DNA of 63,773 nt, counting the filler, from Octopus bimaculoides (Eukaryota): assembly GCF_001194135.2 (NCBI RefSeq). It is 7 parts of 6 records of this genome, joined end to end, with 100 filler letters (N's around TTAATTAATTAA, not from the genome) between each part and the next. Parts side by side here need not be neighbours in the genome. Positions count along the whole stretch, not along the records: positions 33,554 to 49,868 come from NC_069009.1; 6 more parts are not named here. One strand, written 5' to 3'. Made by a program: the position numbers and the translations under genes. Numbering within the stretch: the stretch's first letter is position 1; each line of letters begins with the position of its first letter. Shown here piece after piece: positions 1-63,773 of the stretch. Under the pieces are notes generated by a model. That model did not search any database, was not told the DNA's origin, and saw only the letters and a program-made list of their open reading frames with translations.

Positions 1-1341
1 TATATATATAATATATATATAATATATATATATTATATAAACGTGAATTTATATGTGCTTCAGTGTTTATGCTTTCATGTTTATCGGTTTATGCGTGCGT
101 GTGCGTGTGCTAATGTGTGTGTGTGAGTGTGTGTGTGTATGCATTGGTGTGAAAACAACTGAAACCAAAATGTATAGAATTCAAAAAAAAAAAAGAATCC
201 AGACTAAAATAAGCAGAACTGATATCAGTCATAACTGCAAAAGCATTCGTAAAAAAAAAAAAAAACATTGACATAAAACTAAATTAATCAACGAGAATCT
301 TTGATCCCTGTGAAAGCTGAGAAAAACGAAGTATTTTAACCCGTAGCATTAGGTGACAAAACTACAACATTACTTGAAAATAAGGCATTTCGGGGTTATG
401 GAATCAAATATGAGATGTGATTATATTTTATGTTATTTTTTAGGTCCTTAATGAATAATCAGAGAAACAAATTAAAATGTTCGATCTAAATTTCTTTCCA
501 TTTGATTAAACAACATCTAAAAGGCTGTAATTATTTTTCGTGAGGAAATAACGGAGCGATAGAAGAGAGAGAAACGGGTGTGAGTATAAGGAAAGGATAT
601 TACACTGATTGAAAGCTGAAACTTGTGCGGGTGTGTGTGAATTAACAGGGTCTTTTGATACTCTTTATGAATTGCTTGGTGAGGTAACTATAACCTTCCG
701 ACTGAAACAAATATAAAAATTGTAAGATAGTAATTAATATGAAACGAAGTCATGACACAAACAGAAAACTGCTGAAAATAATTTCAGTGTTTAAGACAAA
801 GTACAAGGAACTGAACTAAAAAAGATCTCGTTTTCCATTCCAGTGTTTCAGTCTACTGTAAAACACAACCGTAAGGATGAGAGGGTTGTGGTGATATTCA
901 TGCATTTTAGAATTGGTATTTATTTTCTACTCTAGGTACAAGACCCAAAATTTTTGGAGGCGGGGATCAGTCGATTAGATCAATCCCAGTAGGCGACTGG
1001 TACTTAATTTATCGACTCGGAAAGAATGAAAGGCAAGGCGTAAATCGACGAGTTTTTAGCAAAGAACAAAACCACTTTTTCGTAGTTGCCTGTTCCTCGA
1101 CAAAACATCTCACTCCTTATGAAGCGTAATTTTAGAAAAAAACCCATATTTTCATCTGTGAATTATGATGGAGATATGGCATAATATTGTCCTAGATATA
1201 CATTGTCGGCGGAAAATACATTTTATTGAACTTTATCTTTGAAACGGGTTGACACTTGATGGTGGCATTGTGAAACGAAAAGAAACTGCAATAAACTAGG
1301 ATTTACAATTTCGTTCCTTTTCTCATGTAACCATTCGAATA

Positions 1342-1394
<53 letters not shown>

Positions 1395-1465
1395 TCTCAT
1401 CTTGGTTTAATGGAATCTGCACAACAAAAGAAAGAAAGAGACGATATTATGTAAATAGAGGAATT

Positions 1466-1559
1466 TATCTGTAAAAAACCGTGACAATTATTCGGTATCC
1501 ATGATAAACTCCAAGCTTTATCATGGCTACCGAATAATTGTCACCTGTTTTTACAGATA
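1466..1559. mobile_element. Small hairpin / MITE-like element (43-bp arms, 8-nt loop)
   Basis: TATCTGTAAAAAACCGTGACAATTATTCGGTATCCATGATAAA pairs with TTTATCATGGCTACCGAATAATTGTCACCTGTTTTTACAGATA at 39/43 positions; TA at both ends. Confidence 0.7.
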
Positions 1560-1574
1560 TACATATACATATAT

Positions 1575-2709
1575 ATATAGTTTTAGGGAAAAGAACCAAG
1601 GTTCATGAACTCATCGATGAAAATCTACTGTCACAAATAGAAAAATTAATAAGTAAAAGCACAATAGATAAGTATAATATAATACAAAGTAAAAATCATA
1701 AGATAAGGATAATAAAACGACTACACGTGTTTCATAACCAATTTTCAAATAGAAAGAATATTTAAATNNNNNNNNNNNNNNNNNNNNNNNNNNNNNNNNN
1801 NNNNNNNNNNNNNNNNNNNNNNNNNNNNNNNNNNNNNNNNNNNNNNNNNNNNNNNNNNNNNNNNNNNNNNNNNNNNNNNNNNNNNNNNNNNNNNNNNNNN
1901 NNNNNNNNNNNNNNNNNNNNNNNNNNNNNNNNNNNNNNNNNNNNNNNNNNNNNNNNNNNNNNNNNNNNNNNNNNNNNNNNNNNNNNNNNNNNNNNNNNNN
2001 NNNNNNNNNNNNNNNNNNNNNNNNNNNNNNNNNNNNNNNNNNNNNNNNNNNNNNNNNNNNNNNNNNNNNNNNNNNNNNNNNNNNNNNNNNNNNNNNNNNN
2101 NNNNNNNNNNNNNNNNNNNNNNNNNNNNNNNNNNNNNNNNNNNNNNNNNNNNNNNNNNNNNNNNNNNNNNNNNNNNNNNNNNNNNNNNNNNNNNNNNNNN
2201 NNNNNNNNNNNNNNNNNNNNNNNNNNNNNNNNNNNNNNNNNNNNNNNNNNNNNNNNNNNNNNNNNNNNNNNNNNNNNNNNNNNNNNNNNNNNNNNNNNNN
2301 NNNNNNNNNNNNNNNNNNNNNNNNNNNNNNNNNNNNNNNNNNNNNNNNNNNNNNNNNNNNNNNNNNNNNNNNNNNNNNNNNNNNNNNNNNNNNNNNNNNN
2401 NNNNNNNNNNNNNNNNNNNNNNNNNNNNNNNNNNNNNNNNNNNNNNNNNNNNNNNNNNNNNNNNNNNNNNNNNNNNNNNNNNNNNNNNNNNNNNNNNNNN
2501 NNNNNNNNNNNNNNNNNNNNNNNNNNNNNNNNNNNNNNNNNNNNNNNNNNNNNNNNNNNNNNNNNNNNNNNNNNNNNNNNNNNNNNNNNNNNNNCTTTGT
2601 ATTATATTATACTTATTTATTGTGCTTTTACTTATTAATTTTTCTATATGTTACAGTGGATTTTCATCGATGAGTTCATGAACCTTAGTTCTTTTCCCTA
2701 AAACTATAT
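1575..2709. mobile_element. Long-TIR (foldback/MITE-like) DNA element spanning an assembly gap
   Basis: 1575-1689 is the reverse complement of 2595-2709 (about 110/115 by eye), with TA-rich flanks; the interior is mostly N. Confidence 0.75.
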
Positions 2710-2954
2710 GGTTTTATTTTATACCGTGAAACTTAATTTAATTTTGATTTTTAATATATTCAATTTAATTGAGTTTTTACCTGTAAATTTGGATTTTTAT
2801 CCCTAATATTAAATATATATATATATATATTCATGTGTATATTCATTTATATATAAGTGACGGATAGTGTAGCGTTGCTTATGTGTATGTGCATATATAT
2901 ATATATATATATATTCATCTATCGTCTGTTCAAAATCCTCACGTATTCATGGAT

Positions 2955-3380
2955 GTATTGTAATAGACAATGGGTTAAAATATCATGCAGCAATATGAAT
3001 GCATTATCATTGGTAAGTATCACTAAAAGCTCACTTCCAGCTGTAACTGTCATGTTACTGAAGCTTGCCCACTTCACTAGGCGTGTATTTCAGCCTCCGT
3101 AATCCATGAGACCTATGTCAGAGTAACACTTCAACCTAACGGAATAAAAGATTACATCAGTTTATGCGAAGACGATATCAAAAGACGTTATGCAAACCAC
3201 CTGTCACCCTCCGGTACGTCGATGGAAATAAAACCACTAAGTTGGCTGCCTGCGTCTTGGGTTTGAAGACCAATTGCACACCACCTACAATCCAGTGGAG
3301 AACCTGGGAGAAATCCACTCCTTATGTAAAAGGATCGAAGAAATACAGCTTATGCGTATCCAAAATATCAAACATTATGT
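2955..3380 (+). mobile_element. Penelope-like element remnant (GIY-YIG endonuclease region), frameshifted
   Basis: Joined frames give CNRQWVKISCSNM / SCNCHVTEACPLH*ACISASVIHETYVRV...KDYISLCEDDIKRRYANH / TTKLAACVLGLKTN...IQWRTWEKSTPYVKGSKKYSLC. This matches the PLE pattern CNC-x-CPL-x-C...YIG...FKxRYNNH...W...C.LC. Confidence 0.8.
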
Positions 3381-3382
3381 TC

Positions 3383-3435
<53 letters not shown>

Positions 3436-5698
3436 AATGTGTATCTCTGAATGTATTTATCTATTTTTTTTACTATATACTTATCAACATCCTTACGTAT
3501 CTATCCTTCAGTTTATTTTTACACCGATGTATCCATCTATCTCTTCACTCTTTATCTCTCCCCTCTCTTTGTCTATCTTCCTACCTATTTTCCAATATAT
3601 CTGATTGTCTGTGTAACAAGGCTGTAGTCCAACAATGATAAATACTAAGATAAAACCAAATACAGACAATCTTTCCCTCTATATTTATTGCCGAAACTGA
3701 GCCAAATTTCAGCCAACATCTAATCAGAGTTACGAATTAAAAGCTCCCTAGCGAGATTCTAACGAAGCCATTTTAAAGTATGTGCTTTTCAATTGCTTAT
3801 TCTCAATCCGTTATTATTATTTTCTCTCGACGAAATCACATCACATGGAATTTATCGTCCGAGTAACGTTTTTTTTCTTTCCTTCTCTCTTTTCCTATTC
3901 AAGTTCGACCACGTGTTTGCTTCCTGTGCTATGCTATTTATTGACCGGTCTTTCTAACTTATTTACTCTGTTCATATGATGCGTTGTTTTTGTCACTCTA
4001 AATGAACAGCGACTATTACGTCCGTCACTATTCCAACATATTCCCTATTATGATTACTATAAAAGACAAGTTAGCAGAATAGTTAGAGTCGTAAACATGA
4101 TTTAGAACGTTACATGCCAAGTACAAATAACGCAAAGGTCAACTTGGCATTTAATCATTTCGGAGGTTAATAAAATAAAGGGCCAGTAAATAGTTTCGTC
4201 GATGTTGGCAATGAAACAATTATGCGTAGGCGTAGCTGTGCGGTAAGAAATCTGCCTCTCAATTATTAGTTTGCGGGTTGAATCTCATTCTGTGACAGCC
4301 TGGGTAAGTGCCTTCTAATATAGCTCCATGCTATAATAGATAAAAGCCTGTCGAATGGATTTGGTAGCCGAAAACTGATACAAGCCCATCATATATTTCC
4401 CTCAGCGTTCACTATTTTCCCCCTCGTTCAGGTCTAACGAAACTCCATGTTTGTTTTCATTCGGTTTCCCTGAATGTCACCACTGTCCTGTTTCCGTTCT
4501 TAAGTTTGACCCTCCATAAATACAAAATTTTATTTTGGGATTTATGGGAGCAACTGTCTTCGAAGATTCATATTGTCGTTGTTTGCTCAAAATGTGGAGT
4601 AGACAGAGAACCGACAACTGATGAAGGGTCGTTCGTTATATTACTTGTCATTTTTTCTCTCTCTCACGTTATCTGCGTATTTAACTCCTTTGTTTTCGAA
4701 TTTCATGTTGTTTACTGTTGGTGACGTCCTGTACCCATATATGCATGCACGCACACACACACAAACACACATACACACACACAAACACNNNNNNNNNNNN
4801 NNNNNNNNNNNNNNNNNNNNNNNNNNNNNNNNNNNNNNNNNNNNNNNNNNNNNNNNNNNNNNNNNNNNNNNNNNNNNNNNNNNNNNNNNNNNNNNNNNNN
4901 NNNNNNNNNNNNNNNNNNNNNNNNNNNNNNNNNNNNNNNNNNNNNNNNNNNNNNNNNNNNNNNNNNNNNNNNNNNNNNNNNNNNNNNNNNNNNNNNNNNN
5001 NNNNNNNNNNNNNNNNNNNNNNNNNNNNNNNNNNNNNNNNNNNNNNNNNNNNNNNNNNNNNNNNNNNNNNNNNNNNNNNNNNNNNNNNNNNNNNNNNNNN
5101 NNNNNNNNNNNNNNNNNNNNNNNNNNNNNNNNNNNNNNNNNNNNNNNNNNNNNNNNNNNNNNNNNNNNNNNNNNNNNNNNNNNNNNNNNNNNNNNNNNNN
5201 NNNNNNNNNNNNNNNNNNNNNNNNNNNNNNNNNNNNNNNNNNNNNNNNNNNNNNNNNNNNNNNNNNNNNNNNNNNNNNNNNNNNNNNNNNNNNNNNNNNN
5301 NNNNNNNNNNNNNNNNNNNNNNNNNNNNNNNNNNNNNNNNNNNNNNNNNNNNNNNNNNNNNNNNNNNNNNNNNNNNNNNNNNNNNNNNNNNNNNNNNNNN
5401 NNNNNNNNNNNNNNNNNNNNNNNNNNNNNNNNNNNNNNNNNNNNNNNNNNNNNNNNNNNNNNNNNNNNNNNNNNNNNNNNNNNNNNNNNNNNNNNNNNNN
5501 NNNNNNNNNNNNNNNNNNNNNNNNNNNNNNNNNNNNNNNNNNNNNNNNNNNNNNNNNNNNNNNNNNNNNNNNNNNNNNNNNNTTTCCGTACACCTAGGGC
5601 AGAGAAACTCGTTGTATGCATTCCCAATTTACACACTCAAATTCACAGGTAAAACATGTATTTAAGAAAAAAAAAAAATTCATGAATGGATGTTATTT

Positions 5699-5892
5699 TC
5701 ACAGCGATAATGCTCTTCTTAGTACATGAGTCGTTCCAGTTAGCACATTTTTTGCACTTCCTGTAGAGATGGTAAGCCTGGTATCATTTTCAAATAGGTT
5801 TCAGTACCTTTTTTTTTTTTATCATTCCTAGAGATCCTACAATCACTGGTATGATAGTCGCCTTGAGGTGGCACATATTTTCAATTTCTATT
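5699..5892 (-). mobile_element. R4/Dong-type (restriction-like endonuclease) non-LTR retrotransposon 3' end
   Basis: Minus strand IEIENMCHLKATIIPVIVGSLGMIKK / GTETYLKMIPGLPSLQEVQK / LTGTTHVLRRALSL*, the typical C-terminus VIVGALG.IKKG...QK..LLGTAHILR..L. Confidence 0.75.
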
Positions 5893-5894
5893 AG

Positions 5895-6330
5895 CTGCGA
5901 GCTGGTGGAAGCGTTAGCACGCCGGGCGAGATGCGTGGCGGCATTTCTCCCGTTGCTACGTTCCGAGTTTAAGTTCCGCCGAGGTTGACTTTCCTTTTCA
6001 TCATTTCGGAGTCGACAAATTCAGTACCAGTTGAATACTGAGGTTGATGTAGTCGACTGAATTCCTCCCCATCAAATTTCAGCCCCTTTGCCTTTAGCAG
6101 AAACGATTATTGTTATTATTATTAAGACGGCGAGACGGCAGAATCGTTAGATTAATACAATTTCGACCGTCTCTATGCGTTCTGAGTCCAAATTCTGCTG
6201 AAGTCCACTTTGCTTTTCCTCCTTTCGGGGGTCTATGAATTAAGTACCAGTGTATCACTGGGGTCGATGTAATTGATTAGCCCCCCCCCCCACCACCACA
6301 TTTCAGGCCTTCTTCCGCTAGTCGACAGGT
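5895..6330 (+). mobile_element. Two tandem copies of SINE family C
   Basis: GGCGAGCTGGCAGAATCGTTAG head plus central TTGCCTTTCATCCTTTCGGGGTCGAT...AAGTACCAG motif; copies at 5895-6105 and 6125-6330. Confidence 0.8.
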
Positions 6331-6579
6331 TTATAATTATTATGGTCGAATTGTTAGAAAGACAATAAATAACGAATGGTATACATGTAGAAATAAGTGC
6401 ATTAGCATATATATTGGTACGGCAAGTGTACGTATGGCTGTGCATATGTGACGTGCGTATATATACGTACAACCATATATATATCTACGCACACACGCCT
6501 TTACATACATATACATATGTATGTATGTATATATGCATGTCTGTATCCTCTTCTCTCTTTCTCTCTCTCTCTATATATA

Positions 6580-6624
<45 letters not shown>

Positions 6625-7992
6625 NNNNNNNNNNNNNNNNNNNNNNNNNNNNNNNNNNNNNNNNNNNNNNNNNNNNNNNNNNNNNNNNNNNNNNNNNNNN
6701 NNNNNNNNNNNNNNNNNNNNNNNNNNNNNNNNNNNNNNNNNNNNNNNNNNNNNNNNNNNNNNNNNNNNNNNNNNNNNNNNNNNNNNNNNNNNNNNNNNNN
6801 NNNNNNNNNNNNNNNNNNNNNNNNNNNNNNNNNNNNNNNNNNNNNNNNNNNNNNNNNNNNNNNNNNNNNNNNNNNNNNNNNNNNNNNNNNNNNNNNNNNN
6901 NNNNNNNNNNNNNNNNNNNNNNNNNNNNNNNNNNNNNNNNNNNNNNNNNNNNNNNNNNNNNNNNNNNNNNNNNNNNNNNNNNNNNNNNNNNNNNNNNNNN
7001 NATATATATATATATATATATATATACGTAGATGGGGAGAGTGACGTGAGGGAGGCAGACAGAGAGACATAGAGACTGATAGAATAAAACCTAAATAGGT
7101 GGGAAGCTGTAATATAAAGAGAAATCTTTCCGTGCCTCTTATTTTGTATTATAGACTGTACAGCAATTTGTATTGTTAAAACGGAGTTGCTCTAACATTG
7201 TTCAAATGATGAATTCACTTCGTTAGTTTTACAGCCTCTAAGATATAATATATTCCGCTAATTAACGTGAAATTCATTGTATAAAACTATTTTTGGCAAT
7301 GCACATATATCATAACTAAATAAGGAAAGTCGATAAATAATGGAACGGATGAAAATAAAGAAATAACGAATTATGTTACTCGCTAAACAAAAGAAGAAAA
7401 GATTTTGTAAAATATACAGCGGTCTCAACGAATCTTTAATTTTCCTTAGTTTTTTTTTTTTTTACCTCACGGTAACTTTGTTGAAATATATGTGAATGCT
7501 TATACATACTAAACTATAAGTTATAGGTTGCTCATTATAGGTCATTCAAACTATACATATTTCCTGCTTCTAAATGTTCTCTGGACTTCACTAACCAGTT
7601 GATTTTCGTAGTTGCTTTGTGCTTCGCCCAGAATATCTAATTTTTCCCACCAATTGAAAAGTGCAAAGTATTGATATGGAAATTCCACTGATCGCATTTC
7701 CTGACAGGTGGAGGATTGGGCGATGAAAAAATAAGATAATTCTTGCTTGTAGAACCACCGTGTTCATGTATGGGCCTCTTATCTGCCAGATCGACCACCA
7801 GACATTGAAAGCGTAAGAACCAGCCTCTTTAATTTGCGATACATATTTCGATAAACAAATTCCAGGTTCCGTTTCAAGGTGTTTAAGTGGAACTTTTGCG
7901 CAGTTAATGCTTACATCGTTCCTACCTTTTCCCTTGGTGCCCGCTTTTTCTTTTCAACGCATTTACTATGATTATTAACATATTTTTATATG

Positions 7993-8158
7993 AGACGCTG
8001 GAGTGGCTGTGTGGTAAGAAGCTTGCTTCCCAAGCACAAGGTTCTGGGTTCAGTCTACTGCCTGACACCTTGCGCAAGTGTTTCCTACTATAGGCTGATG
8101 CCGACCAAAGCCTTGTGTGTGGCTTTGGTAGATGGAAACTGAAAGAAGCCCGTCGTAT
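7993..8158 (+). mobile_element. SINE family B, short form
   Basis: GGAGTGGCTGTGTGGTAAG...GGAAACTGAAAGAAGCCCGTCG followed by (TA)n. Other copies: 4221-4395 (+, decayed), 18651-18782 (-), 48560-48670 (-, truncated), 62592-62612 (3' end). Confidence 0.85.
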
Positions 8159-8912
8159 ATGTATATATATATANNNNNNNNNNNNNNNNNNNNNNNNNNN
8201 NNNNNNNNNNNNNNNNNNNNNNNNNNNNNNNNNNNNNNNNNNNNNNNNNNNNNNNNNNNNNNNNNNNNNNNNNNNNNNNNNNNNNNNNNNNNNNNNNNNN
8301 NNNNNNNNNNNNNNNNNNNNNNNNNNNNNNNNNNNNNNNNNNNNNNNNNNNNNNNNNNNNNNNNNNNNNNNNNNNNNNNNNNNNNNNNNNNNNNNNNNNN
8401 NNNNNNNNNNNNNNNNNNNNNNNNNNNNNNNNNNNNNNNNNNNNNNNNNNNNNNNNNNNNNNNNNNNNNNNNNNNNNNNNNNNNNNNNNNNNNNNNNNNN
8501 NNNNNNNNNNNNNNNNNNNNNNNNNNNNNNNNNNNNNNNNNNNNNNNNNNNNNNNNNNNNNNNNNNNNNNNNNNNNNNNNNNNNNNNNNNNNNNNNNNNN
8601 NNNNNNNNNNNNNNNNNNNNNNNNNNNNNNNNNNNNNNNNNNNNNNNNNNNNNNNNNNNNNNNNNNNNNNNNNNNNNNNNNNNNNNNNNNNNNNNNNNNN
8701 NNNNNNNNNNNNNNNNNNNNNNNNNNNNNNNNNNNNNNNNNNNNNNNNNNNNNNNNNNNNNNNNNNNNNNNNNNNNNNNNNNNNNNNNNNNNNNNNNNNN
8801 NNNNNNNNNNNNNNNNNNNNNNNNNNNNNNNNNNNNNNNNNNNNNNNNNNNNNNNNNNNNNNNNNNNNNNNNNNNNNNNNNNNNNNNNNNNNNNNNNNNN
8901 NNNNNNNNNNNN

Positions 8913-8979
<67 letters not shown>

Positions 8980-10488
8980 AGAGGGTGTTATATATAGAGA
9001 GAAAGCGGGAAATAAACAAATAAATAGATAGATAAATGGATAGATAGATATTTGATTGTGCGGACTCTTCACCAGTTGTCAAATATTTTTCAATTCAATT
9101 TCAGTAACAGAAAACAAGACAAGAACCAATAACAAATATAATACAATTTTACGTTAGTTTTGGAAATTTCTTTGCCTGATTAAAACACTATAAAACCAAG
9201 AAAAGGGATTGGAATAGAATAGTTATACGCACACATATGCAATACGGTGTGCGTGTGTATGAGTGTGTGTTCGTGTGAGTGTGTGTGTGTGTGTGTATAC
9301 GTATATATGTGAATGTATATGTGCGTATTTGTGTGTGGTGCGTAATAATCTTACAATCAACGATCAAATGAATGTTTGTCTTTGTATGTGTGTAGAACCT
9401 CACATTAAATACACACACTCGCACACAAACAGAGGTATATATATATATATATATATATATNNNNNNNNNNNNNNNNNNNNNNNNNNNNNNNNNNNNNNNN
9501 NNNNNNNNNNNNNNNNNNNNNNNNNNNNNNNNNNNNNNNNNNNNNNNNNNNNNNNNNNNNNNNNNNNNNNNNNNNNNNNNNNNNNNNNNNNNNNNNNNNN
9601 NNNNNNNNNNNNNNNNNNNNNNNNNNNNNNNNNNNNNNNNNNNNNNNNNNNNNNNNNNNNNNNNNNNNNNNNNNNNNNNNNNNNNNNNNNNNNNNNNNNN
9701 NNNNNNNNNNNNNNNNNNNNNNNNNNNNNNNNNNNNNNNNNNNNNNNNNNNNNNNNNNNNNNNNNNNNNNNNNNNNNNNNNNNNNNNNNNNNNNNNNNNN
9801 NNNNNNNNNNNNNNNNNNNNNNNNNNNNNNNNNNNNNNNNNNNNNNNNNNNNNNNNNNNNNNNNNNNNNNNNNNNNNNNNNNNNNNNNNNNNNNNNNNNN
9901 NNNNNNNNNNNNNNNNNNNNNNNNNNNNNNNNNNNNNNNNNNNNNNNNNNNNNNNNNNNNNNNNNNNNNNNNNNNNNNNNNNNNNNNNNNNNNNNNNNNN
10001 NNNNNNNNNNNNNNNNNNNNNNNNNNNNNNNNNNNNNNNNNNNNNNNNNNNNNNNNNNNNNNNNNNNNNNNNNNNNNNNNNNNNNNNNNNNNNNNNNNNN
10101 NNNNNNNNNNNNNNNNNNNNNNNNNNNNNNNNNNNNNNNNNNNNNNNNNNNNNNNNNNNNNNNNNNNNNNNNNNNNNNNNNNNNNNNNNNNNNNNNNNNN
10201 NNNNNNNNNNNNNNNNNNNNNNCAATAACGGACTCAAGATCTACTAGATTTTATTTGGTTGAAATTTCTCTCAAAATTTTAATATACTATTTGTGCATTT
10301 ATTTTTCTTTTCAAATAATTTGTTTTACTATGTCGCACAGATTTCCGACCCGCTAAACGAAGTATGTGTCTGCGCATAACAAGCAAGAACACTTGAAATA
10401 TTTAAAAATTTTTCTCTAGTACCATAAAACCGTCCCGCAGCTTGAGATAATATGTACTTTTGATAAATATATATATATATATATATAT

Positions 10489-10827
10489 GCTGAGACCCCT
10501 TTCGATCATCAATGACCATGGGATTGCACCAAGAAAGTAACCCTCCCAGACACAAGTCCGGGCAAGGTTGCTTATGGAAGACCAGCAGTTGCCGATGCAT
10601 ACCGGACTCCGCTCTCCATGCCACCAGTATTGTCCAAGGGAAAGACAAAAGCCGATAGAGCTTGGCACCTGTGACGTCGCAACTCATTTCTACAGGTGAG
10701 TGAACTGGAGGAACGTGAAATAAAGTGGCTTGCTCAAGAACACAACACACAGCCCGGTCCGGGATACGAACTCACAATCTCACGATCGTAAGATCAACGC
10801 TCTAACCAATGAGCCATGCGCCTTCAC
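10489..10827 (-). mobile_element. tRNA-derived SINE (head related to family A, different body)
   Basis: Minus strand GTGAAGGCGCATGGCTCATTGGTTAGAGCG...GAGTTCGTATCCCGGACCGGGC...TTCTTGAGCAAGCCACTTTA; A/B boxes plus a CORE-like segment. Confidence 0.75.
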
Positions 10828-10846
10828 TATATATATATATATATAT

Positions 10847-11149
10847 TGGGCCAAAAGAAACCAGAGACATACAGCCTAAAGGAAGCACCCAAAATCTCTC
10901 CAATCTGAACTTCCACAAAGCGGACTGGAAATCGATTCAGAAAGAGATCCTCAGAGAGGATTGGCCAAAATGTCTCTCCACACCAGACATTGACATGAAA
11001 CTAGAATGTTTCATGTCTATTGTGCAAGCCATAAGCCAGAAATATGTCCCAGAGCACAAGGCCAAAACAAATAGGAACAAGATTCCAAGGGAGAGGAAGA
11101 TCCTTATGAGACGACGGACAAAAGTTGCAAATCGACTCAACCAGCATCC
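10847..11149 (+). mobile_element. LINE ORF2 fragment (endonuclease-RT linker; CR1/L2-group-like)
   Basis: LNFHKADWKSIQKEILREDWPKCLSTPDIDMKLECFMSIVQAISQKYVP...IPRERKILMRRRTK; the NF.KADW motif is typical of the linker in APE-type LINEs. Truncated by a scaffold spacer. Confidence 0.7.
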
Positions 11150-11249
11150 NNNNNNNNNNNNNNNNNNNNNNNNNNNNNNNNNNNNNNNNNNNNTTAATTA
11201 ATTAANNNNNNNNNNNNNNNNNNNNNNNNNNNNNNNNNNNNNNNNNNNN
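11150..11249. other. Artificial 100-bp scaffold spacer (44 N + TTAATTAATTAA + 44 N)
   Basis: Identical geometry at 11150, 21569, 33454, 49869, 60704 and 62492; TTAATTAATTAA has stop codons in all six frames. Confidence 0.95.
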
Positions 11250-11254
11250 TATAT

Positions 11255-11294
<40 letters not shown>

Positions 11295-11658
11295 CATTGA
11301 CATTACAACGTTAGAAAATGCACACGCGTTATTTTTTTTTTTTCTTTTAACTTTCTCCTCATGCAACGTCTCTTGGCCAAGATCATTTCAATTCGGTTTC
11401 TGTAACAGTTCTTCTTTTTTTTCTTTTCTTTACTCTATTTTATTACATATTGTATTTTGCTTCGTTTTCAAATTGTGTATATTCCATAGTATTTTATTAT
11501 GTATTGTATTTTAATACATATTGTTTGACAATTCTTTTATTCCATGTTTCATTCTGAGTCGGATAACTCCTTTTCATTTCCCTGGAATGGAAGAAGAGAT
11601 CTTAACTTCTTCTTTCAAGTTTTTTTTCTATTGTATATGTACTGTTTATTTGCTTATT

Positions 11659-11683
<25 letters not shown>

Positions 11684-11692
<9 letters not shown>

Positions 11693-11693
11693 C

Positions 11694-11760
<67 letters not shown>
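11684..11760. repeat. (CAG)n-(TAG)n microsatellite
   Basis: Direct reading. Other long simple repeats: (TAT)n 17189-17243 and 17497-17549, (TC)n 17995-18075, (TAG)n 54620-54689, (GATA)n 59597-59637 and 60947-61110, plus many (TA)n/(TG)n/(TACA)n. Confidence 0.95.
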
Positions 11761-12185
11761 ATGGTTTCTAGGATTATTGTGTTGTTGTTTTACTTCAAAC
11801 AAATAGAAAATTTTTCATGTTTTGACTCATCAGGAATTAAATCCTGCAGTTATGGGGTGGGGGGAGAAGTTATGTGTGAGTGTGCGTTTGTATGTGTGTG
11901 TACGTGTGTGTGGGAGAGGGGTTTTCTGCGTGCTTGTGCATGTGTAGTGGTTGCGTGTGTATGTGTGTGTGGACGTGTGTTTGTGTATTAAAACGTACAT
12001 ATATTCCTATGTGTAAATATGAGCAAAATGTTTGCATTGGCCTACACATACGTATGTATACATACATACATACATACATACATACATACAATCATACAGA
12101 CAGACAGACAGAGAGAGATTTATACATACTCACACGCACGCGCACAGAAACTCGCAAGAGATACTGACAACACTCACACTCACAA

Positions 12186-12221
<36 letters not shown>

Positions 12222-13165
12222 TGGTTGATTAATTCAATGCTTTCGATAAAAAGTATATTCATTGAGCTAATGGAGGTCTTCTACGCCGCTATTTGACCTG
12301 TTAGAAATAGCAACCAAGTCGCGCTCAAATCCCACTCTGCCGTCTAAAACAAGCTGGACTCGTAACCGAAGTGAGGAATCTTTATGTGGTCGTTCGTCTA
12401 ACACAAAATTGCCTTCAAATCTTATTTTAATAAATTTGAAAAAAAAAATTACATTGAGTTATGTAGTCGTAGCTACACCATGTATGACTAAAAAATGGGA
12501 TGGTATCGGCTGATTCATCTAGAACTGAACAACAACAACAACAACAACAACAACGAATGAAGTTCATATCGGATATTGAGTCTTAGATACACTAATTTGA
12601 ATACAAATGGTATATTCGTGGCTGGATTATCTTTGATTGTAGATCGGCTGCATCTGAACGCTCCTAAAGCTACTCAACAAGGAGAATATTTATATTTTAA
12701 AACCATTCATTTAACGGTAGAATATTCTGGAAATCATACGATGAGAAGGTGAGTGAAGACATTTGTGTATTTTTAATGATGCTTTTTTAAATTGAAGAAG
12801 TTTTTTGTCCGAATCGTTATATCACTGGATAACAGTGACTTACGGTCTTCGTTGCGACTCATTGAACCTTGATTTCAAATACTTTTGTGGTCAATAACGC
12901 CCTTTTTTAAAATTAAGCACGCGTGCGCACACACACACATTTGTATAGATATGTGTATGTATTTAGATAAGTAGTTTGGACAAATTGCAGCTGTTTCCTC
13001 TTGAAATACATCTGCTTATTCCGTCATTACAATCCACTATGTGGCCACAGCTGCTGATGTATACTAATCAAAATACATGTTAAAATTAAGAATTATGGGA
13101 ATATTTTTCGCGGAGTTATTGTAAAACAAAAGAGGAAATTGGGAATTACTTTCGAGTATTATTTA

Positions 13166-13368
13166 TTCTTTTCTACTCTAGACACAAGTCCCGATATTTG
13201 GGGGGCAGGAGGCCAATCGATTAGATCGATCCCAGTACGCAACTGGTACTTAATTTATCGACCCCGAAAGAATGAAAGGCAAAGTCGACCTCGGCGGAAT
13301 TTGAACTCAGAACGTAACGGCAGACGAAATACTGCTAAGTTTTTCGCCCTTCTGCCAGCTCGCCGCCT
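13166..13368 (-). mobile_element. SINE family C
   Basis: Reverse complement of the family C consensus. Further copies near 905-1040(-), 17310-17500(+), 19965-20020(-), 20510-20900(+, two), 29740-29860(-), 44285-44465(-), 51150-51300(-), 52910-53060(-), 58010-58420(-). Confidence 0.85.
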
Positions 13369-14639
13369 TGGGGCATTATTTATTAACCATTGCACGTGTG
13401 TATGTATGTATGTATGTTTGTGTATGTATACGTGTGTGTGTGCATGCATGTGTTAGTGTGCGCGCATGCGTGTTTGCGGTTACGCAAGGAACACCGACAG
13501 AATAAGTATCAGGCTTTAAAATCAAAGAAAAAATAACGGGGTCGATTTGTTCTACTAAAACTCTTTAATGTGGTGCTCCAGTATGGCCGCAGTCCAATGA
13601 CTGGAACGCGTAAAAGATACCAACCGCTTGCACCCTTCTCTACAGAAATGTATGGCCTTGCGCCAACGTTAGAAATAGTTTTCCTGGCAATGTTTGCCAT
13701 CCGTCGTCCATGTACCAAATAAGGAACTCATGAGATCATCAGACAAAATGCCTGGCAATATTTGCTCCAGCAAAGGCTGCGAGCTGGCAGACTCTCTCGT
13801 CACGTGTCAGCGACGAGAAAGTCAAGGAGGAAGAGTGAAAGAGAGAGGAAACGGTGAAAGGGAGAGAAGAATAGGGAAATGGTAGGAGAGAAAGACAAAG
13901 AGGATGAAGAACAAGGAGATCGTTCTTTCTGTCCACTTCCCTCCTAAAGAAAAGACGTGCTTTTTTCTGTCTCTTCTTTCATGCTTCGTCTACCTAGCGT
14001 TCATAAAAAATTTTTCTATCGTCTTGGCCCAACAGCCCTCACTGTCCTGTTCTTATTAACACTTTNNNNNNNNNNCTTGGCCCAACAGCCCTCACTGTCC
14101 TGTTCTTATTAACACTTTCACCCTCCGCAAAAAATCCCAAATTTTATTTAATTTGCTTTGCGGGAAGGACTGTTTTAATGATAGATTGATAGACCGACAG
14201 ACAGACAGACACTATGTACCTACTCACAGATAAGATCGGTTCCTACATGTACGTGTACAAGTGCCCTCGTATGCATGTTTAAATGTGCATTAGTATATGT
14301 GTGCGCGTGTGTTTGTACGTGTGTGTGTGAGAGAGATTTTGTAAACGTACATTGTGTGAGAGTTCATGTGTGCGCGCGAACGCGTGTGTGTGTTTGCGAG
14401 TGAGTTTGTACGTGTACATTGTGTGCGTGCGCTTGCAACTGTGTGTGTGTGTGTGTGTGTGTGCATGTATCTATATGTGTGTGAGCGTGAATGTGTCTAA
14501 GTGTTTTTTTGTTTTTTTATTATTCTCGTACAACAGTCACTGATTTTACGGATGAGATTTCGGTTTTGATCTGCAATCTCGCCGTTATTGCTGAGGTTGC
14601 TTCTTAAGTTGTTGTTGTTGTTGATGGTGATGATGCTGA

Positions 14640-14670
<31 letters not shown>

Positions 14671-16822
14671 CTTGTTGTTCTTGTTCTTGCTGATGGTGAT
14701 GATGCTGATTTTGTTGTTGTTGTTAGTGTATTGTAATNNNNNNNNNNNNNNNNNNNNNNNNNNNNNNNNNNNNNNNNNNNNNNNNNNNNNNNNNNNNNNN
14801 NNNNNNNNNNNNNNNNNNNNNNNNNNNNNNNNNNNNNNNNNNNNNNNNNNNNNNNNNNNNNNNNNNNNNNNNNNNNNNNNNNNNNNNNNNNNNNNNNNNN
14901 NNNNNNNNNNNNNNNNNNNNNNNNNNNNNNNNNNNNNNNNNNNNNNNNNNNNNNNNNNNNNNNNNNNNNNNNNNNNNNNNNNNNNNNNNNNNNNNNNNNN
15001 NNNNNNNNNNNNNNNNNNNNNNNNNNNNNNNNNNNNNNNNNNNNNNNNNNNNNNNNNNNNNNNNNNNNNNNNNNNNNNNNNNNNNNNNNNNNNNNNNNNN
15101 NNNNNNNNNNNNNNNNNNNNNNNNNNNNNNNNNNNNNNACATACATTCATATGTAAGTTTATGTATATGCATACATGTATGCATGCATGCACGTATGTAT
15201 GTATATATAATATATATATATATATGCATATGTTTGTTTGTGTCTGTGTATACGTATGCATATATATTGTGTATGTGTGTATATATGAATTAAGAGAAAA
15301 TAAATACTATATAAGACTTGACGTCATACATACATACATACGTACATACATATATACAATCTTACATAGATTCATATATACATGTTTATGTATACGTATG
15401 AATTTGTGTATGTATGCATGCATGCATGTATGTATGTATATATATATATANNNNNNNNNNGTTGTTGTTGTTGTTGTTCTTGTTGTTCTTGTTCTTGCTG
15501 ATGGTGATGATGCTGATTTTGTTGTTGTTGTTAGTGTATTGTAATTGTCGTTCACATCGTTGTGTCCATTGAGCATTGTTTGTAATTCTTGTTGCTCTTT
15601 CTCTATGTACCTATGTGTGTGTCTGCATGCGCGCGTACGTGTGTATCTGCATGTGTGTGCATGTGTATCTGAGAGAAAGAGAGACAGAGAGAGCGTACCC
15701 TTTATATACAGTAGCCCAATTTCTTAATAAATCTCCTCTCAGTGTTGCTTCTACTGCTACTGCTATTACACCTATTATTGTTTTTGTTGTTGTTATTGTC
15801 GTCGTCGTAATTTCATAAATGTTTGACGAAGCAATTAGCCGTGTTGTGTTACTTTAACAGGCTTAGCTGTTGTTTTCTCTAATACGGCTAAAGTAAGGTT
15901 AATAAATAATGCACACGTGTACGTGTGTGCATACATGTTTGTCTGCGTATGCAACCATGTATGTAAATATACACGTGTATGTGTGTACGTGTGTGCGTGT
16001 GCTTTTTGTATGTCTCCGTACATAAGTATGTATTCAATTGTATGACGTCAAAAGTCTTATATAATATTTCATTACCCATTAATTTATACACACACACATA
16101 TATATACACTATATGTATATACATGCATATATATATATATGAATATATGTATGATTCTATACATACATACATGTATATATATGTACAATCTTACATACAT
16201 TCATATGTAAGTTTATGTATATGCATACATGTATGCATGCATGCACGTATGTATGTATATATAATATATATATATATATGCATATGTTTGTTTGTGTCTG
16301 TGTATACGTATGCATATATATTGTGTATGTGTGTATATATGAATTAAGAGAAAATAAATACTATATAAGACTTGACGTCATACATACATACATACGTACA
16401 TACATATATACAATCTTACATAGNNNNNNNNNNNNNNNNNNNNNNNNNNNNNNNNNNNNNNNNNNNNNNNNNNNNNNNNNNNNNNNNNNNNNNNNNNNNN
16501 NNNNNNNNNNNNNNNNNNNNNNNNNNNNNNNNNNNNNNNNNNNNNNNNNNNNNNNNNNNNNNNNNNNNNNNNNNNNNNNNNNNNNNNNNNNNNNNNNNNN
16601 NNNNNNNNNNNNNNNNNNNNNNNNNNNNNNNNNNNNNNNNNNNNNNNNNNNNNNNNNNNNNNNNNNNNNNNNNNNNNNNNNNNNNNNNNNNNNNNNNNNN
16701 NNNNNNNNNNNNNNNNNNNNNNNNNNNNNNNNNNNNNNNNNNNNNNNNNNNNNNNNNNNNNNNNNNNNNNNNNNNNNNNNNNNNNNNNNNNNNNNNNNNN
16801 NNNNNNNNNNNNNNNNNNNNNN

Positions 16823-16880
<58 letters not shown>

Positions 16881-17187
16881 GTTGTTTGCATATACATATA
16901 TACGCGTATATACATATGCACACGAATACTTGAATGTATTTATATATATATATATACACAAATATATATGAGTTTAATATACATGTATGTATATATGAGC
17001 TTTAATATATATATATGTAAATATTTGTATATACATATATATGTATACATATACACATAGATATATATTAACAAACACACACATCCATATATACACACAC
17101 ACACACACACGCATTCACCGAAAAGAAACAGTACTAATGAGTCAATTACTCTTGAATCAAACTTCAGGCGTTAAGTTGCCGACAATA

Positions 17188-17245
<58 letters not shown>

Positions 17246-17494
17246 AAATATATCATTATCATTATTCTTATAATTACGAATTGTTATTTTCATTATTATC
17301 ATTATTATATACCGGACAAAATGCTTAACGGCATTTCATCCGCCTTTATCTACTGGCTTCAATTTCCGCCAATGCTGATTTCGCCTTTCGTTCTTTCGGG
17401 ATCGATAAAATAAGTACCAGTTGAACACTGGGGTCCAATGTAATCTACTTACCTTTCCCCCCTGAAATTGCTGGCCTTGTGCCAAAATTTGAAA

Positions 17495-17551
<57 letters not shown>

Positions 17552-17691
17552 TGGTTTGACTCAAGTTCGATCTTACGCCTGGTAGGACTTATCCACAAGT
17601 TTTCAGCAAAGTGCTTAGGACCCTCCTGATAATCCTTGCTGGTCCTAAGAGACAAACTTTCTGTATGAGCCCTATAGAGTTCCTACAGAAG

Positions 17692-17745
<54 letters not shown>

Positions 17746-17990
17746 ATGGATGAATGTATATGAATAAGCTACGGCTTTCTAATCTTCCCAGGGTTATCTC
17801 TCTTTTGTATCTCCCACTGAGGAAGGTTAAGAAGGTAGAAACGCATCTAGCCGTCCGCCAGGGAGCGTCACAGAGCAGATATCAGTTTCTTCTCTGCAGT
17901 AAACTGCAGTGAATTTCTTCTTTTCAAAGTCGAAATATATCATTTAACTAACCTAAAATTTGTTTGTTCCTCCTCTCTAGTTACCGCTGC

Positions 17991-18079
<89 letters not shown>

Positions 18080-19031
18080 GTGCGTGTATGGATGGATGGA
18101 TGGATGGATGGATGGATAGATGGATGGATATGAATAAGCACACACATATATATGTGTGTGTATGCTTGACAGACTGCATTTTTTTATGTCCCAACCAATT
18201 AGTGATTCGGACAGATTGTCACAGCTGGAACGTCTTCTATACAAATTCTGCTGGATCGGGCTGACAGCTAATAACTTTTTTGTATTGTTAATAAACATTT
18301 GTTTATTGCCAATAAAAGTAACGGCTAATAAACTTTTTTATTGTCACAAGCGAAATGTAAGGGGACTAAAAACAGTAGTCTTGATGGATTTGAAAATAAG
18401 TTGAAACATTGGTTGTGCGATCTATGCATAAACCGTTTTTCAACTATGCCTTTATAACATGTTTTCCCTTCACTCTTCGATATAATTGTGCATTCGGACT
18501 GGTGTCTGTAGAAGTCTTGCTTTCCTAAGGCACTCGCAAGATGCCCTTCATTCTTCTAAACGTTTGCAAAAACGACCTTGGTTTACCGTTTTAGGCCGAC
18601 CTTCGACTCGCGAAGTAAACACAAAGACACACACAGGTATGTACCTAAAACACTCACAAAGCTTTGGTCTGCCCGAAGCTATAGGAGAAGGCACTTGCCC
18701 AAGGTGCTACGCAGCAGGATTGAACCCGGAACCATGTGGTTGGGAAGCAAGCTTCTTTCCACACAGCCACGCCTGCGCCTATCATGCATGTATGTATGTA
18801 TGTATGTATAATTGAATTATATGAGGCATCTAGAAACGTCTTATAATGCTATATAATGAAGAAGGCTTTAACAGAACAGAAACCAAAGCTTTAATACGAA
18901 TTCTTAAATCTGTAGAACACCCTTTTCAAAATATTTTCTTTTGAATCAACCTTTTGTATCTCTGGCCCCGGAGGGCAACTGAATAAAACTATATTATATT
19001 TCTTACATAATTAACATTAAGACTTTATTTT

Positions 19032-19107
<76 letters not shown>

Positions 19108-20046
19108 GTATCTGTGTGCACGCTGATGTATGTGTACATGTGTATAAGTATCTATGTGTCTGCACATGCGTTTGTGTACGTATGTCTGTATATGTACATG
19201 TGTGGTTTTGTTAATCGACGAATATTTATTTACTTCGCGGTTCTATATATTTTATTATTTTATTAACATTTTTCTGTAATTTAATATATTTAATTATTTA
19301 TAAAAATGTTTATTCCTCTTCTAAGAGTAATTAAATAATTCCCTTTTATCTGCTAAAAAACACATTTTTAAAATATTTTATGATGCTAGGATTTTAATTT
19401 CATTTAATTAAATAGATTACAAGCAGACAGGTTGTGCTTAATTTATAGATTTGTTTTTTTTTAATTATCAATTAATTTTTATTTATTTATATATTTTTGC
19501 ATTTTGTTTTAGAAGTTAATTATTTTTTATTTTTCTTAATCTTTATAATCAAATTCCAAATTTGCTAAATAATGTTGCGAATTTATTCCAAGTGAACAGC
19601 AAGTGTTAACAGCTAAAAATTAAATAAATAAATATTTATTGCAATATTTATTGCATGTTAAATCGAAGCAGAAGTGTGTGTACGTCGTTGAGATACTAAG
19701 TTCTTAGTTTACATATCGTGGTTCAAATCAGCTGTACAAGATCTGGCTAAATATTGAGTCGGGAGTGGAGACATTAGACGCTACAAGTGTATCGCACTGA
19801 TATCATCTAATTATTTTCTTTTTCTTTTCTAAACTAGGCACAAGGCCATGATTTAGGGACTACTGGTTTAGAGTTAGTTTACCAAGGTCACCACCCCGGG
19901 TCGGGAAACTCGGCAATCTGGAAAAGCTTTGGCCCACAAAATTCCAGAAAATCGATGCTGTCTGTATTCTTTTCTACTCTAGGCACAAGACCCGAAATTT
20001 TTGGGGGAGGGGCCAGTCGATTAACGAAGGGTTAATAAAAAGATGA

Positions 20047-20425
20047 GTGGAGGCGCAATGGCCCAGTGGTTAGGCAGCGGACTCGCGGTCATAGGATCGC
20101 GGTTTCGATTCCCAGACCGGGCGTTGTGAGTGTTTATTGAGCGAAAACACCTAAAGCTCCACGAGGCTCCGGCAGGGGATGGTGGCGAACCCTGCTGTAC
20201 TTTTCCACCACAACTTTCTCTCACTCTTACTTCCTGTTTCTGTTGTGCCTGTAATTCAAAGGGTCAGCCTTGTCACACTGTGTCACGCTGAATATCTCCG
20301 AGAACTACGTTAAGGGTACACGTGTCTGTGGAGTGCTCAGCCACTTGCACGTTAATTTCACGAGCAGGCTGTTCCGTTGATCGGATCAACTGGAACCCTT
20401 GTCGTCGTAACCGACGGAGTGCCAG
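20047..20425 (+). mobile_element. tRNA-derived SINE family A, full length
   Basis: Head with A box TGGCCCAGTGG and B box GGTTTCGATTCC, ~375-bp body ending GACGGAGTGCC; close copies at 38933, 42392 and 61516. Confidence 0.9.
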
Positions 20426-23149
20426 CGAACGAATAAAAAGATGTTTTTGACTTTTCTCTTTCCTTCTGTTCACCATGTAACTACCTCTAGTAAATATTCA
20501 AATTTTCCTGAAGGCGGCGAGTTAAAAGAACCGTTAGCACGCTGGGCAAAATGCTTCGCATCATTTCGTTCCTCTTTATACTCTGAGTTCAAATTCCACC
20601 GAGATTAACTTTGCCTTTCATCTATCCCACACCCCCAACTTGCTGGCATTGTACCAAATTTTGAAATCAATATTTAAATAAATTTTCCTGAGGCGGCGAG
20701 CTGGCGGAGTCGTTAGCATGCTGAGCAAAAATGCTTAACAGCATTCCGTACGTTCTGAATTCAAATTCCGCTGAAGTCAACTTTGCCTGTCATCCTTCCA
20801 GGGTCGACAAAATAAGAACCAGTTGTGCACTAAGTCGATAGTATCGACTACTAGTTGCCTTCTCTGTAATTGTAGGCCGCGTACCAAAATTTGAAACCAT
20901 ATTTAAATTGTTTCTGTATTAAATGTTAACACTTACTTAACTATTTATCATCCGCCTCTATATTCCATTATATATTTACGAATATTTAGCTTTAGATATT
21001 TTAAATGATTCTATCTGTCACCTCCATATATCTTGTCAGCTTTTTTTAATTATTCAACATTCATTATGTTAGCACAAACTTAATTATCTATCTAGCTGTA
21101 TTCCTATATGCCTCATTATCTACTTAGGTGTCCTTAACATCTTAATGTTGCCTGCATTAAAAAGTATTTATACTAATTATCTATAAGTCTACATTATTTC
21201 TCACTATATATTTATTTCTGAGTGATTGAATTCAAAACCTTCACAGATTTTGAATTCCAAATGTAAAATTGCAACAATAAATACGCCAAAACGTTTAATG
21301 TGTCTGCTATTTCTAGCAACTCGCCCAAAACTCTTTGGGGTATTTATGAATATTTTACGGCATCGTTGCTTCGGGAACAATAACTTGACTGAGTTGGTAC
21401 AGTAACAGATTGTTTATAAGCTTTTAGTTCTGATACCCTGCGTTCTCGGCTGAAATCCCGCCGTACGTAATTCTTAGTTTTCATCCCAATGCGGCCTAGT
21501 AGAATGAATCTTACTTAGATACCAACGCCTCCTGACCGTTGGGGGGTGTTTTCTAAAGCCTAGAGTAGNNNNNNNNNNNNNNNNNNNNNNNNNNNNNNNN
21601 NNNNNNNNNNNNTTAATTAATTAANNNNNNNNNNNNNNNNNNNNNNNNNNNNNNNNNNNNNNNNNNNNTATATATATATATATATATATATCTATATATA
21701 TACATACATATATATATATGTGTATATATATATACATATATATATATATATACATATATACACATGCATGCGTACATACGTACACACACACACATATGTA
21801 CATACACACATGGATATAAACATATGTGTTATCATTTATAGAAAAGTGTATGTCTGTGTAACTATTTGTGAGTTTGCAACTGATTCTACAAAGTAGTTAT
21901 GCATTCACACTGGCACACTACAGAAACGCCCACTTATACCTTTGTATAAAACCATGCACACGTACGCAAGCACACAAATGCATAGAAATGCTTTGAATTC
22001 ACACATGTGCTACATATACATGGAGAAAAACATTAAACTACTCAGAAGTTGACATAAGCACGTCTAGATACACCTACATCTACATATATATAGCAACCAT
22101 ACCTATATAGACTCTTATACGCACAAATAAATGAAATATATAAATGAACTCATGTGTGGGCACTAGCGTGTGCGCGCGTTGTGTATTTGTAATCGTTACA
22201 ATAACACACAGAGGAGATAGTGAAAACAAAACGTAATTATGTTTCGACGCTCGAGGTGAATATGAAAATAGAACTGTGTTTATATATTCCTACTTCTTTA
22301 TATACTATCATACAGTTGTTTGAACTGTGTGGGTGCAGTGTGTGCGTGTGATTCGCGTTTTTGTGTGCAAGTATAAGGCTTACATACCCACGTCTATCTG
22401 TCGATCTGGATAAGCAAAACACATAGCATTTCTCACATATTATAGTTTTCTTTGCCATGAGATTTGCCATATCATTCGTAATAACGTTTGATCTAAGATG
22501 AAGTAAAGTTACTTGTCACTTACATCCAGGCATACATTAGCTGTGTCACGCTCATGAGTATAACCAACCCAGTATGAATCCCAATACACTGTCAAACGTA
22601 CCACTAAATATTCACGCAAAGAAATAACTCTCCAGTTTTTGCCACGATATTCTCCGTTAAGTGGAGATTGAAATGAACAGAAGAGATTGATTGAAAATAT
22701 AATATAGGGTGTTGAGGTATCTCATGATTTATGTACTTTTGGGAGTGAACAATTGCCTCCATTTTCGAGATTAGAACAATGGCTATTTTTAAAACTTAGG
22801 AGGTATATATCTGTAAAATATTGTGTGGCTGCTCAAGGTTATGGAAGTGGATTTGATAGGGAGAAACTGAAAGAAACCTGTCGTGTACATACACACACAC
22901 ACACACACACACATACACACACACATGAAACATGTGTAAATAATTTATAATTAAATATAATTGCAGAACTGTTAAATTAAAAAAGGAATAAAGGATGTGT
23001 GTGTACAGAGGTCTTTTACCACTGTTTCTGGAATATTTATGCACATGTTACATATCGTATTGGAATAAAGATCTCTATAGAAAAGCCAACAATTCCCTCT
23101 TCAATGAGAAAGAACTAAAGAATAAACTTCATGAAGATATTAGTTGTTA

Positions 23150-23295
23150 CGGTTAGTAAATGAAGAAGCAAATTGTACGGATCTGCTCTGCTTTGTGTCT
23201 CTTCCCGCGATGTAGGTTCATCCAGGAGTTCAGATACAAAATTTGTCCAGATGCTTTTTGAACTTTTACATCTCGCACATCTCTGATGTCGACAA
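23150..23295 (-). mobile_element. LINE ORF2 C-terminal remnant (CR1-like)
   Basis: Minus strand FKKHLDKF / VSELLDEPTSREETQSRADPYNLL with a frameshift, resembling the FK..LDKFL...PDEP end of CR1-like ORF2. Confidence 0.6.
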
Positions 23296-24188
23296 AATGA
23301 TATCGAGAAAAAATTATGATTATCCTCCTTTAAAACTTTATTCAAAGTATATTTAAGGGGACGATATTTATCTAACCAATGACTATAAATTCTATTTTAA
23401 TGTCTAATTTTTGCATCCCAAGTACGTACTACAGAGTATTTTAACAGCAACACACATTTACAAGACAGCTTTGCATCCCGCCAACGAATGATTCACGCAG
23501 TGCGAGACTTTTATGTACATATGATTGCGAGAAACACATTATATCTAGATTTATAATATATAACTCCAATTCGTAGCTTGATTCGATTTTAATGTCCCCT
23601 CGCATTATGTGTATTTATATATCGGTTTATGTGTTATCGCTCTTAAATTGATTCTTTTCACTGTGATACAGTCTTTTACCAAATTGCTTTACACAAAGAA
23701 CATTATTTTTAACTTAGCCGTAAAATATTCATCCAACCAGAGATAACCACCCGTAAGTGTGTATGTGCTTGTGTGTGAGTGTATGTGCTTGTGTGTGTGT
23801 GTATGTGTGCGTGCTCGCGTGTATGTGCGTATATATATGTGAGTGGGGTGCGTGTATATAAGTACACGTGGATATATATATTGTTGTACGTAATACATTT
23901 CACATACGCGTATAAGGGCTGTGGAGGGGGCATCAGTGTGTGTGCGTGTATGTGTGTATGGGCGTTTATTATATCAAATTGTAATGCTCTATTTGGAATT
24001 TCGCCCAAGAGTGAGTGGTTCAAAATTCTGAACAGCCCAGCCTGGAGCGAACTTCAGAGTCCACTGTCGGCTTTTTAATATAAAAAATATAGGACAAAAA
24101 ATAAATATTATTTTTAGAAGAAAGGAACATAACACACAAACATATATGTGTGTGCGTGCGTATATATATATATATATATATGTGTGTA

Positions 24189-24244
<56 letters not shown>

Positions 24245-24365
24245 NNNNNNNNNNNNNNNNNNNNNNNNNNNNNNNNNNNNNNNNNNNNNNNNNNNNNNNN
24301 NNNNNNNNNNNNNNNNNNNNNNNNNNNNNNNNNNNNNNNNNNNNNNNNNNNNNNNNNNNNNNNNN

Positions 24366-24397
<32 letters not shown>

Positions 24398-26095
24398 AAG
24401 CCTCTTATCTCAGATAAAATGCAAATATTCTTCTACGTTCTACTTGAGGCAAGAATATTGGAAATTCTATGAAAAGTTCTCTATAAACAAAGTCAATTAT
24501 GTTTCCGTCTGATAGATAATATCACCAAACATTGTCTGCCGACTAACTCTATGCACGTTATTGATAGAAACAAAGCCGAAATATACGTACAGCATTGTGC
24601 TCTTTAGTTTAGAGTTTAAGGATTTATTTTAAGTTGTTATTAATGTTTTGGCAAAAGAATATAATAGCAGGCTAGCGCCCAATCTATTTGCACTTAAAAG
24701 AGACAGCAATAGTCAGTAATCTAAATGTGACTATAAACTAGTAATCGCCAAAGGCATTTAAAATATTTCTCTCTTTTCTGTTATACATTTTGTTCGACGC
24801 AATGTGTTTTCTTTACGCATTAGAGTCGAGTTTCTGTCATTGATTTTTGGTGAAGTGTATTTAAAGAAATAGAATAATCAGTTATTTATTTTTCGTTGAA
24901 GTAAGCTTATTACATATTATATAACCAATGACCGCGGTAGTGTAGATATATCACTACTATTTTCGTATGTATCTGTTCTGGTGGTACAAATCATTGAGTT
25001 TTAGAAACGATGGGCTTTCGTAATATTCTATTTTGTACGTTCAGTCGTTCTTAAGTAAACACTGATATAAATATTTCTGGGCACAACGAAATAATTGCTA
25101 GTCAACTTCTGCTGTTGATAGAAAGATGTATATTTGAGAGAAAATATTTTCTTGTCAAATCAAAAGTGAAATAATATGACAACAGTTTTGTGTGGTGCGT
25201 GTGTGGGTGTTCGTTTCTGTATTCTACAATAGAGACGTAAAGGACAGTAAATTAGAACGAATATATGCTAAAGCAAAAGGTAAATTTTCAGCCAAGACGC
25301 TAATCCATTATCGTTTCATTTACTTGTTTCCCTTCGTCTATTTGTGGTCACTTCACTCTGTTGAAAGTATCAATGCTGCTGAAAACTTTTGAACTATATG
25401 ACTTTTAATTTCGCTCTCTTCTATACTATTAAGAAATCAATAAAACTGTAGGGTAATAGCTATATTCAAAGAGGACAACTACCAATCAACTTTGTCCAAC
25501 ACCTCTTTCGAAAAATATTTATTTATTGCTGCTAAGATAATGGAACACACATGATTTTCACGACATATACTTTTCTTCTGATATAAACGACGCTTCTTTT
25601 TTTTTTTAAATATACCAATGATGTTAAGGACAGTGACAAAGTGATAGTTGGGATAACTAAATAAATATTAGTGTTGGAAAGACAGCAAAGTTAAAGTGTG
25701 CTATTTTGCCATTGTAAACTTCTTTTGTAAAATGTTTGGCTTCAAATTGCTTCCCTTTTCAAACACCAGCCGATGATTAAGAAATGGATGTATTGTGATT
25801 GGCTAAATAAACTGTACCTTTCTTTCAGAGGCGTTTTGCAAGATTCTTGATGTAAATTTGTGTGTTGAAATAGATATTATTGTATTTGGGGATGGTCTTG
25901 TTGCCAGTTTAGCCAATAAAATCACACGCGCTATATACTAGGTGTTAACTTGTTTCAGGTTTATTTTATATTAATTCTAAGATTGGGATATATAAAATAA
26001 AGCTGAAGCAAATGAACACCAAGTTAATAGTGCGTGTTTTCAATTGCTAAACTAGCAAAATTACCGTCCCCAAATATGTATGTATATATATATAT

Positions 26096-26166
<71 letters not shown>

Positions 26167-26172
26167 GAGAGG

Positions 26173-26212
<40 letters not shown>

Positions 26213-29200
26213 TTTTATTTCATCTAGTTTCAGCTAATGAGCTGTGGCCATGCTGGGGCACCGCCATTATATATATATATATATATATATATTCATTTTA
26301 TTTCATCTAGTTTCAGCTAATGAGCTGTGGCCATGCTGGGGCACCGCCATTATATATATATATATATATATACACTCATACTGTTTGAAAGTTAATTTTC
26401 TATAGTTACACCATCTACTGAATGGTTTCAAAATAGTGCAATCCTATAGTCTAAGTTTGTTTTTTTAAATTAAATATACTTACACAACTGGTATTATAAA
26501 ATTCAGCGCTGATAGACACTTCCTTCTGGTTAACCAGAAAGAAATTATGTACCTCATTCATTTCATATTTGTATTTGAACAACACAAAACAGCAAGTTTA
26601 ACGTTGAGCAGATTACTAAATGCTAACAATTATGTTTGATGAAATAGATTGGATATTTGGACAGAAGAGCATGCAATTTAGTTGCTTCCTATGAATTAAG
26701 CTTTCCATTTCAAACATCGGCGATTATTTTCCAACATACTAATAAGGTTTTAAGACGTTTTGAAAATGAAAAATAATTTTGAAGAAAGAAGACGCAATTA
26801 ACAAGACATCAAAACGTATGCTGGTATTATAGAGAACAATGAATGAGCGTAAAGAAAAAAATGTTTTTTTGTGAGATCTTGTTAAGATTTCACTTCAATA
26901 CCATTGCTAAGACTTCAGTTTAAAGAAACATCCATAACACATAGAAATCGATGTATTTCACAAAGGAAGAATCGTAGGGTAATTAGACTTTACTCCACAA
27001 AATCGTTTTCTTTTAATCATTATCTCACTGTTGCACCTGTCCATTTCTGTACCGCACTACAAAATACATAATATAAAATGTATAGTCATCGATAGAGTTA
27101 TAAAAAAAGCAAATATTGAAAATTTCGAAATAAATTGGAAGCGGATTCTTTTAATACCTGTTTTGCTTTAACAGTTTTTATTATATTTTCATTGCATGCC
27201 ACACAGCAATTTAGAAAAGTCGTATTTTTTATCCTGCGCCTAAAGCTCTTAAAGACAGAATTTTAATAGAAAAAGAAATCTACAAATACATCTGCTTATT
27301 ACCAATACTACTATTACTACTACGACGGCTTTACAATAACAATAATAATTATAATAAGGAGAGTAACAATTGAAATGTCTTTATCGGCCAGGAGGGTGCG
27401 AAACATTGAGAATAATGCTGGGGATACGACACAAATACTGCTGTGCCTTACATGATATTGTGTAGAATAACTAGAAGGGAGAGTTACATGGGACAAATAT
27501 GATAACAGTTCGGGTCGATTATTATCCAAAGTATGAAAGGCAACGGCTCTATCCTAGCTGTTACTTTGAAACGTACAGATACGTAATGAGATATGGGTCA
27601 AAGCGTGGGATAATGTGCACCACACTCTCACAGATATCTGTACGTTGAGAGAGGGCAGCACCTCCTATTCTTTCATTCTTAACTTTCAAATATCAGTTGT
27701 CCTTGATTCATTCCTTTAAATCATGTAAAACATGGCATGCAATGAAAATCACGTAAAACATACCATGCAATGAAAATCTAGAAACAGAAAACTGAATTCC
27801 TATGAAGGCCAAACGATAGCGGCTGAGTGATATTAACGAAAAAGTCGGTCAATAGCCAGATCTGATCCATAGATTATCGAAGGAGTTTCACAAATCAGTA
27901 ATTTTCAGTATCTTAAAGGAGCGCGTGCAGAACAACAGTCCAGTAAAAGTGTTCAGCAGATAAATGTGTATGTGTATGCATGTATTGACGTATAATGTTC
28001 TTCTTGGAACATTATATTTCCTGAAGGCTTCATACTGGAAAGGCAGCCACACCGGTTTCTACGCTTTGGTTTTTACTGATTTCTTATATAATAAAGCAAA
28101 ATCTTCGAGTCACTGTGAAGTTTTCCCGCTTGATAGCTAATACTGACGGTACTGGAGAGAGGTGAACATGCATCTATTAGCTCATAGAGAATACTCCAAA
28201 TTAAATTTGGTATTCTATATCTCTTAATTAAATGAAGATGTTTTGTCCCAACGCAAATTGCAATTAAAATGGAAATTTAACAAGTCAAATATGTCCCAAG
28301 TATATTAGAGTCGATCGTCACAATTGCTTATGCATATATACATACACACATATACATACATACTTATGTTTGTATATATATATATATCAAACTTATGCCC
28401 CTTGATCTACCTGAAATTATATCAAGTCGAATATGGTTGTTAATTAGAGGCAAGTAGGGCCCTTTCTTATTTGAAGAAACTTTTAGTCCTCGCTCCACAA
28501 CTCAGGTGAGGCGTATGGGCTAAGGACCAACGCTAGTGACTCTGAGATATCTAATGACGATAAGAAAGGTTTTCTATTATTACAATGTATTTAGAAGAGC
28601 TTGAAAAATTCTCCGAGTTCTTCAATGCGACTAATTCTCTGTGATGCCACTGTTGAGGTCAAGAATTTATATTATTTAGAGAGAAATTGATCTAATCCTC
28701 GAAGCATAACCATAGCGTAGTATATAATAGCGTGTGAATATTGAGTTAGGTAAACCCATGTGGATATCAAAATTTCGAAATTTGCCCTCGAATTTTTTTA
28801 TTCAATAGGGTATATAAACCCATTATCCACATGCCATTATACACACATACACACACGTTTGTGTGTATGTGTATGTGTGTGCGCGTGCGTTCATGCGCGC
28901 GTGTAAGTGTGTGTGCCAACATTGAAGCGAGAATAAAACAATGGTTATTCAAAAATATCTGTAAATGAGTAATAGGAAAAGACACTTAGAATTTGGGCAA
29001 AGTAAATAATTAAAACGGTACGCAAATGAATTTTTGCTGGCGAAATGCATAGATAGGCTGCGAGACGCAAAGTTGGCTACAAAAAATGTTCGATGAGGAT
29101 GTGGAAATGCTATAGAAAGCACAAGAAGAAAATGCTTGCTTATGCTTTGTGCATTTACATCGGAAAAACCTGTGTGCGTTTCACCACATATACGCATTAA

Positions 29201-29315
29201 GTACATTCACACACGCATATACACAAACATACGCGCACACACACACACACACATACTCACACATACGCGCACACATATACGCACACATACACACACATAT
29301 AAAACGTATGACATA

Positions 29316-29347
<32 letters not shown>

Positions 29348-31249
29348 CAACTAGGAAAAATGTGGACGCAGGTGTGATAATATTGTTGATTATTTGAATC
29401 TGTAAAAATAAAGGGAAGAAAAATGAAGATTAAAAAAGTCACAAGTGGAATTGGAATTCGAATTTTAGGAAAACACAATGTTTTCCAATATATTTTATTA
29501 TAAAATTATAACCCCTTGAAATTATAACTCCTACAATGAAAAAAATCTACATTTGTTTTCTATGAAATAGAATAAGGTGGGTGATGAGGACTCGTATATG
29601 TAGCTAGACAAAAGAATTTTTCTGTATGTAATTCTTATGTTCTTTTTTCGCTAACCATATAAAACAATATAGGTTCATCTAAGGCGTGGGACAAGTGACA
29701 GTGTAATATGAAGTATTATATTCTCAGATAACAAATATCGTGTTCAAATTCTGGCACAAGATCAGCAATTTTACACGGAGCGGTTAAGTCGATTACAGAA
29801 CTCCCAGTACTCAAATGATAGTTATTCTATCGACCTCAAAGCGATGAAAGGCAAAGTCAATATAAAAACAAGTGCACTTCGAGAGCGCAAACCTCCGCCA
29901 ATGTTTCTTTATTTTGGCACTACGGCCAAAACACAGAGGGGACACTACAACGACAGACACAACACCACAGTGGGGGCAAAGACCATAAAACGAATGAAAA
30001 TGGGATGTTATACAAAAATGAAAAATGAAATGGCTGCATGGTTCCCACTCCCATACAGTATCATTTGAAAGTTTATATAAACTATTTACAATCGTTCTAT
30101 TATCTTATCGGTTTTTCTTAATATCGCTGTTCCTTTTTTTTTTTTTAATGAAACAATTTTATTTTTTCCTTCTTTCTTCAATAAAACAATTTTACTTTTT
30201 CTTTTTTAATATCTCATGAAAGTTTCTAAATCTTTTAGCTCCACTACTGGTGGCAATTTATCGAAATCCACCATCACTCCTGGCGGGTCAATCCCTTCTC
30301 CACACATGTATTTTAGTCTGTTGTAGGTGTCCTTGTCAACCACGTTGGACTTCACATTCTCGGAATACACATCCGTGGGCAACTTTACTCTTATATGTCT
30401 TGCAAACAACTTGCACACGCAAGTGCTACCAGTCGAAAACTCCGCATACCGGAAGCCAGCAAGTGTATGGGATCAACAGGAGAGAATGCACGCCGTCTCG
30501 GGTCCACCTTCTCGACCGCATCAATGCGCACCGGCTACCCTCACTGATATGAGGCCCCACTAGCTAGATCAACTGGTTATCAAATACAGCTCAATATTCT
30601 TCTAGCCATCGTTCATTGTCTCTTTTTAACCAAATTCAGTGGCTAGCCTTCTCCGCTGTAGTTTGGATATCGGTCATTGTGGTATTTACCTTACGACGAG
30701 TTAGGCCTAACGATAACAACAGTCGTCTCACACTGTGTCCAACAAGCCCTCTATATCCAACAGATTTTCAGTCACAGAATCTGAAAATTTCGATACTACT
30801 TATATCTGATTAAACCAACGAGTTGAAACTTGACAGGGGCCGAAGGTCATTCGTTTTAACAATGTTTATAAATGATCACTTAAATGGTTCCCACATTTAA
30901 GAGGCAAACAATTTCGGTATATAACGACAAATAGCTTTACCTAGTGAAAAAATTTAGTTTCCCTATGGTTGTGGACAATATTCTTGCATAGTCTCTATTT
31001 TCCAGAATATCTAAATTTGTTGTGGCATCTGTAGAGATTCCGTCTATTTTTGCAGATCACTGACTGTTCTTTAAAAAATGTCATGTTTCGTAACGCTTCT
31101 CTGTTTTCTTTTTTATTATAGAAGTGCTTAAATGCGCCGGTAATTATATCTTATGCAACGTTTATTATATTTTATGAATAACATTTTCAGAAAATTTCCT
31201 CTAGATTTTGCACTAGTGATCTAAAACAACGGGTGAAAACAACATGATT

Positions 31250-31700
31250 TGGAACAGAGAAACAAAGACAACAGATGTTCAACAATTGGAAAAAGACCAA
31301 TACGCTACTTTGTCACCTCAGACAATAGAGAAAAGAATGTCATCACAGTTATTTCGATAATAAGAACAATCCTTTCCTTGCAAAGAAAAAACAATTCTTA
31401 AACAACGTAATTAGATTTTATGCAACTAAAACAATTTACGATTGAAAGAACACAGATATGGAGGGTATTCACATATATAATTCATTAGCGGAATAATTAG
31501 CAAAAACAATAGACAAATTTCTATGAAAAATACTTAAAATCCAGAACACCAGCAACAACACAAACCATGTTCCGAATACTTTATTAGAATTCAGTCAACG
31601 ATTAAGACTACAAAATATCACCTTCTTACACAATCAAGGGAATTCTACCTAATTGATTTTAAAGAAACATTCACACCCGCAAATGTTAGGATACAAAACG
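31250..31700 (+). mobile_element. Possible highly decayed Penelope-type RT remnant
   Basis: A-rich strand with fragmentary peptides in the expected order (GKRPI; NPFLAKKKQFLNN; EFSQRLRLQNITFLHNQ) loosely resembling PLE RT. Many stops; weak. Confidence 0.3.
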
Positions 31701-33347
31701 CAAATTGCATAAATTCAACATCCAATTAAAATCTTATTACAAAATATGAACAATACGTTATCAAAATCTATCTTTGCCATAAAAAGTGAACGGGTTTTCA
31801 AAAGATAAAAGACAAAAGTAAACCCACTTTTAGAGGAGCCGATAAAGATGTAACTGATGTCATTATTGGTTGAGTCCTATCTTAAAATATATGCTTGGGC
31901 ATCTTTAAAGATAAACCTAATGCCCTAGTTTTAAATAAAACCTCAGTTCCAAGACAAAAAAGAAAGAAAGAAAGAAGCCATACATAAACATCAAAGCTCA
32001 TGTATATTGAATAAATAGTTTATGTAAGTCTAGAAATGAATAACATGCTAAACGACTGTACCTATGTGGACGCTAACTAATTAAAACTACTTTCAACATG
32101 CGATAGGACATTCTCTAAAACAGACACGTTTTCCACGGTAGCAGCGATATCAAATGCATTTCCTGAGTAAATAGAGATTGAAGCAGTTTTAGTCTCTGCT
32201 GATATCATAAACAGCAATGTAAGACGGAATCTATTCAGATTTGATTGACCAGATTTCCAGTTGATTGGAAGCTAAATCTTCTAAAGTTTCACGATTGAAG
32301 CAGTCGTTAATTACTGAGAAATATTTTTTATGGACCCAGAAAATCGAGAAAAAAGGTATTGAATTGAAATATCAACTAAAATGTTACATCATTTCCTACA
32401 CTATTTCATTGCAGCTAGAAATGAAATTTTGCTAGCAATGTGAGGAAACACATCAAAGGAAACGAAAAACTGTCTCTAGACAGTTACTTCGTAATGCCAA
32501 CCAAATAGCCATTATCTACTCCCAATATTTTTACTATCCTTACGGTTTCGTTTTAATATCACTTCTTTATATCCTACATTTTCATTATGACGTGTTAATA
32601 CAACCTGAATCGAAAATATCACTAGGACACAAACATGTGGAATTTAATGCAGTACAAGATGAATGGTATACTTTGCAGACTAGCAAACTGCATGGATTAG
32701 TACATAGGATACAGATTAACTCTCCCAACTGCAGTTTGCCATTTAGTATACGTTCGAAGCTTTCAGTCTCAACAATCCACTAGAGCTCAATCCAACGATG
32801 AATGTACTTTAACAGAATTGTTCGAACTAAACAGTCTGCAGAGAAATGCTCATAATTTCTTGAAGTCTAAAACTTTGACATATATTTTCAGGAGAACGAG
32901 AAAGGAAGTCAAATTCGTTATATGTTTAGAGTTGTGCCCAACAAAGCAAAAATTATATTCAATGTACATGCAGCTGTTTCATGCATGACCAACAAAATAG
33001 TTTTTCCATTCTAAAAACACCTGGTGAACTTAGTATAATGTTTACAGCCTCCGTGCACATTGTCACCTCATTAATATTAATGATGTTTATTAAGGGGTGT
33101 TGTGTTGTAGCATTCTGAAGATATTGAAAAAATAAAGCAAGTTCCAAATGGTCAAGTAGATAATGTTCCTTCAATATCATTTACTCAAGTAGGAATGCAG
33201 TGAGGATGACCATAACAGGACAGCGAAAATAAATAGAAGGGTGGCTGTAGATACTCCCGAACCAGAGAGAGAGCAAAACTGTCTGCTCCAGAGCATACTA
33301 CACAAGAGGCATCCAAGTTTGTATATGACGCTTAGGAAAATGAATGT

Positions 33348-33383
33348 CTTTTACGTTTCGAGCCTACGCTCTCCAACAGAAAG
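33348..33383 (-). ncRNA. Minimal hammerhead-ribozyme-like motif (Penelope-terminus type), non-canonical core
   Basis: Minus strand CTTT-CTGTTGG-A-GAGC-GTAG-GCTC-GAAACGT-A-AAAG: helix I CTTT/AAAG, helix II GAGC/GCTC, GAAA, palindromic ACGT. The core deviates from CUGANGA. Confidence 0.4.
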
Positions 33384-33416
33384 TAGTAAGAGAATGAAAC
33401 ATATATATATATATAT

Positions 33417-33453
<37 letters not shown>

Positions 33454-33553
33454 NNNNNNNNNNNNNNNNNNNNNNNNNNNNNNNNNNNNNNNNNNNNTTA
33501 ATTAATTAANNNNNNNNNNNNNNNNNNNNNNNNNNNNNNNNNNNNNNNNNNNN

Positions 33554-33591
<38 letters not shown>

Positions 33592-33919
33592 ATCATAATC
33601 TTCGTATTTTTCTACGTAATTCGGCAAAAAAGAAAAAAAAATTTCAGGAAAAGTGAAAAAAAAAAGTAGGGGTTGAGTGGATGGTGTAAGTGAAATTTGG
33701 GAAATTCGATGTTTTGAAAATTTTTTTTGAGAATCGGGGTAGTTTTCAAGAAGTGTGGTACCAGTGCTTGCACTTGCGTACTCGCGCATCCGCAATAGCT
33801 AGTCGTGACTAATCGATCCTACAAAGGCCATCTCGCGCGAACGTGCAAAACATGTATGAGAGTTTTTTTTTTCCTAAACAAAGTAAATGAAACACACCGG
33901 GACCACTCTTCTTGAATAG

Positions 33920-34390
33920 TACCAAGAAATACAACCATATAAATGGAAATAACTTCTACGACACGTCGAACAATTCCCAAGTAAATGATTAATTAGCGTT
34001 TCGAGTAATAGATAGATAGATAGAGTGAGAGACAGACAGACAGACAGACATATAGCTCGCTCCGGCCAGTCATGGTATTAGTTGTCAGTAGCCAAAGAAT
34101 CGACAGGCCAGCAACAGGCAGGCAGACAGACAGACAGTTACTTCACTAGCAGTGAGCACTTTCACTTCTGACAGCTAATAGCATGATAGCGCCGCGTGAT
34201 TAATTACCGATCATTGAGTCGCTGTTTATATTTGAATACGGTAAGTTGACAAAGATTTACTTTAAGGCTGTTATGGTGTTAATATTACTAATAATATTGT
34301 AAATAATAATGTGAACCTCTGGATGTTACAGCAATTATTTCGAAGTGAAAACAGAACATTAGGAAAATATATTTCCTCGTCTTAAATAAT
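33920..34390 (+). promoter_or_regulatory. Putative promoter / non-coding first exon of ZNF paralog 1, with 5' splice donor at 34241
   Basis: GAATACG|GTAAGT donor at 34240/34241. The upstream block AAGAAATACAACCATATAAATGGAAATAACTTCTAC and ~150 bp downstream of the donor are conserved with 43600-43860. A CpG-richer stretch lies at 33775-33850. Promoter status is inferred from conservation and position. Confidence 0.6.
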
Positions 34391-35850
34391 AATGGTTAAT
34401 GTTTAAACTTCTAAAGTCGAAATTTGCCTTGAAAAGGCCTGTAATTTGGTTGGGAGGTGTAATTCNNNNNNNNNNACTTCTAAAGTCGAAATTTGCCTTG
34501 AAAAGGCCTGTAATTTGGTTGGGAGGTGTAATTCTATTGCATGGACTCCTGTTTCTTATTTTATTGAACATGGCCAATGCCTGCCCCACCTTGACTGGCT
34601 TCCGTGCCAGTGACACGTAAAAAGCATCATCCAATTGTAGCCGTTGCCAGCCTCCTCTGGCCCCTGTGCCAGTGGCACATAAAAAGTACCCACTACACTC
34701 ACGGAGTGGTTGACGTTAGGAAGAGCATCCAGATGTAGAAACAGTCAGATCAGACTGGAGCCTGGTGCAGCCTCCTGGCTTCCCAGACCCCGGTTGAACC
34801 GTCCAACCCATGCTAGAATGGAAAGTGGACGTTAAACGATAATGATCATGCAGGGGTGGACTGAAAGTATTTAGGGGGCTCGGGCATAACTGTTTACCGG
34901 GCCTCTTAGCATTGCTATCATAAACGGTGGAGGTAAAGATAACGTACGGCACAAACTTTCAAAATTTAAATCCGCCCCAACCGGCAATCTGACAAGCTAG
35001 AAACAACAGCCAAACCGAGGATTAACATTCTAAATACGAATTACCNNNNNNNNNNNNNNNNNNNNNNNNNNNNNNNNNNNNNNNNNNNNNNNNNNNNNNN
35101 NNNNNNNNNNNNNNNNNNNNNNNNNNNNNNNNNNNNNNNNNNNNNNNNNNNNNNNNNNNNNNNNNNNNNNNNNNNNNNNNNNNNNNNNNNNNNNNNNNNN
35201 NNNNNNNNNNNNNNNNNNNNNNNNNNNNNNNNNNNNNNNNNNNNNNNNNNNNNNNNNNNNNNNNNNNNNNNNNNNNNNNNNNNNNNNNNNNNNNNNNNNN
35301 NNNNNNNNNNNNNNNNNNNNNNNNNNNNNNNNNNNNNNNNNNNNNNNNNNNNNNNNNNNNNNNNNNNNNNNNNNNNNNNNNNNNNNNNNNNNNNNNNNNN
35401 NNNNNNNNNNNNNNNNNNNNNNNNNNNNNNNNNNNNNNNNNNNNNNNNNNNNNNNNNNNNNNNNNNNNNNNNNNNNNNNNNNNNNNNNNNNNNNNNNNNN
35501 NNNNNNNNNNNNGAAGACCATATATTTATAAGAAGCATTCAGCAATACATCAAACTCTTTCTATAAATTAGATCTTCAACAAATGATGGGGAAACAGTTC
35601 TTCTGCACATTGTATTTCACAGCAACATTTTTTTTGTCTTCACAGTTTGTAATGTAGAGGAGATTATCAATTAACAGATTAATTAACATTGGATAACTTT
35701 ACAAAGGATTTAACAGTTTACATCTTCTGTTTTGGATATTAATTAAGATCACAAATGAAAGAAACATAACAAATTATTCTCTGAAAATAGTGACACAACT
35801 AAATACAAACATCCATAGAATTTGAAAAAAACACTATCATTTTGGTATTT

Positions 35851-37527
35851 ATGAGAAATTATTCTCTCATAATGAATAATTTCACTGAACCAAAAAGCCC
35901 TGATACAGGAGAGAAGCCATATCATTGTGATATCTGTGGTAAGTCATTCAATAAAGAAAGAGTCTTAACTAAACACAAATACATTCATACAAGAGAAAAG
36001 CCATATCACTGTGATATCTGTGGTAAATCATTCTCTCAAAGAAGTAACTTGAATAAACACAGACGCATTCATACTGGAGTAAAACCATATCAGTGTGATA
36101 TCTGTGGTGAATCATTCTCTCAAAATGATAATTTGACAAAACACAAATACATTCATACTGGGGTAAAACCATATCAGTGTGATATCTGTGGTGAATCATT
36201 CTCTCAAAATAATAATTTGACAAGACACAAATACATTCATACTGGGGAAAAACCATATAAGTGTGATATATGTGGCAAATCATTTTCTCAAAGTGGCACT
36301 TTAACTCGTCACAAACGTATTCATACTGGGGAAAAACCATATCAATGTGATATCTGCGGTAAATCAAGTGCTCGTAGTGGTGACTTGCCTAAACACAAAC
36401 GTACACATACAGGTGAGAAGCCATTTTATTGTGATATCTGTGGTAAATCATATGCTCGAAATAGTGACTTGACTAAACACATACGTGTACATACAGGAGA
36501 GAAGCCATATCACTGTAATATCTGTGGTAAATCATTTGCTAGCAATAGTCGCTTGACTAGTCACAAACGCATTCATACTGGGGAAAAACGATATCAATGT
36601 GATATCTGCAGTAAATTATTTTCCACAAGTGGCGCTTTAGTTCATCACAAACGTACTCATACTGGTGAAAAACCATATCAATGTGATATCTGTGGTATAT
36701 CATTTGCCCAAAGTGGTTACTTGCCTAAACACAAACGTACTCATACAGGAGAGAAGCCATTTTATTGTGATATCTGTGGTAAATCATTTTCTGGAAGTGG
36801 TGATGTGACAAAACACAGACGTATACATACAGGAGAGAAGCCATATCATTGTAATATCTGTGGTAAATCATTTGCAGACTGTAGCAGTTTAAGTTGTCAC
36901 AAACGTATTCATACAGGAGAGAAGCCATATCATTGTGATATCTGTGGTAAATCATTCACTAGAAATTTTTATTTGATTAGTCACAAGTGTATTCATTATA
37001 AGGAAAACCCATATCAGTGTGATATCTGCAGTAAATCATTTTCTACAAATGGCAGTTTAGTTCGTCACAAACGTGTTCATACAGGAGAGAAGCCATATCA
37101 GTGTGATATCTGTGGTAAATCATTCTCTAGAAGTTGTACCTTGCATGAACACGAGCGTACACATACAGGAGAGAAGCCATATCATTGTGATATCTGCGGT
37201 AAATCATACACTGGAAATAGTCAGTTGACTAGACACAAAGATATTCATACAGGAGAGAATCGAAATCATTGTGATATCTGCGGTAAAACATACTCTACAA
37301 ATAGCTATTTGATTAGTCACAAGCGTATTCATACTGAGGAAAACCCATATCAGTGTGATATCTGTGGTAAATCATTTTCTCACAACAGTACTTTAAACGA
37401 TCACACACGTATTCATACAGGAGAGAACCCATATCATTGTGATATCTGCGGTAAATCATACTCTAGAAATAGTCAATTGACTAGTCACAAATGTATTCAT
37501 ACAGGAGAGAAGCCATATCTGTGGTAA
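35851..37527 (+). CDS. Tandem C2H2 zinc-finger protein (19 fingers, no KRAB/ZAD/BTB domain seen); cluster paralog 1
   Basis: Open frame with 19 consecutive 28-aa units YxCxxCGKxFx5LxxHxxxH joined by TGEKP-type linkers. First ATG 35851, second in-frame ATG 35872 (A at -3); the ORF track starts at TTG 35842. Ends at TAA 37525-37527. Confidence 0.95.
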
Positions 37528-38222
37528 ATCATTCTCCCAAACTGGGGTCTTGTCTAATCACAAACGTACCCATACAGGGGACTTGCCACATGATTGTAAT
37601 ATCTTGTATAGGAGTGTGTATCTTTAAAGACAACCATTTCTGTATATGATATGACAAAATGCAGTCACTCACTCTCTCTCTCTCTCTCTCAGACACACAC
37701 ATGTCCATTTCAAATACACGTACATACTTGTTTCACTTTCTGCTCTCTTCAAAGCTTGAAGAAATAAAGGAATTTTAACGAAATTAACGAATATATTCGA
37801 AAACTGAGTTGCTGATTTTGACATGTGAGGTATCAAAACATTCCGTAATCTTTTGCCTAACAAATAAACTTTATTTTCATTACAAATATTTATCATTCTA
37901 TAATTCAGTTAATTTTTCTGTGTGAAAACTGTCCTGTCTTCCATTTTTTTCATACGTCACTCATTTCGCCCCATGTTATTTACACTGTTGAGGATGTCCT
38001 GTACTCATATATATGTATATAGATATATATATATATAGAGAGAGAGATAAATATAGATATATACATATATATATGGGTTATAACAACCGTCTAAGGGATA
38101 CCTGTATCCAATGAATCTGCTGGAGTATTATCTACATGTGATCACGTGCATTAGTATAGATAATGACAAGTATAAACGGAAGTTTATCAATATTTTATTT
38201 CGATTCTCTGTTTTGTTTATAT

Positions 38223-38397
38223 ATAGGCGCAGGAGTGGCTGTGTGGTAAGCAGCTTGCTTACCAACCACATGGTTCCGGGTTCAGTCCCACTGCGTGGCA
38301 TGTTGGGCAAGTGTCTTCTACTATAGCCTCGGGCTGACCAAAGCCTTGTGAGTGGATTTGGTAGACAGAAAACGAAAAAGCCCGTCGTATATATGTG

Positions 38398-38434
<37 letters not shown>

Positions 38435-38630
38435 CTGTGTTTGTCCCCCCACCATCGCTTGACAACCGATGCTGGTGTGTTTACGTCCCCGTAACCTAGC
38501 GGTTCGGCAAAAAGAGACCGAAAGAATAAGTACTTGGCTTACAAAGAATAAGTCCTGGGGTCGATTTTCTCGACTAAAGGCGGTGCTCCAGCATGGCCGC
38601 AGTCAAATGACTGAAACAAGTAAAAGAGTA
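38223..38630 (+). mobile_element. SINE family B, long form (head, CORE-like CCTTGGGCAAGT region, microsatellite, 3' tail)
   Basis: AGGCGCAGGAGTGGCTGTGTGGTAAG...GGTTCAGTCC...TTGGGCAAGTGTCTTCTACTATAGCC...; tail GGCGGTGCTCCAGCATGGCCGCAGTCAAATGACTGAAACAAGTAAAAGA. Reverse copy at 45023-45421. Confidence 0.9.
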
Positions 38631-38932
38631 TATATATGTGTGTGTGTTTGTGTATAGACACATATACACACGCACTATGTGTAGATAGGTCGATGTACAT
38701 ATATACATGCATACAGACCCAAAAGAACATATACGAATGTATAAACACATATATATGCATAGAGTACATCTATTACTGTCCCAGTAGCTAGAACGTTGTT
38801 CTCTCCTCCGTAATATTGAGGAGAATTTGAAAATAGGCTGTGTCCGAAGTTTGAAAGTGTTAAGTTACAAAAAATTAATTTCTCGATCTGCCGTTCAAAG
38901 GGAAAAAAAGATCCGAGCCTACAGCTCCCAAT

Positions 38933-39319
38933 GTGGAGGCGCAATGGCCCAGTGGTTAGGGCAGAGTACTCGCGGTCATATGATCGTGGTTTCGATTCCC
39001 AGACCGGGCGTTGTGAGTGTTTATTGAGCGAAAACTCCTACAGCACCACGAGGCTCCGACAGGGGATGGTGGTGAACCCTGCTGTACTCTTTCACCACAA
39101 CTTTCTCTCGCCCTTTCTTCCTGTTTCTGTTGTACCTGTAATTCAAAGGGTCGGCCTTGTCACACTCTGTGTTACGCTGAATATCCCCGAGAACTACGTT
39201 AAGGGTACACGTGTCTGTGGAGTGCTCAGCCACTTGCACATTAATTTCACGAGCAGGCTGTTCCGTTGATCGGATCAACTGGAACCCTCGACATCGTAAG
39301 CGACGGAGTGCCAACAACA
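38933..39319 (+). mobile_element. tRNA-derived SINE family A, full length
   Basis: Colinear with 20047-20425; (AAC)n tail. Confidence 0.9.
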
Positions 39320-39699
39320 GCTTCCTATAAAAATTCAGCTTAGCTGGCGAAATTTTGAAAACTCTTCGAAATGTTGCTTCGTATTTTTTTTTTCTACCTG
39401 GAAATGATGAAAGTCGAACTGGGTGGAATTTGAACTTTGAGACTAAAGATGTGTAGGGCACAGCCCATGGATACATAGACGAAATGAAGAGAAGGGAATT
39501 CTTGTCGGGCGACATGAAGTCTTAAATCAAACATTTTTTAAAAAGAGGTGAAGCGACAAAGTGTGTAGTAAACTTGTGTAGGTATACCAATCTTTCAATA
39601 CCTCAATGAACTCCGACCCCTGAAAACATTGACATTAAATGGCTAACAGTATTGATGTTAAATTTATAATGTCGAATTACGATGTTGTTTAACCATCGT

Positions 39700-39731
39700 C
39701 TTTATCTTACTGCCTTTTTTCCTATTTCAGA
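39700..39731 (+). promoter_or_regulatory. 3' splice acceptor of the ZNF paralog 2 coding exon (AG at 39729-39730)
   Basis: Pyrimidine tract CTTTATCTTACTGCCTTTTTTCCTATTTCAG, conserved at 45580-45610 (AG 45609-45610). Confidence 0.7.
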
Positions 39732-40111
39732 ATATCACATGTTGACGTGAAAGGAATTTCTCCATTCAGAATGTGCCTTTGATATTTTTATCAATTTTCA
39801 TCACCTAAAGGAAGACGATATATTTATAAGGAGCATTCATCAATAAATCAACTTTTTTATATAAATATAATCTATGACAAACTATAACAAAATATTTTTC
39901 TTGTCTCGACTGTCTGGAATGGAGAGGAGGTGATTGGTTTACAAGCTTGGATAACTTCACAAACGTGTTGACAGTTTTCACCTGCTGATTTAGGTATTCA
40001 GTAAGCTCACAAATCAAGAAACATAGCATCAAATTTTTCAATGAAAATAGGGACTCAACTGAACACGAACATATTCGTAGAAGTGAAAAAATCAATATTA
40101 TTGTGATATAT

Positions 40112-41683
40112 ATGACAAATTATTCTCTCATAATGAATAATTTAACTGAACCTAAAAAGCCTGATACAGGAGAGAAGCCATATCGTTGTGATATTTGTGA
40201 TAAATCATTCTCTCAAAGTAGTAACTTGACTGAACACAAACGTGTACATACAGGTGAGAAGCCATATCATTGCAAAATCTGTGATAAATCATTCTCTCAA
40301 AGTAGTGGCTTGACTAGACACAAACTTATGCATACAGGAGAGAAGCCATATCATTGTGATATCTGTGGTAAATCATTCTCTCGAAGTAGTGGTTTAACTA
40401 GACACAAACTTATGCATACAGGAGAGAAGCCATATCATTGCGATATCTGTGATAAATCATTCTCTCAAAGTAGTGGCTTAACTAGACACAAACTTATGCA
40501 TACAGGAGAGAAGCCATATCATTGTGATATCTGTGGTAAATCATTCTCTGAAAGTAGTGGCTTAACTAGACACAAACTTATACATACAGGAGAGAAGCCA
40601 TATTATTGTGATATCTGTGGTAAATCATTCTCTCGAAGAAGTAACTTGACTAGTCACATATGTACACATACAGGAGAGAAGCCACATCATTGTGATGTCT
40701 GTGGTAAATCGTTTTCTGATAATAGCGCATTAACTCGACACAAACGTGTACATACAGGAGAGAAGCCATATCATTGTGATGTCTGTGGTAAATCGTTTTC
40801 TGGAAGTGGCCGTTTAACTATTCACAAATGTATACATACAGGAGAGAAGCCATATCATTGTGATATCTGTGGTAAATCATTCACTGAAAGTGAGAACTTG
40901 AATAATCACAAGCGCATTCATACAGGAGAGAAACCATATTGTAATATCTGTGGCACATCATTTTCTTGTAATAGTGATTTGATTAATCATAAACGCATTC
41001 ATACTGGGGAAAAACCATATCACTGTGATATCTGTGGTAAAACATTCTCTCGAAGAAGTCACTTGACTATCCACAGATATATTCATACAGGAGAGAAACC
41101 ATATCATTGTGATATCTGTGGTAATTCATTCTCTCGAAAATATTACTTCTCTATTCACAAACGAACACATACAGGAGAGAAGCCATATCATTGTAATATC
41201 TGTGGTGAATCATTTTCTAACAATAGCACATTAACTCGACACAAACGTGTACATACTGGAGAGATGCCATATCATTGTGATGTCTGTGGTAAATCGTTTT
41301 CTGAAAATAGCACTTTAAAACGTCACAGACGTATACATACAGGAGAGAAGCCATGTCATTGTGATATCTGTGGTAAATCATTCATTGAAAGTGGTAACTT
41401 GAATAAACACAAGCGCATTCATACAGGAGAGAAACCATATCATTGTGATATCTGTGGCAAATCATATTCTCGTAATAGTCATTTGACTACTCATCAACGT
41501 CTTCATATTGGGGAAAAACCATATCACTGTGATATCTGTGGTAAATCACTTTCTGCAAGTAGCAGTTTAACTATTCACAAACGTATTCATACAGGAGAGA
41601 AGCCATATCAATGTAATATCTGTGGTAAATCATTCACTGTAAACAGTCACTTGGCTAAACACAAGCGTGTTCATACAGGATAG
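40112..41683 (+). CDS. Tandem C2H2 zinc-finger protein (18 fingers, no effector domain seen); cluster paralog 2
   Basis: Open frame with 18 C2H2 units and TGEKP linkers. ATG at 40112 and 40133; TAG 41681-41683. Leader [23 protein letters not shown] is homologous to the paralog 1 leader [23 protein letters not shown]. Confidence 0.95.
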   Translation: MTNYSLIMNNLTEPKKPDTGEKPYRCDICDKSFSQSSNLTEHKRVHTGEKPYHCKICDKSFSQSSGLTRHKLMHTGEKPYHCDICGKSFSRSSGLTRHKLMHTGEKPYHCDICDKSFSQSSGLTRHKLMHTGEKPYHCDICGKSFSESSGLTRHKLIHTGEKPYYCDICGKSFSRRSNLTSHICTHTGEKPHHCDVCGKSFSDNSALTRHKRVHTGEKPYHCDVCGKSFSGSGRLTIHKCIHTGEKPYHCDICGKSFTESENLNNHKRIHTGEKPYCNICGTSFSCNSDLINHKRIHTGEKPYHCDICGKTFSRRSHLTIHRYIHTGEKPYHCDICGNSFSRKYYFSIHKRTHTGEKPYHCNICGESFSNNSTLTRHKRVHTGEMPYHCDVCGKSFSENSTLKRHRRIHTGEKPCHCDICGKSFIESGNLNKHKRIHTGEKPYHCDICGKSYSRNSHLTTHQRLHIGEKPYHCDICGKSLSASSSLTIHKRIHTGEKPYQCNICGKSFTVNSHLAKHKRVHTG

Positions 41684-42070
41684 AAGCCATATCATTGTGG
41701 TATCCGTCGTAAATCATTCTCATATAATAGTGACTTGACTAATCACAAGCATATTCATACTAGGGATAAAACAATATCACTGTGATATCTATGGTAAATC
41801 ATTCTCTCAAAACCGCATTTCAGTACAGTTGTGAGTATTCACACAAAAGTGCAACCATTCAGTATTAAAATTTATTACAACAATTATGACTATTTTTTTC
41901 TGCTGAAAAACAGGGCTTTTTTTATCTCTTCAAATTTGATGTTATCAACTTCACTTTCTATAACGTCTGCATCAAATTCATGAAAGTCATGTATATATGG
42001 AAGTTTATCAACAATAACTTCGATTTCTGAAGATGATTGTGCTGGATTTTTGAGCAATTTGTTATAAGAG

Positions 42071-42097
42071 AATAAAGAAATAGGAATAATGAATAAA
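42071..42097 (+). terminator. Candidate polyadenylation signals for ZNF paralog 2
   Basis: AATAAA at 42071-42076 and 42092-42097, about 400 bp after the stop. Weak evidence in AT-rich DNA. Confidence 0.3.
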
Positions 42098-42336
42098 AGG
42101 TTGCACTGAAGTTGGTTTTGTCTCCGTGTTTTCATCATTGTTGTTGTTATCATCATCATCCTTTAGTGAACATTTTTTTATATGCTGGCATGGGTGGGAC
42201 AGTGTGACATGAGCTGGCAAGCCATAATACTGCACTAGGTCTGATTTGTTTGTGTTTCTTTGGGTGTATTCTCCTAATGCTAACCAATTCATAGTTTATG
42301 CTGTGTGCTTCAAATACGTGTGTGTGTGTGTATGCA

Positions 42337-42367
<31 letters not shown>

Positions 42368-42391
42368 TCTTTTACTCTTTTACTTGTTTCA

Positions 42392-42730
42392 GTCATAGGA
42401 TCGCGGTTTCGATTTAGAGACCGGGCGTTGTGAGTGTTTATTGAGCGAAATCACCTAAAGCTCCACGAGGCTCCGGCAGGGGATGCTGGCGAACCCTGCT
42501 GTACTCTTCCACCACAACTTTCTCTCACTTCCTGTTTCTGTTGTGCCTGTAATTCAAAGGGCCAGCCTTGAAACAATCTGTGTCACGCTGAATACCCCCG
42601 AGAACCACGTTAAGGGTACACGTGTCTGTGGAGTGCTCAGCCACTTACACGTTAATTTCACGAGCAGGCTGTTCCGTTGAACGGATCAACTGGAACCCTC
42701 GACGGAGTGCCAACAACAACAACAACAACA
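42392..42730 (+). mobile_element. tRNA-derived SINE family A, 5'-truncated
   Basis: Starts at GTCATAGGATCGCGG; long (AAC)n tail. Confidence 0.9.
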
Positions 42731-42780
42731 AACAATCAAAAGAGCAATATTCCAGTAAAAATAGAGACATCTCAGCATGG

Positions 42781-43110
42781 TGTCACAGTAGCCAGAGGTG
42801 GAAGGGGGGATCCATATGTACAGGTCGAAGACGAGGTGTGAATGGAGACCCTGAATGCTTGTGTAGGGCACTGCCCATAAATTGATAACAGACGGATTAT
42901 AGACAGGACCCTTAGAGCAGGCTGCTCAATGAGCTGGTCTGCAGAGAGCTGGACTTCCGATTAGGAACAAGAGTGGGTCTGAGAATTTAGGTGGCTGATC
43001 GCGTTCAGCTCCACAGTGTTTAGTTGATTGAAGAGGAATAAACAACACGCCGACACACTTTTGTTTCTGGTTATTTTTATGTATAGCTTATGGAACCTAT
43101 ACTCGGTGCA
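42781..43110 (+). mobile_element. Possible LTR-like fragment
   Basis: GC-richer island beginning TGTCAC, with AATAAAC followed by a GT-rich tract; no second LTR, PBS or gag identified. Confidence 0.25.
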
Positions 43111-43597
43111 CAACGCAGTTGGAAATAGAGTGAGCGCGATCAGTACTCCGAATAACGTATAGGTGGATGGAATGCTACGATGATTAGCTCTTCCGATCAC
43201 GAAGGGTAGGGAGAGGCCGGCTCCATGACCCTACGAAAATCTCAAGGGTAACGCCATCCTCAACTGAATGGATGATTACAAAATGGAATAGAGGTGCAGT
43301 GATCTTTAGATGAGGAGGAGGGGGTTGTGGTGGAAGAATACTGATCGGTAAGGAGAGGGAAGGGCTGTAAGTGGGGCAGACGTCATAGGTTAAAGACAGC
43401 CCCTTTCTTTCGGGGTCTGCGACGGGATCAAGATATGTGCTGGAAACGGTCATAGAGTAGACTATACAAGTACATTTTGTTAAAATAATCTGGCGAGAAT
43501 TTTAAAAAAATCTTGAAGAGGGAAGTTATTGACAGAATGAGGGGATAAAAAACACTGGAATAAATCCAACAAGTCAGTAGCGCTCTCTATTGGAGAA

Positions 43598-43860
43598 TTA
43601 AAGAAATACAGTCATATCAAGGGAAACAACTTCTACCTCGGGCCAAAATAGCTAATTACGATTATTAATTAACGGAGTCGGTGCTAGTATCTGAATACGG
43701 TAAGTTGACAAAGATTTACTTTAAGGCTGTAATGGTGTTGATAATACTACTAATAATAATGTAAATAACAGAATTATGTGAACCTCTCGATGTTACAGTA
43801 ATTATTTCGAAACGAAAACAGAACATTAGGAAAATTTATATCCTCGTCTTAAATAATAAC
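43598..43860 (+). promoter_or_regulatory. Paralogous promoter / first-exon module of ZNF paralog 3, donor at 43700
   Basis: GAATACG|GTAAGTTGACAAAGATTTACTTTAAGGCTG matches 34234-34270; AAGAAATACAGTCATATCAAGGGAAACAACTTCTAC matches ~33925-33960. A second partial donor copy is at 44049. Confidence 0.6.
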
Positions 43861-45022
43861 TTCCACACTGAAATATTGATCTGTTGTTTATGAAAATCTA
43901 TGATCGACTGTTACACTTAATATAAAGGAAATTAATTGGTAAAATGAGAGTAATGTGGCATAATTAATCAGTAAAATGAGAGGAGAACGGTTGAAGAATA
44001 GCACGTTAATTAATGTTGTCCTGTTGTTAATGAGGCATTGATAAAACGGTAAGTTGACGAAGATTTACTTTAGAGTTATATTAAAAATAGTAATGATGGT
44101 TTCAAATGTTGGCCAAGATCCAGCAATTTTTTAGGATCCGATTACATGGGACCCAGCATTTCCCTAAAGGGATAAATGGCTAAGTCAACCTCGGCTGTAT
44201 TTGAACCAGGACTTACTGTCGAGATCGAGTCCGCCTTTCATTCTTTTCAGGGTAAGCGAAAGATAATAATAATAATACTAATCTTCAGTACTTTAGGCAT
44301 AAATCCTGGAATTTGGCGGAAGGGCGTACGTCGATTCCATGGACCCCAGTACTGTTCTTAGTTTATCGATCTCGAAAGGATGAAAGGCAAAGTCGACCTC
44401 AGCGGACACAAGACGGGCGAAATGCTATTAAGCATTTTGTCCTGTATGCTAATGATTCTGCCAGTAAGTGACTGAATTAAGTTAATCCTTCGAAGTAATT
44501 TCGATTTTTTAGCGTTCAAAGAATGAACTTTAATCAGTTATATATTTTCCATGTTCTGGTATATGTGCCCCACTGAATTTGTTATTGGAATGTGTTAAGA
44601 AAATTTTCTCTGACTAAATTACTAATGATGTAGATTATGATACTTTTCAGATGGGGGTAGTTTACAATTATATCGGAATTTGATATGGGAAACCAAATTG
44701 GTGGGCTAGCACGCATACACACACTATTACACATCACATACGTCTACAAAAATAAATGTGAATTGTAATGTGTGTCAGCATATATATGCAGAAGGACACC
44801 AATTATTTTTTCCATATGAAATTCTGATGTGATCATAATTTTTGTCATCTGAAGTGTATTTGTAGAAAATTTTTCTGAATGTTATGAGGAAAAGAGGCTG
44901 ACTTGAGTGAGTTTGTTGAAACTCTTCTCTCCACTTTCAGACAAAAAAAAATCATCATCAGTTCTGATATAATCAGAATCCATAGCATTGGAAGCGTACT
45001 TGTACTAGATTTCATTAAAATA

Positions 45023-45421
45023 TTTTACTCTTTTACTTGTCTCAGTCATTTGACTGTGGCCATGCTATAGCACCGCCTGTGGTCGAGCAAGTCGACCCCA
45101 GGACTTATTCTTTGTAAGCCTAGTACTTATTCTGTCGGTGTCTTTTTGCCGAACCGCTAAGTTACGTGGACGTAAACACACCAGCATCGGTTGTCAAGCA
45201 ATGTTGTGGGGGGAGGGGACAAACACAGACACACAAACACATATACATATATACGATGGGCTTCTTTCAGTTTCTGTCTACCAAATCCACGCACAAGGCT
45301 TTGGTCGGCCCGAGGCTATAGTAGAAAGACACTTGCCCCAAGGTGCCACGCAGTGGGGCTGAACCCGCAACCATGTGGTTGGTAAGCAAGCTACTTACCA
45401 CACAGCCACTCCTGTGCCTAT
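45023..45421 (-). mobile_element. SINE family B, long form
   Basis: Reverse complement of the 38223-38630 element. Confidence 0.9.
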
Positions 45422-45424
45422 ATT

Positions 45425-45971
45425 CGTTTTTCAAAAAGATATGAAGGAGGAAATAGGAGTACATGCACACTTGTGTAACTTTGCCAGTCTTTCAATGCTT
45501 GAATGATCTCCAACCCAAATGAATGACAGTGTTGACGTAAAATTTGCAATGTTGACTTATTGTATCATTTAACTATCCTCTTTATCTTACTGCTTCTTTT
45601 CCTATTTCAGAATATTACATTATGTTGACGTAGAAGAAATTTCTTCATTCAAATGTGCCTCTGATATTTTTATCAACTATTATTCACTAAAGGAAAATGA
45701 TATATTTATATTACAAGGATTCATCAATACATCAGACTCATTATATAAATAAATCTATGAAAAACTGTTTCTTTTGGACAATGGAATTAGCAGCAACATC
45801 TTATTGTCTTCGCTGCCTGGAATGTAGACGAGATGATCACTTCACAGGTTAATTAAGCTTGGATAACTTTACGAAGCATTTGACAGTTTTCACCTGCTGA
45901 TTTAGATATCAAGTAAGATCACAGATGAAAGAAACATGGCATTAAATTATTCTCTGGAAATAGTGACGCAA
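45425..45971 (+). pseudogene. Intron end, splice acceptor and 5' leader of paralog 3 (no fingers follow on +)
   Basis: Colinear homology with 39530-40060 (CTTTATCTTACTGC...CCTATTTCAG|AATAT; GGATAACTT; TTGACAGTTTTCACCTGCTGATTTAG) and with 35513-35795. Homology stops at AAATTATTCTCTGGAAATAGTGACGCAA (45971). Confidence 0.85.
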
Positions 45972-46875
45972 GTGCTAGTGTCATGTACAATGCATAGGTG
46001 CCGGTGCCATATAAAAAGCATTGGTGCTGGTGTCACACAAAGAACACAAGTGCCAGTCTTGTGTACAACGCATAGGTGCTTTTGCCCACATATAAAGCAC
46101 TGGTGCTGGTGTCAGATACATGGCACTGGTGCCCTTGCCACATGATATGCACTAGTGATGGTGCTGATGCCAGGAAAAAACGTGCTAGTGCTGATGCCAT
46201 GTAAAGAGCCTCGGCGCTGGGGCCACATGAAAAACATTGCTGCTGGTGTCACTTAAAAAGCACTGGTGATGGTACCATACAAGAAAACCTTGAGGATAGT
46301 GTTACATAAAAAGAGCAGGTTCTGCTGTCACATATAATTCATTGGTGTTGGTCCTTCATAAAAAACCATGCGCAATGATACCATGTAACAAGCACTGCTG
46401 CTGTGGCACATAAAAAGCACTGGAGATGGTACCACACAAGTGAAGCCCTGGTGATGGTGTCACATAAAAAGAGCAGGTACTGGTGTCACATGAAATTCAT
46501 TGGTGTTGCTCACTTATAAAAAACTTAAGCAATGATGCCATGTAAAAAGCACTGGTGATGCTTCCAAGTGAAAAATCACTATGGATGGTGCTATGTCAAA
46601 ACATTGGTGATGGTGCCATGTAAGATGAACTGCTGAGGCTGTCACACAATAAGAACTGGTAATGCTGTCCTGTAAAAAGCATTAGTGCTGGCACAACGTA
46701 AATAACACTTCACTCTTGGAGTGGTTAGTGTTAGGAAGGGCATCCAGCTGTAGAAACTCTGCCAGATCAGATTGGAGCCTGGTGTAGCCATCTGGTTTAC
46801 CAGTCCTCAGTCAAATCGTCCAACCCATGCTAGCATGGAAAGCGGACGTTAAATGATAATGATGATGATGATGAT
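45972..46875 (+). mobile_element. Retroposon family D: degenerate ~25-30-bp repeat array plus conserved 3' tail ending (GAT)n
   Basis: Repeated GCACTGGTG(A/C)TGGTG(C/T)CAYRTAAAAA-like units at 45972-46710, then CACTCT..GAGTGGTT...AGGAAGGGCATCCAGCTGTAGAAAC...GACGTTAAA(TGA)n. Tail copies also at 34605-34848 and 46898-47057. Confidence 0.8.
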
Positions 46876-47299
46876 ATATATATATATATATAAACTACAC
46901 TCTCAGAGTGGTTGGCATTAGGAAGGGCATCCAGCTGTAGAAACTCTGTCAAATCAGATTGGAGCTTGGTGTAGCCATCTGATTTCCCCAGTCCTCAGTC
47001 AAATCGTCCAGCCTATGCCAGCATGGAAACGGACGTTAAACGATGATGATGATGATGTAAATTAGTTGGCATTAAGAAGTGCTCCCTGCAGTAGATAACA
47101 TGCGAAAACAGACAATGGAACCTCATGCAGCTCCTGTCAAACCATCCAGCACATGTCTACCTGGAAAACAGATATTAAACGATGATACACAACAGTAACT
47201 AACATACTTTGAATCTGATCCTCTACTGATGTATTGAGAACAAATACGCCAAATTTCGTAGTGTCTGTAATTTTACATCCAATATATTAAACATGTGTC

Positions 47300-47830
47300 G
47301 TTGTCGTTGGCTTTATCTTGTGTTCAAGAATTTAATTCCTCTTTTGCTGATTGCTTCCTTTATGGTGACGGTATTGACCGCATGGTAATGTTGGTGGAGG
47401 ACAAGGTCGATTTTGTCGAACATTTCTCTCATTTCACTTGTTCCTTTTCTCTTCTGGTGGCTTTCATGATTTTTCACTCCAAAGGTGACGGAACCTAACC
47501 AGTTGGTCTCAAGCTTGTATTCCAAACAATTTAAGCTCAAGCAGTGGCTTTCAGTGCATCTTCAAAGAGGCCAATCATGTGGTATTTTCTCCGAAGTGAG
47601 CTCGCTGAATAAGACTTGGCTTGGAAACCTTGACTCTTCTATTCCTGCTACATGTGTTCCCATCAAAGTCGGTGTTTCACGATGAGTGACTCCATACTTT
47701 GACCTTTGGCCTTTTCCAGGACTTTGTTGTTGGTCCTGTACTGTTGCCATTTGATGTTCAAGATTGAACGACTCTTCTACATACCTGATCCAACATTAGC
47801 ATCTGAAAGATTCTGAGCAATGATACCATG
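47300..47830 (-). mobile_element. RTE-clade LINE ORF2 C-terminal remnant
   Basis: Minus strand RSILNIKWQQYRTNNKVLEKAKGQSMESLIVKHRL*W / HVAGIEESRFPSQVLFSELTSEK, the classic RTE pattern RRILNIKWQD.VTN.EVL..A...SIE......LRW.GHV.RM...R.PKQ.L..EL. Confidence 0.85.
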
Positions 47831-48352
47831 TAACCATACTCTATGGTATGGAGAAATATATGTATGTTTAATTGGAAGTTGTGATAATTCTATCATACAA
47901 AGCTTTTAATCATGTATCTTTTATTCGTTTCATTAGACTGTGGCCATACTGGGGCAATGCCTTCAAGATGTTTAGTCAAATATATCAATACCAGTGCTTA
48001 TTTTTCTTGAAGCCTAGTATGTATTTTATAGGTGTCTTGCCAAGCCGTTCAATTACAGTGACATGATCACTACAAGGGTTGTCAAGTGGTAGCTAGGGGA
48101 CAAACACACACTGGTAAATGGATATCTTCTTTCAATTTCCATCTACCAACTTTTTATATCTTGGTCTTGGATATATAATTTAACGAGGCTTGAGGAAATA
48201 ATTATTTACATAACGCAATACGATTACTATTGCATGAGACTCGTCAATCAACGACTCTCAGTGAACTACTTACTAATTGCTTGTAGTTCGTTATAGCAAT
48301 GGGTCAGTCCACTTTTAGTTCCTTGTTGAGTGGTCAGAATCGTTCCACAAAA

Positions 48353-48563
48353 GGAAGCGAGCTGGCAGAAACGTTAGCATGCCAGACGAAATGCTTAGCG
48401 GTATTTCGTCTGCCGCTACGTCGACTTTGCCTTTCATCCTTTCGGGGTCGATTAAATAAGTACCAGTTACGCACTGGGGTCGATATAATCGATTTAATAC
48501 CTTTGTCTGTCCTTATTTGTCCCCTCTGTGTTTAGCCCCTTGTGGGCAATAAAGAAATAAGAA
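48353..48563 (+). mobile_element. SINE family C
   Basis: GCGAGCTGGCAGAAACGTTAGC...CTTTGCCTTTCATCCTTTCGGGGTCGATTAAATAAGTACCAG...CAATAAAGAAATAAGAA. Confidence 0.85.
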
Positions 48564-48654
48564 TCCTTCCACAACACAATTCCACTGACAAGACTTTGGT
48601 CAAACTGAGGCTGTTGTAGAAGGCACTTGCTCAAGGTGAACCTGGAACCATGTG

Positions 48655-49054
48655 GTCAAGCAACTGTTATGAAATAACGACTCATGACAGTTGTCAGAAT
48701 ATGACTTTTTATCTGCGTGAATACGTTTGTGCCTTTTCAAGTGACTGACTTCCAAAAATGATTTACCACAGGTATTACAATATGGTTTTACCTTAGTATG
48801 AATACGTTTGTGATTAGTCAACTGACTATTTTGAGAGAATGATTTACCACAGATAATACAATGATAGGGCTTCTCTCATGTATGAATACGTTTGAGACTA
48901 ACTAAAGTGCTATTTTCAGAAAATGATTTACCACACATATCACAGTGATGTGGTTTTCCTCCAGTATGAATATATTTGTGACTAGTCAAGAGATTATTAC
49001 AAGAGAATGATTTAACGTAGCTATCACAATGATAGATTATTTCAGCAACCATAT
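48655..49054 (-). pseudogene. C2H2 zinc-finger pseudogene segment (about 4-5 degenerate fingers); inverted coding part of paralog 3
   Basis: Minus strand reads [105 protein letters not shown]. In-frame TGA at 48876-48878, lost Cys/His residues, and a SINE at its 3' end. Confidence 0.9.
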
Positions 49055-49280
49055 GAGTATTCAAACACAACACACAAGTGTAATGATTTCAATATCAAAA
49101 TTTATTTCATGAAAACAATTGTGACTGTTTTGTCTGCTAAAGGACAGAGTTTTTTTTCTTCTTCAAATTTGATGTTATCAACATCAGTTTCACCAATATA
49201 TATGTGTGTGTCACTGTTTGTGAATTACTTCACCATGGTTAACAGCAAATACAACCTGTGACAACCTTCTGTAACAAAAG

Positions 49281-49465
49281 ACCGGCTATGCATCACAGCC
49301 ACAACTTCTTATACGACAGTACCTCAACCGGCTCTGCATCGCAGCCACAACTTCTTATACGACAGTACCTCAACCTGCTCTGCAGCGCAGCCACAACTTC
49401 TTATACGACAGTACCTCAACCGGCTCTGCATTGCAGCCACAACTTCTTGATACAGCATCTCAACT
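49281..49465. repeat. 46-bp minisatellite, about 4 copies
   Basis: Unit ACCGGCTCTGCATCGCAGCCACAACTTCTTATACGACAGTACCTCA starting at 49281, 49327, 49373 and 49419. Confidence 0.95.
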
Positions 49466-49800
49466 ATCGTGTACATCGACTACGAACTGGTATTTATCAT
49501 CCTTGTGTCTGAACATTCTTCTAACATCATATTATGGACTCTTTCAATGCTCTGTACTTAACGCACACGCATACATCCATGTTTGTACACACATACACAT
49601 TATGTATACATGACGCACACACAGACACACATGTTAACCTATCAATAAAGTCTTGTCTTAAACATTCTACCCGATTGTGTCTCTCTTTTCCTTCTGGCAC
49701 TTATACTCATTTATCCGTTTTCATATTTTATTTGTATCGACCATCCAATGTACTAAAGGAGCCATTCTGGTTACCTCTCCTTCGCACGGTCGTTTTACAC

Positions 49801-49848
<48 letters not shown>

Positions 49849-49968
49849 TTTATATATATATATATATANNNNNNNNNNNNNNNNNNNNNNNNNNNNNNNN
49901 NNNNNNNNNNNNTTAATTAATTAANNNNNNNNNNNNNNNNNNNNNNNNNNNNNNNNNNNNNNNNNNNN

Positions 49969-50013
<45 letters not shown>

Positions 50014-50469
50014 GGAAAAATTGTACAAAAGGTATAAATAGATGAATTATCCGTCTCTACATTAACGTGTTAGTGGTGGAGTATCCCATAGTTACGTGTA
50101 TTGTTAAAGGATTTCTCAGGCCGAATCAGCAGGAATCGGTGGATGACAAGGCAATAGATTTAGATATACAATTAATCTGTACAGTTTTATCCACCTAGTT
50201 TCAGTCACAATGAATAACTCAACTGAAGGCTATAGGAAATTATATCTGCCCGATATGCACTAGAGCAGGATAAAAGAAAGAAACAAAGAAAGAAAGGACG
50301 AAAGATAAGAAGAAAGAAAGAAGGAAAGAAAGAAGAAAGACAGAAAGAAAGGAAGGAAAAACAGAATGAAAATAGGATGAAAAAAGAAACAAAGAAACAA
50401 AGAAAGGGAAAGGGAGACGGAAGGGCAATGAAATAGGAGGAGAAAAGACAAGCATTTGTAAGAACTTCC

Positions 50470-51070
50470 GTGGCTGGTACCAAGAAGATAGATAAAAAGC
50501 AGAAAGTAAGCTCACACCAGAAGTTATCGCATGTGCACGTGTTATCGCTCATGTTCTGGTACTGCATCCTAGAGTATGCCATTCATGTCAAAATATTGGA
50601 TGGAACCCGTATACCACATAATTTACAAGAAAATAAAGGAAGGGACGGGTCGAAGTGCTACTTCTCAACATTGAGAGGTCACAGTTCCGATACGGCAGGC
50701 ATGTAATTAAAATATCCCAGGAAAGAATCATAAGAAGGGCTCATCAAGCCAAGCCAACCGGCAGGAGACCTACTAGTAGACCTATAGCGAGATGGTTGGA
50801 TAATGTCCATACTTTCAGTTGGTCACGTTGGAGACCAGCTGAAAATTATAATGACGGTTGCTTGTGCTAGGATCTCACGGAGAATATGCCTGAGGATTCT
50901 ACCCGCACGTCCGACAGGAAACTTAAAAGTAGACTAAGAATAATATGGTTGGATAATATCCATAGGTGGTCACGCTTGGACATCCTGTCGGAAAGTGTAA
51001 AAATGTTTGCTTCTGATAGGACATTCTGGAAGTGTGTGAGTACTCTACCCCAACTACCCTCCCAGTAATA
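50470..51070 (+). mobile_element. RTE-clade LINE ORF2 C-terminal remnant with internal partial duplication
   Basis: LLLNIERSQFRYGRHVIKISQERIIRRAHQAKPTGRRPTSRPIARWLDNV, followed by a second WLDNIHRWSRL...ASDRTFWK copy. Confidence 0.8.
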
Positions 51071-53651
51071 CTGCACCGAGATGATCGATGGATAAATGAA
51101 ATCAGTAACTGATAAAATTTTATCGTGGACAAATACAGATATCGTATAGTATAACAGTTTAAAATCTTGGCTAAAGGCCTGAATTATCGGAATGGTGTCG
51201 GCCGATTGCCTTGACCCCAGTATATGTCACGTTATTTATTCTATCGACCCACGAAGGAGACAAATCAAAGTTCATCTCAGCAGGATTTGAATACAGGGCG
51301 TAAAGAACCAGAAGGAATGGTTGCAAACGGCCGCTTTACGCTACAGAGTACTCCGTAATATATTCGAATATAATATATAATATTACAAATATAAACAAAA
51401 CATTATAATATGATATCAAATACACAATGAGAAATTTTTCAGCATAATTATTATGTCATTTAAAGCAGTTAATTTACAATTCCGATAATTATTTAATATA
51501 TATACAATTTTTTTTTTAATTTCATATATAAATCGTATACAATTCAATTTACGTTCAAAACAAATAAACAAGTATAGACAATATTTCTATTTGCAAACAA
51601 GATTTACTATAAAAGGAAATAAGCTACTTCCGTCGGTTTTCAATACTTACATACAAAAGCACACAAACACATGCGCGCGCCTATCATATATTTTATATTA
51701 TACGTATATTTATGTGTATGTTTGTGCATTCTAACNNNNNNNNNNNNNNNNNNNNNNNNNNNNNNNNNNNNNNNNNNNNNNNNNNNNNNNNNNNNNNNNN
51801 NNNNNNNNNNNNNNNNNNNNNNNNNNNNNNNNNNNNNNNNNNNNNNNNNNNNNNNNNNNNNNNNNNNNNNNNNNNNNNNNNNNNNNNNNNNNNNNNNNNN
51901 NNNNNNNNNNNNNNNNNNNNNNNNNNNNNNNNNNNNNNNNNNNNNNNNNNNNNNNNNNNNNNNNNNNNNNNNNNNNNNNNNNNNNNNNNNNNNNNNNNNN
52001 NNNNNNNNNNNNNNNNNNNNNNNNNNNNNNNNNNNNNNNNNNNNNNNNNNNNNNNNNNNNNNNNNNNNNNNNNNNNNNNNNNNNNNNNNNNNNNNNNNNN
52101 NNNNNNNNNNNNNNNNNNNNNNNNNNNNNNNNNNNNNNNNNNNNNNNNNNNNNNNNNNNNNNNNNNNNNNNNNNNNNNNNNNNNNNNNNNNNNNNNNNNN
52201 NNNNNNNNNNNNNNNNNNNNNNNNNNNNNNNNNNNNNNNNNNNNNNNNNNNNNNNNNNNNNNNNNNNNNNNNNNNNNNNNNNNNNNNNNNNNNNNNNNNN
52301 NNNNNNNNNNNNNNNNNNNNNNNNNNNNNNNNNNNNNNNNNNNNNNNNNNNNNNNNNNNNNNNNNNNNNNNNNNNNNNNNNNNNNNNNNNNNNNNNNNNN
52401 NNNNNNNNNNNNNNNNNNNNNNNNNNNNNNNNNNNNNNNNNNNNNNNNNNNNNNNNNNNNNNNNNNNNNNNNNNNNNNNNNNNNNNNNNNNNNNNNNNNN
52501 NNNNNNNNNNNNNNNNNNNNNNNNNNNNNNNNNNNNNNNNNNNNNNNNNNNNNNNNCTCTCTCCCTCTCTCCCTCTCTCTCCATGAAATAATGAGCATAT
52601 TCTGTGCTCATGGAAATAATGACCCACTAATTGAACAAATCCTTTGGTATGCCGTTGCTATTTCGATTTCAAAACGTAAATAAACTATTCTGGGTTATTT
52701 ATTCTTTGAAAAACACGGAGAATTTCCGACCCCTACCCTTGGGTGAAAGGTGTCGTAAGTAGACAGTTTTCTATCTCAAGCCCTCCGACTTACCCGGTTT
52801 CCAAAGCGTATAAGTAACTGCGAAGTACCGTCTCCCTAACAAAACACCGATCTGTTTCAGGGTACAAAACCAGCAATATTTTTGTCGAGCAAGACGGGAG
52901 AATGTCAATTTCGTGACCTTAAGTATTTGAATACTGCTGAGAGTGGAAGATTAAAACTGACATGAACTGTATTTGAACGCAGAACGTAAATAACCAGACA
53001 AAACAAAATGCCGCGCAACATTTTATCCGGCGTGCTAACATTTCTGACAGCTCAACGCCCCATGGTTGGTTCCTCACTGTAAATCAATTTATTTCACTTA
53101 TAAACTATAGTTGTTGCTATTGTAGTTTAGTACTACATCAATACCGATTCATCTAACAAATGATCAAAGGCATTTCAGTAATGATCATCTCCTCTGTCTA
53201 TGTCTGTACAGAAAATTCAACACATTTTATCCGTTTCTTTCTTAAAAGAGCCGTCGTTCAATTTGAGCGAGGTTTGGCTGTAATTTGGTTAACTTTTGAA
53301 CTGTAATTTAAGAGGTATACAACTACTATTTCTAGCTCATCAAGCTAACTATGTAGAGGCTTACACTTCTTCCACTAACTCGAAATCTTAGAAGGAAAAT
53401 TATAATTTTATTATTTTATTCTGTTAGGTTTTCTAGCATTCCACACATATATGACATAAGAAGCTTTTGTTACACGCAATGAAGGGAAATAAAAAGAAAT
53501 TTTAAAAGAATTATTTAAAGGTAACTACAAGTAAAAAATATAAATGAACGTAAGACATCAAAAACAAGCGATATATATATATATATATATATATATATTG
53601 ATATATAGTAGTTAATGCACACAGTATACAGTTACGAACTACTAACAGTTC

Positions 53652-53763
53652 CATGAGCTGGAGATGTAGACTAGGCAGTTCTTAATAAGACTCCTTGTCT
53701 CCAAGAAATCTTGAAGACCGACGGTGTGTTAACATTTGCCAGGTCTACATCTCCAACGCATGA
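53652..53763. mobile_element. Small MITE-like inverted repeat
   Basis: TGGAGATGTAGACTAGGCA (53659) pairs with TGCCAGGTCTACATCTCCA (53737-53755) at 17/19. Confidence 0.5.
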
Positions 53764-53870
53764 GGCTATTACTAGCTCGTAACTATATCTTGTAAACATT
53801 AATTAATATTTATCTCTCACTGTGGATGGCGTACATTTTTGTTGATATTGCAATTAATGAAAAAGCAAAC

Positions 53871-53929
<59 letters not shown>

Positions 53930-53930
<1 letters not shown>

Positions 53931-54560
53931 TAGGGTGTGATGGGTAAATTGTCGTAAATTGTCGGCAATTTCGCGCATGCGCATTGTCTGATTTGGATTT
54001 TATCGACTACATAGTAGTGTCAGTCGGGCACCATCTCTGAGAAAAACAGCACCATGACGCAATTCACTACGCCAAAAATTTGGAAACATGCTGTACTGTT
54101 TGGCATTGGCGCCGGAAGCTCCAATACGAACAATTCAGAGTGTTTGGGCGTCAATCTGAGGACAGTACCGAGACTGATAAAAATCAAACAACCAGTCACC
54201 ATCATGGTGTTGGGAGTGATCACTAGTAATGGCAGCGTTATGCCTCCAATCATATTCCCACACGGCCTTAGAGTCAACACGGAGGCCTACATCAAGTACC
54301 TGGAGGAAGTAGTGTTGCCCTGCGTCAAGCGGGTGGCTGCTAGAAGACCCAATGTCTGGCAACAGGACCCTGCACCATGCCACACAAGCTGGAGAATACA
54401 CTCATGGCAGTCAGGCAATTTCTGCGACCACATCGCGCCTAACCTCTGACCACCTAAGAGCAGTCGGTTTGATTTTTAGTATCTCGTTTGTGAGAGCAGT
54501 CGAGTTTACTTCAGATATGCATCTCCGACTAATCGTTGAGAGGACATTGATGCTGCCTTG
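53930..54560 (+). mobile_element. Tc1/mariner (maT/DD37D-like) transposon, internally deleted
   Basis: TA-flanked left end TAGGGTGTGATGGGTAAATTGTCG. ORF 54054-54449 joins a short N-terminus to IMVLGVITSNGSVMPPIIFPHGLRVNTEAYIKYLEEVVLP...VWQQDPAPCHTS, the transposase catalytic core. No right TIR found. Confidence 0.85.
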
Positions 54561-54621
54561 GCGGAGGTTTTCGCCCTCTGAGTGCTCTTGCTATGATTAT
54601 TATTATTATTATTATGAGTAA

Positions 54622-54689
<68 letters not shown>

Positions 54690-56214
54690 TTCTCTCTATT
54701 ATGTACTTCTATGACACCCTAACTGTACTGAATCTTGTAGGAAGCATATGAGGGCTTGCATCATTTTTTCTTTTTTGTATTTTATCTTTTGTCAAAAATA
54801 CTGATGAAGTGTACCAGTTGCCTTTGTTGCGTAACAAGACCTCTAAGGTCACGTAATGTACGTCATTCTACGTTCCGCATCGCGTATGTCTCACATCCAT
54901 ATAAACANNNNNNNNNNNNNNNNNNNNNNNNNNNNNNNNNNNNNNNNNNNNNNNNNNNNNNNNNNNNNNNNNNNNNNNNNNNNNNNNNNNNNNNNNNNNN
55001 NNNNNNNNNNNNNNNNNNNNNNNNNNNNNNNNNNNNNNNNNNNNNNNNNNNNNNNNNNNNNNNNNNNNNNNNNNNNNNNNNNNNNNNNNNNNNNNNNNNN
55101 NNNNNNNNNNNNNNNNNNNNNNNNNNNNNNNNNNNNNNNNNNNNNNNNNNNNNNNNNNNNNNNNNNNNNNNNNNNNNNNNNNNNNNNNNNNNNNNNNNNN
55201 NTATATATATATCAAAAGCAATTTATTGTCCAGTATTCAACTTTAAAATGAGAAAGTGTGTCATGAAATTTTCAGTACATTCTTGGACAGATTCATTGGT
55301 ATCAAGAGAAGATAAAATTATTGAATGGTGTTGAATCTTTTCTTTTGTTGTTTTACAAGTTATACTTCGGCTAGAAAAATCTAGAATTTTGTGTAAATTC
55401 AATCAGTGACATGCAGCCGTTTTTGATTTACCTATTTTTTGTTACGCTATTTTTATTTGTTATATTGCTTCACCAGAAACGTTCTCATTAAAAACATTCG
55501 CTTATTGCTCGTCATAGTAGGTGGATGCATAATTTTAAAATACTAATTGGTCATTAGGATCTTCTACAATATGTCACACTTTTATTCATTTGCCTTTATG
55601 TATTTCTCGTTTGCTTTTGTGTGTGTTTTCTTGCTGCTGTTGCAGACTTTGTCTTTTTTTTATTTTCTTTAGTATGTTCTTGCCTCGGTTATTTTTTCTC
55701 TCTTAATAGATATTTAAATTTCGCTCGATTTTTCTTTATTTAATAATTTATCTTCTTTTTATTACCAACAGTTCGTTATCCCAACATAATTTAAATTAAG
55801 CTGTCTCTATATGTATTTCATTTCTTTTATGTTTTTTATATGTATTTGAAATAACTTACGTTTTTGTTTTTCGGTCTCCTTTGTTGCCGTATAAAGACAT
55901 TTTTATTATGTTATTTTTTTTATATTTAGACATTTAAATTTATTGATCTTCAAGAACGCCATTATTTTATAACCTTATCTTCAAAGTGAAACAATACTTA
56001 AACATTTCTGTTCATTTTTGGTGTAAATTTTATTAAAATAGTTATCAATGCAGGGCTCAATTGTTTTTTCACTCACCAACAATTTCCGGCTCTTCTATGA
56101 TATATTCTTCTCTATATCTAGCAGTAGATATGTGTGCATGTGTACATATAAATGAGTTACTGCTAGCCACAAAACTCTTTTTTTTATTTTCTCTCTCTGT
56201 TTATCTCTGTGTTC

Positions 56215-56250
56215 CTTTCTGTTGAAGAGCGTAGGCTCGAAACGTAAAAA
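56215..56250 (+). ncRNA. Minimal hammerhead-ribozyme-like motif (Penelope-terminus type), non-canonical core
   Basis: CTTT-CTGTTGA-A-GAGC-GTAG-GCTC-GAAACGT-A-AAA; same family as 33348-33383. Confidence 0.45.
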
Positions 56251-56774
56251 ACTTTCTCACTTCCCGAACGTTAAACTAATACATTTGTTTGCTGTTTACA
56301 CACCCGACTTCGTCTTTTCTTGTTTTTTTTTATAAATTCCAACTGCACATATATATNNNNNNNNNNNNNNNNNNNNNNNNNNNNNNNNNNNNNNNNNNNN
56401 NNNNNNNNNNNNNNNNNNNNNNNNNNNNNNNNNNNNNNNNNNNNNNNNNNNNNNNNNNNNNNNNNNNNNNNNNNNNNNNNNNNNNNNNNNNNNNNNNNNN
56501 NNNNNNNNNNNNNNNNNNNNNNNNNNNNNNNNNNNNNNNNNNNNNNNNNNNNNNNNNNNNNNNNNNNNNNNNNNNNNNNNNNNNNNNNNNNNNNNNNNNN
56601 NNNNNNNNNNNNNNNNNNNNNNNNNNNNNNNNNNNNNNNNNNNNNNNNNNNNNNNNNNNNNNNNNNNNNNNNNNNNNNNNNNNNNNNNNNNNNNNNNNNN
56701 NNNNNNNNNNNNNNNNNNNNNNNNNNNNNNNNNNNNNNNNNNNNNNNNNNNNNNTATATATATATATATATATT

Positions 56775-56984
56775 TACGAGGGTGTGCTGGCTTTAAGGGT
56801 GTTGCCAAAGGCCTGGTTGGAGGTCCAACCTTCCAAGTTATTTTACAGGGCTTAGAAAAAAATGATTGACTACTGCAATAAGTGTGTGAATCTGGGAGAG
56901 AAATATGTTGAATGAAATCATAATTAACTGATGTTCCTCTATTTTCATTTTCCCAAAGCTAAGAAATGTTCAGCACCCCTCATG
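56775..56984 (+). mobile_element. Mariner-derived MITE retaining the transposase C-terminus
   Basis: Ends TACGAGGGTGTGCTG and CAGCACCCCTCAT are imperfect TIRs; the interior reads LFYRA*KKMIDYCNKCVNLGEKYVE*, the mariner terminal KC....G.YVE signature. Confidence 0.75.
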
Positions 56985-57216
56985 TTTATGTATTTGTATA
57001 AATACATACGCACATATACAAATATATATACATACACATATATACATTTATATGTTTACACACACACACACACATGCACACACACACATACACACACGCA
57101 CACATATATACATATATATATACGCAAATAACGAACAGTGAATATGGGTGCTAACAAACGCTTTGGTGGATAAATCGCAGCATGAAATCATTGGTTGCCT
57201 TGTTAAGCCACAAAGA

Positions 57217-57251
<35 letters not shown>

Positions 57252-59593
57252 TTTGAGCTGTACATATTCGGCATGTCACTGGATTAGCGATTATATTTTA
57301 TCAATGAAGTAAATACAAAACGAAAGAACAGTTTTAGCCATAAATAAGATCATAAAATAACTGCTAAATGAACATTTAATTACTTGTTGAGATTTTCGTC
57401 AATTAACTGCTTTCCGGCAACAAAGGCACCAACTCACAGATGTACAACAAAATTTGAAAGGCTTAATAAATAGATGAAATGTGAATATAATAGATTTGTG
57501 CATTTTAAATGGTTATAACGGCCTATGAAGCAGGTCCATTTTTAACCGTCTAAAATGCATAAATTTATTTTGTTCTTTTTCCACCAACTGCAATATATGT
57601 GGTATATATGTGCGTTAGGGCCTATACCATACAAAATTTAGTGCAGATATAATTCAGTCCTGGACAGTGACATGAACTACGATATTTTGAAAAACTCTTA
57701 CTCTTGACGCTGTTGAAATGTGTTAAAAGGGCTTACAGCAGGTGGAGAGTGTCTCTATTTGTTCACTTGTGATGCTAGAAATAGCAATTAAACCTGCCTG
57801 CGTTCACAACTGAAGGAAATATTGCGTAATGTAGTCGTGAGTATGTTGGCTCTTCAAAAACGAAAAGAAAAAATTAGACGGTATGAGAGTGGCTGGAGCT
57901 CGTCCTTTGATGAAATGTCTTCACGGTTTAGGGCCAACCCACTGTGAAACTGCATGAATCATAATATTTCTTTCTATTATAAACACATAGCTTGAAATAC
58001 TGGAGGACGTGGTTAGTCAATGACATTGGCTCAGTGCTAGGCTGGTACTTATTTCATTGACTCCGAATTGGGGTAAGACAAAAATCGACTTCGACATCAT
58101 ATGAACTCAGGAAGCAAAAACATGAGACTATGCCGCTAAGCAAAAAACCGGAGATTATGCCGCTAAGCAATTCTGCCGGTTCGCCACCTTTAAATTGACA
58201 ATAACATGGATTTCAAATCTTCGCACAAGACCAGCAGTTCCGGAGGAGAGAGTAAGTTGATTACATCAACCTCAGTGACTAACTAGTACTTATTTTATCG
58301 ATCCCGAAAGAATGTAAGGCAAAGTCGACCCCGATAGAATTTGAACTTAGAACATAAAGACGGACAAAATGCCACAAAACATTTTGCCTAGCATCGTAAC
58401 GATTCTGCCATCTCGCCGACTTATAAATTGGCAATAAGATTGACAAACATCGACAGCTGAAGCTAATTATGCACGAGGGTTCGTTGAGATCGAAATAACA
58501 TGAAATCGGATATATGGCTATGGTGGTACCCGACAAAGAGTTTGAACCAGGAACCACCAGTATATTTGTCAGGCACGACACTCTTCTTATTAATTCACCA
58601 GAGTTATGACCTCGCAAAAACAAAGAAGTATATTTTATTGATCTCGAACACAAAATCTAATATCCCTCACGCTTCTTAGACACATAATATCTCAAAGACA
58701 TATTTCGACTCAGTGTAACTTTTGACCTTTACTGTTAAACGAATAATCTGGATCTAGCTCCGGTTTCGTCTCGTCGTCTTGGATTTCTTCAAATGAAAAT
58801 CAATATGCTATATTTGATAAGCTGTTTGTCTCTCTCCCAACAGAAAGAAATCATATCTTTATCTATTTGGATTTTGCCTGCCGCCGCTGCATCGGCATAG
58901 AGTTGTGATCCCTTGATCAACATTGTATACACGTGTGTGTGTATGTATATNNNNNNNNNNNNNNNNNNNNNNNNNNNNNNNNNNNNNNNNNNNNNNNNNN
59001 NNNNNNNNNNNNNNNNNNNNNNNNNNNNATATATATACATATATGTGTGTGTGTATGTATGTATGTATGTATGTATGTATGTGCATGTGTGTGTTTATCA
59101 AGGTATGATTGCGTGTTATGTAGAAATATGGATACGTAGTACGCTATGTGAATATTTTTGTGTGCGTCGTTGTTTGCATTCAATGTGACGCTTGTTTTTG
59201 CCCAAACCCCCCACCCCACCTCAATGAATATTCCAACATTACACAAACATTGACAACCAGACCGATATTCTGTTAGCTATTCTTAGCTTCCAAATCCCCG
59301 GTACACGTCCATTGCTGCCACCACCTCTTTTTCCTCCTCCTCCTCGCATTTGCAATTTCTCCGGCGAAGACCTGCGACTACAACAAACTTGTTTAACGCA
59401 GAGTAAGCATCTATTTTAATAAACTTCAATTAGAACTGATACTAACTTAAGACTACAGAACCGATATGTAATGCACTGCTGTCTGGCATAGTTGTACACA
59501 CACAGACATTACGTTTGTGTATGTATGTATATATGTATATGTATGTATTATGTATCTATGTATGTATGTATTTATCCATCTACCTATCTATCT

Positions 59594-59637
<44 letters not shown>

Positions 59638-60947
59638 GTAAAATTTCAGGATTCCAGAGAATCAGGTACCTAAATAGAAAAGTTCGAGTCAAAAAGTAGC
59701 TATCGTGTACAAAACAAAATTATAGGAACATATATGTGTGTGCTGAAGTACAGACGGATTAATATCCCAGTTGCATTTACGATCACAAGCACCTGACTGG
59801 ATATACCACGTGTCTCGAGGCTGCACCTAGGTACAAACATTGCACCAATTGTACTGCACTTAATAACTTACAGATCCACACTAATTGCTAGTTCCGAGTA
59901 AAGTGAATATCAAATAGATAACAACGGACGATATCGGTTCATTCACTACAGCTGTTTCAAACAAGTTTTTTTCTTTATTGATGAATAGAGTTATTAAAGC
60001 ATGCGAGAATAAAAACACCTTCGTCAGGTGAATACATATGAATTTTCTGGCTAACTTCAGTCAAAGAGTAAGAATTCATTGGCTGAAGCTAGCCAGGGAA
60101 TCTTGTAGTGCTACATAATGTTGCGTCTTGGAATGTTTTCTTTTAAATGTTTAATTTCCTGAGAGAATCGGATACTTAAATAATAATCACCAGGTAGAGT
60201 TGCATTAAGTTGTGGTCACCACAGTTGTGGTCGATTAAATATCCAATAGAATGTTCAGGTTGTGCACACACAGAGCAACCACCCCCACGAGTATTTAGCA
60301 CCTAGGGTCTGGTCCAAAGCACACGTATTGATCATACGTAGATGATACGTTGATCACACGTGTCCGAAGAGTCGTGAATCCCTATGGTGTATTATGATTA
60401 TAATCAAAGGAATAATAACAATCGATGAATAAATGTCGGTTCATTAAAGCCGTTTCTTACGCATTTTAATAACAGAATGAGTACATTACATCATTGCAAA
60501 ACATCGTAATCAACAGGTGAAACATATAATTTCAAAACAATAGAAGGATATCCCAAGAACACAATAAGAACATGACTGAAGCCAGCCGTAGCTGACCATG
60601 GTCAGCTTCGATTAAAAATACTTAAGAAACAGCCGTAATGAACTGACTATTATCTATCGTCTGTTTTTATCCATTTGATTTGTGTGTGTGTGTGTGTGTG
60701 TGTNNNNNNNNNNNNNNNNNNNNNNNNNNNNNNNNNNNNNNNNNNNNTTAATTAATTAANNNNNNNNNNNNNNNNNNNNNNNNNNNNNNNNNNNNNNNNN
60801 NNNCACACATATATATATATATATACATACACACACTCAAAGAAAGAGTGATAGATAAACTACAGATAATTGTGTGTGTATATATAAATATGTGTGTCTG
60901 TGTATGAATATATATGAGTGTTAATGTGTGTGTGTGAATATATAATT

Positions 60948-60980
<33 letters not shown>

Positions 60981-61515
60981 ATGGCTGGATAGATAGATAG
61001 AGAGAGAGATAGAGAGAGAGAGATAGAGAGAGAGAGATAGCTAGATAGATAGACAGAGATAGATAGATAGATATAGATAGATAGAGAGAGAGAGAGAGAT
61101 TGATAGACAGAGAGATAGACAGAGAAAGGGAAAGAGAGAGAAATAGTTATAGAAAGTGATGTAGAGAAAGGAAGAGAGAATGATGAAGAAGGAGAGGAGA
61201 GACAGAGAAAGAAAGAAGGAATAGGTGCAGAGAATTAGTGAGAGGGGTGGAGAGAGATAGTGTGAGTGTGTACATGTAAAGAGAGAGAGAGAGACAGACA
61301 GACAGACGTTCGTATACTCAGAACATTCTACAAATGCTAACACACCAAAGTAACCTACTCCCACCCTCTCTTTTTCACTCTCTCTCTCCCTCTCTCTCTC
61401 TCTGTCATTCACTCAATGGGTGTTTCTATCTTTTTCTCCCTCTTTCTCACATTGTGTCTTTCTATCCCTCTCTGTCTCTCTCTCATTCATTATATGTTTG
61501 TGTATATGTATATAT

Positions 61516-61895
61516 GTGGAGGCGCAATGGCCCAGTGGTTAGGGCAGCGGATTCGCGGTCATAGGATCGCGGTTTCGATTCCCAGACCGGGCGTTGTGAG
61601 TGTTTATTGCGCGAAAACTCCTAAAGCTCCACGAGGCTCCAGCAGGGGATGGTGGCGAACCCTGCTGTACTCTTCCACCACAACTTTCTCTCACTCTTAC
61701 TTCCTGTTTCTGTTGTACCTGTAATGCAAAGGGTCAGCCTTGTCACTCTCTGTGCCACGCTGAATATCCCCGGGAACTACATTAAGGGTACACGTGTCTG
61801 TGGAGTGCTCAGCCACTTGCACATTAATTTCACGAGCAGGCTGTTCCATTGATCCGATCAACCGGAACCCTTGACGTCGTAAGCGACGGAGTGCC

Positions 61896-61898
<3 letters not shown>
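61516..61898 (+). mobile_element. tRNA-derived SINE family A, full length
   Basis: Colinear with 20047-20425. Confidence 0.9.
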
Positions 61899-61936
<38 letters not shown>

Positions 61937-61940
61937 ATAT

Positions 61941-62066
61941 ATAAATTCAGATGAGTGGTACAACAAGGCACCAATATTTACTGGAAAATAGCAATCGATA
62001 CAATTACGATGCTATTCTATTTCCAGTAAATATTGGTGCCTTGCTGTACCACTCATCTGAATTTAT
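61941..62066. mobile_element. Near-perfect hairpin MITE (47-bp arms)
   Basis: ATAAATTCAGATGAGTGGTACAACAAGGCACCAATATTTACTGGAAA pairs with its downstream reverse complement at 46/47; TA-dinucleotide flanks. Confidence 0.75.
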
Positions 62067-62289
62067 ATATATACCCTTATAGGGCTTTATTTTGCTGGAA
62101 ATTAATACATTTGTATTGAAATATATATATATTAGATGGGTTTCTTTCAGTTTCTGTCTATCAAGTCCTCTTACAAGGCTTTGGTCAGTGTGTGGGTATA
62201 ATAGAAGACACTTGCTCAAGATGCCATGCAGTGGGGCTTCTTTCCACACAAACATGCCTGTGCCTTTGTCAATATATTTCAATGCCTTA

Positions 62290-62491
62290 AGAAACTTCAA
62301 CCACACACATACTCATACAAACACATACACACACACCCAACCACACACATACTCATACAAACACATACTTGCAAACACCCAACCACACACATACTCATAC
62401 AAACACATACACACACAACCAAACACACACATACTCATACACACACATACACACACACCCAACCACACACATACTCATACAAACACATACA
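62290..62491. repeat. CA-rich ~40-bp minisatellite
   Basis: Repeats of CAACCACACACATACTCATACAAACACATAC with variable (AC)n spacers, running into a scaffold spacer. Confidence 0.85.
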
Positions 62492-62647
62492 NNNNNNNNN
62501 NNNNNNNNNNNNNNNNNNNNNNNNNNNNNNNNNNNTTAATTAATTAANNNNNNNNNNNNNNNNNNNNNNNNNNNNNNNNNNNNNNNNNNNNGGAAACTGA
62601 AAGAAGCCCGTCTTATATATATATATATATATATATATATAAGTGTG

Positions 62648-63504
62648 GGAGTGGCTGTGTGTTAAGTAGCCTGCTTACGTTCCACATGGTTCCGGGGGTT
62701 CAGTCTCACTTTGTTGCAACTTGGGCAGGTGTCTTCTAATATAGCCGTCCTTACTGTCCCTCCACCACTATTCCAAGACACTTTCAACGGAAATTTGTGT
62801 ATATACAGAATCTCCATAATAAATAATATTTGCATAGAAAATTTCATTAAAAAATATTCATTTTTCTCAAAGTTATGACCTTCCAAAATCCTTAGGGTAC
62901 AATTATGCCTTTATCTCCATGGTGTTAAAGGGAGATAATACTTAAACGCTTGCTATATCAAAGTCATTGCAAGAGTTGTCCTTCTTGACGTGTAAGGGAG
63001 GTAATTAGAAAAGACGTCTTGGAAAATGTAAATCGTTATAGTTATCTCCCTTAGAATGTGAATTATATTTTTGAATTCAAAATATAATTTTTTTTATCAA
63101 AGGGAGGTAACTATAACGATTTACCTTTGATAAATTTCCAAGACGCCTTTTCCAATTATCTCCCTTAGAAGACAAGAAGGATAACTCTTGCAAATACCTT
63201 AAACTAGCAAGTATTATCTCCCTTTAAAACCATAAAGGTAATGGCATAATTGTACCCTAAGGAATTTGGAAGGTCATAACTTCGAGAAAAATGAATATTT
63301 TTTCATGAGATTTTCTATGCAAATATTATTTATTATGGAGATTCTGGAGATACAAAAATCTTCGGTGAAAGTGTTTTGGAATGGGGATGGGGGGACAGTA
63401 TATACGGCTATATTAGAAGACACCTGCCCAAGGTGCCACACAGTGAGACTGATCCCCCGGAACCATGTGGTTCGTAAGCAAGCTACTTACCACACAGCCA
63501 CTCC
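62648..63504. repeat. Spacerless ~857-bp palindrome with SINE 5' halves at both ends
   Basis: Arms of 428 and 429 bp meet at GAATTC (63073-63078). ORF-track entries 62662-62886(-) and 63266-63616(+) give near-identical peptides because of the symmetry. Confidence 0.95.
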
Positions 63505-63773
63505 TGTGACAATAGGAACCAGAACTGTGTCTATTGTCTGTCAGCGCTTTCTCTACCGTAATGTTCTCGAATTTGAGAATCCTCCTTCCACTAGCAATTA
63601 CAGTTTTATTCGTTGATCATTTTTTGCCTGTAACCCTTGCTTTGCTTTGTAAACGTCACGGCCCATTGGAATACCTGACAACAGGCACCTCCTATAAAAG
63701 TCTCATCCGAGAAGGTCCGCCAACCCGTCTTCTCGCAGCTGGGTCTAGCGAAGAGTGGGCTTATTTTCAGTTG

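Follow-up and report, generated by a model that had tools for sequence, protein, structure and literature searches.

An exon-only member of a tandem C2H2 zinc-finger cluster in Octopus bimaculoides and its candidate use of a neighbor's first exon

The window analyzed here, a composite stretch of 63,773 nucleotides from Octopus bimaculoides, includes at positions 33,554 to 49,868 a piece of NC_069009.1 that is identical in sequence to ~473.9–490.2 kb of CM046629.1 in GCA_001194135.2 (CM046629.1 position = window position + 440333). The piece lies in a cluster of C2H2 zinc-finger genes, all on one strand (features below are on the plus strand unless stated), and is bounded by true assembly gaps of 1093 N upstream and at least 1815 N downstream. 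Exact 59-bp duplicates (34407–34465 and 34476–34534) flank the 10-N gap at 34466–34475; this gap is an unmerged contig overlap with no sequence missing. A 467-N gap at 35046–35512 covers the 3′ end of intron A, the acceptor of paralog 1, and the first ~80 nt of the paralog 1 exon. Sequences on either side of it have the order and orientation of the canonical unit described below; continuity across the gap is not provable, and intron A, at a nominal 1.2 kb, is shorter than the 1.85–1.9 kb introns of the other units. No reading frame crosses either of these gaps.

This subfamily has a canonical unit common to two Octopus species (O. bimaculoides and O. vulgaris), in which a promoter and a short non-coding exon 1 ending at an invariant ACG/GTAAGT donor are followed by a ~1.9 kb intron, a strongly conserved acceptor, a ~380-nt non-coding leader, the whole finger array in a single exon, and a conserved 3′ flank. 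Units A, B, X, and Y each carry their own cassette with this donor 1.2–1.9 kb 5′ of the acceptor. The first-pass annotation had placed an exon-1/donor cassette ahead of paralogs 1 and 3, and ACG/GTAAGT is indeed present in both full cassettes, at 34240/34241 and 43699/43700, with ~85–88% alignment identity between 34198–34392 and 43664–43859. For paralog 1 (unit A), a CpG-rich block upstream of the cassette (33554–34000, CpG o/e 1.5–1.6) is probably an unmethylated promoter region. The promoter-proximal region and non-coding exon 1 (33884–34240) contain stops in all three frames and are homologous to 43561–43699 and to O. vulgaris L002 15546–15660. The conserved 5′ end of intron A begins at the donor (34241–34392), and its first ~30 nt are nearly invariant across four copies from the two species. 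Cassette B, comprising the promoter, exon 1, and donor of paralog 3, occupies 43421–43859, and mini-copy C of the donor cassette (30 nt, donor 44048/44049) is found at 43962–44099, which is 84% conserved in O. vulgaris.

The right edge of the 467-N gap (35513) aligns with +81 of the paralog 2 exon (39811), and the nominal acceptor of paralog 1 therefore falls at ~35433, in agreement with an earlier guess that it lay near 35430 inside the gap. The visible part of the non-coding leader spans 35513–35850, and the ORF at 35851–37527 encodes 19 canonical fingers, all intact (19/19), ending in ...PYLW and the stop after an 11-nt deletion. This ORF is absent from the genes called in the locus record (GCA_001194135.2). 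Behind it, a decayed finger tail and 3′ flank extend over 37528–38220, with AATAAA at 37763 and 37863 and, at 38113–38210, a stretch weakly homologous to the canonical 3′ flank.

Paralog 2, an annotated gene in the GenBank record (GCA_001194135.2), is an ‘exon-only’ member of this fast-turning-over tandem C2H2 zinc-finger cluster: it is complete from a point ~200 nt 5′ of its acceptor, but promoter and exon 1 are missing, as is most of the intron. The surviving 3′ end of its intron (39534–39730) includes a CTTAC branch-point-like motif, a polypyrimidine tract, and a CAG acceptor (...TTTTCCTATTTCAG/AATAT at 39730/39731, with a copy at 45611/45612). The non-coding leader (39731–40111) has stops in all frames, five upstream ATGs, and a conserved mini-uORF at +9, and is followed by a 523-aa ORF (40112–41683) from the ATG at 40112 to the stop at 41681–41683. 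All 18 fingers are canonical CX2CX12HX3H and all 72 zinc ligands are intact, which confirms the earlier description of an acceptor with an intact 18-finger ORF, and the tandem fingers, TGEKPY-type linkers, and 84-nt period are those of a Krüppel-type C2H2 array. Decayed fingers after the TAG and then the canonical 3′ flank occupy 41684–42165, with ATTAAA at 41864 and AATAAA at 42071 and 42092. Paralog 2 accordingly shares with the canonical unit the conserved acceptor, the ~380-nt non-coding leader, the single-exon array, and the conserved 3′ flank, and a promoter/exon-1 cassette of its own was not found on either strand of 37528–39730.

The paralog 2 acceptor (−40 to −1) is 77–90% identical to the acceptors of complete units in the two species, and its exon matches complete units at 80–84% over the first 100 nt, against 33–64% for the intron farther upstream. 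Between paralogs 1 and 2, dN/dS was 0.35 (0.28 at structural and 0.70 at DNA-contact positions; dS 0.57), a value that averages over both lineages since their split and is no proof of present-day constraint on paralog 2. These patterns suggest that the acceptor and ORF of paralog 2 remain in use; with both apparently still maintained, the exon is therefore probably still expressed.

Paralog 3, the owner of the second cassette, retains the 3′ end of its intron, its acceptor (45611/45612), and its leader at 45427–45974, where an insertion truncates it, and its finger array is destroyed. A remnant of ~four zinc fingers lies inverted at 48655–49059 (minus strand), and the canonical 3′ flank follows in forward orientation at 49070–49191. 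The loss of this array had been overlooked in the first-pass annotation. Decaying or partial units are abundant (paralog 3 here; in O. vulgaris, Y, ‘frag’, and ‘remnant’). Turnover of this kind would be expected to leave orphan acceptors behind, which weakens the case for a designed mechanism.

Where the promoter part of paralog 2 would sit, the spacer contains the 3′ flank of paralog 1 and SINE/TE insertions. Smith–Waterman scores of both cassettes against both strands of 37528–39730 were 12–15.5, within the shuffle null (maximum 17–20.5; positive control, 137.5), and word-7 blastn returned no cassette match in this spacer, in line with the earlier claim that the interval from the end of paralog 1 to the 39730 acceptor has no cassette. 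The spacer had also been described as mostly SINEs, which is roughly half true: ~43% of it is SINE/TE and ~55% is repeat-derived. It includes a SINE-A insertion at 38221–38637 (87% to an inverted copy at 45026–45423), a full-length SINE-B at 38933–39316 flanked by a 12-nt target-site duplication (38921–38932 and 39317–39328, 10/12 identical), and a SINE-C-like fragment at 39384–39446 that O. vulgaris unit X likewise carries in its intron (L002 12556–12624).

O. vulgaris also has an exon-only tandem copy of this kind: in its gap-free assembly, U1 and U2 are another pair of exons, each with acceptor and array, placed back to back. These exon-only duplicates are 76% identical, with a dN/dS of 0.37, and indirectly favor continued use of paralog 2 as well. 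The U2 acceptor lies ~225 nt past the U1 stop codon, no GTRAG occurs in this interval, and no upstream donor for the pair was seen within 4.5 kb.

On this strand, the sole family-type donor 5′ of the paralog 2 acceptor is that of exon 1 at 34240, as the structural premise of the first-pass annotation had it, and the entire paralog 1 exon lies between this donor and 39731. The locus hence presents one donor (34240) and two same-strand terminal exons with no donor module between them, which holds for the visible sequence, as the gaps at 35046–35512 and upstream of 33554 could conceal additional modules. Of the two candidate terminal exons, the acceptor of paralog 2 is visible and that of paralog 1 is hidden by the gap. 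Each array has AATAAA/ATTAAA hexamers behind it, although such motifs by themselves do not establish usage. Our best overall explanation, which we hold to be possible though short of probable, is that paralog 2 is an exon-only copy spliced from exon 1 of paralog 1. Its missing 5′ part would have been deleted, or never copied in a partial duplication, and the likeliest route would be splicing from the exon 1 donor at 34240, the nearest family-type donor, to 39731 over the paralog 1 exon (candidate junction 34240^39731, i.e., CM046629.1 474573^480064). One transcription unit would then end in either paralog 1 or paralog 2 as alternative terminal exons, both behind a common non-coding first exon. 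With no coding sequence in exon 1 or the leader, the two ‘isoforms’ would have no protein sequence in common and would amount to two genes with one promoter. The paralog 1 acceptor is presumably of equal strength and transcribed before that of paralog 2, and because two AATAAA hexamers lie behind paralog 1, transcripts may seldom skip to paralog 2. The anatomy is real and the borrowed-exon mechanism is a plausible candidate; the arrangement would represent a by-product of cluster turnover tolerated or exploited by selection, not a dedicated selection machine. A Dscam-type mutually exclusive choice was also considered and rejected: no docking/selector-type RNA complementarity, of the kind that would link the intron just past the donor with sequence 5′ of each alternative acceptor, was found, duplex energies being no better than those of shuffles (z −1.8 to +0.5).

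Alternatively, paralog 2 may have gained its own transcription start in the spacer, in or beside the SINE/TE insertions or in 39320–39730, with either a new first exon spliced into the old acceptor or straight read-through of that acceptor. We consider this rather unlikely. TE-derived promoters are common, the GenBank annotation has paralog 2 as a stand-alone gene, and donor-like sites are present at 37825, 38246 (GTG/GTAAGC, in the SINE-A head), 38475, and 39548; however, no match to the conserved promoter module was found in the spacer, SINE promoters are Pol III rather than Pol II, and the O. vulgaris U1/U2 pair would offer just ~225 nt, free of GTRAG, for such a start. CpG o/e is ~0.9–1.05 over 38354–39550, well over that of arrays and leaders, but young SINEs account for most of this elevation, and with an unspliced start, the acceptor's strong conservation would have no explanation.

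It is quite unlikely that paralog 2 is a recently orphaned silent copy, or noise-level read-through, with its disabling mutation yet to come. Against this stand the intact zinc ligands, the conservation of the acceptor and first 100 nt of the leader as in complete units, and the O. vulgaris U2 exon, which persisted under constraint in a like situation; by our estimate, moreover, a 1,572-nt ORF is expected to be broken after ~1% neutral divergence. The cluster nevertheless decays constantly, as illustrated by the destroyed array of paralog 3 and the broken O. vulgaris units Y, ‘frag’, and ‘remnant’, and paralog 2 itself already has a premature TAG with two decayed fingers behind it. The loss of exon 1 cannot be dated by dN/dS, and while the spacer SINEs are ~13% from their sister copies, which would speak against a recent loss, their order relative to that loss is not fixed. 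Finally, the paralog 2 cassette may have been lost by repeat collapse in a short-read contig, or may sit in unplaced sequence: the scaffold is gap-rich, the 59-bp duplicate flanking the 10-N gap shows that one join in the piece is artefactual, and the spacer is repeat-rich. This explanation is very improbable, as 37528–39730 is without any N run, the two spacer SINEs come from different families, the full-length SINE-B with its matching target-site duplication speaks against chimeric collapse at that element, and the same kind of promoter-less exon occurs in the gap-free O. vulgaris assembly.

If splicing from the exon 1 of paralog 1 does occur, its nearest known parallel is Drosophila lola, in which many alternative 3′ exons, the majority of them encoding different zinc fingers, are joined by splicing to a single 5′ region (PMC1947980). 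As in lola, and also in mod(mdg4) and fruitless, one promoter region would yield factors with different DNA-binding parts. In lola, however, shared exons encode a BTB domain and thus a common N-terminus, whereas the octopus exon 1 and leader are non-coding and the products would have no residue in common; lola also uses trans-splicing and has ~20 proven isoforms, whereas the octopus locus has two candidate exons. Membership in the lola/mod(mdg4) family proper was rejected, with stops in all frames of exon 1 and leader and the first in-frame ATG at 40112. Vertebrate KRAB-ZNF clusters produce read-through or ‘conjoined’ transcripts, e.g., human ZNF559-ZNF177, in which the 5′ exons of an upstream gene are likewise joined onto the zinc-finger exon of a tandem same-strand neighbor. 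There, the downstream gene is normally also driven by a promoter of its own and the KRAB-coding exons are usually shared, whereas the downstream octopus array has no promoter module. At the cholinergic locus (VAChT/ChAT), a single non-coding first exon and promoter serve two different proteins, but these products are unrelated and the structure is nested, whereas the octopus candidates are paralogous tandem terminal exons. We know of no spliced leader in molluscs.

Clustered protocadherins and UGT1A similarly consist of tandem, large, self-contained variable exons, each a near-complete functional unit, but are a mirror image of the octopus arrangement, with many promoters, variable first exons, and common last exons; according to Albertin et al. 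2022 (PMC9068888), cephalopods leave this scheme unused even for protocadherins and duplicate whole genes instead. The locus also resembles partial tandem duplicates and unprocessed pseudogenes, in which promoter and first exon are lost or not duplicated in unequal crossing-over and TEs occupy the spacer. Unlike unprocessed pseudogenes, paralog 2 has an intact ORF and splice acceptor and signs of purifying selection, and this class was rejected for it, its dN/dS being 0.35 (a two-lineage average) rather than ~1. A broader reading, that one promoter and non-coding first exon regularly serve at least two downstream terminal exons in octopus C2H2 clusters, each with a full and different finger array, with the choice made by splicing and polyadenylation instead of separate promoters, appears unlikely. 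Such a scheme would follow a lola-like logic without the common protein part, and its candidate cases, which would make it recurrent in at least two Octopus species, are paralogs 1/2 and O. vulgaris U1/U2.

In coleoid cephalopods, C2H2 zinc-finger genes number far more than a thousand, with roughly 1,800 in O. bimaculoides and 2,785 in the squid D. pealeii (PMC9068888). If paralog 2 is silent or started from a TE, the locus would be an ordinary birth-and-death snapshot of a tandem family. If instead promoter-less array exons such as this one persist by taking over an upstream first exon, ORF-based gene counts would exceed the number of independent transcription units, adjacent factors of different DNA specificity would be co-regulated or mutually exclusive, and exon-only duplication would provide a cheap route to new DNA-binding specificities within an existing expression domain.

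The zinc-finger piece of the window (33554-49868) was placed on chromosome CM046629.1 of Octopus bimaculoides GCA_001194135.2 by exact look-up of a 523-aa ORF (40112-41683), and the retrieved locus (L001) matches it at 16,315/16,315 bases (window position = L001 position + 30111; record position = window position + 440333). The contig is bounded by real gaps, of 1093 N on its upstream side and no fewer than 1815 N on its downstream side, and the piece is surrounded by a same-strand C2H2 zinc-finger gene cluster, in which an annotated 978-aa gene, here called P0, ends 2.5 kb upstream. The layout on the + strand, derived from self-comparison, motif searches, and direct reading of the sequence, opens with unit A, the cassette of paralog 1. 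This comprises a CpG-rich block (33554-34000, CpG o/e 1.5-1.6), promoter-proximal sequence, a non-coding exon 1 that runs up to the donor ACG/GTAAGT (34240/34241), and a conserved intron start from the donor to 34392. The CpG-rich block, which lies 250-700 nt upstream of the donor and holds 15-18 CpG per 300 nt, has the highest CpG o/e in the piece and resembles an unmethylated promoter island within an otherwise CpG-poor cluster. Further downstream are the non-coding leader of paralog 1 (from 35513), its ORF of 19 intact fingers (35851-37527), and a 3′ flank reaching ~38210, with AATAAA at 37763 and 37863.

Two assembly gaps fall in this unit, and only non-coding sequence spans either of them. 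Since exact 59-bp duplicates (34407-34465 = 34476-34534) border the 10-N gap at 34466-34475, this gap is an unmerged contig overlap from which no sequence is missing, and ~69 bases are an assembly artefact. The second, a 467-N gap at 35046-35512, conceals the acceptor of paralog 1. Position 35513 aligns to 39811, which is +81 in the exon of paralog 2, and the nominal acceptor of paralog 1 therefore falls near 35433, inside the gap and close to the 35430 expected in the first-pass annotation. Order and orientation on both sides of this gap are those of a canonical unit, its continuity being unprovable, and the nominal intron A of 1.2 kb, compared with 1.85-1.9 kb in other units, means that the gap may be under-sized.

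When both strands of the interval separating paralogs 1 and 2 (37528-39730) were compared with the two cassettes, no match emerged: the Smith-Waterman scores of 12-15.5 lay below the shuffle maxima (17-20.5) and far below the 137.5 of a cassette-versus-cassette positive control, and word-7 blastn likewise found no cassette match there. The earlier observation that no exon-1/donor cassette lies between paralog 1 and the acceptor at 39730 was thus upheld by both methods on both strands. The spacer itself consists of SINE-A (38221-38637) followed by simple repeats, a TE fragment (38839-38916), a full-length SINE-B with a 12-nt target-site duplication (38933-39316), and a SINE-C-like fragment (39384-39446). 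Its previous description as mostly SINEs is only roughly right: SINE/TE sequence makes up ~43% of it and repeat-derived sequence ~55%. A 22-nt motif found in both spacers (39450 and 42860), each time ~135 nt past SINE-B, was rejected as a deletion landmark, being marginal (E 0.024) and clashing with the order of the other markers. Rfam and tRNA scans returned microsatellite artefacts only; sub-threshold Rfam matches to mir-297, mir-466, and mir-1277 in a palindromic (TG)n/(CA)n microsatellite (42309-42375) are low-complexity artefacts.

Paralog 2 is preceded by a remnant of the last ~200 nt of an intron (39534-39730), which ends at the acceptor ...CTTACTGCCTTTTTTCCTATTTCAG (39730/39731) and is followed by a leader (39731-40111) and an ORF (40112-41683), after which two decayed fingers and then the canonical 3′ flank are found. 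The ORF had been described as intact with 18 fingers, and indeed all 18 are intact, with 72/72 zinc ligands in place. Compared with paralog 1, it displays a dN/dS of 0.35 at a dS of 0.57, which splits into 0.28 for structural and 0.70 for DNA-contact positions (-1, 2, 3, and 6), each an average over both lineages. A low dN/dS at structural positions together with a higher one at DNA-contact positions is what functional ZNF arrays typically show. The acceptor and exon start of paralog 2 are conserved to the same extent as in donor-owning units (e.g., 90% over -40..-1 versus paralog 3), and paralog 2 is a gene in the GenBank annotation, whose gene list for this locus does not include paralog 1. 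Taken together, these features suggest that paralog 2 is still in use; despite having no promoter module, it has kept both its conserved acceptor and an intact ORF on which constraint has acted. Within the array, fingers 2-5 (40270-40600) are nearly identical (…SSGLTRHKLMH…), indicating a recent duplication or conversion.

Homologue queries with the entire paralog 2 protein, with a profile built from the leader alone, or with the protein of O. vulgaris unit X either drowned in vertebrate ZNFs or gave two candidates, and finger matches, because they sum up, likewise overwhelmed an exhaustive HMMER search based on the leader profile. The paralog 2 protein is absent from a 15-billion-protein collection, and exact look-ups aimed at RNA-seq (Logan) contigs gave no match for the paralog 2 GTG-start ORF, a 96-aa minus-strand leader ORF (two versions), or a 164-aa minus-strand spacer ORF.

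A related, gap-free O. vulgaris locus (L002, OX597842.1), reached via a leader-similar protein, contains two units, X and Y, with the same architecture as in O. bimaculoides: donors at 11238 and 15661 and a mini-copy at 16535, exon starts at 13084 and 17573, and then leaders, arrays, and 3′ flanks. In the four copies from the two species, conservation is highest precisely at the donor, where TATCTGAATMCG/GTAAGTTGAYAAAGATTTACTTTAAGRCTGT is nearly invariant, and a second peak is found at the acceptor, with 72-90% identity over -40..-1 and 76-87% over the first 100 exon bases, compared with no more than 33-64% in the more distant upstream intron. This conservation marks the cassette (donor motif ACGGTAAGTTGAYAAAGATTTACTTTAAG) and the acceptor/leader module (motif TCTTTATCTTACTGC...TTTCAGAATA) as real gene parts. 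Neither cassette nor leader was found in two further loci on other chromosomes, one from O. bimaculoides (L003) and one from O. vulgaris (L004); the module is therefore subfamily-specific, and these loci contribute nothing to the donor/acceptor census. Leader identities between O. bimaculoides and O. vulgaris units are all 71-79%, with mosaic best matches that do not single out one-to-one orthologs, and paralog 2 may have lost an exon 1 of its own by deletion or may have arisen without one by partial duplication.

These modules show several further features. The ~30 nt of intron right after the donor (GTAAGTTGAYAAAGATTTACTTTAAGRCTGT; 34241-34272, 43700-43731, and L002 11238 and 15661) are nearly invariant in all four copies, far exceeding the needs of a 5′ splice site. 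Exon 1 and leader contain stops in all frames, and the first in-frame ATG of paralog 2 (40112) comes after five upstream ATGs. Paralog 2 (39739-39750), paralog 3 (45623-45634), and O. vulgaris Y (L002 ~17584) all retain a three-codon uORF (ATG TTG ACN stop) that begins 9-12 nt after the start of exon 2; it is longer in X and may regulate leader translation. A further, reduced donor module (AAACG/GTAAGTTGACGAAG; 43962-44099, with the donor at 44049), 350 nt downstream of the cassette of paralog 3, is 84% conserved in O. vulgaris (L002 16450-16585, donor 16535) and may represent an alternative first exon 1b. Paralog 1 (37500-37530) and O. vulgaris X (L002 14195-14211) both end in …YLW-stop, in each case because 11 nt were deleted between ATAT repeats (ccATAT[cattgtgATAT]ctgtgg); as the deletions are in different fingers, this probably reflects recurrent slippage rather than shared ancestry. 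A two-exon reconstruction of an O. vulgaris 484-aa model spanning units X and Y yielded no solution.

Unit B, the cassette of paralog 3, has a promoter, exon 1, and donor (43699/43700), followed by the mini donor copy (44048/44049) and the acceptor (45611/45612). The leader, however, breaks off at 45974, where a 26/78-nt satellite, a tandem pair of SINE tails (46702-47057, period 187), and TE-rich sequence interrupt it. Beyond these, ~four inverted fingers on the minus strand (48655-49059) precede a canonical 3′ flank in forward orientation (49070-49191), an arrangement that points to a local inversion or rearrangement, and a 46-nt tandem repeat (3.7 copies, 93% identity, 49281-49453) lies downstream of this flank. 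The first-pass annotation had correctly placed a cassette before paralogs 1 and 3 but missed that paralog 3 is dead despite owning its promoter module.

Array exons without a promoter of their own are not confined to O. bimaculoides. At L002 4492-7971, U1 (ORF 5001-6470, 17 fingers) and U2 (ORF 7048-7971, 10 fingers) are successive array exons, each with its own TTTCAG acceptor and a ~450-nt leader of a distinct type. They are 76% identical duplicates whose homology begins only ~65 nt upstream of the acceptors; both ORFs are intact, with a dN/dS of 0.37 between them. The U2 acceptor lies ~225 nt past the U1 stop codon, and this interval, which holds one ATTAAA and no GTRAG, cannot accommodate a promoter, exon, and intron. 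U2 is a second array exon lacking a promoter, still intact after a similar amount of divergence. A search of the 4.5 kb available upstream did not reveal a donor for U1.

According to the model proposed earlier, exon 1 (donor 34240/34241) would be spliced either to the exon of paralog 1 or to that of paralog 2 (acceptor 39730/39731). Such an arrangement would resemble Drosophila lola, in which one 5′ end serves alternative 3′ exons with different zinc fingers (PMC1947980); unlike in lola, whose shared exons encode a BTB domain, nothing coding would be common to the products. It would also be the mirror image of the protocadherin/UGT1A scheme, which cephalopods, as reported by Albertin et al. 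2022 (PMC9068888), do not employ even for protocadherins. In our literature searches, no account of this kind of organization in cephalopod ZNFs came up. The nearest genomic parallel is found in vertebrates, where neighbouring KRAB-ZNF genes produce read-through transcripts.

How paralog 2 would be expressed can be read in several ways. A new start site or first exon may have arisen in the TE-rich spacer, which offers donor-like sites at 37825, 38246, 38475, and 39548 and a raised CpG content; we consider this rather unlikely. That paralog 2 is instead a recently silenced relic, in line with the many broken units in the cluster, seems somewhat less likely still. An assembly collapse is highly improbable, as both the intact target-site duplication of SINE-B and the O. 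vulgaris parallel argue against it. There is no sign of a dedicated choice mechanism: no docking/selector-type complementarity was found between the post-donor intron and acceptor-upstream regions, and paralog 1 comes with poly(A) hexamers of its own. Overall, the shared-exon interpretation is plausible, indirectly supported, and unproven, and its general idea finds its strongest indirect support in U2. We tentatively favor its weak form, at somewhat below an even chance, in which splicing from exon 1 at 34240 over the exon of paralog 1 would be a by-product of turnover.
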